Of a DNA stretch of 49,270 bases, positions 1-49,270 are shown one piece after another. The notes under the pieces are model-generated. The model ran no database searches. It saw nothing but the letters and a program-made list of their open reading frames with translations, and was not told the origin of the DNA. Made by a program: the position numbers and the translations under genes. How positions within the stretch are numbered: position 1 is the stretch's first letter; every line of letters begins with the position of its first letter. Origin of the DNA: a virus (lineage: Duplodnaviria > Caudoviricetes); IMG/VR virus record IMGVR_UViG_3300032305_002440, positions 1-49,270 of that record. One strand, written 5' to 3'.

Positions 1-49
1 ATAGAGATACTAGCATGGTAAATACCTACTATAAATTGGAGAATAAATA

Positions 50-256
50 ATGTCTAGACCTTTTACAGATATTTCAACTTCTAAATCTGCTAATCCTATT
101 AAAAATGGTTCGGCAGTACTATCTGCCACCGTAAGAGGATATTATTTAACATTAAACACCGACGTTAAAAATACTCCAACAATATCTGATATTCAAAGCA
201 AATACGGAAATCGCTTTTATAACGGAATATTAATTACTCAATTACCAGTTTCTTAA
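50..256 (+). CDS. hypothetical protein (68 aa)
   Basis: ORF with GGAGA RBS at about 38-42; same strand as neighbours. Confidence 0.6.
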   Translation: MSRPFTDISTSKSANPIKNGSAVLSATVRGYYLTLNTDVKNTPTISDIQSKYGNRFYNGILITQLPVS

Positions 257-298
257 TCGGCTAATACCCTTTGGTGTATAGTATATAAGAGGCATAAG

Positions 299-646
299 AT
301 GATTAAACCCGGCTATAAAACTAGTGAATTTTGGTTTACGCTTGTAAGTTTTTTATTTAGTGGGCTATATCTCATTGGTATCATAGGAGAGAGCAGCCAA
401 AAAGAAGATCTTATCCGTGATGTTAGTCATGGTGTTGAAAGCGCAATACTTATTGGTGGCCAACTAGCAATTCTATATAAATATATCAACAGCAGAAAAG
501 AAATCAAAAAAACTTGGTGGGACGGCGCAGACAAAAAAGAAAGAGAAATTGCAAATTCTATAAATGATGGGAGAAAATCAGATGTTAAAAAGCCAAGACC
601 TAATAAGGTCAGAAGTAGAAAAACTAATACTAAGCGCACAAAATAG
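299..646 (+). CDS. holin-like membrane protein
   Basis: N-terminal KPGYKTSEFW motif typical of small phage holin-like proteins; two hydrophobic segments; basic C-terminus. Confidence 0.5.
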   Translation: MIKPGYKTSEFWFTLVSFLFSGLYLIGIIGESSQKEDLIRDVSHGVESAILIGGQLAILYKYINSRKEIKKTWWDGADKKEREIANSINDGRKSDVKKPRPNKVRSRKTNTKRTK

Positions 647-983
647 CGCTCGTGTAGTTAAAAGTTTTGCAATAGGAGAAGCATGGAAAGTTCTACAGTT
701 AGCTACAGCATCTGTAATACAGATTATAGAAGCTATTGGCAATGATATTAGTAGTCCAGAGAAAAAAATACTAGCTATGGATTTATTGAATAAATTTTAC
801 GATAGAGTATTCGTAGTTGTTGACATTCCAGTAGTCCCTAATATATTAGAGCCAGTTATTCATAAATATCTTAAGGCTTTTCTTATGATCTTGGTAAGCG
901 CCTCCATAGACGCACTAGTTACAACCTTTAGAAACACTGGCATATTTTTGAAGAAGTCAAACACACAACCAACCATAGTTTAA
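582..983 (+). CDS. hypothetical protein
   Basis: ORF 564..983; ATG 582 preferred because GGAG lies at 569-572. Confidence 0.6.
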   Translation: MLKSQDLIRSEVEKLILSAQNSARVVKSFAIGEAWKVLQLATASVIQIIEAIGNDISSPEKKILAMDLLNKFYDRVFVVVDIPVVPNILEPVIHKYLKAFLMILVSASIDALVTTFRNTGIFLKKSNTQPTIV

Positions 984-1010
984 TTAAACATCAAGAAAGA
1001 GGATCATGAC

Positions 1011-1403
1011 ATGAATCTAAATTTAACACAGAGTTTTGAAGATTTTGCATCTAAGATGGGACCAATGGATTTGGCCTTATACGCAGGTGTTGCATTAGTT
1101 GTATGGGTTTTTTTTAAGGATAACATAGTATCAGTCGTATCACCAGCTGTAAAGGGCCTAAAAGAACTATTAAGTAAAAAATACTCTAATGACTCTGGTG
1201 TTTCAGTGCCAAAAATTGACCCAGTAGTTGTACCAAAAGTAGCAGCTAACGCAGAGAAAGACGAGACATTCTTTAAGTTAGTTGTGTCGTGGAAACAAAC
1301 CAGAGATCTAGCAGAACAAAGCGGTTGTGCAGAGGCAATCAAGGTTGCTGATCAAATGTTTCCATATCTAAGTCCTAATGTTTGCAAGAAGGAAGTATCA
1401 TGA
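1011..1403 (+). CDS. hypothetical membrane-anchored protein
   Basis: Single hydrophobic segment (LALYAGVALVVWVFF); GAGG RBS. Confidence 0.6.
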   Translation: MNLNLTQSFEDFASKMGPMDLALYAGVALVVWVFFKDNIVSVVSPAVKGLKELLSKKYSNDSGVSVPKIDPVVVPKVAANAEKDETFFKLVVSWKQTRDLAEQSGCAEAIKVADQMFPYLSPNVCKKEVS

Positions 1404-1891
1404 ACAATAAAATATTATTAGTTATTGCTGCAATTCTAGTATTGTTAGGATTATTTAAACCTAATTTATCTTTTCCTGTCTCTAATAATCAGCCTAGAAA
1501 TGTTCAAGTCTCTGTAGAAGAACCATCTTCACAAGAATTGAAAGATAAAGCACAAGAGGTTGTGAAAGCCATGGTTAATGGAAGTGAAGATAGAAAAGCA
1601 GACGGTATCAGATTAGCTAGTTTATATTCTGACATGGCAACTCTAATAGAACTAGACGGAGAAAATGAAGTAATAAAAAGTACAGAAGAGATCAGACAGG
1701 CCAACAAACTAGTTGGTCCAATGCTCAAACTGGACATTAAGGGCAAATATCCCGATCTTTCATCAACAGCAGAAAATTTAGTTGTAACAGCAATAGGCAA
1801 GGACAATGTTCTTCTCAACAAAGAACTCAGATCTGGAGCGGTTAATGGTTTCAAGGCTTTGGCCTGGGCTTGTAATGAAGGAAGCAAATAA
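1400..1891 (+). CDS. hypothetical exported or membrane-anchored protein
   Basis: ATG 1400 overlaps previous stop (ATGA); signal-like N-terminus MNNKILLVIAAILVLLGLF. Confidence 0.6.
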   Translation: MNNKILLVIAAILVLLGLFKPNLSFPVSNNQPRNVQVSVEEPSSQELKDKAQEVVKAMVNGSEDRKADGIRLASLYSDMATLIELDGENEVIKSTEEIRQANKLVGPMLKLDIKGKYPDLSSTAENLVVTAIGKDNVLLNKELRSGAVNGFKALAWACNEGSK

Positions 1892-2817
1892 TGGCAAAAT
1901 ATACTCCACAAGAATTATATAACAACTATAGAAAAGGTTTTAGCGGTTGCTTGTGGGAAGAACACGTTTTCAATCAGTTAATGGAGCACTCTAAGTATCC
2001 ATTGTTCGGAGATGCAAGTAAGAGAATTAAAAATTCTGGCAAAGGCAAACTTTCAGTACCGTACAAGAGTGTGTTAAAGTTTGAGAAGAACCCCTACAAT
2101 GAAAGACAAACCACAGGAGATTGTGTAAGCCACGGAACACGAAATGCTTGTGATGTTTCCAGAGCAGTAGAAATAGATGTTAAAAAAGAAAGAGAAGCTT
2201 GGATAACCAGAGGTGCTACAGAAGCTATTTACGGAGCAAGAGGCCACGGTGGACAAGGAATGAGTTGTGCGAGAGCGGCGGATTTTGTTAGTAAAAATGG
2301 TGGAATTATACTAAGACAAAATTATCCCGGAGTGGCTGACTTCAGTAAATATAATGGCAATCTAGGAGCCGGTTGGGGTGCCAGAAGCTTGCCAGATAAA
2401 GTTATTGATTTAGCAAACGATCATCAGATAAAAACAGTGAGTTTAATTAGAACCATAGAAGAAGCTAGAGATGCGTTAACCAATGGTTATGGAATAGCCG
2501 TATGTTCTAATTATGGATTTTCTAACAAGAGAGATAAAAAGGGAATAGCTAATGTAAGCGGAAACTGGGCTCATTGCATGGCCTGGATAGCCTGTGATGA
2601 TACTGGTAATGAGCCGTTATTTTTAGTGCAAAATAGTTGGGGTAAATGGAATGATGGAGGACATCCTGAGTGGGGTACTATCCCAGACGGATCATTCCTA
2701 ATTAGATCTGACGCGGCAGCAGGGATGCTTTCTCAAAATGGTTCATATGCGTTTAGCAATTTTGACGGTTTCCCTGTACAAAAACTACCAGATTATGGAT
2801 TCGGAGAATACCTATGA
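1891..2817 (+). CDS. papain-like (C1-type) cysteine peptidase
   Basis: QTTGDCVSHG (oxyanion Gln and catalytic Cys), WAHCM (His), VQNSWGKW (Asn). Confidence 0.8.
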   Translation: MAKYTPQELYNNYRKGFSGCLWEEHVFNQLMEHSKYPLFGDASKRIKNSGKGKLSVPYKSVLKFEKNPYNERQTTGDCVSHGTRNACDVSRAVEIDVKKEREAWITRGATEAIYGARGHGGQGMSCARAADFVSKNGGIILRQNYPGVADFSKYNGNLGAGWGARSLPDKVIDLANDHQIKTVSLIRTIEEARDALTNGYGIAVCSNYGFSNKRDKKGIANVSGNWAHCMAWIACDDTGNEPLFLVQNSWGKWNDGGHPEWGTIPDGSFLIRSDAAAGMLSQNGSYAFSNFDGFPVQKLPDYGFGEYL

Positions 2818-2993
2818 GACTCTTAGACAGAATAGCACTTAATCAATTAGTTTCTAGACTCTTTGATTTAATATTGACAATAGCCAAAATGTTTGCACCT
2901 AAGAAGAATGATGAAACACCAGCACCATCTAAGCCAAAGAAAAGAAGAAGAATATTTCCCAATCTTAATATAGGAGAGAGTACAGATGAATAA
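2814..2993 (+). CDS. small hypothetical protein (59 aa), absent from the ORF track
   Basis: ATG 2814 overlaps peptidase stop (ATGA); reads MRLLDRIALNQLVSRLFDLILTIAKMFAPKK...GESTDE; stop overlaps next start. Confidence 0.7.
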   Translation: MRLLDRIALNQLVSRLFDLILTIAKMFAPKKNDETPAPSKPKKRRRIFPNLNIGESTDE

Positions 2994-3306
2994 ATTCGTT
3001 TGTCTTTGTCTATTATCTTCTACAATAGCGTTTGGAGCATATGGGTACAACGGAAGTACAACATCAGCAGTAACTCTTGTTGGTGGAATTATTAAAGCTC
3101 AACATATGGAAGTAACAAAAAAATACAATAGAAAAGACTGTCCAGTATGCAAAGGTAAAGGATGGTATATTAGTGGAGATGGAATTCAGAAAGTAGATTG
3201 CGGCTATTGTGAACCAACAAAAGAAGCAAAAGCTGTATGTGAAAAAGAATGTACTAAAAACCTCAACAGTAATAAAAAAATAACATACAAGGCACATCAT
3301 GAATAA
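2986..3306 (+). CDS. signal-peptide protein with DnaJ-like Zn-finger motif
   Basis: Signal-like N-terminus; CPVCKGKG...CGYC; AGGAG RBS. Confidence 0.6.
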   Translation: MNKFVCLCLLSSTIAFGAYGYNGSTTSAVTLVGGIIKAQHMEVTKKYNRKDCPVCKGKGWYISGDGIQKVDCGYCEPTKEAKAVCEKECTKNLNSNKKITYKAHHE

Positions 3307-3691
3307 TGAAAAATTAAAGACGATTGCCGGCAAGGTTTTAAATAAAGCCGGTGTCTCTCAAGATGAAGAATTCGGTAGTGTCATTGCAATATTGATGATG
3401 ATAAGTATCATATTAACAGTAGTCAGAGTTTTACAAGAATGCAATAAAAGTAAACTCACTGCTCAGTCTACAGCACAAGATAAATATGCGATATATGGAG
3501 AGCAACTGCATACTCTCAGCCAGCGCAGAGGTTGGCTTACTAAAATGCGCATCAAAAAATTATTGCGCAGAGAACTTTCATCTCAACAGTATCAACAATA
3601 TAGTTTTCAACTTTTAAATGCTTTGTTAGATATAGGAGCAAACCTCACGGATGATGAAGTTCAAACCTTAGTGGAGGCAGCAAATGTTTAA
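3299..3691 (+). CDS. hypothetical membrane protein
   Basis: One hydrophobic segment (VIAILMMISIILTVV); overlaps both neighbours. Confidence 0.6.
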   Translation: MNNEKLKTIAGKVLNKAGVSQDEEFGSVIAILMMISIILTVVRVLQECNKSKLTAQSTAQDKYAIYGEQLHTLSQRRGWLTKMRIKKLLRRELSSQQYQQYSFQLLNALLDIGANLTDDEVQTLVEAANV

Positions 3692-3935
3692 TCTATTGAT
3701 CTGGTGTGTATATGGTGTTTTGGTTGGGTCTATAGCAAAATCTATAGTACCAGGAGAAGAAAGATTTGGTTTCCTTCAAACTATAGCTCTAGGAGTTGTT
3801 GGCTCCTATACTGGAGGTGCGATATTGTATCTACTAGGACAATACTCTGCTCTGTCTCCAGCTGGCATATTAATGGGCATAGTGGGTTCAGTAGTGGCTC
3901 TGGTGGTATATAACAAAATTACAACCAGCAAGTAA
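3684..3935 (+). CDS. GlsB/YeaQ/YmgE (transglycosylase-associated) family membrane protein
   Basis: 83 aa, three hydrophobic segments, G..AK.I.PG...G...TI.LG.VGS..GG pattern. Confidence 0.75.
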   Translation: MFNLLIWCVYGVLVGSIAKSIVPGEERFGFLQTIALGVVGSYTGGAILYLLGQYSALSPAGILMGIVGSVVALVVYNKITTSK

Positions 3936-3943
3936 TCCAACGC

Positions 3944-3972
3944 TTGACTTACTCCTCTCTGAGTGTTAGAAT
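3944..3972 (+). promoter_or_regulatory. sigma70-type promoter upstream of nucleotide metabolism genes
   Basis: TTGACT (3944-3949), 17-nt spacer, TAGAAT (3967-3972), extended -10 TG at 3964-3965; intergenic. Confidence 0.7.
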
Positions 3973-3995
3973 AGTCTATAATTCAAGAGGATGAA

Positions 3996-4463
3996 ATGAG
4001 ACCAACCTGGACGGACTATTTTTTAGGACTCGCTAAAGTTATTTCTCAGCGCAGTCACGATATTCACACACAACACGGTTGTGTTATCACAGATAAAAAG
4101 CAGCGTATTCTAGGGGTTGGTTATAATGGATTCCCCAGGAATATGCCAGATGATATCTTGCCAACTAACAGACCAGAGAAATATAGATGGATGATCCATG
4201 CAGAACGCAATGCTCTTAGTAATTGTGTTGTGAGGCCAGATAGTGGAACAGCCTATGTTTCTGGTCAATGTTGTAATGATTGTATAATGGCTCTATGGCA
4301 AGAAGGAATAGACACAGTTGTTATGTCCAATAATCATGGAACAATTTTGTTTGACGAAACTGAACAAAAAATATTTGATACATTTACGACCAATAGCGGT
4401 ATAAAAATTATCCGAGTTGATCCGGATCTTTCTTGGGTTAAGAATTTGTGTGGTGTATTGTAA
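3996..4463 (+). CDS. dCMP deaminase
   Basis: GYNGFPR, HAERNA and CCNDC zinc-binding motifs. Confidence 0.85.
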   Translation: MRPTWTDYFLGLAKVISQRSHDIHTQHGCVITDKKQRILGVGYNGFPRNMPDDILPTNRPEKYRWMIHAERNALSNCVVRPDSGTAYVSGQCCNDCIMALWQEGIDTVVMSNNHGTILFDETEQKIFDTFTTNSGIKIIRVDPDLSWVKNLCGVL

Positions 4464-4587
4464 TATACAATGATAAAATTTATTACTATTATCTTCGGTG
4501 ACATTAAAAATGACATCATACAACTCTACTCTATAACAGTCACCAATCTTTCATTCAAATAGATTATTTTAAGTACAAGGAGAACGT

Positions 4588-6780
4588 ATGTCGGCCCTAC
4601 AAGAATTGCAGAATTATACTTTTGTTAGTAAGTACGCGAGATGGTTAGAAGATAAAAATCGCAGAGAAACTTGGAAAGAGGCGGTAGAGAGAGTAAAAAG
4701 TATGATGCATATCATGTATGCTGACAAAGGTATCTCAGAAGAGATTGACTGGGCATACGACATGATGTATAAGAGACGTGTTCTCGGTAGTCAAAGAGCT
4801 TTACAGTTTGGTGGAGACCCTATCTTAAAAAGACATGCAAAGATTTATAATTGTACTAGTTCTTATTGTGATAGATTACGTTTTTTCCAGGAATGTTTTT
4901 GGCTACTTCTATGTGGGAGTGGTACAGGATTTAGTGTTCAAAAGCATCATGTATCCAAGCTACCATCTCTAGAACATACTCCTGATCCCGACATAGCTAC
5001 CAAATATCTTATAGACGATAGTATTGAAGGATGGGCTGATGCTTTAGGTGTTTTACTAAGCTCATATTTTAGCAAACCAGTGGAAGATTTTAAACAATAC
5101 AAGAACTGCCACATTGTTTTTGACTATTCCAATATTAGAGTAAAGGGCTCTTCATTAGCCAGCGGTGTTGGCAAAGCTCCAGGATATGAGCCACTAGCTA
5201 ATGGTCTAGAAAAAATTAGAGCAGTATTAGATCGTTGTCTTGCTAATGGACAAAAGAAACTTAGACCAATTGATGCTTATGATATTATCATGCATAGCAG
5301 TGATGCGGTTCTTTCTGGTGGTGTTCGCAGGAGTGCCTCTTTAGCATTATTTAGTCCAGATGACGAAGAAATGGCTAAAGCCAAAACCGGCAATTGGTAC
5401 ATTGATAATCCTCAGAGAGCAAGGAGTAATAATTCAGCACTCCTTCTAAAAGATAAAACAACTTTCGAGGAATTTAACACCCTCATGGAATCTGTAAAGG
5501 AGTTTGGAGAGCCTGGATTTATATGGAGCGAATCAACTGAGATGATTTTTAATCCTTGTGTTGAAATAGGAATGTGGCCTATTGATGAAACTAGTGGCAA
5601 AAGTGGATGGCAAGGATGTAATCTATCTACAATCAATTGTTCTAGCGTCACAGATGAAGAAGATTTTTATGAAAGATGTAGAGCTGCATCTATTATTGGA
5701 ACTTTACAGGCTGGCTTTACAAAACTAAATTATTTAGGATCTATTAGTGAAAAGATCTTTGATAGAGAAGCTCTACTGGGCGTATCTTTGACCGGAACTA
5801 TGGAAAAGCATGATCTTGTTCTAACAGAAAAGGTCTTAAAAAACGGAGCTAAAATAGCCGTAGAAACAAACAAGGAATTGGCTAAAAAGATTAATATTAA
5901 CCAAGCAGCCAGAGTAACATGCTTAAAGCCCGAAGGTACTTCTTCTAGTATGCTAGGAACCAGTTCTGGTATTCATCCTCATCACGCTAAGAGATACATA
6001 AGGCACGTTCAAGCAAATATTCTAGAAGCACCATATCTACACTTTAAGAAAACTAATCCGCAAGCCTGTGAAAAATCCTCATGGTCTGCGAACAACACCG
6101 ATGAGGTTATTAAGTTTCCTATTGAAGTTCCAGATGGAGCTAAATTAAAGAATCAGCTACCAGCTATAGAAATGCTAGATGTTGTAAAGGACACACAAAA
6201 GAATTGGGTTCAATCTGGCAAAAATAAAAGCCTATGCACTCAAGAATATCTTAGTCACAATGTGAGCAATACTGTAACAGTAAAACCAGACGAGTGGGAC
6301 CAAGTTACCAAGTTCATCTATGACAATAGAAAGTATTTTGCTGGTATTAGTCTTATACCTCAAAGCGGAGACAAGGATTATACTCAAGCACCATTTACAA
6401 CAGTATATACAAGTAGAGAGATAGTTAAAGAATACGGAGATGCTGCTTTGTGGTGCTCTGGATTAATTGAGCTAGCACTAGATGCTTTTGATAATAATCT
6501 ATGGGCAGCCTGCGACTATGTATCAATGAACCAGTCTAAAGAAAATGATGATGAACGTAAACTTAAACTGGTTACAAAAATAAAAAACTTTGCTGGCAAA
6601 TATTTCGATGGTGATGTCAAGAGATTGACTTACTGCATGAAGGATGTCTATAATTGGAAGATATATTGCGATCTATTCAATAGCTTTAAGAAAGTTGATT
6701 ACACACAACTATCAGAAACAGAGGACAATACGACTGGTATAGAGGAAATTAGTTGTGCCGGTGGCGCGTGTCTAATTTAA
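4588..6780 (+). CDS. nrdJ: class II (adenosylcobalamin-dependent) ribonucleotide reductase
   Basis: KYAR...RRETW, YNC, GGVRRSA, RARSNNS, NPCVEI, CNL, KPEGTSS, C-terminal CAGGAC; no beta subunit adjacent. Confidence 0.85.
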   Translation: MSALQELQNYTFVSKYARWLEDKNRRETWKEAVERVKSMMHIMYADKGISEEIDWAYDMMYKRRVLGSQRALQFGGDPILKRHAKIYNCTSSYCDRLRFFQECFWLLLCGSGTGFSVQKHHVSKLPSLEHTPDPDIATKYLIDDSIEGWADALGVLLSSYFSKPVEDFKQYKNCHIVFDYSNIRVKGSSLASGVGKAPGYEPLANGLEKIRAVLDRCLANGQKKLRPIDAYDIIMHSSDAVLSGGVRRSASLALFSPDDEEMAKAKTGNWYIDNPQRARSNNSALLLKDKTTFEEFNTLMESVKEFGEPGFIWSESTEMIFNPCVEIGMWPIDETSGKSGWQGCNLSTINCSSVTDEEDFYERCRAASIIGTLQAGFTKLNYLGSISEKIFDREALLGVSLTGTMEKHDLVLTEKVLKNGAKIAVETNKELAKKININQAARVTCLKPEGTSSSMLGTSSGIHPHHAKRYIRHVQANILEAPYLHFKKTNPQACEKSSWSANNTDEVIKFPIEVPDGAKLKNQLPAIEMLDVVKDTQKNWVQSGKNKSLCTQEYLSHNVSNTVTVKPDEWDQVTKFIYDNRKYFAGISLIPQSGDKDYTQAPFTTVYTSREIVKEYGDAALWCSGLIELALDAFDNNLWAACDYVSMNQSKENDDERKLKLVTKIKNFAGKYFDGDVKRLTYCMKDVYNWKIYCDLFNSFKKVDYTQLSETEDNTTGIEEISCAGGACLI

Positions 6781-6805
6781 ACTCTAATATATAAAAGGGT
6801 CAACA

Positions 6806-7537
6806 TTGAGAAAAAACTCTAAAAAGAAGAATAAAAGTATTGACTTAACAAATAATCTAGCACCAGCTACGCCATATAGTAGCTTTAAAAATAGATTAAA
6901 GCCAAGAACAGAGAATCAAAAAAACTATATTAGAACTGTTGCAGAGAGTAGTATAACCTTTTGTCAAGGATTAGCCGGAAGCGGTAAAACGCATATAGCT
7001 ATTGGTATGGCGTTAGAGTATCTATTAGACGAAAAAATTAAAAAGATTATCATAACCAGACCCGTTTTAGAAGCTGGAGAAAAAATAGGTTATTTACCAG
7101 GAACAGCAGAAGAAAAATTACACCCTTATCTTTTGCCCATCCTAGATGAAATCAATCATTTTATATCTCCTGCATTATATGCTAGTTTAAAACTTAACAA
7201 TAAAATAGAAGTAGTACCATTAGGATTAATGAGAGGGCGAAACTTTCACGAAAGCTTTATTGTTGCAGACGAATGTCAGAATGCATCTTATGATCAGTTA
7301 AAAATGTTACTAACTCGTATTGGACGAGACAGTAAAATGGTTTTAACTGGAGATATAGGGCAGTCTGATTTGTCTAGACACATGCGTGGTGGCTTTTTGC
7401 AAATGATAAGTTCTCTGGAAGGAATAAATAACATAGGATTTTCTGTTCTAGAATCTGTTGACATAGTCAGAAATCCGATTATAGCAGCAATTATTTCTAG
7501 ATTAGAATCTTATGAGAAACAAAACGAACCATCGTAG
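6806..7537 (+). CDS. phoH: PhoH-family ATPase
   Basis: GLAGSGKT, ITRP, GYLPG, MRGRNF, DECQN, TRIG, GDIGQSD, VRNP. Confidence 0.92.
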   Translation: MRKNSKKKNKSIDLTNNLAPATPYSSFKNRLKPRTENQKNYIRTVAESSITFCQGLAGSGKTHIAIGMALEYLLDEKIKKIIITRPVLEAGEKIGYLPGTAEEKLHPYLLPILDEINHFISPALYASLKLNNKIEVVPLGLMRGRNFHESFIVADECQNASYDQLKMLLTRIGRDSKMVLTGDIGQSDLSRHMRGGFLQMISSLEGINNIGFSVLESVDIVRNPIIAAIISRLESYEKQNEPS

Positions 7538-8117
7538 GTGTTTACTACTAAATGCTGATTTTTCTCCACTTCGTATTATCTCATGGCAAAGGGCCATTGT
7601 ATGGTCTTTAAAGTATGAGACTGATACTAAGTACTCTATTGAAATTTTAGCACACTATAATGATGACTTTATTAAATGCTCTGGGGACAAAGAGTATCCA
7701 ATACCAGCAGTAGCAAAAACTAGTCACTACTTTGATGTGTATAAAAGAAACATAAATTTCTCTAGAAAGAATCTATTTATTAGAGATAATTTTACATGTC
7801 AATATTGTGGAATTCAATATTGTGGTAATCAATTAACATATGATCATGTGATACCAAAGTCTAGACATATAGGAAATAAAAAGAACTCGACAAACTGGAC
7901 AAACATAGTAACAGCCTGTGTAAAATGCAACTCTAAAAAAGCCAATAAAACACCGGAAGAAGCTAATATGGCTTTATTAAAAGAGCCTATACAGCCTAGA
8001 TATTCTACAGCGTACTTGCCATGGCATAAAGACCTAATTACTATAGATATGTCAAACACATCGTACTCAGAGTGGGAGCCCTTTATAGGACATCTTAAAA
8101 ATGAAAATAGATATTAA
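7512..8117 (+). CDS. HNH endonuclease
   Basis: CLLLNADF, RDNFTCQYCG, TYDHVIPKS, WTNIVTACVKCNSKK. Confidence 0.9.
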   Translation: MRNKTNHRRCLLLNADFSPLRIISWQRAIVWSLKYETDTKYSIEILAHYNDDFIKCSGDKEYPIPAVAKTSHYFDVYKRNINFSRKNLFIRDNFTCQYCGIQYCGNQLTYDHVIPKSRHIGNKKNSTNWTNIVTACVKCNSKKANKTPEEANMALLKEPIQPRYSTAYLPWHKDLITIDMSNTSYSEWEPFIGHLKNENRY

Positions 8118-8508
8118 TGATTTCAACATCAACCATAAGTCTGCCGACACATATTATTTTACCACATCGGATTATGGGGATTTTGTAGACGATGATAGTA
8201 ATGCTCAAACACTAAAAGAAAATGATAAAACATATGCCAAAAAGATAAAAAATAAACTATCAAGGAATATGTCTGATCCAGAAAATTTTGCTTTCTTTAT
8301 CAAGGCAGAACCCAATAAAAAATTATATGATCCATTTACTATACACTCAGCTATTAAAGATAAGAAACCTTTCGATTCAGTGAATAAGGTATGTAAAACT
8401 ACAAGTGCTTTTATACAAGTACCAGAACATATCTTTGATCAGTATGTTTCTTTTCTGAGGACGAATAATAGAAAACTATTTATCAAAACACAGAGGGAGA
8501 TTGGTTAA
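8101..8508 (+). CDS. hypothetical protein, probable paralogue of 9231..9623
   Basis: Shared motifs YAKK, FFIK, YDPF, IFDQYVSFL, QRE. Confidence 0.6.
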   Translation: MKIDINDFNINHKSADTYYFTTSDYGDFVDDDSNAQTLKENDKTYAKKIKNKLSRNMSDPENFAFFIKAEPNKKLYDPFTIHSAIKDKKPFDSVNKVCKTTSAFIQVPEHIFDQYVSFLRTNNRKLFIKTQREIG

Positions 8509-8852
8509 TGCCTAGTTATACTTTTTTGTGCATCGAGTGTAAGAAAAAATTTGAGACCTTTCTGACCTTTTCTCAATACTCTGACAAACAAAAATGCCCG
8601 CTGTGCAGCAGTGCTAATACACAAAGGTCTTATTCTGATGATCTATCTACGATCTCTGGCTCAGTTGTAAAGTCTGACGGAGAACTTAAGCTAGGAGATC
8701 TCGCTAATAGAAACAGAGATAGACTAAGTCAAGACGAAAAAGACCATCTATATAATAAGCACAATTCATACAAAGACCAAGACCTTGTGAAATCATTGCC
8801 AAAAGGAATGAAAAGACTTAAAAAACAACCTAAAATAGAGTGGCCAAAATGA
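8508..8852 (+). CDS. FmdB-family zinc-ribbon protein
   Basis: MPSYTFLCIEC...FE...CPLCSS pattern. Confidence 0.8.
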   Translation: MPSYTFLCIECKKKFETFLTFSQYSDKQKCPLCSSANTQRSYSDDLSTISGSVVKSDGELKLGDLANRNRDRLSQDEKDHLYNKHNSYKDQDLVKSLPKGMKRLKKQPKIEWPK

Positions 8853-9238
8853 CAGAAGAAACTAATGAAAATAATGTAAACTATGAGGATTTGGTAGAAC
8901 GATTAAAGCAGATGCACCCTGATGACATTAGGGACGCATTAGATATTCCGTCCTCGCAATATGATGAGCTATTTGAAGATCAACAAAAATTAACAACAGC
9001 CCCACATGAAATCTTAATTAAGATTAATGCGAATGTTCTAGAACAAAACGAAAAAGGCGAGTATATTGGATCTAAGGGGATGTTTGAACAAAATTACCAT
9101 ATACCTGTGCCAACCGGGACACTCTATACTAATTACGTTGATGCGTTTTTCGGCTTTGCCAAACAGGCGCTGATCGATACTATAAGCAAGACGGAAACAG
9201 AGACCAGCACAACAACAGAGAACACAAAAGATGCATGA
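8849..9238 (+). CDS. hypothetical protein
   Basis: ATG 8849 overlaps upstream stop (ATGA); acidic protein. Confidence 0.6.
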   Translation: MTEETNENNVNYEDLVERLKQMHPDDIRDALDIPSSQYDELFEDQQKLTTAPHEILIKINANVLEQNEKGEYIGSKGMFEQNYHIPVPTGTLYTNYVDAFFGFAKQALIDTISKTETETSTTTENTKDA

Positions 9239-9623
9239 AGATTTATCAAATGCGATATTCTCAATTGATCGCAGCAGAGAAAATAATGCAAAGAATGTTT
9301 TTTATACAACATCAAAATATTCTAAGCATACAGATTCTAATAACAATAGCGTAATGGAAAAAGACTCCGAATCTGTCTTTGCTAAAAAATTACACTTACA
9401 GGGAAGATGGAAGTTTTTTATTAGAATAGACGAGAACAATATGACATATAATCCATATAATATATATGGCAACTATAGTCCTAAAAAGAATCTTATAAAT
9501 AAGCCAAGCGAACAACAGATTAAGTTCAAAGAAACTAGTCATAGTATATTTGAAATGTATCTATTATTTTTACAGAACCAGAATATGTCGATCTATAACA
9601 ATGTTAATAGGGAGCTAGTGTAA
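9231..9623 (+). CDS. hypothetical protein, probable paralogue of 8101..8508
   Basis: FAKK, FFIR, YNPY, IFEMYLLFL, NRE. Confidence 0.6.
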   Translation: MHEDLSNAIFSIDRSRENNAKNVFYTTSKYSKHTDSNNNSVMEKDSESVFAKKLHLQGRWKFFIRIDENNMTYNPYNIYGNYSPKKNLINKPSEQQIKFKETSHSIFEMYLLFLQNQNMSIYNNVNRELV

Positions 9624-9931
9624 TGGGGAAAAAAGTGTCAAATACCACATTGTATGCTATACAGTGGCTTAATCATAAAAAGATGTCTACGTCAAGCATA
9701 GCCGAAGAACTTAATATTAAGGAAGAAGTTGTTATTTCCTCTCTGTCTTCTGTAGCTAATGAAGATGCTGCCAGTAGACTTGGTAAATTAATGATATCGG
9801 AGACAGCAGGAAAAAGAAACAAAGGCGTTTCTATTATGACAAAAGAAGCATCGTTTTTGTCTGACGAAGTTTCAAAAAAGGCTAAGAATCAAAAGAAAGA
9901 TAACTCAAATATTTTTAAGCCGAGAGGCTAA
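9623..9931 (+). CDS. hypothetical protein with possible N-terminal HTH
   Basis: YAIQWLNHKKMSTSSIAEELNIKEEVV resembles a helix-turn-helix. Confidence 0.5.
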   Translation: MGKKVSNTTLYAIQWLNHKKMSTSSIAEELNIKEEVVISSLSSVANEDAASRLGKLMISETAGKRNKGVSIMTKEASFLSDEVSKKAKNQKKDNSNIFKPRG

Positions 9932-9941
9932 TAATATCTTT

Positions 9942-10370
9942 ATGTCAGATACATATATCTCGAAATACTCCAATAACAAGGAAGTATCAGCTGCTCAGTA
10001 TATTACAGAAATTATATGCGAGCATCAGGCAGTTAGAAATAATAAGGATTTGCATTTTAGATTTTGGGTGACTAAAGAATGGTCGTCTTATTTTAAGAAT
10101 CAAATCTCTTCAGCACATAAGCTATTAAAAAAATATTCCTCTAAGGCGATAGTCATGGCCCTAAAGGACAAGGATGCTGCAAAAATATATTCCTTGCGAG
10201 CACCGCACCTAGGAGCTATCATAGACAGATATCAAAAGATTGTTGAGGCCGAAAATACGAAGCTCACGATCAATCTTAATAGATCCGACAATGTAAAGTA
10301 TAAAACGAATAAATCGGATCATAATAGCAAAAGCATTCTTTCTAGACTTAAGGAATTAGATAATGAGTAA
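9942..10370 (+). CDS. hypothetical protein
   Basis: 142-aa ORF overlapping the recA start. Confidence 0.6.
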   Translation: MSDTYISKYSNNKEVSAAQYITEIICEHQAVRNNKDLHFRFWVTKEWSSYFKNQISSAHKLLKKYSSKAIVMALKDKDAAKIYSLRAPHLGAIIDRYQKIVEAENTKLTINLNRSDNVKYKTNKSDHNSKSILSRLKELDNE

Positions 10371-11379
10371 TATAAAAACAGAGGTTAAAAAAGACTTTGG
10401 CGACGACATCATCTTATCTGGTAATTCGATAGTTGATAGAAAAATTGTTGTTATACCCGTAAGTCCTGCACTAGATATGGTTTTAAGTGGAGGTATTCCA
10501 GAGGGAAGCTTTGTTGTGTTGACCGGACAACCTAAGTGTGGGAAGACTGTCACATCACTAGACTTCGCTGCTACTGCACAAAGACCAGAATACCAAGGTG
10601 CCTCAAAAACACCAAGAGAAGTGTATTACCTAAACATAGAAGGTAGAATCAAGAAGAGAGACCTAGAAGGCATCAAAGGATTAGACCTTTCTCGTTTTCA
10701 TGTCATAGGAAGTCAACAAGGTAAAATTCTACACGCAGAAGAATATTTGCAGATTGGAGAAAAGATTATTAATCAAGAACCAGGATGCGTACTCATTATC
10801 GACTCCTACTCTGCCCTATGTACAGAAGCTGAAATTACTAGTGATATGGATAAGATGCAAAGAGCAGACGGAGCTAAATTACTGGCTAAGTTTTGCCGAA
10901 AAGTAGCCAATGTTATACCTGTCAATAAAAATATAGTAATAGGCATCACACATCTTATGGGTAATCCTACTGGATATGGGGCCGAATTTAAGGAAAAGAG
11001 CGGTCAGGCTATAGCCTATCAAACTGACATCAAGCTCAAGGCCAAAACTTTTAAACCGTGGACAACTGGGGCAGATGGTACGCAAATAGGGCAAGAGGTG
11101 GAGTGGCAGGTTGTGTGTTCTGCCCTCGGTCCTCCCGGAGCTACAACCACCAGCTATATACGATATGGTCAAGGTGTTGATAAGCATACAGAAATTATTA
11201 ATATTGCTTGTGATATAGGAGCAATAAATAAGGGAGGGGCTTGGTATACTCTAACTTCCGAAAAAGATAGTCCTAAATTTCAAGGAACAGAAAAGGTTAG
11301 AAACTATCTTATAGACAACCCAACCGCATATGATAATTTAGTTAAAGTGGTCAAAGAGACTATGGGTATTAAGGTATGA
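10363..11379 (+). CDS. recA: RecA/UvsX-like recombinase
   Basis: LDMVLSGGIPEG, Walker A GQPKCGKT, Walker B IIDS, C-terminal GAWY...KFQG. Confidence 0.88.
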   Translation: MSNIKTEVKKDFGDDIILSGNSIVDRKIVVIPVSPALDMVLSGGIPEGSFVVLTGQPKCGKTVTSLDFAATAQRPEYQGASKTPREVYYLNIEGRIKKRDLEGIKGLDLSRFHVIGSQQGKILHAEEYLQIGEKIINQEPGCVLIIDSYSALCTEAEITSDMDKMQRADGAKLLAKFCRKVANVIPVNKNIVIGITHLMGNPTGYGAEFKEKSGQAIAYQTDIKLKAKTFKPWTTGADGTQIGQEVEWQVVCSALGPPGATTTSYIRYGQGVDKHTEIINIACDIGAINKGGAWYTLTSEKDSPKFQGTEKVRNYLIDNPTAYDNLVKVVKETMGIKV

Positions 11380-11780
11380 TTATAAAAGACCTAGATAACA
11401 ACAAGATTTCTTGGTCAATTACTGGCTGTATTTCTAACAGTCGCAGTCAAAATAAGTCAGAACTACACCTAATAGCCAGATCCCTTATTCACGAGATCTT
11501 TCCTACTTTGCAAATTTTGGAAGAGGTACCAATACCTACGAGAAGAGGAGAGACACTGTATTTAGATTTTTACTTGCCTTTAATAAAAAAGGGCATAGAA
11601 GTTCATGGAGAACAACACTATAAGTTTGTTCAGTTTTATCACCAAAATGTTATGGGTTTTGTGAAGAGTAAAAAAAGAGACGAAGATAAACAAAACTGGT
11701 GCTGCAATAACGGAATAGAGTACATCGCTCTACCGTTCGATTCTGTAACAGAATGGAAGGAGTTAATAACAAATGCATAA
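11376..11780 (+). CDS. PD-(D/E)XK nuclease, DUF559/Vsr-like
   Basis: LDFYLP...IEVHGEQHY...RDEDK..WC..NGI. Confidence 0.7.
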   Translation: MIIKDLDNNKISWSITGCISNSRSQNKSELHLIARSLIHEIFPTLQILEEVPIPTRRGETLYLDFYLPLIKKGIEVHGEQHYKFVQFYHQNVMGFVKSKKRDEDKQNWCCNNGIEYIALPFDSVTEWKELITNA

Positions 11781-12258
11781 GACAGCTAAAGAAGAATTGG
11801 AAAGATGGGACTCAATATTGGACGAATATGAGCAATCAATAGGATTGCCAAAATATAATGGGTCTGTATCTTCGGATGAATTAAACGAATATCTTAATAT
11901 GGATAGGTCACAAATAGAAAAACTGACTCCTGAAGATTGTATACAAATTTCTATGAGACTTGCTCAGTTTTCTTTACATACTCAAAGAACAGTCAATAGA
12001 GAAACTGCTAGACACAATTGGGCAGATGAAACTATAAAAGAAGTTATCGCTGATGAAATCAATAACTATAAGGGATATGGATATATAGAAAAGTCTATGC
12101 AGGCTATAAAACACAATGAAAAAGCCAGCAATCTAAATTCTATTAAAAAATATGCAAAACAAAGAATGGATAGATTATCATATATAGCTAATGGTATTAA
12201 AAATTTATCAGACATACTGGTTGCAGTACAGAGAACAAAGGTGAAACATGGATCCTAA
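11773..12258 (+). CDS. helical hypothetical protein, possible recombination mediator
   Basis: Coiled-coil-like composition; position between recA and dnaB (function is inference). Confidence 0.45.
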   Translation: MHKTAKEELERWDSILDEYEQSIGLPKYNGSVSSDELNEYLNMDRSQIEKLTPEDCIQISMRLAQFSLHTQRTVNRETARHNWADETIKEVIADEINNYKGYGYIEKSMQAIKHNEKASNLNSIKKYAKQRMDRLSYIANGIKNLSDILVAVQRTKVKHGS

Positions 12259-12643
12259 AGATATGTTAAATGACCCTGAAAAAATCAAAGATATGATAGC
12301 AATGCTACAAGCACTTCTTCCACAAACGGAAGATAGTAAAACAACAACAAAAAGGAAGAATTCTAAGTCCGCTAAGGCTACTCCTGCAAAAGCTAAAAAG
12401 AGCAAGCAGACCCCTGACAATAGCGGCAATAAGTTTTTAGAAATGCAAGAAATGTATATGTTTAAGGACGACGCGGCTATAGATAAGAAACTATCTAAGA
12501 ATCCTCCAATACCAAGGACTAGACAATTCTCTTCCATCACTGTAAAATGTAGAGTGTGTGGCAGATCAGAGGAAGTTAATCCTGGTCTTGTCTATGACTC
12601 TTCTCGATATAAATGCAATAACTGCTCATCTACTCAGGGGTAA
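12248..12643 (+). CDS. hypothetical protein with C-terminal zinc ribbon
   Basis: CRVCG...CNNC; Lys-rich linker. Confidence 0.6.
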   Translation: MDPKDMLNDPEKIKDMIAMLQALLPQTEDSKTTTKRKNSKSAKATPAKAKKSKQTPDNSGNKFLEMQEMYMFKDDAAIDKKLSKNPPIPRTRQFSSITVKCRVCGRSEEVNPGLVYDSSRYKCNNCSSTQG

Positions 12644-12645
12644 GA

Positions 12646-14118
12646 ATGCCAAATATTTTATGTGATCCATCAGCTGAAAGAGCTGTTCTGGCTGGTATCT
12701 GTAATTATGGAGATGATGCCTTTCTTGATGTTGTAGATATTATTCAGGAGACATCTTTCACAGTTGATAGCAACGCTGTTTTGTATAAATGTATAAAGCA
12801 TATATGCGAAAAAGATAATAAACAATCATTAGACGTTGCGTCCATATACTCAGCTGCTCAAGAATTAGAACTAAGCCATATTCTTAATAAAAAAGAAGAA
12901 GCTCAACATCTAAAGGCAATTATAGATTTTCCTGTAAATTTGGACAATGTTCGTAAATTTGCTGCCAAAATACGTAAACTTGAAATAGCAAGATTACTGC
13001 GGAAGCAATTGGAGACAACTCAAAACAAAATATTAGAAGTAACAGGAAATGAATCTATATCTTCTATAGTAGGAATAGCTGAAGATAGCATCTTCAATTT
13101 TAGTTCTTTACTAAACGATGCTGAAAGTGGACCAGAAAAAATGTCCTCTTCTATTGACGAATATATTCAGCAATTGGAAGAGAACAAGGTAGATCAGGTA
13201 GGAATACCTACTGGATTTCCTGTATATGATCAAGCAATCGGAGGGGGTCTAAGAAGAGGAACCATCAATGTTATCGGAGCTAGACCCAAGGTTGGTAAAA
13301 CGCTCATGTCTGACAATATGGGTAAAAACATAGCGGCTCTAGGTATACCTGTTTTAAACATGGATACAGAAATGAATAAAGAAGATCATATTCACAGATT
13401 ATTAGCAATGATGAGTGAAGTTGATATGAGTTCTATCGAAACAGGGAAATTTGCCGAATCCGCAGACAAAAAGAATAAGATCTTGTCCGCCGTATCGAAA
13501 CTCAAAGAAATGAAGCTATATCATAAGAGTATTGCCGGTAAGCCATTCGAAGATCAGTTATCCATTATGAGAAGATGGCTGGTGAAAGAGGTGGGATTAA
13601 ACGATGATGGCACAGCAAAGGATTGCGTTATTTTTTATGACTATCTTAAACTTATGGATAGTGCGGGAATAAGTCAGGATCTGAAAGAGTATCAGGTTCT
13701 TGGTTTTATGATGACGAGTTTACATAACTTTGCTGTCAGATATAAAGTTCCGATTGTAGCATTTATTCAGCTAAACAGAGATGGTATAACTAAAGAAAGT
13801 ACAGATTCTGCTAGTGGATCAGATAGAATCATATGGCTATGTAGTAATTTTACAATATTCAAGAGAAAATCAGATGAAGAAATAGCAGAGGACGGAGCAG
13901 ATAACGGAAACAGGAAACTTGTTCCGTTGATTAGTAGGCACGGAGGAGGCTTAGATGACAACGATTATATTAATTGTCATATGAAGGGATGGTGTGCTAA
14001 GATTGTGGAAGGAAGGACCAGACTGGAGGTCATGAATAATGTATCGACTAAGAAAGAAGGATTTATTGTAGATGAGGAATCAGGCAACTCTAATGAAACA
14101 GCAATCCCCTTCGTATAA
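12646..14118 (+). CDS. dnaB: replicative DNA helicase
   Basis: AERAVLAG, GIPTGF, GARPKVGKT, TEM, DYLKLM, QLNR. Confidence 0.93.
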   Translation: MPNILCDPSAERAVLAGICNYGDDAFLDVVDIIQETSFTVDSNAVLYKCIKHICEKDNKQSLDVASIYSAAQELELSHILNKKEEAQHLKAIIDFPVNLDNVRKFAAKIRKLEIARLLRKQLETTQNKILEVTGNESISSIVGIAEDSIFNFSSLLNDAESGPEKMSSSIDEYIQQLEENKVDQVGIPTGFPVYDQAIGGGLRRGTINVIGARPKVGKTLMSDNMGKNIAALGIPVLNMDTEMNKEDHIHRLLAMMSEVDMSSIETGKFAESADKKNKILSAVSKLKEMKLYHKSIAGKPFEDQLSIMRRWLVKEVGLNDDGTAKDCVIFYDYLKLMDSAGISQDLKEYQVLGFMMTSLHNFAVRYKVPIVAFIQLNRDGITKESTDSASGSDRIIWLCSNFTIFKRKSDEEIAEDGADNGNRKLVPLISRHGGGLDDNDYINCHMKGWCAKIVEGRTRLEVMNNVSTKKEGFIVDEESGNSNETAIPFV

Positions 14119-15232
14119 TCAGCAGCATCTCAAAGCTATAAGTGATGCTGTCTGTGATAGAATAGAAGAACTGTTTGAAGTTTTACATGTAGAATACAAA
14201 CTGTATGATAAAATGGCCACTATGTCTTGTCCTATTCATGGAGGAGACAATGCTAGTGCGTGTAATGTTTATCATATTGGTGACTCATACAGAGGAAACT
14301 GGAAATGCAGAACACATAATTGTCATGAAGTTTTTAAATCTTCTATTATAGGCTTTATCCGGGGCTGCCTTTCTCACAGAAAATATAATTGGGAAAACGA
14401 TGGAGATAAGACGTGTTCTTTTAGTGAAGCTATACAGTTCGTTCAGCAGTTTCTCGGCAATAAGATCGATATGAATAGTTTATCATCCATAGACTCTAAA
14501 GCCAAAGATAAAAACGATTTTGTCAATACGGTAAGATACATCACAGAATCATCTAATAAAGACCAACTAAAGATATCTAAAAAATATCTGCTATCTAAGA
14601 TATCAGTGCCATCCAGCTATTTTTTAAGTAGAGGATTCAGCAATGAGACTCTTTCTAAGTACTATGTTGGTGACTGTTACGAAGAAGGCAAAGAGATGTA
14701 TCGTAGGTCTGTTGTTCCTATATTTGATGATAATGATGAATATATAATAGGCTGTACTGGACGAAGTTTGTTTGAAAAATGTTCAAAATGCAAGGCTTAT
14801 CACGATCCAAAAACTACTTGTCCTTCAGAAGCAGAGGCATGGAAATATTCCAAATGGAAGCATAGCGCTGGATTTAAGTCTGGGGATACAGTATATAATA
14901 TGTGGAATGCTAAAAAGCACATAAAATCTAGTAATAATACTGTAATCCTTGTAGAAAGCCCAGGTAATGTATGGAGATTAGAAGAAGCTGGCGTTCACAA
15001 CTCTATAGCTATCTTTGGTACGACTTTTACAGATCGTCAAAAAATGATTGTTGATTGTTCTGGCGCCATGAATATTATAACCATAATGGATAGCGACGAT
15101 GCTGGAAATCAAGCTAGAGACAAGATATATGCTAAATGTAAAAAAACTTATAATGTTACTCATATAGATATTCCGGCTGATGATATAGCATCTATGTCTA
15201 TTGAAGATATTAAAAAACTAAACATATTCTAA
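14093..15232 (+). CDS. dnaG: DNA primase (CHC2 Zn finger plus TOPRIM)
   Basis: CPIHGGDN...WKCRTHNC; VVPIFD...IIGCTGR; LVES; MDSDDAG; follows dnaB; ATG 14093 preferred over 14072. Confidence 0.85.
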   Translation: MKQQSPSYNQQHLKAISDAVCDRIEELFEVLHVEYKLYDKMATMSCPIHGGDNASACNVYHIGDSYRGNWKCRTHNCHEVFKSSIIGFIRGCLSHRKYNWENDGDKTCSFSEAIQFVQQFLGNKIDMNSLSSIDSKAKDKNDFVNTVRYITESSNKDQLKISKKYLLSKISVPSSYFLSRGFSNETLSKYYVGDCYEEGKEMYRRSVVPIFDDNDEYIIGCTGRSLFEKCSKCKAYHDPKTTCPSEAEAWKYSKWKHSAGFKSGDTVYNMWNAKKHIKSSNNTVILVESPGNVWRLEEAGVHNSIAIFGTTFTDRQKMIVDCSGAMNIITIMDSDDAGNQARDKIYAKCKKTYNVTHIDIPADDIASMSIEDIKKLNIF

Positions 15233-15248
15233 ACTAATAGGAAGTTTT

Positions 15249-15974
15249 ATGATCATAGGAATATCTGGGAAAAAACAATCTGGCAAGTCTACTAGTGGTA
15301 ATTTTATGTATTCTCTTATGATGGTAGAATCTGGAGTTACAGATAAGGCTTCCATTAACTGGATGGGACAGATAGAGGTATCCGACCTGTTCGGAGATAA
15401 AAACTATAAGGGACAATTCGACCCCTGCAATAGAAATATATCTGATTGGAATATTAAAAAAGCTTTTCAAGTCTTAGATCCAATTATTAAGATATATAAC
15501 TTTGCTGATATACTCAAACAAAATATCTGTATAGACATACTAGGTATGACATATGCTCAGTGCTATGGTTCTGATGCGGAGAAAAATGAAATCACAGACT
15601 TGCAGTGGGGTGGTGAAAAGCTGACAGCCAGAGACGCTATGCAACTCATAGGAACCGATCTGTTCAGAAAGCTTAAAACAAACGTGTGGGCTTCTGCAAC
15701 TTTAAAAAAGATAGACAAAGAAAAACCTAGAATATCCATTATCACAGACTGTAGATTTCCCAATGAAGTAGATGCTATAAAAGAATATGGTGGAGCAGTA
15801 GTAAGATTAACAAGAAAATACGACTCATCTACTCATACTAGCGAAACAATATTAGATCAAGATCAATATGACTGGAATAATTTTAATCATGTGATAAATA
15901 ACCAAGAAATGTCTATCTATGATCAATGCGTAGAATTACAAAATATCCTCAAGCTATATTTAGGAAATCAATGA
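15249..15974 (+). CDS. deoxynucleoside monophosphate kinase
   Basis: IIGISGKKQSGKST, FADILK, RDAMQLIGTDLFR, ITDCRFPNE, HTSE. Confidence 0.85.
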   Translation: MIIGISGKKQSGKSTSGNFMYSLMMVESGVTDKASINWMGQIEVSDLFGDKNYKGQFDPCNRNISDWNIKKAFQVLDPIIKIYNFADILKQNICIDILGMTYAQCYGSDAEKNEITDLQWGGEKLTARDAMQLIGTDLFRKLKTNVWASATLKKIDKEKPRISIITDCRFPNEVDAIKEYGGAVVRLTRKYDSSTHTSETILDQDQYDWNNFNHVINNQEMSIYDQCVELQNILKLYLGNQ

Positions 15975-17023
15975 TTATTACTTATTTTAGATCTTCCAGT
16001 TTCAATACTCACTCTATGTGTGAGCAGCAATACTATTTGGAATATGTACTAGGGTGGAGATCTCCCTCTGGACAGAAAGCTGACAAGGGAACTATTACTC
16101 ATAAGGTATTAGAAATTTTAGCTGTAATTAAAAAGGCACAGCAAGACAACCAAGAGTCTATTATAGATGATGTTGTAGGGGAATTAAACGTTAATGATTA
16201 TTCACTAGATGCTATTACTGAGAAAGTTTATAATCACTACTCCTCTCATAGTCCTCATCATAAATGGACAGCTAAAGACCACAAAGACTGCCATAACTGG
16301 GTATACAAGGCTATAGAATTTAATAATGGGATGTTTGATCCAAGAAATAGAAACATACTATGTCCAGAACAACACTTTGATTTTGAAATAAAGAAACCCT
16401 GGGCATCATACTCATTTGATACACAGGATGGCAAGGATGGAAAAATTTCTGGAAATTTGGCCTTAAAAGGCACTATTGACTTGATCACGCTGGTCAACGA
16501 TAATACCATAGAGGTCATCGACTGGAAAACAGGAAGAAGGTTGGACTGGGCCACAGGAGAAGAAAAGACACAAGAAAAATTAGAAAGAGATCCTCAACTT
16601 AGGATATATCATTATGCTATTAGCCACTTATATCCTAATATAGAGCATATTATTTTTTCAATATACTTTATCAATGATGGTGGTCCGTTTTCGATTTGTT
16701 TCGATAAAAAAGACTTAGCTGAAACTGAGAATATGCTAAGACAAAAGTTTGAAGTTATTAAGAAAACTAAGAAACCAAAACTACATAAGAGCTGGATGTG
16801 TACAAAATTATGCCACTTTGGAAAAACAACGTTCGACAACACCCATGTACAACCATTAACAGAATATAGAAATGGTCAAGTATGTGGTTCAGGTTCAACA
16901 ATGACCAAATGCGAACAAATAAAACATGACATCGAATTATACGGTATTAATTCAGTAACCAATGAGTATAAAAACAAGAACCACTCATTTGGACAATATA
17001 AAGCACCAGGAAGCACCACTTAA
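15971..17023 (+). CDS. Cas4/AddB-like PD-(D/E)XK exonuclease
   Basis: SSS...CEQQYY, GTITHKVLE, GTIDL...VIDWKTG, QLRIY, C-terminal Cys cluster; ATG 15971 overlaps upstream stop. Confidence 0.8.
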   Translation: MIITYFRSSSFNTHSMCEQQYYLEYVLGWRSPSGQKADKGTITHKVLEILAVIKKAQQDNQESIIDDVVGELNVNDYSLDAITEKVYNHYSSHSPHHKWTAKDHKDCHNWVYKAIEFNNGMFDPRNRNILCPEQHFDFEIKKPWASYSFDTQDGKDGKISGNLALKGTIDLITLVNDNTIEVIDWKTGRRLDWATGEEKTQEKLERDPQLRIYHYAISHLYPNIEHIIFSIYFINDGGPFSICFDKKDLAETENMLRQKFEVIKKTKKPKLHKSWMCTKLCHFGKTTFDNTHVQPLTEYRNGQVCGSGSTMTKCEQIKHDIELYGINSVTNEYKNKNHSFGQYKAPGSTT

Positions 17024-17024
17024 T

Positions 17025-17030
17025 AAGGAG
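17025..17030 (+). promoter_or_regulatory. Shine-Dalgarno site for the true dnaE-N start (ATG 17039)
   Basis: AAGGAG 8 nt upstream of ATG 17039; no comparable SD before TTG 17103. Confidence 0.8.
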
Positions 17031-17038
17031 ACAAATTG

Positions 17039-18938
17039 ATGGGCGTGAATAGGAAATATATTCCTTTACACGTCCATTCTTAGGGAATCCCACTATTCTC
17101 TATTGGATGGACTTAGTAAAACTACACAGATAGCAAACAGGTGCTCTAAAATAGAAGCTAGGGCGTGTGCGTTAACAGACCACGGAAACATAGCTGGGGC
17201 TGTTAAGTTTTATGGTGATATGTTAAAAAGTGATATTAAACCGATATTAGGATGTGAATTATATATTTGTGATCAAAATCCAGCTATACAAGAAACATCA
17301 AATAGAAAACTTTCTCACTTTATTGTCTTGGCTAAAAACTATAAAGGATGGAAAAATTTAATTCGTATAGTATCTGAGTCCAATAGGCCCGATTATTTTT
17401 ATCACAAACCAAGGCTAGATATTGCAACTCTAAGAGAGATTGTAGATCCAGATAATATGCTAGCTATTGTTGGACATCTTGGTTCTACATTAGCTAATAA
17501 GATTATAGATGAAAACAACACCATTAACAAAGACTATATAAATATTGGGTCCAACTTTATTAGCAGTATTAAAGATATATTTGGCAAGAATAATGTCTTT
17601 CTTGAGGCACAATTAATGGACAAAGATAATCTACCTTTGCAAATTAGTCTGACGGGTGCTATAAGGGACTTGGGAAAAGAGACAAACACCAAGGTTATCT
17701 GTACTCCAGATGCGCACTACGCGGAAAGAGATGACGCTATGGATCAGAGGATACTCTTGTGCAATAACTTAAAGACAACCCTGAATAAGATAAATAGTAA
17801 GATCCAAAATCAGGAATCTATAGGTATGGATTGTTTCTTTCTATCTGACAACTATCACATTCCTTCTCAAGAAGAAATATCTAATTTGCACACAGAGCAA
17901 GAAATAGATAACACTAATATAGTTGCAGATATGTGTGAACAATATGATATCTTAGATAAGCCACATTTGCCGTCGTTTGATTGTCCAAAGGGATATAATC
18001 CCGATGAATATCTTAGACAATTATGTAGAGATGGCTGGAGAGAGAAAATACAAAATAATATACCTAAAGAGGATCAAGAAACATATGTACAGAGAATCAA
18101 ATCTGAGTTAGAAGTTTTACAGGGTGCTGGTTTGTCTAGTTACTTTTTAATAGTGCAAGACATTGTGAGACACGTTAAAGAACAAGGATGGCTTCCTGGT
18201 CCGGGAAGAGGTAGTGCGGCTGGATGCTTGGTCTCTTATTTGATAGGTATCACCAGTATTAATCCCATAAAATATGATCTATTATTTGAAAGATTTTACA
18301 ATGCCGGTAGAAATACCAAAGACAGAATTAGTATGCCTGATATAGATATAGACGTACCAATTAATAAAAGAGAATATGTAATTGAATACATAAAGTCTAA
18401 GTACGGGCGAGATAAGGTTTCTCAAATGATTACCTTTAATACCATGAAAGGTAGAGGTGCTCTAAAAGATGTGTTGAGAGCTTATGATAATATAAGTTTT
18501 GAAGAAATGAACCGTATAACAAAACACATCCCAGACGAAGCTAAAATAGCAGACGAACTACAAGAAATGAAAGATGACACGGGGGAATCTTCTATTATCC
18601 GCTGGGCACTAGAAAACAATGTTGACAAACTGAAGGAGTGGTGCTATATTAATGAAGACGGAGCGTTGGCTGGCCCTCTAGCCAAGCGATTTGAACAAGC
18701 AATACGCTTAGAGGGAACAAAGTCTAATCAGTCAAAACATGCTGCTGGTGTATTAATTAGTAGTCAAGGATTAGCAGATATGTGTCCTATGGTTTATGAT
18801 ACAAGAAATAAGCAAACTATTGCAGGTATGGAAATGCAAGATTTGGAAGCTATAGGTGGCATAAAATTTGATATCCTTGGTGTTGCTATGTTAGATAAAA
18901 TTATGACCATATCAGATTTTCTAAAAAATGGAGAATAA
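17039..18938 (+). CDS. dnaE: DNA polymerase III alpha, N-terminal part (PHP plus palm/thumb); reading frame interrupted by 10 nt at 17081-17090
   Basis: 17039-17080 encodes MGVNRKYIPLHVHS then TAG; from 17091 the +1 frame gives HYSLLDGLS...ALTDHGN, KPILGCE, DAHY, GPGRGSAAG, LLFERF, MPDIDID, KHAAG, KFDILG. Confidence 0.88.
17072..17112 (+). other. 16-bp mRNA hairpin enclosing the stop codon and 10-nt coding gap (candidate recoding signal)
   Basis: GTCCATTC (17072-79) pairs with GGATGGAC (17105-12); TAGGGAAT (17081-88) pairs with ATTCTCTA (17095-102); one G-U pair per stem; loop CCCACT. Confidence 0.65.
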
Positions 18939-18940
18939 AC

Positions 18941-19123
18941 ATGACTGATAAAAAATTTAGTGAACTAAATATCAATGATAGATTTGTTGTAAACGGAATG
19001 GAATATATCAAGACTGATACTGTCAGAGTTAGTTGTTGTAAGTCTATAAATTGTCAAGAAGCAGGTAATTCTGCTGTTAAATCTTTTTTCCCAGAGGATG
19101 CCACGGTACAAGTAAATGCCTAA
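18941..19123 (+). CDS. small hypothetical protein between the dnaE halves
   Basis: 60 aa, GGAG RBS, overlaps the exonuclease start. Confidence 0.65.
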   Translation: MTDKKFSELNINDRFVVNGMEYIKTDTVRVSCCKSINCQEAGNSAVKSFFPEDATVQVNA

Positions 19124-19808
19124 TTATCAAAAAATTTGTGTTTTCGATATGGAGACTGATGGATCCAATCCAGATGTCTGTAGTCCAGTTCAAATTGCTG
19201 CCGTTATTATAGATCCTCTTAGGTTAGAAATTATTCAAGACTCAGAGTTTAATGTGACTATCAAGCCAGAAAAACTGGAAGAAGATGATAGTTATACATA
19301 TTCAGACTCTGACATCCTAGAATTTCATTCTAAAGTAAGAGGATGCTCTAAAGATGATATTCTCACGACATGGAAAGAGTATACTCCACAAAACCAATCG
19401 TGGAAGCTGTTCTTATCATATCTAGAGAAATACCACATTAGATCTGATAAAAGATCTTGCTTCACTGCTCCTATAGCAGCAGGATATAATATCAATAGGT
19501 TTGATTTGCGTATTGTAGATAGACTCAGTAAAAAATACAATAATCTTAATAAAGAAGGCAGATCATCTTTATTTTATCCTAGAGATGTTATTGACGTGAT
19601 GAATGTTATATTCTATTGGTTTGAGTCAAACAACGAACTCAAAAACTATACTCTAGATAATCTTAGAGACTACCTAGGACTATCAAAAGAGGGTGCTCAT
19701 GATGCTCTAAAGGATGTTAAAGATACGGCAGAAATACTTATTAGATTTCTTAGACTTCACAGAAATCTTGGTAAGAAAGTTAAATTTAAAGGATCGTTTA
19801 CCAAATAA
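19116..19808 (+). CDS. DEDDh 3'-5' exonuclease (DnaQ/epsilon-like)
   Basis: VFDMETDG (ExoI), GYNINRFD (ExoII), AHDALKD (ExoIII). Confidence 0.88.
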   Translation: MPNYQKICVFDMETDGSNPDVCSPVQIAAVIIDPLRLEIIQDSEFNVTIKPEKLEEDDSYTYSDSDILEFHSKVRGCSKDDILTTWKEYTPQNQSWKLFLSYLEKYHIRSDKRSCFTAPIAAGYNINRFDLRIVDRLSKKYNNLNKEGRSSLFYPRDVIDVMNVIFYWFESNNELKNYTLDNLRDYLGLSKEGAHDALKDVKDTAEILIRFLRLHRNLGKKVKFKGSFTK

Positions 19809-19818
19809 ATCTTATTGT

Positions 19819-21441
19819 ATGTCAAGTTATTACTCGTTTGATTGTGGATGTAAATTCCCGGTAGCAGAGCAATCCTCTGTTCCTAAAATAATTTTTGATC
19901 CAAACATAGACAACATAAGTCTTTCTTGTTCTAGAACATGGGAACTTATATCAGAAGGAAATACCAAAGGATGTTTTCAGCTAGAGTCTAGGCTCGGCCA
20001 GTCTATGGCAAAGAAACTAAAGCCAGAAAATATAGAACAGCTATCTGCTCTTATTAGTATTCTGAGACCAGGATGCTTGGAGGCGTATAGAGATGGCAAA
20101 AGCGTATCTAATCATTATATAGATAGAAAAAATGGATTAGAAGCTATAGATTATTTTCATCCAGCACTAGAACCTATTCTGAAGGCAACGTATGGAGAGA
20201 TGTGTTTTCAAGAGCAGGCTATGGGAATAGCAAAGTCTATAGCAGGATTCGATCTTCAAGAAGCAGACGAACTCAGAAAAGCCATCGGTAAAAAACAGGC
20301 AGATAAAATGGCTAAAGTTAAAACACAGTTTATAGATGGTTGTGCAAGGATGTCTATCGTAACAACAGGGGAAGCTGAACAGATATTCGGATGGATTGAA
20401 AAAAGTCAAAGATATTTATTTAATGCTAGTCATGCAGTGTCTTATGCTATTAATGCTTATCTATCTGCTTATGCTAAGGCTCATTTCCCTAGAATATTTT
20501 TTGCATCATATTTAAGATATGCTAAGGATAAAATTGATCCACAGCAAGAAATTAAAGAACTGGTAAGAAATGCTGGTAGTATGTCTATTAATATAAGAAT
20601 ACCCGATCTTAGAAATATGAATGAGTTTTTCTATATTAAGAATAAAGAGATTTATTTTGGTCTTACAGATATTAAGTCTGTTGGTGCCTCAGTATATAAA
20701 AAATTACTAGAAATCTGTAAAGATAAAGACTTATCTACGTTGTCATGGTATGATATTCTGATAGATATTCTATTAAACATTAATTCTACAGCGGCTAAGG
20801 CTTTGATATCCTGCGGTGCTCTTGACTATAATAAAAAAACTAGAACAGAAATGTTATTTGAGCTAGATATAATCTCGTCTTTAACTAAGAAAGAGATAGA
20901 GAAAATTAATGAACTAAGAGCAAACAAAGAATATAAGAACTTGTCAGATATTCTAACAGAAATTTTGAACACATTCAAATTTACTGGAAAAAGAAAAGAA
21001 ACGATCAATAATCTTATTCATACGATCAAGCATCCTCCGTTCTCATTAGCTGACAAAATAGAGTGGATATCAGACTCTGAAAATAGTCTTCTAGGCGTGG
21101 CTCTGACATGCTCTAAACTAGATACATATGATACCACAATGGCGAACTGTGACTGTCAGACATTCAAAACATCCACTTACAATAAAAATATCATTATTGC
21201 TGGAGAGATTTCCTCCATCAATTTTATTAAAACCAAAAGAGGGAAAAATCCAGGACAGGAAATGGCGTTTATTGGCATAGAAGATTCTGTCGGAATATTA
21301 GATTCATTAATAATGTTTCCAGATCAACTAGTCGAATACAAGCATCATCTCTTTGAAGGAAATATCCTAGTATTTTTTGGAGATAAAACAAAAACAGGAG
21401 ATGGCTTAGTTGTGTCAAAGTGTTTTGAACCCATGACTTGA
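19819..21441 (+). CDS. dnaE: DNA polymerase III alpha, C-terminal part (fingers, HhH, OB fold)
   Basis: GNTKGCFQLES, LRPG, TYGEMCFQEQ, ADELRKAIGKK, FNASHAVSY, GLTDIKSVG, MAFIGIED; ATG 19819 avoids a long overlap. Confidence 0.88.
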   Translation: MSSYYSFDCGCKFPVAEQSSVPKIIFDPNIDNISLSCSRTWELISEGNTKGCFQLESRLGQSMAKKLKPENIEQLSALISILRPGCLEAYRDGKSVSNHYIDRKNGLEAIDYFHPALEPILKATYGEMCFQEQAMGIAKSIAGFDLQEADELRKAIGKKQADKMAKVKTQFIDGCARMSIVTTGEAEQIFGWIEKSQRYLFNASHAVSYAINAYLSAYAKAHFPRIFFASYLRYAKDKIDPQQEIKELVRNAGSMSINIRIPDLRNMNEFFYIKNKEIYFGLTDIKSVGASVYKKLLEICKDKDLSTLSWYDILIDILLNINSTAAKALISCGALDYNKKTRTEMLFELDIISSLTKKEIEKINELRANKEYKNLSDILTEILNTFKFTGKRKETINNLIHTIKHPPFSLADKIEWISDSENSLLGVALTCSKLDTYDTTMANCDCQTFKTSTYNKNIIIAGEISSINFIKTKRGKNPGQEMAFIGIEDSVGILDSLIMFPDQLVEYKHHLFEGNILVFFGDKTKTGDGLVVSKCFEPMT

Positions 21442-21465
21442 CACCCTAGGCTCCTGATATATAAT
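21438..21465 (+). promoter_or_regulatory. consensus sigma70 promoter for ssb
   Basis: TTGACA (21438-43), 16-nt spacer, TATAAT (21460-65). Confidence 0.75.
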
Positions 21466-21513
21466 AGTAATGTGACGGTTTGGTATTTTAAACACTTTAT
21501 GGAGATTAGAATT

Positions 21514-21891
21514 ATGAATATTGTTTTACTAAAGGGAAATCTTGCTAGGGATCCAGAGCTACGAGTTGTCGGAAGTGGGGATAAGCAAACTTCTGTTGTT
21601 AATTTTACTGTAGCAACATCTCGTGAGTATACAAAGAATAACGGAGAGAAGGACAAGATTACTTCCTTTATCAATTGCGAAGCTTGGGATTCTGGTGCCG
21701 AAGTGATTGGCGAGTCGTTTAAGAAGGGTGATCTGGTCTTGATCGAAGGATCATTGCGTAATGATTCGTGGGAAAAGGATGGAGTCAAGCATAATACTCT
21801 CAAGGTTAGAGTAAATAATTTTTCCAAGATTACAAAGCTATCTAGGGCAACAGCTAAGGATTCTGATAGTAAAGAAGCTGTCGCATTCTGA
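21514..21891 (+). CDS. ssb: single-stranded DNA-binding protein
   Basis: MNIVLLKGNLARDPELR, FTVAT, FINCEAW, KKGDLVLIEGSL; GGAG at 21501-04. Confidence 0.93.
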   Translation: MNIVLLKGNLARDPELRVVGSGDKQTSVVNFTVATSREYTKNNGEKDKITSFINCEAWDSGAEVIGESFKKGDLVLIEGSLRNDSWEKDGVKHNTLKVRVNNFSKITKLSRATAKDSDSKEAVAF

Positions 21892-21921
21892 ATATAGTGG
21901 TCATGTAAGACCAATAAGATC

Positions 21922-21947
21922 GGGGGTCGCTCAAGACCCCCTTTTTT
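21922..21947 (+). terminator. intrinsic terminator after ssb
   Basis: GGGGGTC-GCTCAA-GACCCCC followed by TTTTTT. Confidence 0.9.
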
Positions 21948-21994
21948 ATATCTTTTTTACACGGACAAGACAAGATAAGATAATTATAGCATCC

Positions 21995-23659
21995 ATGATT
22001 ACAAATAATAAAAAACTTAAGATATTAATGTGTTCAGAAGCCAGTTTTTTAAGTTCTGGTTTTGGTGTTTATGCAAAAGAGATACTGTCTAGGCTCTACG
22101 ATACTGGAAAATATGAGATTGCAGAATTTGCATCTTACGGATTTGTTAATGATCCCAGAGATACATCCATAAGATGGAGATACTATGCCAATGCTGTTAA
22201 ATCAGAAGATCCAAGATACAAAGAGTATATGTCCAGAGCAGACAATCAATTTGGAAGATGGCGTTTTGAAAAGGTTCTGTTAGATTTTAAGCCAGATGTG
22301 GTTATAGACGTAAGAGACTATTGGATGAATTCTTATCAGAGATTGTCTCCACTAAGAAGATTTTTCCATTGGATCCTTATGCCAACCGTAGACTCTGCAC
22401 CACAGCAAGAAGAATGGATTGATACCTTTTTATCTGCTGATAGTATTTTTACATATTCTGACTGGGGTGCTGATGTTTTAAAGAAACAGTCCCATAATAA
22501 AATCAACTATATAGATACAGCTTCTCCGGGCGTTGATCTTTTAACATTCAAACCACTTACCGCTCAAGACAAAGAGATTACGAGAAAATCTCTAGGAATT
22601 CCCGATAATGCTTTTGTTATCGGCTCTGTTATGAGAAATCAAAAGCGTAAACTTATACCAGAATTGTTTAATGTTCTTGGCTCTATTCTAAATGATGATA
22701 AAATCTCAGACGATCTGAAAAATAATATATACCTATATCTGCATACAAGCTATCCAGATGCCGGTTGGGATCTTCCACAAATACTTAAAGAATACGGATG
22801 TATCAACAGAGTACTATTCTCTTATATCTGTCAAAAGTGTGGTTTTATAAAGGCAAGTCCATTTGTTGGTCCAACAAAAGCCTGTCCTAAATGTATAGAA
22901 AAAAGCATGTCTCTTTCGTCTGTCACGAACGGAGCATCTACCAAAGACCTTGCACAGATCTACAACACGTTCGATCTATATGTACAATATTCTATTTGCG
23001 AAGGTTTTGGGATGCCACAAGTTGAGGCTGCGTCCTGTGGTATTCCTGTAGCTACAGTTAATTATAGTGCTATGTGTGATATTATTAAGAAACTAGAAGC
23101 GCATCCAGTGCCGATAGCAACATATTTTAAAGAATTAGAAACACAAGCCCTAAGAACATATCCAGACAATAACGATTTAATAAACTATATAGTGGATTTT
23201 TATAGCAGAAATGATAAAGAATTTTTGTCTAAAAAAATTAGAGCACTAACGGAGTTGCATTATAATTGGGATGACATAGCCAAAAAATGGGAACGATATC
23301 TAGACAATCTATCTATGACTCATGAATCCAAATGGAATGATCCTTCCAACATCATGAAGAAAATAGATCCTACCGCTACTAGTAGTATGTCTAATGTAGA
23401 TATCATAAAATACATATTTGATCAACATCTTAATGAAGATATATTTTGCATAGATAAGACAGCTTTAGAAATGCTCAAACAAGCTGATTATGGCTTTACT
23501 ATTAATGGCATGAGCATAGTTGGATATGAGAAAAAAGATATCGTGGAATATTTTAACACTATCATAGACAATAATAACCAAGCAGAATATGCTCGTATTA
23601 ATCATTTAAAATTTAATGACGACTATATTGAATACGCAAATATTAAAGACAGAAAATGA
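21995..23659 (+). CDS. GT-B (GT4-like) glycosyltransferase with Cys4 insertion
   Basis: SGFGVY, PGVDLLTFKP, RNQKRKLIP, EGFGMPQVEAASCGIPV; CQKC...CPKC insert. Confidence 0.85.
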   Translation: MITNNKKLKILMCSEASFLSSGFGVYAKEILSRLYDTGKYEIAEFASYGFVNDPRDTSIRWRYYANAVKSEDPRYKEYMSRADNQFGRWRFEKVLLDFKPDVVIDVRDYWMNSYQRLSPLRRFFHWILMPTVDSAPQQEEWIDTFLSADSIFTYSDWGADVLKKQSHNKINYIDTASPGVDLLTFKPLTAQDKEITRKSLGIPDNAFVIGSVMRNQKRKLIPELFNVLGSILNDDKISDDLKNNIYLYLHTSYPDAGWDLPQILKEYGCINRVLFSYICQKCGFIKASPFVGPTKACPKCIEKSMSLSSVTNGASTKDLAQIYNTFDLYVQYSICEGFGMPQVEAASCGIPVATVNYSAMCDIIKKLEAHPVPIATYFKELETQALRTYPDNNDLINYIVDFYSRNDKEFLSKKIRALTELHYNWDDIAKKWERYLDNLSMTHESKWNDPSNIMKKIDPTATSSMSNVDIIKYIFDQHLNEDIFCIDKTALEMLKQADYGFTINGMSIVGYEKKDIVEYFNTIIDNNNQAEYARINHLKFNDDYIEYANIKDRK

Positions 23660-24672
23660 ATAACAACAAAAAAAATATACTCTATTTAGGGCCTTACAAA
23701 CAAGTTAATTATCTTGGTCAATGCTCTCTAAGAAATCTATATGAAATACTACAGTTAGAATCTGTAAATGTTGTTTCAAAGCACATATCTGTAGACAACT
23801 CTGATGTATTAGATACCTCTCATATAATACCAAAACACCACGAATCTATAGACAATGTTTCTGGTATAGATATGATTATCCAAAATCTTCCTACAAGTTT
23901 TATTTCGTCAAACTTTTATGCTAAAAATGTAGCTATACCCTTTGTCGATCCATATATTGATTATTCTAATTCAAATATGTTTTCTCATTTTGATATGGTT
24001 TTGATTGATGATCAGTATTCGAGAGACAAAATAAAAAATAAACATACTAAAATAGAAATATACGATCAACAACCGCCCATTATTTTAAATAGCTGCAATA
24101 CAGAAAAATATAGCTTAGGAGCATACAGCAATTTGTATAAATTTGGCTTTATTGCTAATTATCAGAAAGAAGTGACTTTCTTACAAAAGCTTATACAGTC
24201 TTTTCTAGTCACTTTCAGAGCCAGTAATAAGGTGTCACTGTACCTGCTTGTTACTGCAACAGATCAAGAGAAAGCAGAATTAGAATCTTCATATGAAGAT
24301 ATAAAAAAATCCCTCAGCATGATCGGTTACGACAAGATAGTATTCATGTATAATAATTGTGACCATATGGATTCTATAAGATTCTTAAACTCTCTCGATT
24401 GTTATATTTCATTGAATTCATATACTAAATATAGCATGTATGAAAAATATTGTACACAAATAAATCGTTCTTATATTACTCATAAAGATATAAGTTCTTT
24501 AAATATGCCGATTATGCCAACAAAAACGGTTACTGATCTTAAAAGCAAATATTGCTCACCAACATCTGACAGTGTTTCGCAAGCCTTGACACAATCACTC
24601 AATAAGCAGATATATCGTAAGAATAAAAATACCAACCAGACACTATCTAACCTTATATGCAAACTAATCTAA
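23656..24672 (+). CDS. divergent glycosyltransferase-like protein
   Basis: NILYLGPY, YKFGFIA, LIQSFLVTF...VSLYL, LDCYIS resemble phage GT-B proteins; no E-G-F-G motif. Confidence 0.45.
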   Translation: MNNNKKNILYLGPYKQVNYLGQCSLRNLYEILQLESVNVVSKHISVDNSDVLDTSHIIPKHHESIDNVSGIDMIIQNLPTSFISSNFYAKNVAIPFVDPYIDYSNSNMFSHFDMVLIDDQYSRDKIKNKHTKIEIYDQQPPIILNSCNTEKYSLGAYSNLYKFGFIANYQKEVTFLQKLIQSFLVTFRASNKVSLYLLVTATDQEKAELESSYEDIKKSLSMIGYDKIVFMYNNCDHMDSIRFLNSLDCYISLNSYTKYSMYEKYCTQINRSYITHKDISSLNMPIMPTKTVTDLKSKYCSPTSDSVSQALTQSLNKQIYRKNKNTNQTLSNLICKLI

Positions 24673-25502
24673 TTACATCAAACATTATTGACAGAATATA
24701 TAAGAACATTAATAAATATCCTGCAAATATAATTTATTTGGACAATGGTTCTTTATTTGATAGAGTTTTTACTGAGTCTTTACCTCATAATGTTTTTGTT
24801 CATAAAAGCATTCCTGACGTTGATTTTAATTTGACCACATATGATCTGTGCATCTCTTCAGATCCTATTTATTATTCACAGAATCAGTCAGTGATTAATG
24901 CACTACAGATTCCTGCTATGATTCTGGTCCATAATAATCCAATAAGTACCATTAAAAAAGAAGACAAGTTTTTAGTAGGGAAATATCTCAATAATACAAA
25001 AAAGATATTTTTTGATATAGACATAGCCAATAACTGGGCAATAGGATACGATGCTATTATAGAATACGGATTTCCCGATATAAGCACAGAAACTATAAAC
25101 GATAAGAAGTCATCTGTGATTGTTCTAAATACAAATAATTCGAAACAAATAAAAATACTACATCAAGTTATCAAAACTAAATATAACGACTGTAGTATGA
25201 TTTCATATACTGATTTTAGTAATACTGACGACATAATAAAAGAAATATCGAAATATAAGATAGCCGTATCAATACAAAATACTTATGATAGTATAATGTG
25301 TGATTTGGCGGGATGCTACACTATTACAACACAGCCAAGTAAATATGTTGATTTCTCTATAGTTTCTGATTTTAATAAAATAGATTCTATAATTTCAGAA
25401 CAACTAACAACAGAACGTCAACGCAAATACAATATTTTTAGAAACACTAAAGATATGATTCTAGACATAAACAATATTATACACAACCATAGACTATCAT
25501 GA
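24657..25502 (+). CDS. hypothetical protein, possibly degenerate GT-B
   Basis: YDLCIS, IIEYGFP, ISKYKIAV, DLAGCYTIT weakly GT-B-like; cluster context. Confidence 0.35.
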   Translation: MQTNLITSNIIDRIYKNINKYPANIIYLDNGSLFDRVFTESLPHNVFVHKSIPDVDFNLTTYDLCISSDPIYYSQNQSVINALQIPAMILVHNNPISTIKKEDKFLVGKYLNNTKKIFFDIDIANNWAIGYDAIIEYGFPDISTETINDKKSSVIVLNTNNSKQIKILHQVIKTKYNDCSMISYTDFSNTDDIIKEISKYKIAVSIQNTYDSIMCDLAGCYTITTQPSKYVDFSIVSDFNKIDSIISEQLTTERQRKYNIFRNTKDMILDINNIIHNHRLS

Positions 25503-25924
25503 ATACGCTAATAAATATTACCTTAAATAACGAAACCAAAAATGGTTTTCAAAATGTTCATATCAATGAAATACATAATATTCCAGATTATTCTGTTGAC
25601 ATATTGACATTCTCAGAGATAAAGTCTATCAAATACAGTTCGTGCGAACAAGTCATTTCTATACTATTTAGTAAAATAAGACCACAAACTGGAATATGCA
25701 TATTGGAAATAATGGATATACATAGTATTTGTGAATTATATATTAACAAAATGATAGATTCTTCTAGTATGTCAGATATAGTTGCTGGCATACAAAATGT
25801 ATTTAGTACAACAGAAATAAAGACTTTTGTTGAGAAGTCAAATAATGTATTCTCAATACTTAAAATCGAAAATAATGCAGATCAAAATAAAATATTGATT
25901 ACAATTAAAAGGAATACTGTATGA
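25499..25924 (+). CDS. hypothetical protein, possible minimal methyltransferase-like fold
   Basis: IPDYSVDIL...KIRPQTGICILE resembles SAM-MTase motifs; no Gly-rich motif I. Confidence 0.35.
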   Translation: MNTLINITLNNETKNGFQNVHINEIHNIPDYSVDILTFSEIKSIKYSSCEQVISILFSKIRPQTGICILEIMDIHSICELYINKMIDSSSMSDIVAGIQNVFSTTEIKTFVEKSNNVFSILKIENNADQNKILITIKRNTV

Positions 25925-26664
25925 AAACATTGTGTAGTAAATGTATATTTGCTGATAATTTTGATGCTTCCGAACCTTGTGCTATGAATATTGTTGAGAG
26001 AGTACGGGGCACGCATAGTATTGAAACAGACGGCGATGGCTTTAATATAATCAATGACTATAGATGCCTATATGGTTTTGATCTCGTCACATATGACAAA
26101 AACAAAGAGCAAATCGGAGGATTAGATAAACTCACCGCAGAGATCTATAGAAGATGTGAAGTTCCATATTATATGGTGCTATTTGCTACAGAAGCTTCTT
26201 TGGATCATCTGATAGCAAATATCAAAAACCTCAGCATCAAACCTAAATACCTGTCTGTCATCTTATTTTCTAGTAATAATACATCTCTAATTATAGATAA
26301 ACTCAAGACAGAACTAACGGACTTCTGTGAATGGAAATTACATAATTTTTTGGATGAAGAGCCAAAAGAAAAAGCACTAAATATAGTGTTCGATACAAAC
26401 AAAAATAAGAATAATTCAGAATACGCTTGGATCATTGACTCAGAAATGGTGCAAGATTTAGATAAACAGATAGCAGACATAAATGAGATTATGACTATCA
26501 CAAAACCAAAAGCCCATATGCTATGTAGAACAAAAAACTTCTCATTAGATGGTCTTTTTATATCTTTCACTAACCTTAGAAGTCTTTGCAGAGAAAATGA
26601 GCGTCTAATATCAGAAGGCATCAAATCTAATTCCAGTGAAATACTAATATCTAATTATTGCTAA
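25921..26664 (+). CDS. hypothetical protein with Cys-rich N-terminus
   Basis: CSKCIFA...C...C; ATGA overlap with upstream gene. Confidence 0.55.
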   Translation: MKTLCSKCIFADNFDASEPCAMNIVERVRGTHSIETDGDGFNIINDYRCLYGFDLVTYDKNKEQIGGLDKLTAEIYRRCEVPYYMVLFATEASLDHLIANIKNLSIKPKYLSVILFSSNNTSLIIDKLKTELTDFCEWKLHNFLDEEPKEKALNIVFDTNKNKNNSEYAWIIDSEMVQDLDKQIADINEIMTITKPKAHMLCRTKNFSLDGLFISFTNLRSLCRENERLISEGIKSNSSEILISNYC

Positions 26665-26668
26665 TATT

Positions 26669-27346
26669 ATGAATGTAGTTATCCTTGCCCCAGAAATTAC
26701 TAAAGGAATGAAGTCTATTGGCTCTAAGGCTTTATTAAAAATTAAGCAATCCATGAGTGTCATAGACTATCAAATTCATGAAATTAAAAAATACAGCAGT
26801 CAAACCAAAATAAGTATAGTTTCGGGATTTGAGCATGATAAGATTCATAAGCTATATAATCATAGCAAAAATATAGAAGTAATATACAATACGAGCTATG
26901 CTAATACAAATCATGGAGCCTCCTTATCTGTATTTTTAGAGTCTAAGGCATCTACCACAGATAATAATTTACTCGTTATAACAAACGGGATACTGTTTAA
27001 AAATAATCCATTTAAGCTCAAGAATAATCACAAATCAATCTCTCAGATATACTGTATCAATAAACCTAAAAATAATTTTGACATAGGATATATCGGAGAG
27101 TCTTCAGTTGAGTATTTATTCTTTGATCTTCCAAACAAATGGACAGAATGCGTTATGTTTGATCCAGAATCTTTGAACTTAATTAAGTCCATAGACAAAC
27201 AAAAGATATCTCAAATGTATTTGTTCGAAATTATTAATCTATTGATAGAGAGAAAACTGAAGTTTGATATTATAACAACAGATAAGAAAAACTTCATGAA
27301 AATTAACAATGTAAAAGACATCCCTAGAGCAAAGGTCTTTATATGA
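26669..27346 (+). CDS. sugar-phosphate nucleotidyltransferase-like protein
   Basis: VVILAPEITKGMKSIGSKALLKI, IVSGF, IYNTSYANTN, KINNVKDI match the NTP-transferase layout; glycine motif altered. Confidence 0.65.
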   Translation: MNVVILAPEITKGMKSIGSKALLKIKQSMSVIDYQIHEIKKYSSQTKISIVSGFEHDKIHKLYNHSKNIEVIYNTSYANTNHGASLSVFLESKASTTDNNLLVITNGILFKNNPFKLKNNHKSISQIYCINKPKNNFDIGYIGESSVEYLFFDLPNKWTECVMFDPESLNLIKSIDKQKISQMYLFEIINLLIERKLKFDIITTDKKNFMKINNVKDIPRAKVFI

Positions 27347-28023
27347 TAGTACAAAGAAATTCTTCTAAATTAAGTAAAACAATTTCGGCTTATATTAACC
27401 AAAATATCTCTTGTCCCATTAAGCTAATAGATATAAAAAACGACATATATAAAATTCAATTCTTAAATCAACAATTAAAGCGTTATCTGTTCTATGCCTC
27501 AAGTCTAAACAACTCTATTCTGTCTTTTATTAACGAGTATTCTAAACAATACAGTATTTATATCTATCACGATATCAAAATTCCATACAGCAATATATTA
27601 GACAATTGTTACCACTTACTAACATCCAGTAAAGACACATCTAGTTATAATCAATCAATTTTTGTGGGACACATTCTTAACAATATTACATTTGCTCCTT
27701 TGACGAAGAATAGTCCTCAACACACATTCCAGAGCATCTCGTTTTTAAATGATCATCATCCAGTCTCAGACGGTATGCATCAGATATTCGACGAGCAAAA
27801 CACTGTTGTATTTGACAGTCCTCATCCCAGTGTTTATAATCTTGGAACCACAACCGAAGAAGAAAAAAACAATCTGTTGAATAATACCAAGAAGTACATC
27901 AATATTACCAATGAATATATGCCAGAAGCAAATCTTCTAGGCTGTAAAATATTAGACTTAAATTCCTATGACAATTCTGGTATAGATATACATCATTTTA
28001 TTTCAGATATATTAAAGATTTGA
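27343..28023 (+). CDS. hypothetical protein, possibly degenerate GT-B
   Basis: NLGTTTEEEKNNLLN...EANLLGCKIL resembles a GT-B C-terminal motif. Confidence 0.35.
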   Translation: MIVQRNSSKLSKTISAYINQNISCPIKLIDIKNDIYKIQFLNQQLKRYLFYASSLNNSILSFINEYSKQYSIYIYHDIKIPYSNILDNCYHLLTSSKDTSSYNQSIFVGHILNNITFAPLTKNSPQHTFQSISFLNDHHPVSDGMHQIFDEQNTVVFDSPHPSVYNLGTTTEEEKNNLLNNTKKYINITNEYMPEANLLGCKILDLNSYDNSGIDIHHFISDILKI

Positions 28024-28036
28024 GAAACTAATTAAT

Positions 28037-28498
28037 ATGAGACATAACTTAGCTTTTATCGTAAAAGAACTTAAGAATGATAGTTTTAGCACTTCTGTGA
28101 TAAAGACAGTAGATGAATTCATTAGGAACAGACCACTAGACAATATCTGTGTTTTTACAGGTTCTTGCGAATCTTTGAATACTGCGATGGTACCGGTATT
28201 ACATATTAGCCATGCTTCATATTTTGATTCTAAAGTCATAGCACTAGATTTTGAATCTTTAATATTCAGTTCTGTATTCATACAAAAAAAAGACATAGTA
28301 TATTATGCAACTAAAACTCCGTGGTCTGACAAGATATACAAATATAGCGAGTTAAGTAAATTGTTTGATCAAAATAATATTTCTCAAATTATTTGCCCTG
28401 ATGATAAAATTGCCAAACACTATCATAAATTTTTTAAACAGAATACATCCGTCATCAATGATCTAACCTATAGTGAATTATATGAAAAAATACAGTGA
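28037..28498 (+). CDS. hypothetical protein
   Basis: 153-aa ORF in the same tightly packed run. Confidence 0.55.
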   Translation: MRHNLAFIVKELKNDSFSTSVIKTVDEFIRNRPLDNICVFTGSCESLNTAMVPVLHISHASYFDSKVIALDFESLIFSSVFIQKKDIVYYATKTPWSDKIYKYSELSKLFDQNNISQIICPDDKIAKHYHKFFKQNTSVINDLTYSELYEKIQ

Positions 28499-29276
28499 TT
28501 TATCAGATACAGAAAAAAAGCAACTAATACAAAAACTATATGCAGAACAAAAAATTAGTTTTGCTGATATAGCTAAACAACAAGGCACATATTCTAATAA
28601 GGTTCTGAGAGATGCAAAAAAACTCGGTATACCGATTAGAGATAAAGCTTCCGCACAAAGAAATGCTCTTAAAACAGGAAAGCATAAGCACCCAACAATG
28701 GGACAGGAACGCGACCAATCTATCAAAGATAAAATTGGCGTAGGTGTTATGAAATCCTGGGAAGCCCTATCTTCAGACGAACTCTCAGAACGAAAGAAAA
28801 AAGCAAAGCTAGCTTGGGACGAGTTAGATGATAATGTTAAAGACAATATTTTACAAAAAGCTAATCAGGCTGTCAGAGTAGCTAGCAAGCAAGGATCTAA
28901 GTTAGAGAACTTTCTGCTAAGTGCGTTACTGGCTGATGGTTTTAAAGTTGATTTTCACAAAGAACAGATGCTAGCAAATACCAAGTTGCAGATAGACCTG
29001 TTTTTGCCTACCATTAATACAGCCATCGAGGTTGATGGCCCCTCTCACTTTGAACCAGTTTGGGGACAAGATTCTTTAAACAAAAATATAGCTTATGACC
29101 AAAAAAAACAAGGATTGATATTGGGCAAGGGGTCTGTTCTTATAAGAATCAAACAAACAAAGGACTATTCCAAGACCAGATCAAAAGCTTTATATGTTAG
29201 ACTATTAGACCATCTTAAACAAATAACTAATTGTTTTCCAGCACCAGACCAAAGGATTATTACAATAGAGGATTAA
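28482..29276 (+). CDS. HTH plus DUF559/Vsr-like endonuclease (possible homing endonuclease)
   Basis: N-terminal SFADIAKQQGTYSNKVLR; C-terminal IDLFLP...AIEVDGPSH...LIRI. Confidence 0.7.
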   Translation: MKKYSDLSDTEKKQLIQKLYAEQKISFADIAKQQGTYSNKVLRDAKKLGIPIRDKASAQRNALKTGKHKHPTMGQERDQSIKDKIGVGVMKSWEALSSDELSERKKKAKLAWDELDDNVKDNILQKANQAVRVASKQGSKLENFLLSALLADGFKVDFHKEQMLANTKLQIDLFLPTINTAIEVDGPSHFEPVWGQDSLNKNIAYDQKKQGLILGKGSVLIRIKQTKDYSKTRSKALYVRLLDHLKQITNCFPAPDQRIITIED

Positions 29277-29279
29277 TTT

Positions 29280-30011
29280 ATGGCCAAAAACATTAAGAAA
29301 GACGCAACGGAAATGTCAGCAGAAACAGAATCTAAAATAGTAGAGAAGCCATCCATCAATGATATTAGTTGGACCGATTATGTTCTTGATCTATTGTCTG
29401 AGGATGAAAAGATAGCCGATAATCCCACAACAGACGGACTTCGCAGAGTATTTGAAATAGCCTTAGATTGCTATGTTACAGAAGCGAGGACGGAGGTTGT
29501 TCAAACTCCGGACCCAAACAATGAAAAAAGAGCAACCGTGGTTCACACCATATCCTACGTATTAAAGCATCTTGACTCAGAGAGCGAAGATTTAAAATAC
29601 CGGTCTGTGAGTGGCGCGGCGGACGTTTATTGGGGTAATTGCGACAAGATATATCGTAATCATCCGGTAGCTGTTGCAGAAACTAGAGCAGAAGGTAGGG
29701 CTCTTAGAAGGGCGTTGAAATTAAGGAAAGTTGTAGCTGCTGAGGAAATTGCAAAAGACATTGATGATCATCCGGACGCTGATAGTGTTAATAAAATAAC
29801 CAATAATCAGGTCAATTTCATTGATACTCTTGCTAGTCGATTAAGTATAAATGTGATTAAATTACTAGAGAACAATAATTTGGAGACTAAGAATATTTAT
29901 GGGTTGTCACATGACGATGCTGTAAGTATTATTAGGGTACTATCTGGGTATCAGCAAAATATGCAAAATATCCCAGAATCACTTATTGGATACTCTAACG
30001 AATGGAAATAA
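29280..30011 (+). CDS. Rad52/Sak-like single-strand annealing protein (putative)
   Basis: AVAETRAEGRALRRAL...AEE motif; C-terminal ITNNQVNFI module. Confidence 0.5.
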   Translation: MAKNIKKDATEMSAETESKIVEKPSINDISWTDYVLDLLSEDEKIADNPTTDGLRRVFEIALDCYVTEARTEVVQTPDPNNEKRATVVHTISYVLKHLDSESEDLKYRSVSGAADVYWGNCDKIYRNHPVAVAETRAEGRALRRALKLRKVVAAEEIAKDIDDHPDADSVNKITNNQVNFIDTLASRLSINVIKLLENNNLETKNIYGLSHDDAVSIIRVLSGYQQNMQNIPESLIGYSNEWK

Positions 30012-30013
30012 AA

Positions 30014-30349
30014 ATGAAAGTACTTTATAAGGCTAATGACAAACTACAATTCGAACTAGAAGCTTCTGGACAGAAAGAAATTTTCAAGGAGCTAGCTCTT
30101 ATACAAGAAATTTTCTCAGAAGAAAAGTGCGGATTGTGCGGAAGCACTAATCTAAGATTCATCGTGAGAAATGTAGAAGGCAACGACTACTATGAGCTTC
30201 GCTGCAATGAATGCGGAGGGGTGCTAGCTTTCGGTCAACACAAGAAGGGTGGAACATTATTCCCCAAGCGCAAAGACGACGACGGGAACTATCTATCCAA
30301 CAAAGGTTGGCATAAGTGGCAGCCTAGTGCAGCAACAGGTGGTAAGTAA
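30014..30349 (+). CDS. zinc-ribbon hypothetical protein
   Basis: CGLCG...CNECG; ATG 30014 follows upstream stop. Confidence 0.65.
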   Translation: MKVLYKANDKLQFELEASGQKEIFKELALIQEIFSEEKCGLCGSTNLRFIVRNVEGNDYYELRCNECGGVLAFGQHKKGGTLFPKRKDDDGNYLSNKGWHKWQPSAATGGK

Positions 30350-30351
30350 CA

Positions 30352-30711
30352 TTACCACTTGTTTTCTGGACAAGATGCATCAGTTTTTAGAATTTTACCT
30401 ACAAAGTTTTTGTTGCGTATCATAGCACAGCCGCACTTTGTACAAGTATCATCCTGAAAAAATTCACATCCTTCACATACTGATAATCTGTGTTTAATAG
30501 TGTCTTTATCTGCCAAAGTTGGATTCTCACTAAACCGTACTAAGATTTGATCAATATAGTCCTCTGTAGACTTATCATTTTTTAAATATATGCTTTTGCA
30601 TGGAAACATGGGCATAGTGGTTTGAACCTCTGTTGCCCTTATTTTCATTCCGCAATTAGAACATTCGAAATTTATCCAGTCTGTCGTTGTAAAAGAACAA
30701 AAATCTGTCAT
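30352..30711 (-). CDS. Cys-rich small protein
   Basis: CSNCG, RLSVCEGCEFF...CTKCGC...CPENKW. Confidence 0.65.
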   Translation of the reverse strand: MTDFCSFTTTDWINFECSNCGMKIRATEVQTTMPMFPCKSIYLKNDKSTEDYIDQILVRFSENPTLADKDTIKHRLSVCEGCEFFQDDTCTKCGCAMIRNKNFVGKILKTDASCPENKW

Positions 30712-32237
30712 TATTCACACGCCTTTTTATAATCAATACTCAGTTCTATCCTAGGTTCTTTTCCATAATTTTTACCTCCACAAGTTGGTTCCGCATCTTG
30801 TCCATCATCGTCAGGAGGTTTTGGAGGACAGTCTCCAGGTTCTCCAGAACAAACTACTTCTATTTTATCTCCAATAAAGACATATGATCTACAATTATCT
30901 ACAGACGGAGTTACACTTGGAGTTACTGTTGGAGTAGGAGTTGTTGTAGGAGTCGGTTCTGAGGTTGGTGTCGTTGTGGGAGTTAACGTAGGAGTTGGCT
31001 CTGGACTATTAGATGGTGTTACGCTAATAGTTAATGATGGTGTTTGAGTCTTAGTTACGGTAGGAGTTTTTGTTCTTGTAGGACTTGGAGTAACGGTTTT
31101 AGTAACGGTTTGAGTTACTGCTGGTGTGGGAGTTGGACTAGATGTTGGTTCTGGTGTAGGAGTAACTGTTGGTGTTGTTGATGATGTTGGAACGGGAGTA
31201 TTAACGAATTGCCTTATGTAAAGATATCTATTAAATGTATTTAAAGATAAATCTAATAAGGTCATAATTTCCCAATCAACAAATCCTTGTATTAATAACC
31301 ATTCAACAGCATATTTTGTGATTTCATCTATTTCTACATATGGTAAACTAGTAGGACTAGTTGTTAAAGAAGGAGTAACAGTACTAGTTAGTGTTGGAGT
31401 ATGAGTGGGAGACTCTGTTGGAGTCATTGTGATGGTGCTTGTTGCTGTCGGTGTCATTGTCTCTGTTGGGGTACAGCTACTTGTAGGAGTATTGGTCGGT
31501 GTTGGACTTCTGGTTGGTGTTTTAGTTATAGAAGCAGAGGGGGTAATCGTTTGTGTGACTGTGGGAGTTATGGTTGGAGTGACAGTTGTAGTAGGAGTAA
31601 ACCCAATAAATTCTATTCTTGTTCCGTCCTCTCTAACGATAGTTATAGCAATAGATCCAGTACCTATGTATTTTTCGCCTTTTATTAGTTTTCCGGAGAT
31701 TAGCGGATTTAAAGAAACCACCTCCATCTGAGGCAACTCCCCACCAGAAACAATATATGGGTCGCATACCGTACCCTTCCCTCTTCTTCTGTATTTGACA
31801 AGAGATAATGTAGAGGGGGATGGAGTAGGTGAAAGGGACACAGAGGGAGTGACAGACGGAGACGGTGTCACTGTTGATGTAATCGTTGCTGTTATAGAAG
31901 GGGTAGGTGTTGGGGTGGGGCGAGATGTTTCTGTTGGACTAGGTGTTGGTTCTGCAGTATTTGATGGTGTTGCAGTTTGGGTTGCTGAAACTGTTATCGT
32001 AGGTGTCGGTGATAAAGTTGGGGTTCTGGTTGATGTGGGCGTTAGACTTCTAGTCGGAGTACAGGTTCTAGTAGGAGTTGGAGATGGAGTTGGAGATGGT
32101 CTTGGTGGAATATATGGGTATTGATTTTGTATGATCTGTTCTATAGCAGATAAGCTCTGCCCAGTCTTGTTTCTAATTTCTTCGAGACTGTTATTAAAGT
32201 AATATAAATAATTTATTGCTAATAATATAACATTCAT
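30711..32237 (-). CDS. Thr/Pro/Ser-rich (mucin-like) protein
   Basis: Three long TPT/TPS tracts separated by short non-repetitive modules. Confidence 0.75.
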   Translation of the reverse strand: MNVILLAINYLYYFNNSLEEIRNKTGQSLSAIEQIIQNQYPYIPPRPSPTPSPTPTRTCTPTRSLTPTSTRTPTLSPTPTITVSATQTATPSNTAEPTPSPTETSRPTPTPTPSITATITSTVTPSPSVTPSVSLSPTPSPSTLSLVKYRRRGKGTVCDPYIVSGGELPQMEVVSLNPLISGKLIKGEKYIGTGSIAITIVREDGTRIEFIGFTPTTTVTPTITPTVTQTITPSASITKTPTRSPTPTNTPTSSCTPTETMTPTATSTITMTPTESPTHTPTLTSTVTPSLTTSPTSLPYVEIDEITKYAVEWLLIQGFVDWEIMTLLDLSLNTFNRYLYIRQFVNTPVPTSSTTPTVTPTPEPTSSPTPTPAVTQTVTKTVTPSPTRTKTPTVTKTQTPSLTISVTPSNSPEPTPTLTPTTTPTSEPTPTTTPTPTVTPSVTPSVDNCRSYVFIGDKIEVVCSGEPGDCPPKPPDDDGQDAEPTCGGKNYGKEPRIELSIDYKKACE

Positions 32238-32239
32238 AA

Positions 32240-35200
32240 TTATTCTATAAATGGTCCATCAAAATATTCATAAGGTATCCATTCCCACATTTCCTTTGTT
32301 TCTGCTATTTCAGAATTTTTGATCTCTATACCATCAACACTACCAAAATATGATCTAAAGATCATCTCGTTTTGTACTTTGAAAAACCCTGATGGCTCAA
32401 TAACTTTACCAAAATCTTTTCCGGGACTAAAATCTACGCATCTCCATACAGATAGTCCATTGTAAATAGTTCCTCCAGGAGGAGGTACAGTATCTTTTCC
32501 CAGACCACCATTATAATCATAAACATATCTTTGATATATAGGATCTATTGTTTTTAATTTTCTTGGTATAATTCTAAACTTCATATAGACACTATTTGAA
32601 GAATCTAAATTAAATACATCTCTTACCAATCCCTCTTTCTGTCCAACCAATTTAGGATATAGATACCTTTCTCTAACTGTTACAAGAGTGTCCCTAAAAG
32701 AATCCTCACAAGATAAAAAGAATTTTTTCTTTATCTCGTTACTTAAGTATCCATAATTAACCCACTCTGTTATGTCGGGGTATTTTTGTTTCTCTTCATC
32801 TACTTTTTTATTTATATATTCAAAACTAATACCGGGCAAATCAGATCGATCTATATCAAAATCTATACCACCTTGAGAATCTACTGTTCCACACACAGAG
32901 TTACATTCTGGATACTGATAGTATTCAACGATTGGAGAACAAGCATATGCTGTTTTTTCTAAAATTCTAGGAATAGCTTCTTCTGCAAGAGAACAAGTTT
33001 GAGTAGCGTCAATATTAAACCAGTAATAATTTTTAGTTTTATATTTTACTGTCCACGAATTTGTATCCAATTCTATTTCCATCATTGGAAGAACATTAGG
33101 AGAAGATTGATTATCATCATTATTTTCTAATATTTTTATAAGTCTGCTTCTTTGGACAGACAAATATTCTAATTTGTTTTTGGCTGCTCTTTTTTTGCAT
33201 TGGGATGCGGGATGGTCTATTTTCTCATTGCAGAATGCTGGGTCTGAGGGAAGGTTATTATAATACGTTATTAAATCTGGAATATTATCAATACTATCAA
33301 CAGATCTGGTCATCAGCTGACTGCTGGGTATTCCGGTAACTGATATGATATCTATTCTGCTCTCAATGCTTGTTTTTTGTGAATCAGTAAGTTTTTGTAC
33401 TGGGGTATATTTGTAATAATCGTTTTCAAAAGATATCTCTCCAGATGATGCTATATTTGTAAATTGATTAGATTTTAAATCCATAAAGTGGTACGTTTGT
33501 CTATCAGGCAGTATATTATTTTCTATCAGGCTAATATCCAGATTTTTTTCATCCTGCTTCGATATGCCACTAGCAATATTTAGTATATAGGATGAAGCAT
33601 CTTTTGTGTAATCATAGCTATTTATGGCAAACGGATAAGCTGATAATAGATTTTCTCTAGTGGTTGACGAAGAGAAGGAAATGGTCGTAGTAGTATTGCC
33701 TGAACCTGTGATATATACGTCGTTAAATTTAAACTTATTATTTTCGTGATTATTCAACATCTCGTAGACTTGTTCAAGATGATTGCATTCATGCCCTATG
33801 TATGAATAAGAATCTGGATCAACATAAGGTGTGCCATATCCATAGTTACCTTCTCCAGTTATAGTATGATATATATTTGGGGGCTTGTTGGTGTCTAGTT
33901 CTGATGATGCTTTTTGTAAGCCCCATTTGCCTATTTGGCAGTCATCATTAAAAGTCTCTTTATCAGAATATACCAACAATACGTTACTACTATTCTTTTT
34001 TATAAAACCACTATCAATATTTTCTAGCTCACTATCTATAACTAATATAGTATAAGAACCATCTGTTATGTTTATAAGATATTTATCAGATATTGTTTTT
34101 GTGGCTGGATTTTCTAATTCTTCATTTGCCGAAAGAGTAATACTATCATTAATATCAAAAAAATTGTAAGCTCTAGCTCCTTTAATTTTTAGTATTTTTT
34201 TATCTTCAATATTTTCAATTGATATATTACTAGAGCTATTATTATTACCAAATTTATTTTTAATTAAGAAAGCCATATCAGAACTATCTGGAAATCTAGT
34301 CCAGACAAGAGTTTTAACACAATATAGTCCGTTTTCTGTTGATACTGTCTGTCCGGATAGTCTTACAATATCTCCCTCCCGAAAGCTTAATGTTTGGAAT
34401 CCTGTAGCTGCGGTGCCTATTGTTTGTGTTAAACCAACTCTTGCTACATTAGCGTCGAAAGTATATTTGATATCACTTAATCCAACTAAATTTTCTATGT
34501 CATCTACTATGGCAAATTTAAATAAAGATAGTTTTTTAGCATTAACTCCATCTAGTTTCATATATCTATATTTCTTAAGTTTTAAAATATCAGAATTTTC
34601 ATATTTATATATTGGAACTTCCATTTTATACCAAAAGATTTTGTCCTTACTAAGCAGTACAACAGCCTTATCTGCATATCCCTGAGCAACCGCCTCATAT
34701 CCTGGTTGGAAAAAATTTCTTTCTACTTCTTCTTGCATTCTCTGAAATCTCAAATCGTATAACATACTAATAATAGGGTCTCCACGACCTCCTAAACTAG
34801 CTTGAAAGGCAATTTGCCAAGTTGCTGCCATAGCACCAACTAATGTGAAAAATGGAGTAAATGAAAAAAACACAAAAGGGAATTTTATTTCTTGATATGT
34901 TAACGGTCTAGATAGTTCATCGTCATTAATATATTTGCAATAATAGTTTATATTAGCGATATAGTTAAAAGGAGCATTGATATTAACTTTGGGCAGCAAA
35001 TACTCTTTATCTGTAAAATCTGCTATAAAATTATATCCCTTGAGTGTCGAGGTACTATTATTAGAGTAGTCAAAATGACTTCTTGAATTTTTATTGTGAA
35101 ACTTTTTTGTTTTTTCTGTATGTACTATCAAATCCCAAGAACATATGCTATTTGCTACAGTATTGCTAGATCTTTCCGTATAAAATTTAGACAAGCCAGA

Positions 35201-38200
35201 TAGCTCCGAATTATTAACTACATTATCCATAGCTAGTATTTTATCTGAATTTCCTAAAACATAAACCCTAAGAGTAAAAGAAGTATTTTTAAGTGGTATG
35301 TTTTTGAACTTAGCAAAAGTTGCTGAATTTATAGGAATATTGTTGTGCATTATTCCTTTTTTAGGCTTTGCTGAGTCTGTATCGTTTTTTCCAAATACAG
35401 AAATTGTAGGAGAAATACTTCCATCATTTTTTAGTATCTCATTGTGTTTTGATGGCGTATTATCATATTTATTTATATCATGAAAAACAGTACTATAGTT
35501 ATAATTATCGCTAAAAATCATATTAAAGTTCATAGAATACTTGTCTAAACCTTCTTGATTATATAGATATAAGACTCTGGTATTTGGTGCAGTAGTCGTG
35601 TTTGTGGTATTTAAAAGATTTATATAGTTTGTTATGTCGCTATTTGTGTTTGTTTTATTATTGTGTATGAATATATTATTAAAATCTGGCTCCTCAGGTA
35701 GCGATGCATTATGTATTTCAAGGGCAAAGATTAGATTTTTGGGATTTGGATAATTTAAAAAATTAATCTTGAGTTCTATATCTTTAATGGTTAATGTGTC
35801 TAAATTTACAGAAGCTGAAGACGGAAGCATTCCATAAGCAACAGTAGGTATTCCGCCATATAGTTCATTTATATTTTCTACACATTTAAATGTTTCTTCA
35901 TTCTCTATGTCTAAGTGTTCGTCTAGATATAAATCATCAATGTATTCTTGAGCTCTGTAGGAGATTCCATTAAGATTACGATATCCGTGATTAATACTAT
36001 GCTCACTATAAAAAGAGGTAAGATCTTCTATCTTCTTTATTAAAATTCTACTAGCATAAGAATTGTAGGAAGTATTTGTTCCTATGGTACAACCTCTCAT
36101 ATCAAAAATACCATTACCTCTAAAATAATAAGATTTATATCTATACATTTTGTATCTCTGAACAGAGGTGATATTCTCTCCGTTTCCCTGACTCAATGAA
36201 CTATAAGCTGAAGATCCAACGTTATTGTTTATTTCTGGATAGTCTGTTGTATTGCTCACAGCCGGAAACCAACCAGAATTCGGATGAAAATAACCCTTTT
36301 TGAGTTCTATAGTACCAGTTACTGGTATGTCCATAAGATGACATCGTATCTTAGTTTTTTCTCCTCCCATGTCATTTCTGGTTTCCAAAACCGGCAATAC
36401 AACCGGATTATTTGCTATTATGGGATTATTAGACCTTCCCTTTCCTCCCCAGTATCCATTTGGCAGTTTTTTCACAGATAGCAGTTTTCTAGAATCTCCT
36501 TCAAAAATAGGATGATATGGTATTTCCACACCTATAGCCTGGATCACTTCGTAAGAAAAACCTCCGTATGATTTTATTCCTGGAGATAATACCGTAGAAA
36601 TTTTTGGGAATTTATAACTTTGTCTAAATTCTACAGTTGTTCTATTCCCATCGTCATCATATTCGTAGCCCTTTCCCAGAAAAGTATTTGTATCACCGAA
36701 TCTGTCTTGTCTAAAGTATCTTGCGGCAAATGTATTAATTCCAAAAGGCTTTTCTCTTGCCCTTACAATTTTATCTTGATAAAAACTTTTACATTTAGAA
36801 TACTTAGATCCGTATCTCATATTATCTATACTTATAGAATTTATTCTAACGTATGTGTTTAATGTCTCGAATTTCATTGAAAAAGAAGAATTTTCTACTT
36901 CTCTAATCATACGGTCATCTTCTGCAACATCATCTAATTTTAGTGCTATTTTCGAATTTAGTAATCTTCCTGGTTTGGCAACAATGGATTGTTGTTGTGT
37001 TTGTGATATTGTCTCTACGTCGCTATCTAATATCCATACCAAGCCTAATTTATTGACAGCAAACTGTCTTAGATTTGTGATTAGTGCGTTGTATTTTTTT
37101 GTGGGCGGATTTACTGGGTATGAATATTTTGTAGTTCTGGCAGGAACCGAGGTGTCACAATTGCCTATATATACTCTCATAATATCTGAAGACTTTAAAA
37201 CAGTAGATCTAGTAACTTGACATTCTATTGTATATAGTCCTTCTTTTTTGATATATAATATAGTATCAGAATCATTAGAAATATTATTTCTTTTTAGAAA
37301 ATCTATTCTACCATTAACATTATAATTACTAAACTTTAAACACTGAGGACCGTCTATCAGCTGCCATAAAAAAGAATCTTCAATATTTCCTTCTTCAAAT
37401 TTTAAATCTATTCTCATTTCTCCGTCTCTGTCCGGAGTAAATGGTAGTACTATATCTTTTTCAAGATTAACCCTCGCTCTCTCTGACCTGCTGTCTAAGG
37501 TGATGTCCCAAGGTATATCTATTTTATCTTTTCTTGTAGTGTTTGAGGACGATATTCTAAGAGATTGTGATTTTAATCTGTTGCTGGAGTCTATGTCTAG
37601 ACTGTTTCTAATAATCAGGTCTCCGATGTTATATGCAAATTTATTGTAGATATATGCAGGAATAGCCGTGGTAGAACCTGTTAGGTTTTTATCACAAAAA
37701 GTTTTGAGATTAACATCAAAATATGCATGTGGGCCATTATCTAATGTTGGGACAAATTTGATTTTTTTAATATAGTTTTTATCTATTCTCAAATCCGCCC
37801 CGTACTTCATAAGCATTTTTTTACATAGGTCAGATGGTGTTCTGATATAATTGATACTATTAGTTTGATTTTCTATTTTAGATGTTGATCGTTGTAGAAA
37901 AGTATATATGATAGAAATTATAGATAGTAACTCTTGAATTTCTTCTTCTGCGCTAGTTTTTGCAGGCGCGTTTAAATAAGCGTTTATACTACTTTGTATA
38001 TTGCTATCATATAATGAATTAATAGAAACTCTATCTACGGATGGTCCTGTAGAGAGTACCGAACACAGTTTTTTAAGTTTTTCTTGGTATACTACTGTAC
38101 CTATTGAAGTCTTAGTTCGTACGCGATTGATCGACAAGGCATTATAAATAGCTCTATATATATGATACAAAGCTGGCGAGAGATATGATTTGGACGGCAT

Positions 38201-39247
38201 CTTGACAGGTCTGTGGGTTCTGTAGTCATCTTTTTCTCTCTCGTTTAAAAAATAGCTATAGCATTCACCGTCTGATATCCATATTTTACTATCTGATATT
38301 ACAAAATTAGTAGAAGAGTCTCCTACAAAATTTTTATTATAGTGTGCATAAAATGTTAAATCTTTATAGTTTGTAGCTAAATTTTTAGTTGATAGATCTA
38401 TGGCATCACTACCAAAACTAAACTTCGGAGGATTATGAGAAAAATCTTTTGGGCTCTTATCCAAAAATTTAACAGATTTATCATCTATTTTAATAATATT
38501 ATCTGTTTTATTTAAAACTATTTCTCCACTTACTGTTGAATAGTCACTAACAGGAATCAGCTTTGTATACGGAGGAACTTCTGATAACTTATATTGTTTG
38601 GTTTCACCACTACTCACAGGATTTCTCTTATACCAAAAAAGAACACCATACTCTACTTCTAAATAAGAAAGGTTTGAGTTTATTATCCAATTAGATGACA
38701 AAGAAACACCACTAGCATTAACAGCATCATCATCGTCTAAAATTTTCCAATTGTTTAGTTTGGGAGAGTCTATTGATACGAAGTTCTCTATACCAAAAAG
38801 CTTGGTTCCTATAACATTCCCAGCAAGTATTTCTTTACTAAAGACATGATCATCATTTTTTACAAATAACGGTAACCAACAATCGCTTGATGAAAAATTC
38901 TGATTATCGAATATGGACTTCATAGAGTCTATGCGAATGTTTACAGCAGAAGAAGTATTGATCCTGTTGCCTTGTGGGTCTAAAAATTCTCCATTAGAAT
39001 TAACAGATTTGCCGTCCTCGTCTGTGCATGATCTGTCTCCTAATCCGTCTGGTCCTCCGTCTCCGCAAGTTACTTGTTTTTCTGTTTTACTATATTCTCC
39101 TTCGTAAGAGATAACGCATTTATTTGTTGTGTCCGTAGAACCAGTTCTAGTATCACTCAACATGTCCACAATAGTATATTTTTTAAGATCATTCAAAAAA
39201 GAATTACTATATATAGAACATGTTTTGCTATCATCTATAGGATACAT
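32240..39247 (-). CDS. very large probable virion/tail protein (2335 aa)
   Basis: Uninterrupted ORF; PKD-like WQLIDGP...EGLYTIECQV; fibre-like GDIVRLSGQTVSTENGLY...WTR. Confidence 0.65.
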   Translation of the reverse strand: MYPIDDSKTCSIYSNSFLNDLKKYTIVDMLSDTRTGSTDTTNKCVISYEGEYSKTEKQVTCGDGGPDGLGDRSCTDEDGKSVNSNGEFLDPQGNRINTSSAVNIRIDSMKSIFDNQNFSSSDCWLPLFVKNDDHVFSKEILAGNVIGTKLFGIENFVSIDSPKLNNWKILDDDDAVNASGVSLSSNWIINSNLSYLEVEYGVLFWYKRNPVSSGETKQYKLSEVPPYTKLIPVSDYSTVSGEIVLNKTDNIIKIDDKSVKFLDKSPKDFSHNPPKFSFGSDAIDLSTKNLATNYKDLTFYAHYNKNFVGDSSTNFVISDSKIWISDGECYSYFLNEREKDDYRTHRPVKMPSKSYLSPALYHIYRAIYNALSINRVRTKTSIGTVVYQEKLKKLCSVLSTGPSVDRVSINSLYDSNIQSSINAYLNAPAKTSAEEEIQELLSIISIIYTFLQRSTSKIENQTNSINYIRTPSDLCKKMLMKYGADLRIDKNYIKKIKFVPTLDNGPHAYFDVNLKTFCDKNLTGSTTAIPAYIYNKFAYNIGDLIIRNSLDIDSSNRLKSQSLRISSSNTTRKDKIDIPWDITLDSRSERARVNLEKDIVLPFTPDRDGEMRIDLKFEEGNIEDSFLWQLIDGPQCLKFSNYNVNGRIDFLKRNNISNDSDTILYIKKEGLYTIECQVTRSTVLKSSDIMRVYIGNCDTSVPARTTKYSYPVNPPTKKYNALITNLRQFAVNKLGLVWILDSDVETISQTQQQSIVAKPGRLLNSKIALKLDDVAEDDRMIREVENSSFSMKFETLNTYVRINSISIDNMRYGSKYSKCKSFYQDKIVRAREKPFGINTFAARYFRQDRFGDTNTFLGKGYEYDDDGNRTTVEFRQSYKFPKISTVLSPGIKSYGGFSYEVIQAIGVEIPYHPIFEGDSRKLLSVKKLPNGYWGGKGRSNNPIIANNPVVLPVLETRNDMGGEKTKIRCHLMDIPVTGTIELKKGYFHPNSGWFPAVSNTTDYPEINNNVGSSAYSSLSQGNGENITSVQRYKMYRYKSYYFRGNGIFDMRGCTIGTNTSYNSYASRILIKKIEDLTSFYSEHSINHGYRNLNGISYRAQEYIDDLYLDEHLDIENEETFKCVENINELYGGIPTVAYGMLPSSASVNLDTLTIKDIELKINFLNYPNPKNLIFALEIHNASLPEEPDFNNIFIHNNKTNTNSDITNYINLLNTTNTTTAPNTRVLYLYNQEGLDKYSMNFNMIFSDNYNYSTVFHDINKYDNTPSKHNEILKNDGSISPTISVFGKNDTDSAKPKKGIMHNNIPINSATFAKFKNIPLKNTSFTLRVYVLGNSDKILAMDNVVNNSELSGLSKFYTERSSNTVANSICSWDLIVHTEKTKKFHNKNSRSHFDYSNNSTSTLKGYNFIADFTDKEYLLPKVNINAPFNYIANINYYCKYINDDELSRPLTYQEIKFPFVFFSFTPFFTLVGAMAATWQIAFQASLGGRGDPIISMLYDLRFQRMQEEVERNFFQPGYEAVAQGYADKAVVLLSKDKIFWYKMEVPIYKYENSDILKLKKYRYMKLDGVNAKKLSLFKFAIVDDIENLVGLSDIKYTFDANVARVGLTQTIGTAATGFQTLSFREGDIVRLSGQTVSTENGLYCVKTLVWTRFPDSSDMAFLIKNKFGNNNSSSNISIENIEDKKILKIKGARAYNFFDINDSITLSANEELENPATKTISDKYLINITDGSYTILVIDSELENIDSGFIKKNSSNVLLVYSDKETFNDDCQIGKWGLQKASSELDTNKPPNIYHTITGEGNYGYGTPYVDPDSYSYIGHECNHLEQVYEMLNNHENNKFKFNDVYITGSGNTTTTISFSSSTTRENLLSAYPFAINSYDYTKDASSYILNIASGISKQDEKNLDISLIENNILPDRQTYHFMDLKSNQFTNIASSGEISFENDYYKYTPVQKLTDSQKTSIESRIDIISVTGIPSSQLMTRSVDSIDNIPDLITYYNNLPSDPAFCNEKIDHPASQCKKRAAKNKLEYLSVQRSRLIKILENNDDNQSSPNVLPMMEIELDTNSWTVKYKTKNYYWFNIDATQTCSLAEEAIPRILEKTAYACSPIVEYYQYPECNSVCGTVDSQGGIDFDIDRSDLPGISFEYINKKVDEEKQKYPDITEWVNYGYLSNEIKKKFFLSCEDSFRDTLVTVRERYLYPKLVGQKEGLVRDVFNLDSSNSVYMKFRIIPRKLKTIDPIYQRYVYDYNGGLGKDTVPPPGGTIYNGLSVWRCVDFSPGKDFGKVIEPSGFFKVQNEMIFRSYFGSVDGIEIKNSEIAETKEMWEWIPYEYFDGPFIE

Positions 39248-39249
39248 AA

Positions 39250-42200
39250 TTATTTACTCTTAACATTGGCAGTAGTTAATGTCCATACTCCGTTCATGAA
39301 CGTAAACAGGCCCTTTTTTCCAGGTTCCGCATTGAACTCAAAAGGATCTTCATAGGTTATATTAGATGTTGGTATTGCCTCTCCGCTTTTTCTTCCTTGT
39401 ACATAAGACATTTCTATTGTTGCACTTTTTCCGTAGGTTATATTGCCTCCTACAACGAACGTTTGCTTACTAACTGGCTCATAAAATCCGCTATCTTTAT
39501 CATATCTACATAGAAGTTTCGCTCCTCTCGGGGCTGTATATCCTCCTCGGTCTTTAACAAATACTAATCTTCTGGAATCAGCAGGTAATTTTTCTGTTGA
39601 GTACTCTAAGTCATCTAGAAATCCTCTTGCTGGATAAGTCTCATCATAGTCCTTAGATCTTGTCAAATCCTCTTCTAGCGTAACATAAACCATTTTATAT
39701 ATAGTCATAGCATCAGAAGACTTTGTAGTCCATACTTGTCTATTCTCATCCCATCTAAGATCTATTGGCCCCACTTTCCATAAATTAGGATGTTCTGCCC
39801 AATTTCTATAGAACTCTTTAAGTTTTTTCTTTTCTGACCATTTGTTATTTTCCCAAATTTGAGTTTTGCTTATGATATCTCCCAGATTGGTTCCAGTAAA
39901 ACCTCCCTCAAGCTCCATATCGTTTTCAAGCTTACATTTATATACATTAGTATCATCAGTAATTTTAAATATACTATTGTTTTGTAGAGTAATAGACATA
40001 TTAGGAACTTTATAATAATAATTTTGTTCCCAGAGAGGAGTGCCACTCTGATATGCGTCTGCCGCATCTAATCCTGTAGCAGGTGCTAAAACAAATATGT
40101 CTTTATTTTTTAATTCTTTGAATTTTACTGCGGATGAACTCTCTATAGTATCTTTAAGATAAAATCTTTTTGGATTACCATCTTTATCAACTCTGTATGG
40201 CTCATCAGCAGCATTGGGTACCGGAAAACCTTCTAAATCATATCCCCATCCGTGATATACTATTGGTCCTCTAAGACCAAAAAATCTTTGGTTATTTAAT
40301 TGACTTTTTTTACTCGGGTCGGCATTTAATAAGTCTTTGTGAAAATAATCAGCATTATATCCGCTACCGTACTCAGTTCCATCATTATTTTGCATATTTC
40401 CATCTGATTTAATAAATTTACCCATATTACAACGAGTATTTATTCCCCATCCCTTTTGCGGAGGAGTTTCTCCATGAGCCACCACTTCGATACTGTGTCT
40501 GCACTTGTCGTTAGAATGTGCGTTATAGTTTCTGAATTCCCCGTACGGAACAACTATAGGTTGTAAGCTAACTAAATTAATTGCTATTTCTTGACCACTA
40601 CTAGAACCACTTGATGTCGCGGTACTGGAAGCGCTACTAACAGATGAGGATGATCCAAGTTCTGTAATAACATTAATATCTTTTCTATTAGTAACTATAT
40701 ATGGAGGTAGAATTTCTAGAGATTGTGCTGATGCTGTTGTTGTAGCAGTTGTTGCTAAGCCTGTTTTTTTATTTACACAATATGGACATTGATATGATAC
40801 TGAGCCCATCGCGGTAGCACTAGTATATACTTGTTCTTTAATTAGTCCTGTATTGTTACAATAAGGACACTCCTTTCTTTGATATTTTTGTAAGGGATAT
40901 GTACTATAAAATTTTGTAGGATAAAATGATACTGGTGAAAATATGCCATCTAAACTCATTGCAGACTTTAAAGAATATTCTGGAACCAAATCTGCTGGTA
41001 CTTCTCTCGATTGATACATTCCGACAAATGCTGACCACCTGTTATTTCTAATAGATGTTCTGGCACGATTCCCTGCCGCTACAAATTCTTTTTCTGCAAT
41101 ATCCGAAGAATTAAATAGCCCGGCTTCGGCTCCGTTTTCCCCAGGATCTGCACCATAAGGCATTGTTAATGCAAAAGGAGTAACGGATGTCCCTCCAGTA
41201 TTTTCCTCGTTTGATCCAGCTGCTCTTCTGGTGGTTCTCATCTGATCCCTAAGCGTAGAAAAATCTTCTTTTTTGCTTGCTGGCATAGGCAAGAATGAAA
41301 AAGCTCTACCGCACATAACTTCTGTGGGACTAGTTCCATATAGTCCAGATTTTAAATTTTTAGAACCATAAGCACCACTGCTATTTTTTATACTGTGTAA
41401 TCTTTCCTGTTTCTCTTTATTTATTCTGTTTGTTAGTTTGTTGGTCTGTGTGGCTAGATCTCTATTTCGTTTGATATTTGCTGCTGCAAACTGCCGTATT
41501 CTATTGGCATTTTCTTTATTAAAAAGACCTAGTTTTCTAGTATGTGTTCTAAAATTATATGTGGTCCTTACTTGCTGAGGACTAATACTACACTGAATAT
41601 TGCTAACAATAGGAGCAAAAGAATTTGCATAAGCAGCATCTAGCACTATCACATTATAGGATAAATTAGTTGTTGTCGTAGATCTAGAAGGAATATTCGG
41701 AGCAACCACAACCTCTCCTACAATTGGAATATTTTCTAAAGGATTAGTAGTTGTTTCATATCTTTTTTGCGAATAGGGTAAGTTGACCACTCTTGGTGTA
41801 AAAACTTGGTTATTAATTTTTATAGCACCAGCTGGTGTCTGCGAATCATTATATACAAATGGAGATCCTAAACCAAGAATAGGAAGTCCTATAGTATCTA
41901 TTCTCGCAGTTTCTGTAATTTGTTGATAACTACTATTTGCTTGTATTTCTCCAAGAACAACGCTATCTAGTAAAGATACTCCTCCATAATTCCATGGTAC
42001 ATAATCTTCTTGAACTTCTACTTTAACTCCACCAATGAGATTTTCTACAGCACGAGAGGCCGCTTCATCACCTGCTCCTGGAAATATATTATTCTTAATC
42101 AGTTCAGGATAATTAGTCCATGGTCCATATGTATATTGATTTGACTTAACTGGAATACCGGCAAAATATGGGTGTGCAGCTTTCGGAGCCAACATAGCAT

Positions 42201-45200
42201 GTTGAACACTGTTGGATGTTGTGTATCCACCAACTAATAGTGTATCATTTCCAATCATAGGACTCATGTAGTGAGCCATGAATCTGATAAAATTATTATC
42301 GTATTGTCCTTCTGGGACGTATTTAAGATATAATAGCAGATCTTCTATCGCTATATTAGAAACAACGGTCCTGTTAGGATCTGTTTGGTATGAATAACTA
42401 GTAGTAGCTAAATTCAGTCCACTCGATGTCGTTACCAAAACTCTAGGCTCTTCCATAGTAAGAGGTTTAAGATATATAATCTCTTCGCCAATAGAAGCCT
42501 TTAAGTATAATTTTTTAGAGTTACTTATCGGAGTTATACCAGATGTATACGGACCACGCAGTGCTACTGGAGAATCAACTACAACATAATCATCCGCACT
42601 TAATGAACTTAAATCTAGAGACAAGAAATAAAACTTGCTATCATCACAAGCCCCTGCTTTTGCCGCATCTACCAGTACTTTCATGTCATATCTGATAGAG
42701 CCATTTCTCCACCTATCTCCTCCTGCACCACCTGATCTCCCTTCATAATAAGCGGCTTGAGATATAACACTAAGTCCACATAATCCTCTAGAGACATAAT
42801 CAAAAGCATCAGAAGCATTATATCCTAATATTGGTCCAATTCTACCATCATCTTCGGACAACATATAATACTTTGGACTACCAACTAATATGGTATCGTC
42901 TATAATATTCCCAGGTTCTTCCCAAGCTCCTTCGCTTGTTGGCTCATAACTATATGATATTTTACCATTTCCCTTAAAAACAGAAATAGTTTGAGATCCA
43001 ACAGCTATTTGAAAATTACTATATTGGGAATCTCTATAAGCTACCATCTCTGGCACTCTGACCAAGTATTGTTTACCGTAATATGTAGACCCAATCTCTT
43101 GAATAAATCCTACTAAAGTATTTAAGTCTTTGACTAAATTAGGATTTAAGAATAAGTCAAAATTAATATCATTACTAGTAGGTTGTGGAGTAGCTGGTCC
43201 AGGAGCACCCACCTCGTTACTTATGTTGAATGCTTCGGACAACTTAGGAAATTTTAAAAATCCTTGATCTTCTTCTCCTACTCCGGTCATGGGAACTCCG
43301 CGACTAGAATAGGCTTGAGATAACATGAGTATAAGATCTGGCTTGAATATCTTGCCCATTCCGTAGGATAGGTAGGAGTCGATACCATCTCCCATGGCCG
43401 CGCGCATCTCTGTCTCAGTTATTATTAACTGATTATTTCTATATAAGGACGTTAATGGTACATTTAAATTTGTAGGTAAATCAGATAGGCTTAAAACGAA
43501 TACTATCTGTCCTGTCCAAGTGTCTAAATATACTGGTCTTACTATCCTAAAATCATTATTCCCTGTGGTGGAGGTATTGGCCGGGATGGTTTCGCTCATT
43601 TGGAAACCGAAAAATGGACATATTACGTCCTGAAATAGCGGAAAGAATCTCTTAAAAGTGGCTGTGCTTTGTCTTTTTACAGACTGTGTCTTGCCGTAAT
43701 TCCCAGACAGTGCTGGTCCAGATAAATTGCTATCGGCCCAGTCACTGTCAGAGGCATCAAATCCTAAGCCAGTAATATTTTGCTTAACGGTTTCATCTGT
43801 ATCAAAAAAATCTGTGAATGCAGAACCATTAACATTATTAGAAAGGGTTGTATTACGAGTAGAAAAGCCACAAGGGGCTCTAATCTTTCCAAAATCATAA
43901 GAAGTAAAATCTACAAATATTTTACTAACAGGATTCCATACATAATTAGCTCTTGCGAAACCTAGTCTATAGCTTTTTGCTTGATATAGTCTTTGTTGTT
44001 TGCCTCCCATATACAAAACTCTGGGAGAACTATCACTTTTTTCCTTACCAATATTAGCAGCAGACATAGGGAATCCATTATTCGCAAAACTTCTAATTGT
44101 TCCTTCAATTTGTCCTGCTGCTGGTTGCATTCTTCTATTTACTGTTCTTAATTTGATAATATTACATGGCTTATTGTTGTATGGCACTACTAACATATCA
44201 AAATAAAAATCAACACCGGTAGCTTCGCATACCTGAGATATAAAGTCCATAATGCTCAATACATTATCATTAATGCGATAATCATTAGGAGGTATTGGTA
44301 TTTCAGAAAGATCTAAAGAAAAAAAGGTTCTCTCTATACCATCAGTATCTGTTACTGGAGGTATCAAACCCATGGTATAGGCATGACTAGTGCTCATTCT
44401 GGTATAAGTTCTATTTGCTTGCGTTGTTTTTAGAACTATGCGACCGAATGGAGAAAAAGCTCTTTTCTGTTCTTGCATTAATGGTTGTGCAGGATCTGTC
44501 GTTGTGCTATTTGCGGATGTTAAAACTGACAGTGCATCTATTACAGATTTGGCACTAATTCCATTTTCATTTCTATAAGAAGCGCCGAAGCTGCCAAAAC
44601 CCATAGACTCCAAAAACCCATAAACATTAAATACATTAGCTAAATTACCCTCAGTAATTTTCCCATTATAAATTAACCCAGAACCAGTATAGTTCTTGGG
44701 TCCTCCATATGTTGCTCCAGTGAATTTAGAAAAAATAGATCCAGCATATCCTCCAAGAATTATGTATGAACTACTTAATAACGAGTCTATACTTTCTATA
44801 TTTACTTTGTATGTTAATCCACCATTTCCTATTTCTTGCTCCCATGATTGAACTATTCCACTAAAAGTAAATTCTCCTATTTTAAAGAATACTGGAGTAT
44901 TTATAATGTCCATACCCACAGATCTGCTATATGAATTAACATCATAGGTTCCGTCGATACTAATAGCGCTTTTGGTTCCAAAAAAACCAGGATCTTGATT
45001 TCTCCAGTATCTAGAAACGAAACCGTTATTTGTCCAGGCATAGTAGACCTTTCCAGGAACTACTCGTTCTTGAGACGGAGGAGTACCATTAGGGTTAAAT
45101 GCATTTCCGTTTTCGTCCATATAGCAAGCTGTATCACTAGTGCAGGTGTGATAATGGTTGTCAGCATCAAAAGAACCGCCATTAACAACTATAGGATTTA

Positions 45201-45384
45201 CTAAGGCCCCGTTTGGCATTGGTCTTCTGCAAAAAACAGGATTACCATCTTCAATAAGAGTAACACTAAGCTGAGAAGATTGTCCGCCCCAGCCCATATT
45301 TACGCTAAAGTCTGCAACGCTAGCTCCAAGAAATAGCGTTTGTGCTGGAATAAATGTTTTGGAATTTGTACATGATGTGGCCAT
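39250..45384 (-). CDS. very large probable tail/baseplate protein (2044 aa)
   Basis: Uninterrupted ORF in the structural cluster; beta-rich N-terminus; internal CPYC...CPYC. Confidence 0.6.
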   Translation of the reverse strand: MATSCTNSKTFIPAQTLFLGASVADFSVNMGWGGQSSQLSVTLIEDGNPVFCRRPMPNGALVNPIVVNGGSFDADNHYHTCTSDTACYMDENGNAFNPNGTPPSQERVVPGKVYYAWTNNGFVSRYWRNQDPGFFGTKSAISIDGTYDVNSYSRSVGMDIINTPVFFKIGEFTFSGIVQSWEQEIGNGGLTYKVNIESIDSLLSSSYIILGGYAGSIFSKFTGATYGGPKNYTGSGLIYNGKITEGNLANVFNVYGFLESMGFGSFGASYRNENGISAKSVIDALSVLTSANSTTTDPAQPLMQEQKRAFSPFGRIVLKTTQANRTYTRMSTSHAYTMGLIPPVTDTDGIERTFFSLDLSEIPIPPNDYRINDNVLSIMDFISQVCEATGVDFYFDMLVVPYNNKPCNIIKLRTVNRRMQPAAGQIEGTIRSFANNGFPMSAANIGKEKSDSSPRVLYMGGKQQRLYQAKSYRLGFARANYVWNPVSKIFVDFTSYDFGKIRAPCGFSTRNTTLSNNVNGSAFTDFFDTDETVKQNITGLGFDASDSDWADSNLSGPALSGNYGKTQSVKRQSTATFKRFFPLFQDVICPFFGFQMSETIPANTSTTGNNDFRIVRPVYLDTWTGQIVFVLSLSDLPTNLNVPLTSLYRNNQLIITETEMRAAMGDGIDSYLSYGMGKIFKPDLILMLSQAYSSRGVPMTGVGEEDQGFLKFPKLSEAFNISNEVGAPGPATPQPTSNDINFDLFLNPNLVKDLNTLVGFIQEIGSTYYGKQYLVRVPEMVAYRDSQYSNFQIAVGSQTISVFKGNGKISYSYEPTSEGAWEEPGNIIDDTILVGSPKYYMLSEDDGRIGPILGYNASDAFDYVSRGLCGLSVISQAAYYEGRSGGAGGDRWRNGSIRYDMKVLVDAAKAGACDDSKFYFLSLDLSSLSADDYVVVDSPVALRGPYTSGITPISNSKKLYLKASIGEEIIYLKPLTMEEPRVLVTTSSGLNLATTSYSYQTDPNRTVVSNIAIEDLLLYLKYVPEGQYDNNFIRFMAHYMSPMIGNDTLLVGGYTTSNSVQHAMLAPKAAHPYFAGIPVKSNQYTYGPWTNYPELIKNNIFPGAGDEAASRAVENLIGGVKVEVQEDYVPWNYGGVSLLDSVVLGEIQANSSYQQITETARIDTIGLPILGLGSPFVYNDSQTPAGAIKINNQVFTPRVVNLPYSQKRYETTTNPLENIPIVGEVVVAPNIPSRSTTTTNLSYNVIVLDAAYANSFAPIVSNIQCSISPQQVRTTYNFRTHTRKLGLFNKENANRIRQFAAANIKRNRDLATQTNKLTNRINKEKQERLHSIKNSSGAYGSKNLKSGLYGTSPTEVMCGRAFSFLPMPASKKEDFSTLRDQMRTTRRAAGSNEENTGGTSVTPFALTMPYGADPGENGAEAGLFNSSDIAEKEFVAAGNRARTSIRNNRWSAFVGMYQSREVPADLVPEYSLKSAMSLDGIFSPVSFYPTKFYSTYPLQKYQRKECPYCNNTGLIKEQVYTSATAMGSVSYQCPYCVNKKTGLATTATTTASAQSLEILPPYIVTNRKDINVITELGSSSSVSSASSTATSSGSSSGQEIAINLVSLQPIVVPYGEFRNYNAHSNDKCRHSIEVVAHGETPPQKGWGINTRCNMGKFIKSDGNMQNNDGTEYGSGYNADYFHKDLLNADPSKKSQLNNQRFFGLRGPIVYHGWGYDLEGFPVPNAADEPYRVDKDGNPKRFYLKDTIESSSAVKFKELKNKDIFVLAPATGLDAADAYQSGTPLWEQNYYYKVPNMSITLQNNSIFKITDDTNVYKCKLENDMELEGGFTGTNLGDIISKTQIWENNKWSEKKKLKEFYRNWAEHPNLWKVGPIDLRWDENRQVWTTKSSDAMTIYKMVYVTLEEDLTRSKDYDETYPARGFLDDLEYSTEKLPADSRRLVFVKDRGGYTAPRGAKLLCRYDKDSGFYEPVSKQTFVVGGNITYGKSATIEMSYVQGRKSGEAIPTSNITYEDPFEFNAEPGKKGLFTFMNGVWTLTTANVKSK

Positions 45385-45385
45385 A

Positions 45386-47383
45386 TTAATGATCTAGATA
45401 AAATTTATCAGTCGAGCATTGTTGATATACCCAACTGACCGATCTAGAGTATCTTCCTTCTGTTGGATTCCATGAATGATTGTCCTGAGATAAATATACT
45501 TGTCCTGGCATTTGTCCTCTACTTATGTTTCCAAAATATGCGCTACCTCTGGCACCAAATGGCTTAAGTCCGTCTACGATTCCTTGTATATGACTATACA
45601 CCGAACCACCCGTCCATAAAGGACATTGATTATTGCTCATTATTAGACCGGCTATAGAGGATGGCGGCAAAACAACAACTTCTACAGTCAAGTCTTTTCT
45701 TGTGGAGGTTTTTGTTCCTAATGACTGAATAATTGGACCTAATTGACGACCAATAACAAAAGCCTCACTAAATACGTCTGTGGGGCCTGTTTCAGTCATT
45801 GATATATTTTCTGATATTACTCCAGTTATCATATTAAACTTATTATTAAATTCATAACTATAACTGATTGTTCCTTTTCTCGGGTCATGTCCTTCTGTTG
45901 TTGTTGTCGGAATAGTATTTAGCAATGCTTCATGGCAATACATTGGGTTGTTGGGTGGTGGAGCTGGATTTGTGGCTGGACTAATATAGTTTTGATTTCT
46001 ATCATGCCTATTATTATAAACCGCTAAAGATGCTCTGCGATATAGATATGGTTTGATATCAAATATCCATCCGCTACTAGCATTTTGATAAGGATTTTCG
46101 TAAAAAGTACTCTGAGACCCAGCGCTAGTTGGATTTAGATCTAATATATTCCCTGCTCCAGGAAGAGCCCCGCTTGCTCGTCCAGAATTTGGAACAATAT
46201 TCAAGTAGCCAGCACCAGTCGGTGGCAGTCCAACACCTCCACTGCCTTTCATAACCTCAAAAGATGATATATATAATCCTTTAATACTTCCTTGTACTCT
46301 TACTGTTTTAACATATTTTTCGTCTGTAGAAGATTCAACGCTATAATCCTCTACGTATTTAATTCCTGTTGGCATGGCTAGCCATGTATCGTTAATTTCG
46401 TAAGATCCGTCTGTTATACTAAAATTAATACTTCTAACATGATTATACAAAAAAGTATCTTTAAAATTACCTATAGCAGGAGTAGTCATAATGTGTACTA
46501 GACCGCTAGTTCCAGAGGTATTACTACCAACCTTAGTTCCTTCAAAAGTATATTCTAGTCTAGACTCAACCCATTTACGAGCTTCCATATAAGCTCTATT
46601 ACCACCTCCGCTAACACATGTGATATTTGCTGATGATGCAGGTTCCGACTTTGGTACTCCTACAGCAGACAACCTTCTAGATATTCTATATTGTGGAATA
46701 TTAATTACTTTGAGTGATGTACTACTTCCGACTCCCCCTAAATTACCACCTCCTCCACCAGCCCCTCCTCCTGGAATGGGAGTAGGTTTTAATTGAGGGT
46801 TGTGGTGTTCTGTTTTTGTATTAACAGCATCCGTAAATGAACTATGAACATAGTCATCAATTGGTTCTATTGACCAAGAATCACTAGTATTTTGTACAGC
46901 AATTCCTCCAGATACTGCTGGCTCGTAATATTCCATTGTGATAGTATAATCTGCACTAAATACCCAATTATCTTCTGATTTATTTATTGAGATATCTTTA
47001 ACCATAACGCCAGATACATTAAGCATATCTGTGTTGTCGCATCTAACTATCAAATGTCCGGTTGAGCATTTACTAAATAATGATTGCAAACCTGTTATAG
47101 CAGTCATAACAGTTTGAATACCACTAGTTGGAGGAGGAGTAATATCTGGTCTAATAATCTTACCAGTAAGAGTAATAGTATTAAGAATATTCTCTATTTC
47201 TCCGCCAGCTGTTCTATTGAAAGATTTAGAGATGTCCACAAAAGGAACTGGGCCAGAAATAGTGTGAAGACCAGACCCATTAAACAGAATACTAACTGGC
47301 CTAGTAGTATTAGCCGGAAGTATCTGAGCAGAAAAATCCGGTTGCTCACTTATTTTATCAACAAGATTTAAAGAATATGGCAT
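45386..47383 (-). CDS. probable virion structural protein (665 aa)
   Basis: GAGGA RBS; repeated beta-strand motifs (ITLTGKI, VRVQGSI, ISYSYEF). Confidence 0.6.
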   Translation of the reverse strand: MPYSLNLVDKISEQPDFSAQILPANTTRPVSILFNGSGLHTISGPVPFVDISKSFNRTAGGEIENILNTITLTGKIIRPDITPPPTSGIQTVMTAITGLQSLFSKCSTGHLIVRCDNTDMLNVSGVMVKDISINKSEDNWVFSADYTITMEYYEPAVSGGIAVQNTSDSWSIEPIDDYVHSSFTDAVNTKTEHHNPQLKPTPIPGGGAGGGGGNLGGVGSSTSLKVINIPQYRISRRLSAVGVPKSEPASSANITCVSGGGNRAYMEARKWVESRLEYTFEGTKVGSNTSGTSGLVHIMTTPAIGNFKDTFLYNHVRSINFSITDGSYEINDTWLAMPTGIKYVEDYSVESSTDEKYVKTVRVQGSIKGLYISSFEVMKGSGGVGLPPTGAGYLNIVPNSGRASGALPGAGNILDLNPTSAGSQSTFYENPYQNASSGWIFDIKPYLYRRASLAVYNNRHDRNQNYISPATNPAPPPNNPMYCHEALLNTIPTTTTEGHDPRKGTISYSYEFNNKFNMITGVISENISMTETGPTDVFSEAFVIGRQLGPIIQSLGTKTSTRKDLTVEVVVLPPSSIAGLIMSNNQCPLWTGGSVYSHIQGIVDGLKPFGARGSAYFGNISRGQMPGQVYLSQDNHSWNPTEGRYSRSVSWVYQQCSTDKFYLDH

Positions 47384-47415
47384 TTATATCCTCTTAGTAT
47401 ATTCCTTAAATTGTA

Positions 47416-47676
47416 TTAGTCAAATATAAACTGATAATAAAAAGATAGAGTTAACTCTTTTGACTTTGCTACAAAGCTGTAACTTTCTGGGAAAATAGTA
47501 TGTTCTATATTTGGATCGTTAATAGCAGAAGTAAATACTGTGTACTTTTTCCCTAATGTTAATCCGGAAACTTGAACTAGTAATTTACGAGGACATTGAC
47601 AAGAAGCATTTGGTAAATTAATAATATTTCCCGCAGGAAAGGATATTCTAAGGTCTTGGTCTTGTATTAGTGTCAT
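47416..47676 (-). CDS. small hypothetical protein
   Basis: 86-aa ORF co-oriented with the structural genes. Confidence 0.55.
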   Translation of the reverse strand: MTLIQDQDLRISFPAGNIINLPNASCQCPRKLLVQVSGLTLGKKYTVFTSAINDPNIEHTIFPESYSFVAKSKELTLSFYYQFIFD

Positions 47677-47737
47677 AGATATATGCCTGATATTATATTC
47701 GTTAAATTAAATAGTTTTGATATCATCTTATTGTCTC

Positions 47738-49270
47738 CTATACAGCCCATACACTAACATTTTCGAAAGATGTTAGAAAGTTGTCTGAATTTATAGTAAT
47801 TACATCTCCTATCGCTACAGGAAAAGATCTCGTTACTGTACCACCATCAATCCACTCTCCTTGAAGAATATTATTCTTTCTTATATAAGCAACATTATTA
47901 CCCAGTTGATCATCGTGGTAAGTAAGTGTAACAGAAGCAATTCCATCATCTATTGCTGTGAAGGTGTACTTGCCCATTAGACCATCGGCATCATTATTAG
48001 ATACACGAGCTGCACGGAAAAATGGAGATGCCGCAGTACCACGTCCTGTGAATGTGCTAGGTCCATTTGGGCGAAACACTGTTAGTTTGGGTATTGCTAG
48101 TGCTGGAATAACACTGTTACTAGCTGCTGTATACAATCCTATGACATTAGATCTCATAGCAGCAACTCTAAAAACATATGTTGTTCCGTTTATCAATCCG
48201 TTAACCGTATGATTAGTAGCTGTTGATGGTGTTCTATTAGATGTTGTCCAAGTTAATCCGTTGTTACTACTGTATTGCACAGAGTAGTTTGTAGCCGAAC
48301 TTACTCCAATGGCGGGAGCTGTCCAAGTTAGAAGAGCCAGACCGTCTCCAGATATTGCAGTAAGTGCTGTTGGCGGGAATATGGTGCCATCAGAAGCTGT
48401 TGGAGTATTAGTTGTTGTGCGTGTTACGGTTTGGGTATTCGTTGGCGTTATGGTTGGAGTTGCTGTCGGTGTTGAAGTAACTGTTCTGGTGGGGGTGCTC
48501 GTGGCGCATGTGCTAGTTTCACATCTTGAGAGTATGTTCTGTATATTCTGATAGTTATATTCACTACTAATAGATGTTGGAATTAAGTAAGCTCTAATAT
48601 TAGTAAGTACTGGAGATCCTCCGGCACTGGATATTATAACCTTTTGATTCTTATTTAAATTCATACTCATCGATGATAGGTCTGGTGATGCTAAAGCATT
48701 GCCGTCAACAGATACTGATAGCGTTCCTTCAGACAAAACAGCGGATGAAAATGTGAATGTTCCATTAGTATTCGCTGTAAACTCTATGCGGTTATTACTA
48801 AATGAATGAGAAGACTTAGAATAAGGAATAAATGATGTTCCAGCCCCTGCCATATTCTGATTGTTAAGTAGTGGTACATAAACTGTTTCAGATACTATAT
48901 TGATAACATCTACGGTATCAGAAACAACAATTCCATTGACTACAAATTTCTTACCTGTGGGCTTCTGGACTATAACCCCAATATCTTGATAGTTTTTGGA
49001 TGCTTTATATAGCATATTTGCTGGGCTAATCTTAACTTCATTATCATAACCATAAATACTAAATCTAGAATAGTAATATTCGTCTAATAGTAAGTTTGTT
49101 TCTTTAATAACTATAGGATACTGCTTTAGAATAATAGGAGTATTAGATGGTGTAACAGTATTGGTCGGTGTTACACTACTTGTCGGAGTTAATGATGGAG
49201 TAACAGATACAGATACTGATGGAGTTGGCGTTAAACTACTTGTTAGAGTAACAGTATTTGTTGGTGTTAC
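47738..49270 (-). CDS. Thr/Pro-rich, fibronectin type III domain protein, 5' end outside the window
   Basis: Frame stays open for 85 codons upstream of ATG 49015 to the window edge (VTPTNTVT...); Fn3 motif PPTALTA...LTWTAP...YSVQYS...GLINGTTYVFRVAA. Confidence 0.8.
   Translation of the reverse strand, partial: VTPTNTVTLTSSLTPTPSVSVSVTPSLTPTSSVTPTNTVTPSNTPIILKQYPIVIKETNLLLDEYYYSRFSIYGYDNEVKISPANMLYKASKNYQDIGVIVQKPTGKKFVVNGIVVSDTVDVINIVSETVYVPLLNNQNMAGAGTSFIPYSKSSHSFSNNRIEFTANTNGTFTFSSAVLSEGTLSVSVDGNALASPDLSSMSMNLNKNQKVIISSAGGSPVLTNIRAYLIPTSISSEYNYQNIQNILSRCETSTCATSTPTRTVTSTPTATPTITPTNTQTVTRTTTNTPTASDGTIFPPTALTAISGDGLALLTWTAPAIGVSSATNYSVQYSSNNGLTWTTSNRTPSTATNHTVNGLINGTTYVFRVAAMRSNVIGLYTAASNSVIPALAIPKLTVFRPNGPSTFTGRGTAASPFFRAARVSNNDADGLMGKYTFTAIDDGIASVTLTYHDDQLGNNVAYIRKNNILQGEWIDGGTVTRSFPVAIGDVITINSDNFLTSFENVSVWAV

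Follow-up and report, generated by a model that had tools for sequence, protein, structure and literature searches.

A stop-led insert in the dnaE gene of an uncultured phage: a probable miniature programmed ribosomal bypass of homing-cassette origin

The window analysed here (the whole stretch of DNA, 49,270 nt long) is a 49-kb piece, with 35% G+C, of the genome of an uncultured phage from a virus record. Its dnaE gene is interrupted near the 5' end by 10 nt that begin with a stop codon. From the comparison of related sequences, we consider it very probable that ribosomes cross this gap by programmed bypassing and that the element travels in a homing cassette, as a small-scale version of bacteriophage T4 gene 60. 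A preliminary description of this DNA had proposed such a bypass; it omitted the invariant stem-loop that runs from the start codon to the take-off codon, and the likely origin of the insert in an HNH homing cassette.

The dnaE gene lies in a replication cluster in which Pfam profiles identify RecA, DnaB, primase, a PD-(D/E)XK nuclease, a DEDD exonuclease and SSB. The features around the insert are these:

15926..17023, + strand: PD-(D/E)XK nuclease gene (Pfam PF12705, E 4e-18), left flank of the cassette
17022..17048, + strand: what is probably left of the 3' end of an HNH-like gene after its deletion; it supplies the Shine-Dalgarno sequence at 17025-17030, and its old stop would be the TGA at 17046
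17039..17083, + strand: ORF1, ending in TAG after 14 codons that include those for the first two PHP His residues (HVH) and for the take-off Ser
17039..17077, + strand: 5' stem-loop, start codon and 6 nt against the H-V-H codons, 9 bp, -17.9 kcal/mol
17051-55/17061-65, + strand: apical 5-bp helix of the 5' stem-loop
17078..17080, + strand: take-off codon TCT (Ser14), TCN in all 65 variants listed
17081..17090, + strand: 10-nt coding gap, consisting of TAG, a 4-nt spacer and the landing triplet TCC (17088-17090)
17081..17102, + strand: hairpin beginning at the stop codon, 8 bp with a 6-nt loop containing landing bases 2-3, -5.5 kcal/mol; predicted A-site stem-loop
17072-17112: extended stem of the stop hairpin, -17.7 kcal/mol, mutually exclusive with the 5' stem-loop
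17091..18938, + strand: ORF2, the remaining PHP domain and the polymerase palm (PF02811, PF07733); predicted hop product of 629 aa
19116..19808, + strand: DEDD exonuclease gene (PF00929), between the dnaE halves
19714..21441, + strand: C-terminal half of a two-piece DnaE (fingers, HhH; PF17657, PF14579)

The reading frames are as the preliminary description had them. A Shine-Dalgarno sequence (AAGGAG, 17025-17030) and the ATG at 17039 open a frame of 14 codons, MGVNRKYIPLHVHS, which ends in TCT (17078-17080) and is followed directly by TAG (17081-17083). Readthrough of this stop runs into TAG TAA after 11 more codons, and the +1 frame at the dnaE start contains a TGA at 17046 and does not encode HVH. 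The +1 frame reads ...ILRESHYSLLDG into the long ORF that ends at 18938. In this downstream frame, the PHP profile (PF02811) matches only from position 6 of 164. An uninterrupted relative (L006) aligns from its residue 4 to the DnaE proteins of Taq and M. tuberculosis with identical HxH-x-x-x-S-x-L-D-G spacing. When the 10 nt at 17081-17090 are removed, the window gene acquires, as had been claimed, a regular PHP start, with the spacing of 32 of the 42 protein-matched relatives, which are uninterrupted, and of the solved DnaE structures. The first PHP strand with its HxH, missing from the downstream frame, is, judging from these alignments, the one encoded in ORF1. The HxH His residues of PHP domains bind metal.

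Several other properties of the locus may be recorded here. Between 17039 and 21441, DnaE is split after the palm into two genes, which are separated by a 60-aa ORF and the DEDD exonuclease gene; the N-terminal half ends at the same place in most relatives, and the real start of the C-terminal half is probably at 19819. In L012-L015, the N-terminal half is cut again about 460 codons into dnaE, after GPGRG, by a break that looks like the N-part of a split intein (it starts with Cys-Phe-Leu); split inteins are the subject of PMC2677866, as far as its consulted part goes. In L028-L038, the palm has another break: the frame ends early, following ...SFPEFSIQTFKNGV, at a point about 423 codons into dnaE. 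Two very large ORFs of 2335 and 2044 aa occupy 32240-45384 on the minus strand, and no tRNA was found in the window. Recoding of TAG was rejected because other genes of the window end in TAG and relatives use TAA and TGA.

Because the source is a metagenomic assembly, the 10 nt might be an assembly error, as the preliminary description allowed. Strain L001, however, carries an identical insert while differing from the window at 12 of 390 downstream codons (378 identical, 10 synonymous, 2 non-synonymous). In run X6, from a separate study, one contig spans 16635-17600 without a gap and shows 17 substitutions, none of them listed between 16934 and 17140; this check, which is independent at the level of contigs, comes from the one of four sequencing runs examined that covered the site. 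Since a different strain and a contig of another study share the insert, it is real DNA. The gene also appears to be alive. Comparison of ORF2 with L002 and L004 gives synonymous to non-synonymous ratios of 156:58 and 164:58, as expected of a dnaE under purifying selection, and in four of four complete insert-carrying genomes the interrupted gene encodes the only DnaE, with neither PolA nor PolB. Purifying selection on what is the sole DNA polymerase in these genomes means that some rescue must occur. The best DnaE matches in cultured phages are below 33% identity.

The insert belongs to a family. A protein-based scan found 42 loci, 10 of them interrupted (all stop-led after HxH-Ser) and 32 not. 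Searching viral contigs, metagenomes and prokaryote genomes by pattern raised the total to at least 655 loci and at least 438 dnaE-like matches, which collapse to at least 65 distinct stop-led inserts and at least 104 uninterrupted 5' ends; four out-of-register matches and one in-frame sense insertion were dropped before the count of 65. Since most scans fixed HxH, TCN and SLLDG, and several also the stop, the sample is biased to that motif, and the counts that follow, which refer to the 65 and 104 sequences listed, are not counts of independent events because the variants are related. All listed inserts interrupt the same dnaE codon, after an ORF1 of 11-15 codons. Their gaps measure (number of variants in brackets) 5 (1), 6 (1), 7 (3), 8 (4), 9 (11), 10 (17), 11 (21), 12 (5), 14 (1) and 15 (1) nt, so that all three frames occur (18/20/27 by length modulo 3, 18 of 65 being in-frame), and they begin with TAA in 31, TAG in 26 and TGA in 8. 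No single frameshift, readthrough event or assembly error explains inserts in all three frames with all three stops.

The stop at the head of the insert is not a product of the search. A scan blind to stops gave 105 matches, of which 73 were dnaE-like: 67 stop-led inserts, five uninterrupted genes matched out of register and one 3-nt in-frame sense insertion. All 67 true inserts begin with a stop directly after the take-off codon. This codon is TCN in all 65 variants listed, and TCN was likewise the only take-off among the matches listed when the codon was left free. Upstream of it, Y-x-P-L-H is kept at the protein level in the 65, although Y/W/F, P/S and L are written in 4-7 codon forms, and downstream ORF2 is open across all available sequence in 65 of 65 (58-398 codons). 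With 46 distinct take-off-plus-gap strings among the listed variants, in addition to the open and conserved ORF2 and the sole polymerase of four complete genomes, a dead gene is no better an account than a misassembly, and we give the two together practically no weight. In a distant dnaE (L347), the motif is longer by one sense codon and reads H-N-H-S-C-V-G-S-L-L-D-G. Among bacterial genomes, one of 19 pattern matches was dnaE-like, in a short contig identical at the site to viral locus L053; this contig (L533, 8 kb, in a Chitinophagia MAG, with the 5' end of L053) is probably a binned piece of phage and at most a weak lead to a host.

A second alternative is a +1 frameshift at UCU-UAG, which would insert R-E-S in the window, the other insert lengths being served by readthrough or -1 shifts. 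The +1 frame of the window is indeed open from 17049 through the gap, and the landing frame is stop-free in 43 of the 47 out-of-frame inserts listed. Yet three different mechanisms would then be needed at one homologous site, given the lengths modulo 3, and re-pairing from UCU to CUU is poor. In the remaining 4 of 47, three of which have 10-nt gaps, a simple shift is blocked because the landing frame meets a stop within the gap. Moreover, a single in-frame sense insertion in the motif was seen among the 73 dnaE-like matches. We therefore judge frameshifting to be very unlikely.

Alternatively, ribosomes might terminate at the UAG and re-initiate at TTG 17103, in which case either the 14-aa peptide would act in trans to complement the protein or the enzyme could do without the first PHP strand. 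TTG stands at that Leu in 60 of the 65 variants listed, and DnaE is already in two pieces here, with a separate exonuclease gene. Against this, an SD-like 4-mer precedes the TTG in none of the 60, a loose Shine-Dalgarno sequence precedes some start in just 4 of 65, and TTG is also the commonest codon at this place in uninterrupted genes (56 of 104 listed). In addition, the codons between landing and TTG keep the residues of uninterrupted relatives (H/M, then Y/F). Re-initiation is, in our estimation, even less probable than a frameshift.

What a bypass would require of the codons at its two ends can be read from the landing triplets. The preliminary description had stressed matched Ser codons readable by one tRNA-Ser(GGA). 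This fits the window, where TCT/TCC is a wobble match, but it is not the rule: the closest relatives of the window land on TCA, and the 65 listed triplets comprise 46 TCN, 17 ACN or GCN, one TTT and one TGA. Thus, when the 5' ends of related dnaE genes are aligned, two anticipated hallmarks, a conserved stop and gaps of varying length, are present, while the third, matched codons, is limited to the 24 of 65 in which landing and take-off agree exactly. Change from TCT to TCA (13 variants) and first-base mismatch (17 variants) mean that a hop would need loose P-site pairing. Landing base 1 is paired in 43 of 60 listed, and its usual place in a stem can explain why it varies. Landing base 2, in contrast, is C in 63 of 65 listed, though bases 2-3 form an unpaired loop in 59 of 60. 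A conserved middle C is what re-pairing of tRNA-Ser with P-site latitude would predict; shared ancestry could contribute. Among the 65, the three take-offs that end in a purine have landing triplets ending in the same purine.

Two RNA structures accompany the insert. In the window, the fold of 17040-17130 has a z of -3.78, with 0 of 200 shuffles equally stable. The first 39 nt of dnaE fold at -17.9 kcal/mol, compared with -5.9 for the next best of the 39 gene starts of the window, and a single one of 1000 synonymous recodings makes the 5' stem-loop as stable. A 5' helix of at least 7 bp is present in 65 of 65 interrupted genes listed, as opposed to 4 of 104 uninterrupted ones; the median energies are -17.2 and -0.3 kcal/mol, respectively, and z falls below -2 against synonymous recoding in 55 of 65 versus 1 of 101. 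In all 65, the structure begins exactly at the in-frame start codon (ATG in 63, GTG in one, TTG in one) and reaches as far as the His codon that precedes take-off; the first seven pairs hold in 64-65 of 65. The GTG start pairs with a CAC His codon, and pairs survive even amino-acid changes. In 45 sequences of equal length, 98% of cells are paired, with two-sided changes at four of the nine pairs, while 0 of 500 shuffles score as high and slid controls reach 18-59%; the structure was derived from the same sequences on which pairing was scored, which favours it. The apical 5-bp helix ends 13 nt before the window's take-off codon, and at least five pairs are closed by 11 nt before take-off in 44 of the 65 variants listed, a count made without a control. 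Gap length does not track the energy of the 5' stem-loop (rho 0.05, p 0.69), which is why a strict ruler set by its strength is not supported. Since the stem-loop covers the start codon, it should lower initiation of an essential gene.

The second structure opens with the stop codon, and in it the gap is base-paired to the coding bases that follow. A stop hairpin of at least 5 bp, with compensatory changes, is found in 60 of the 65 variants listed when different registers are allowed, and the inner hairpin has fewer than 5 bp in the other 5; it is missing from the shortest gaps. In 60 of 60, the next Ser codon downstream has its synonymous third base in a pair, for which five types of base pair are used. 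By folding, the stop hairpin and the 5' stem-loop are two mutually exclusive folds, and an alternative 6-bp hairpin 3' of the landing triplet also folds in the window. Gaps of 5-15 nt in three frames, led by stops and bordered by two covarying hairpins, thus support the bypass that had been proposed, in which the hop itself is a step that we infer.

Conserved, covarying RNA structure around the insert would also suit a micro-intron, that is, a nuclease and a ligase that recognise the hairpins and cut 5-15 nt from the mRNA, and the imperfect landing codons would then become irrelevant. Such inserts, however, have no constant 3' boundary and go down to 5 nt, both ends lie on one arm of a hairpin, and the first triplet is any of the three stops, in frame, and never TGG in the 63 variants from scans that permitted TGG. 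No Rfam match was found at E up to 1 in 15500-22000, and with an insert of 10 nt this also leaves no sign of a group I or II intron or an intein at the site. RtcB together with an Rnl2-type ligase occurs in only one of the four complete insert-bearing genomes, although a host ligase could serve; in that genome (G003:C1:165013-169830) the two genes are close together. A search for T4 Rnl1-type ligases gave no match anywhere, not even in the controls, and therefore carries no weight. A micro-intron is therefore unlikely, if somewhat less so than the other alternatives, and we return to the bypass and to how it may have reached dnaE.

Immediately upstream of interrupted dnaE genes, a nuclease gene is in some cases found or has left traces. 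The PD-(D/E)XK nuclease gene is the usual upstream neighbour of dnaE in interrupted and uninterrupted relatives alike. In addition, an ORF of about 240 aa, whose stop overlaps the dnaE start, is complete in 9 of the 56 interrupted loci listed with flank and present as remnants in 6 more, versus one nuclease in 81 uninterrupted loci listed. It matches endonucleases of the HNH or endonuclease VII-like type (PHROG 3322, 374 and 1035; E 1e-14 to 1e-23), and its top Atlas cluster is an HNH family (0.94). Pfam and NCBIfam give no HNH match, Pfam detecting only an N-terminal HTH; no PDB sequence matches it, and its predicted structure has a mean pLDDT of 56, with the catalytic half below 50. By tblastn, 41 of the 56 interrupted loci show no trace of the nuclease, and no HNH homologue was found in the window. 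Of the HNH gene, the window appears to keep only the stretch AATAAGGAG.., which encodes the C-terminal N-K-E-K-I of intact HNH genes; the same codons form the Shine-Dalgarno sequence of dnaE.

The comparison of L256 with L440 points to how such a cassette may arrive. The two are 97.5% identical upstream and 95% (485/510) downstream but agree at 59 of 90 positions just after the gap, and a cassette of about 820 nt is present in L256 and absent from L440. Besides the nuclease, the 9-nt insert and a new dnaE start, the two differ over about 25 additional codons that have diverged, up to the TDHG motif. On a 132-row DnaE tree (FastTree), interrupted alleles are scattered, with 32 changes between the interrupted and uninterrupted states; the tree, which omitted rows below 250 aa and L430 (long branch), kept 54 of 65 interrupted and 79 of 104 uninterrupted genes. 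Monophyly of the insert carriers is rejected with p-AU 6e-7 on 40 of the 132 rows, chosen after the tree had been seen. A nuclease gene beside an altered site (a gene that the window itself lacks), a patchy distribution and a co-conversion tract are features of homing cassettes. It is thus likely that an HNH homing cassette brought in the insert, and this phage has probably lost the nuclease gene.

Three loci show other states of the site. L454 keeps the cassette Shine-Dalgarno sequence and start, with a weakened stem-loop and no insert, which is likely to be a precise loss of the insert. L452 has a cassette-type nuclease without insert or 5' stem-loop, possibly a pre-bypass state or another escape from cleavage. 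In L025 (2396-2971), an uninterrupted dnaE is preceded at this position by another, different gene of the endonuclease VII-like type, and the site seems to attract more than one nuclease.

From these data we propose the following course of events. The ribosome would arrive at UCU with UAG in the A site, where the stop hairpin would hinder the release factor. By then, the apical 5 bp of the 5' stem-loop, whose end lies 13 nt behind the P site, would have folded outside the exit channel. As the other 9 bp zipped up as far as the His codon, the mRNA would be drawn out and the ribosome pushed about 10 nt forward. The fully zipped helix would end at the base before take-off, leaving approximately the length of the gap between helix and P site. 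Peptidyl-tRNA-Ser would then pair anew with UCC (in many relatives, a match at two of the three bases would suffice), and translation would continue from CAC, yielding a PHP motif without a break. Together, the insert and the replaced first ~38 codons may protect the gene from re-cutting by the cassette nuclease, an enzyme whose activity is presumed from its protein matches. Other stimulators known from T4 were looked for: no KKYK-like nascent-peptide signal is conserved (the residues before the conserved Tyr vary, and the Tyr is equally common in uninterrupted genes), and there is no mini-SD 6 nt before landing in the window, where this position is taken by the take-off codon and stop. The claim that the hop gates polymerase synthesis found nothing in its support; persistence of the insert after loss of the nuclease (41 of 56 loci without trace) is explained equally well by the rarity of precise deletion as by regulation.

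We further favour, with less assurance than the bypass itself, a more general view, namely that this is a minimal device for bypassing and is widespread. A hairpin that the start codon itself closes would bar trailing ribosomes and, on zipping up, drive the lead ribosome 5-15 nt across a stop, hardly requiring matched codons or a peptide signal; natural in-frame stop-hops would be included, and homing endonucleases would have a third way, besides introns and inteins, of altering their target in an essential gene. If so, homing nucleases can hide a target site within an essential motif without splicing. The cassette of about 75 nt, in at least 65 natural versions with graded gaps, three stops, varied landings and an invariant, covarying 5' stem-loop, is an allelic series ready for testing whether RNA folding behind the ribosome drives the hop and sets its length. 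A practical consequence is that, in many large aquatic phages, the only DNA polymerase is cut short by gene callers.

Open-access papers and preprints, to which the literature search extended (subscription journals and supplements being outside its scope), yielded no report of bypassing in dnaE. As far as the consulted parts of these sources go, natural programmed bypassing is limited to T4 gene 60, including its homologues, to three Streptomyces terminase genes and to the byps of yeast mitochondria. The possibility of a bypass beside an HNH gene in the tape-measure gene of Cluster O mycobacteriophages was raised and left unresolved in the part consulted (PMC4351075). In the Streptomyces phage phiHau3 terminase, a 10-nt bypass was shown by MS with a UAA variant in E. 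coli (PMC10732093). As in dnaE, gaps of 7 and 10 nt lie there in a conserved motif of an essential phage gene; in contrast, that bypass is triggered by the rare sense codon UUA, is proposed to be regulatory and concerns three genes only, with no endonuclease described in the portion available. The Magnusiomyces mitochondrial byps share a spread like that of mobile elements and a tolerance of imperfect take-off/landing matches (PMC5009743; bioRxiv 10.1101/2022.08.31.505936), but span 27-55 nt and involve an unused sense codon and mitochondrial ribosomes. Synthetic stop-hops, in which 9 nt are read as one residue, have exactly the arrangement of the 6-nt variant TCT TAA TCT (L234, L566), and whereas a 2016 review states, in the text consulted, that no natural in-frame stop-hop is known (PMC5009743), 18 of the 65 inserts listed here are in-frame.

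The closest parallel is T4 gene 60 with MobA, again as described in the excerpts consulted. In the current model of its take-off, the top 5 bp of a 5' stem-loop form outside the exit channel and further pairing pulls the mRNA (PMC5009743; bioRxiv 10.1101/2024.12.09.627546), while a small A-site hairpin blocks termination and is pseudo-translocated by EF-G (PMC11194080). Bypassing there is strongly dependent on the nascent peptide (bioRxiv 10.1101/2024.12.09.627546; PMC11194080), and events at the mRNA exit site are named as its main unsolved problem (bioRxiv 10.1101/2024.12.09.627546). The MobA insert and the replaced flanking codons are reported to protect from re-cutting, with repeated insertion and later loss of the nuclease (bioRxiv 10.1101/2022.08.31.505936), a life cycle that, by analogy, the dnaE insert appears to have followed. 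Both systems have a stop right after take-off, a hairpin starting from the stop and a 5' stem-loop behind the ribosome, and in both the insert lies within a conserved metal-binding motif of a replication enzyme. In both, moreover, the endonuclease is free-standing, codons flanking the insert have been replaced, insertion has been repeated, and the nuclease was later lost. The dnaE insert is nevertheless not filed as a member of the MobA/gene 60 family because its target is dnaE and not a topoisomerase large subunit. It differs further in its gap of 5-15 nt (about 50 in T4), in its take-off at codon 11-15 (46 in T4), in having no KKYK peptide or mini-SD, and in its landing, which is often mismatched at base 1. 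Finally, its 5' stem-loop is found in 65 of 65 variants listed, whereas homologues of gene 60 are reported not to conserve theirs; it reaches from the start codon to 1 nt before take-off, compared with 9 nt for the end of the T4 helix (bioRxiv 10.1101/2024.12.09.627546).
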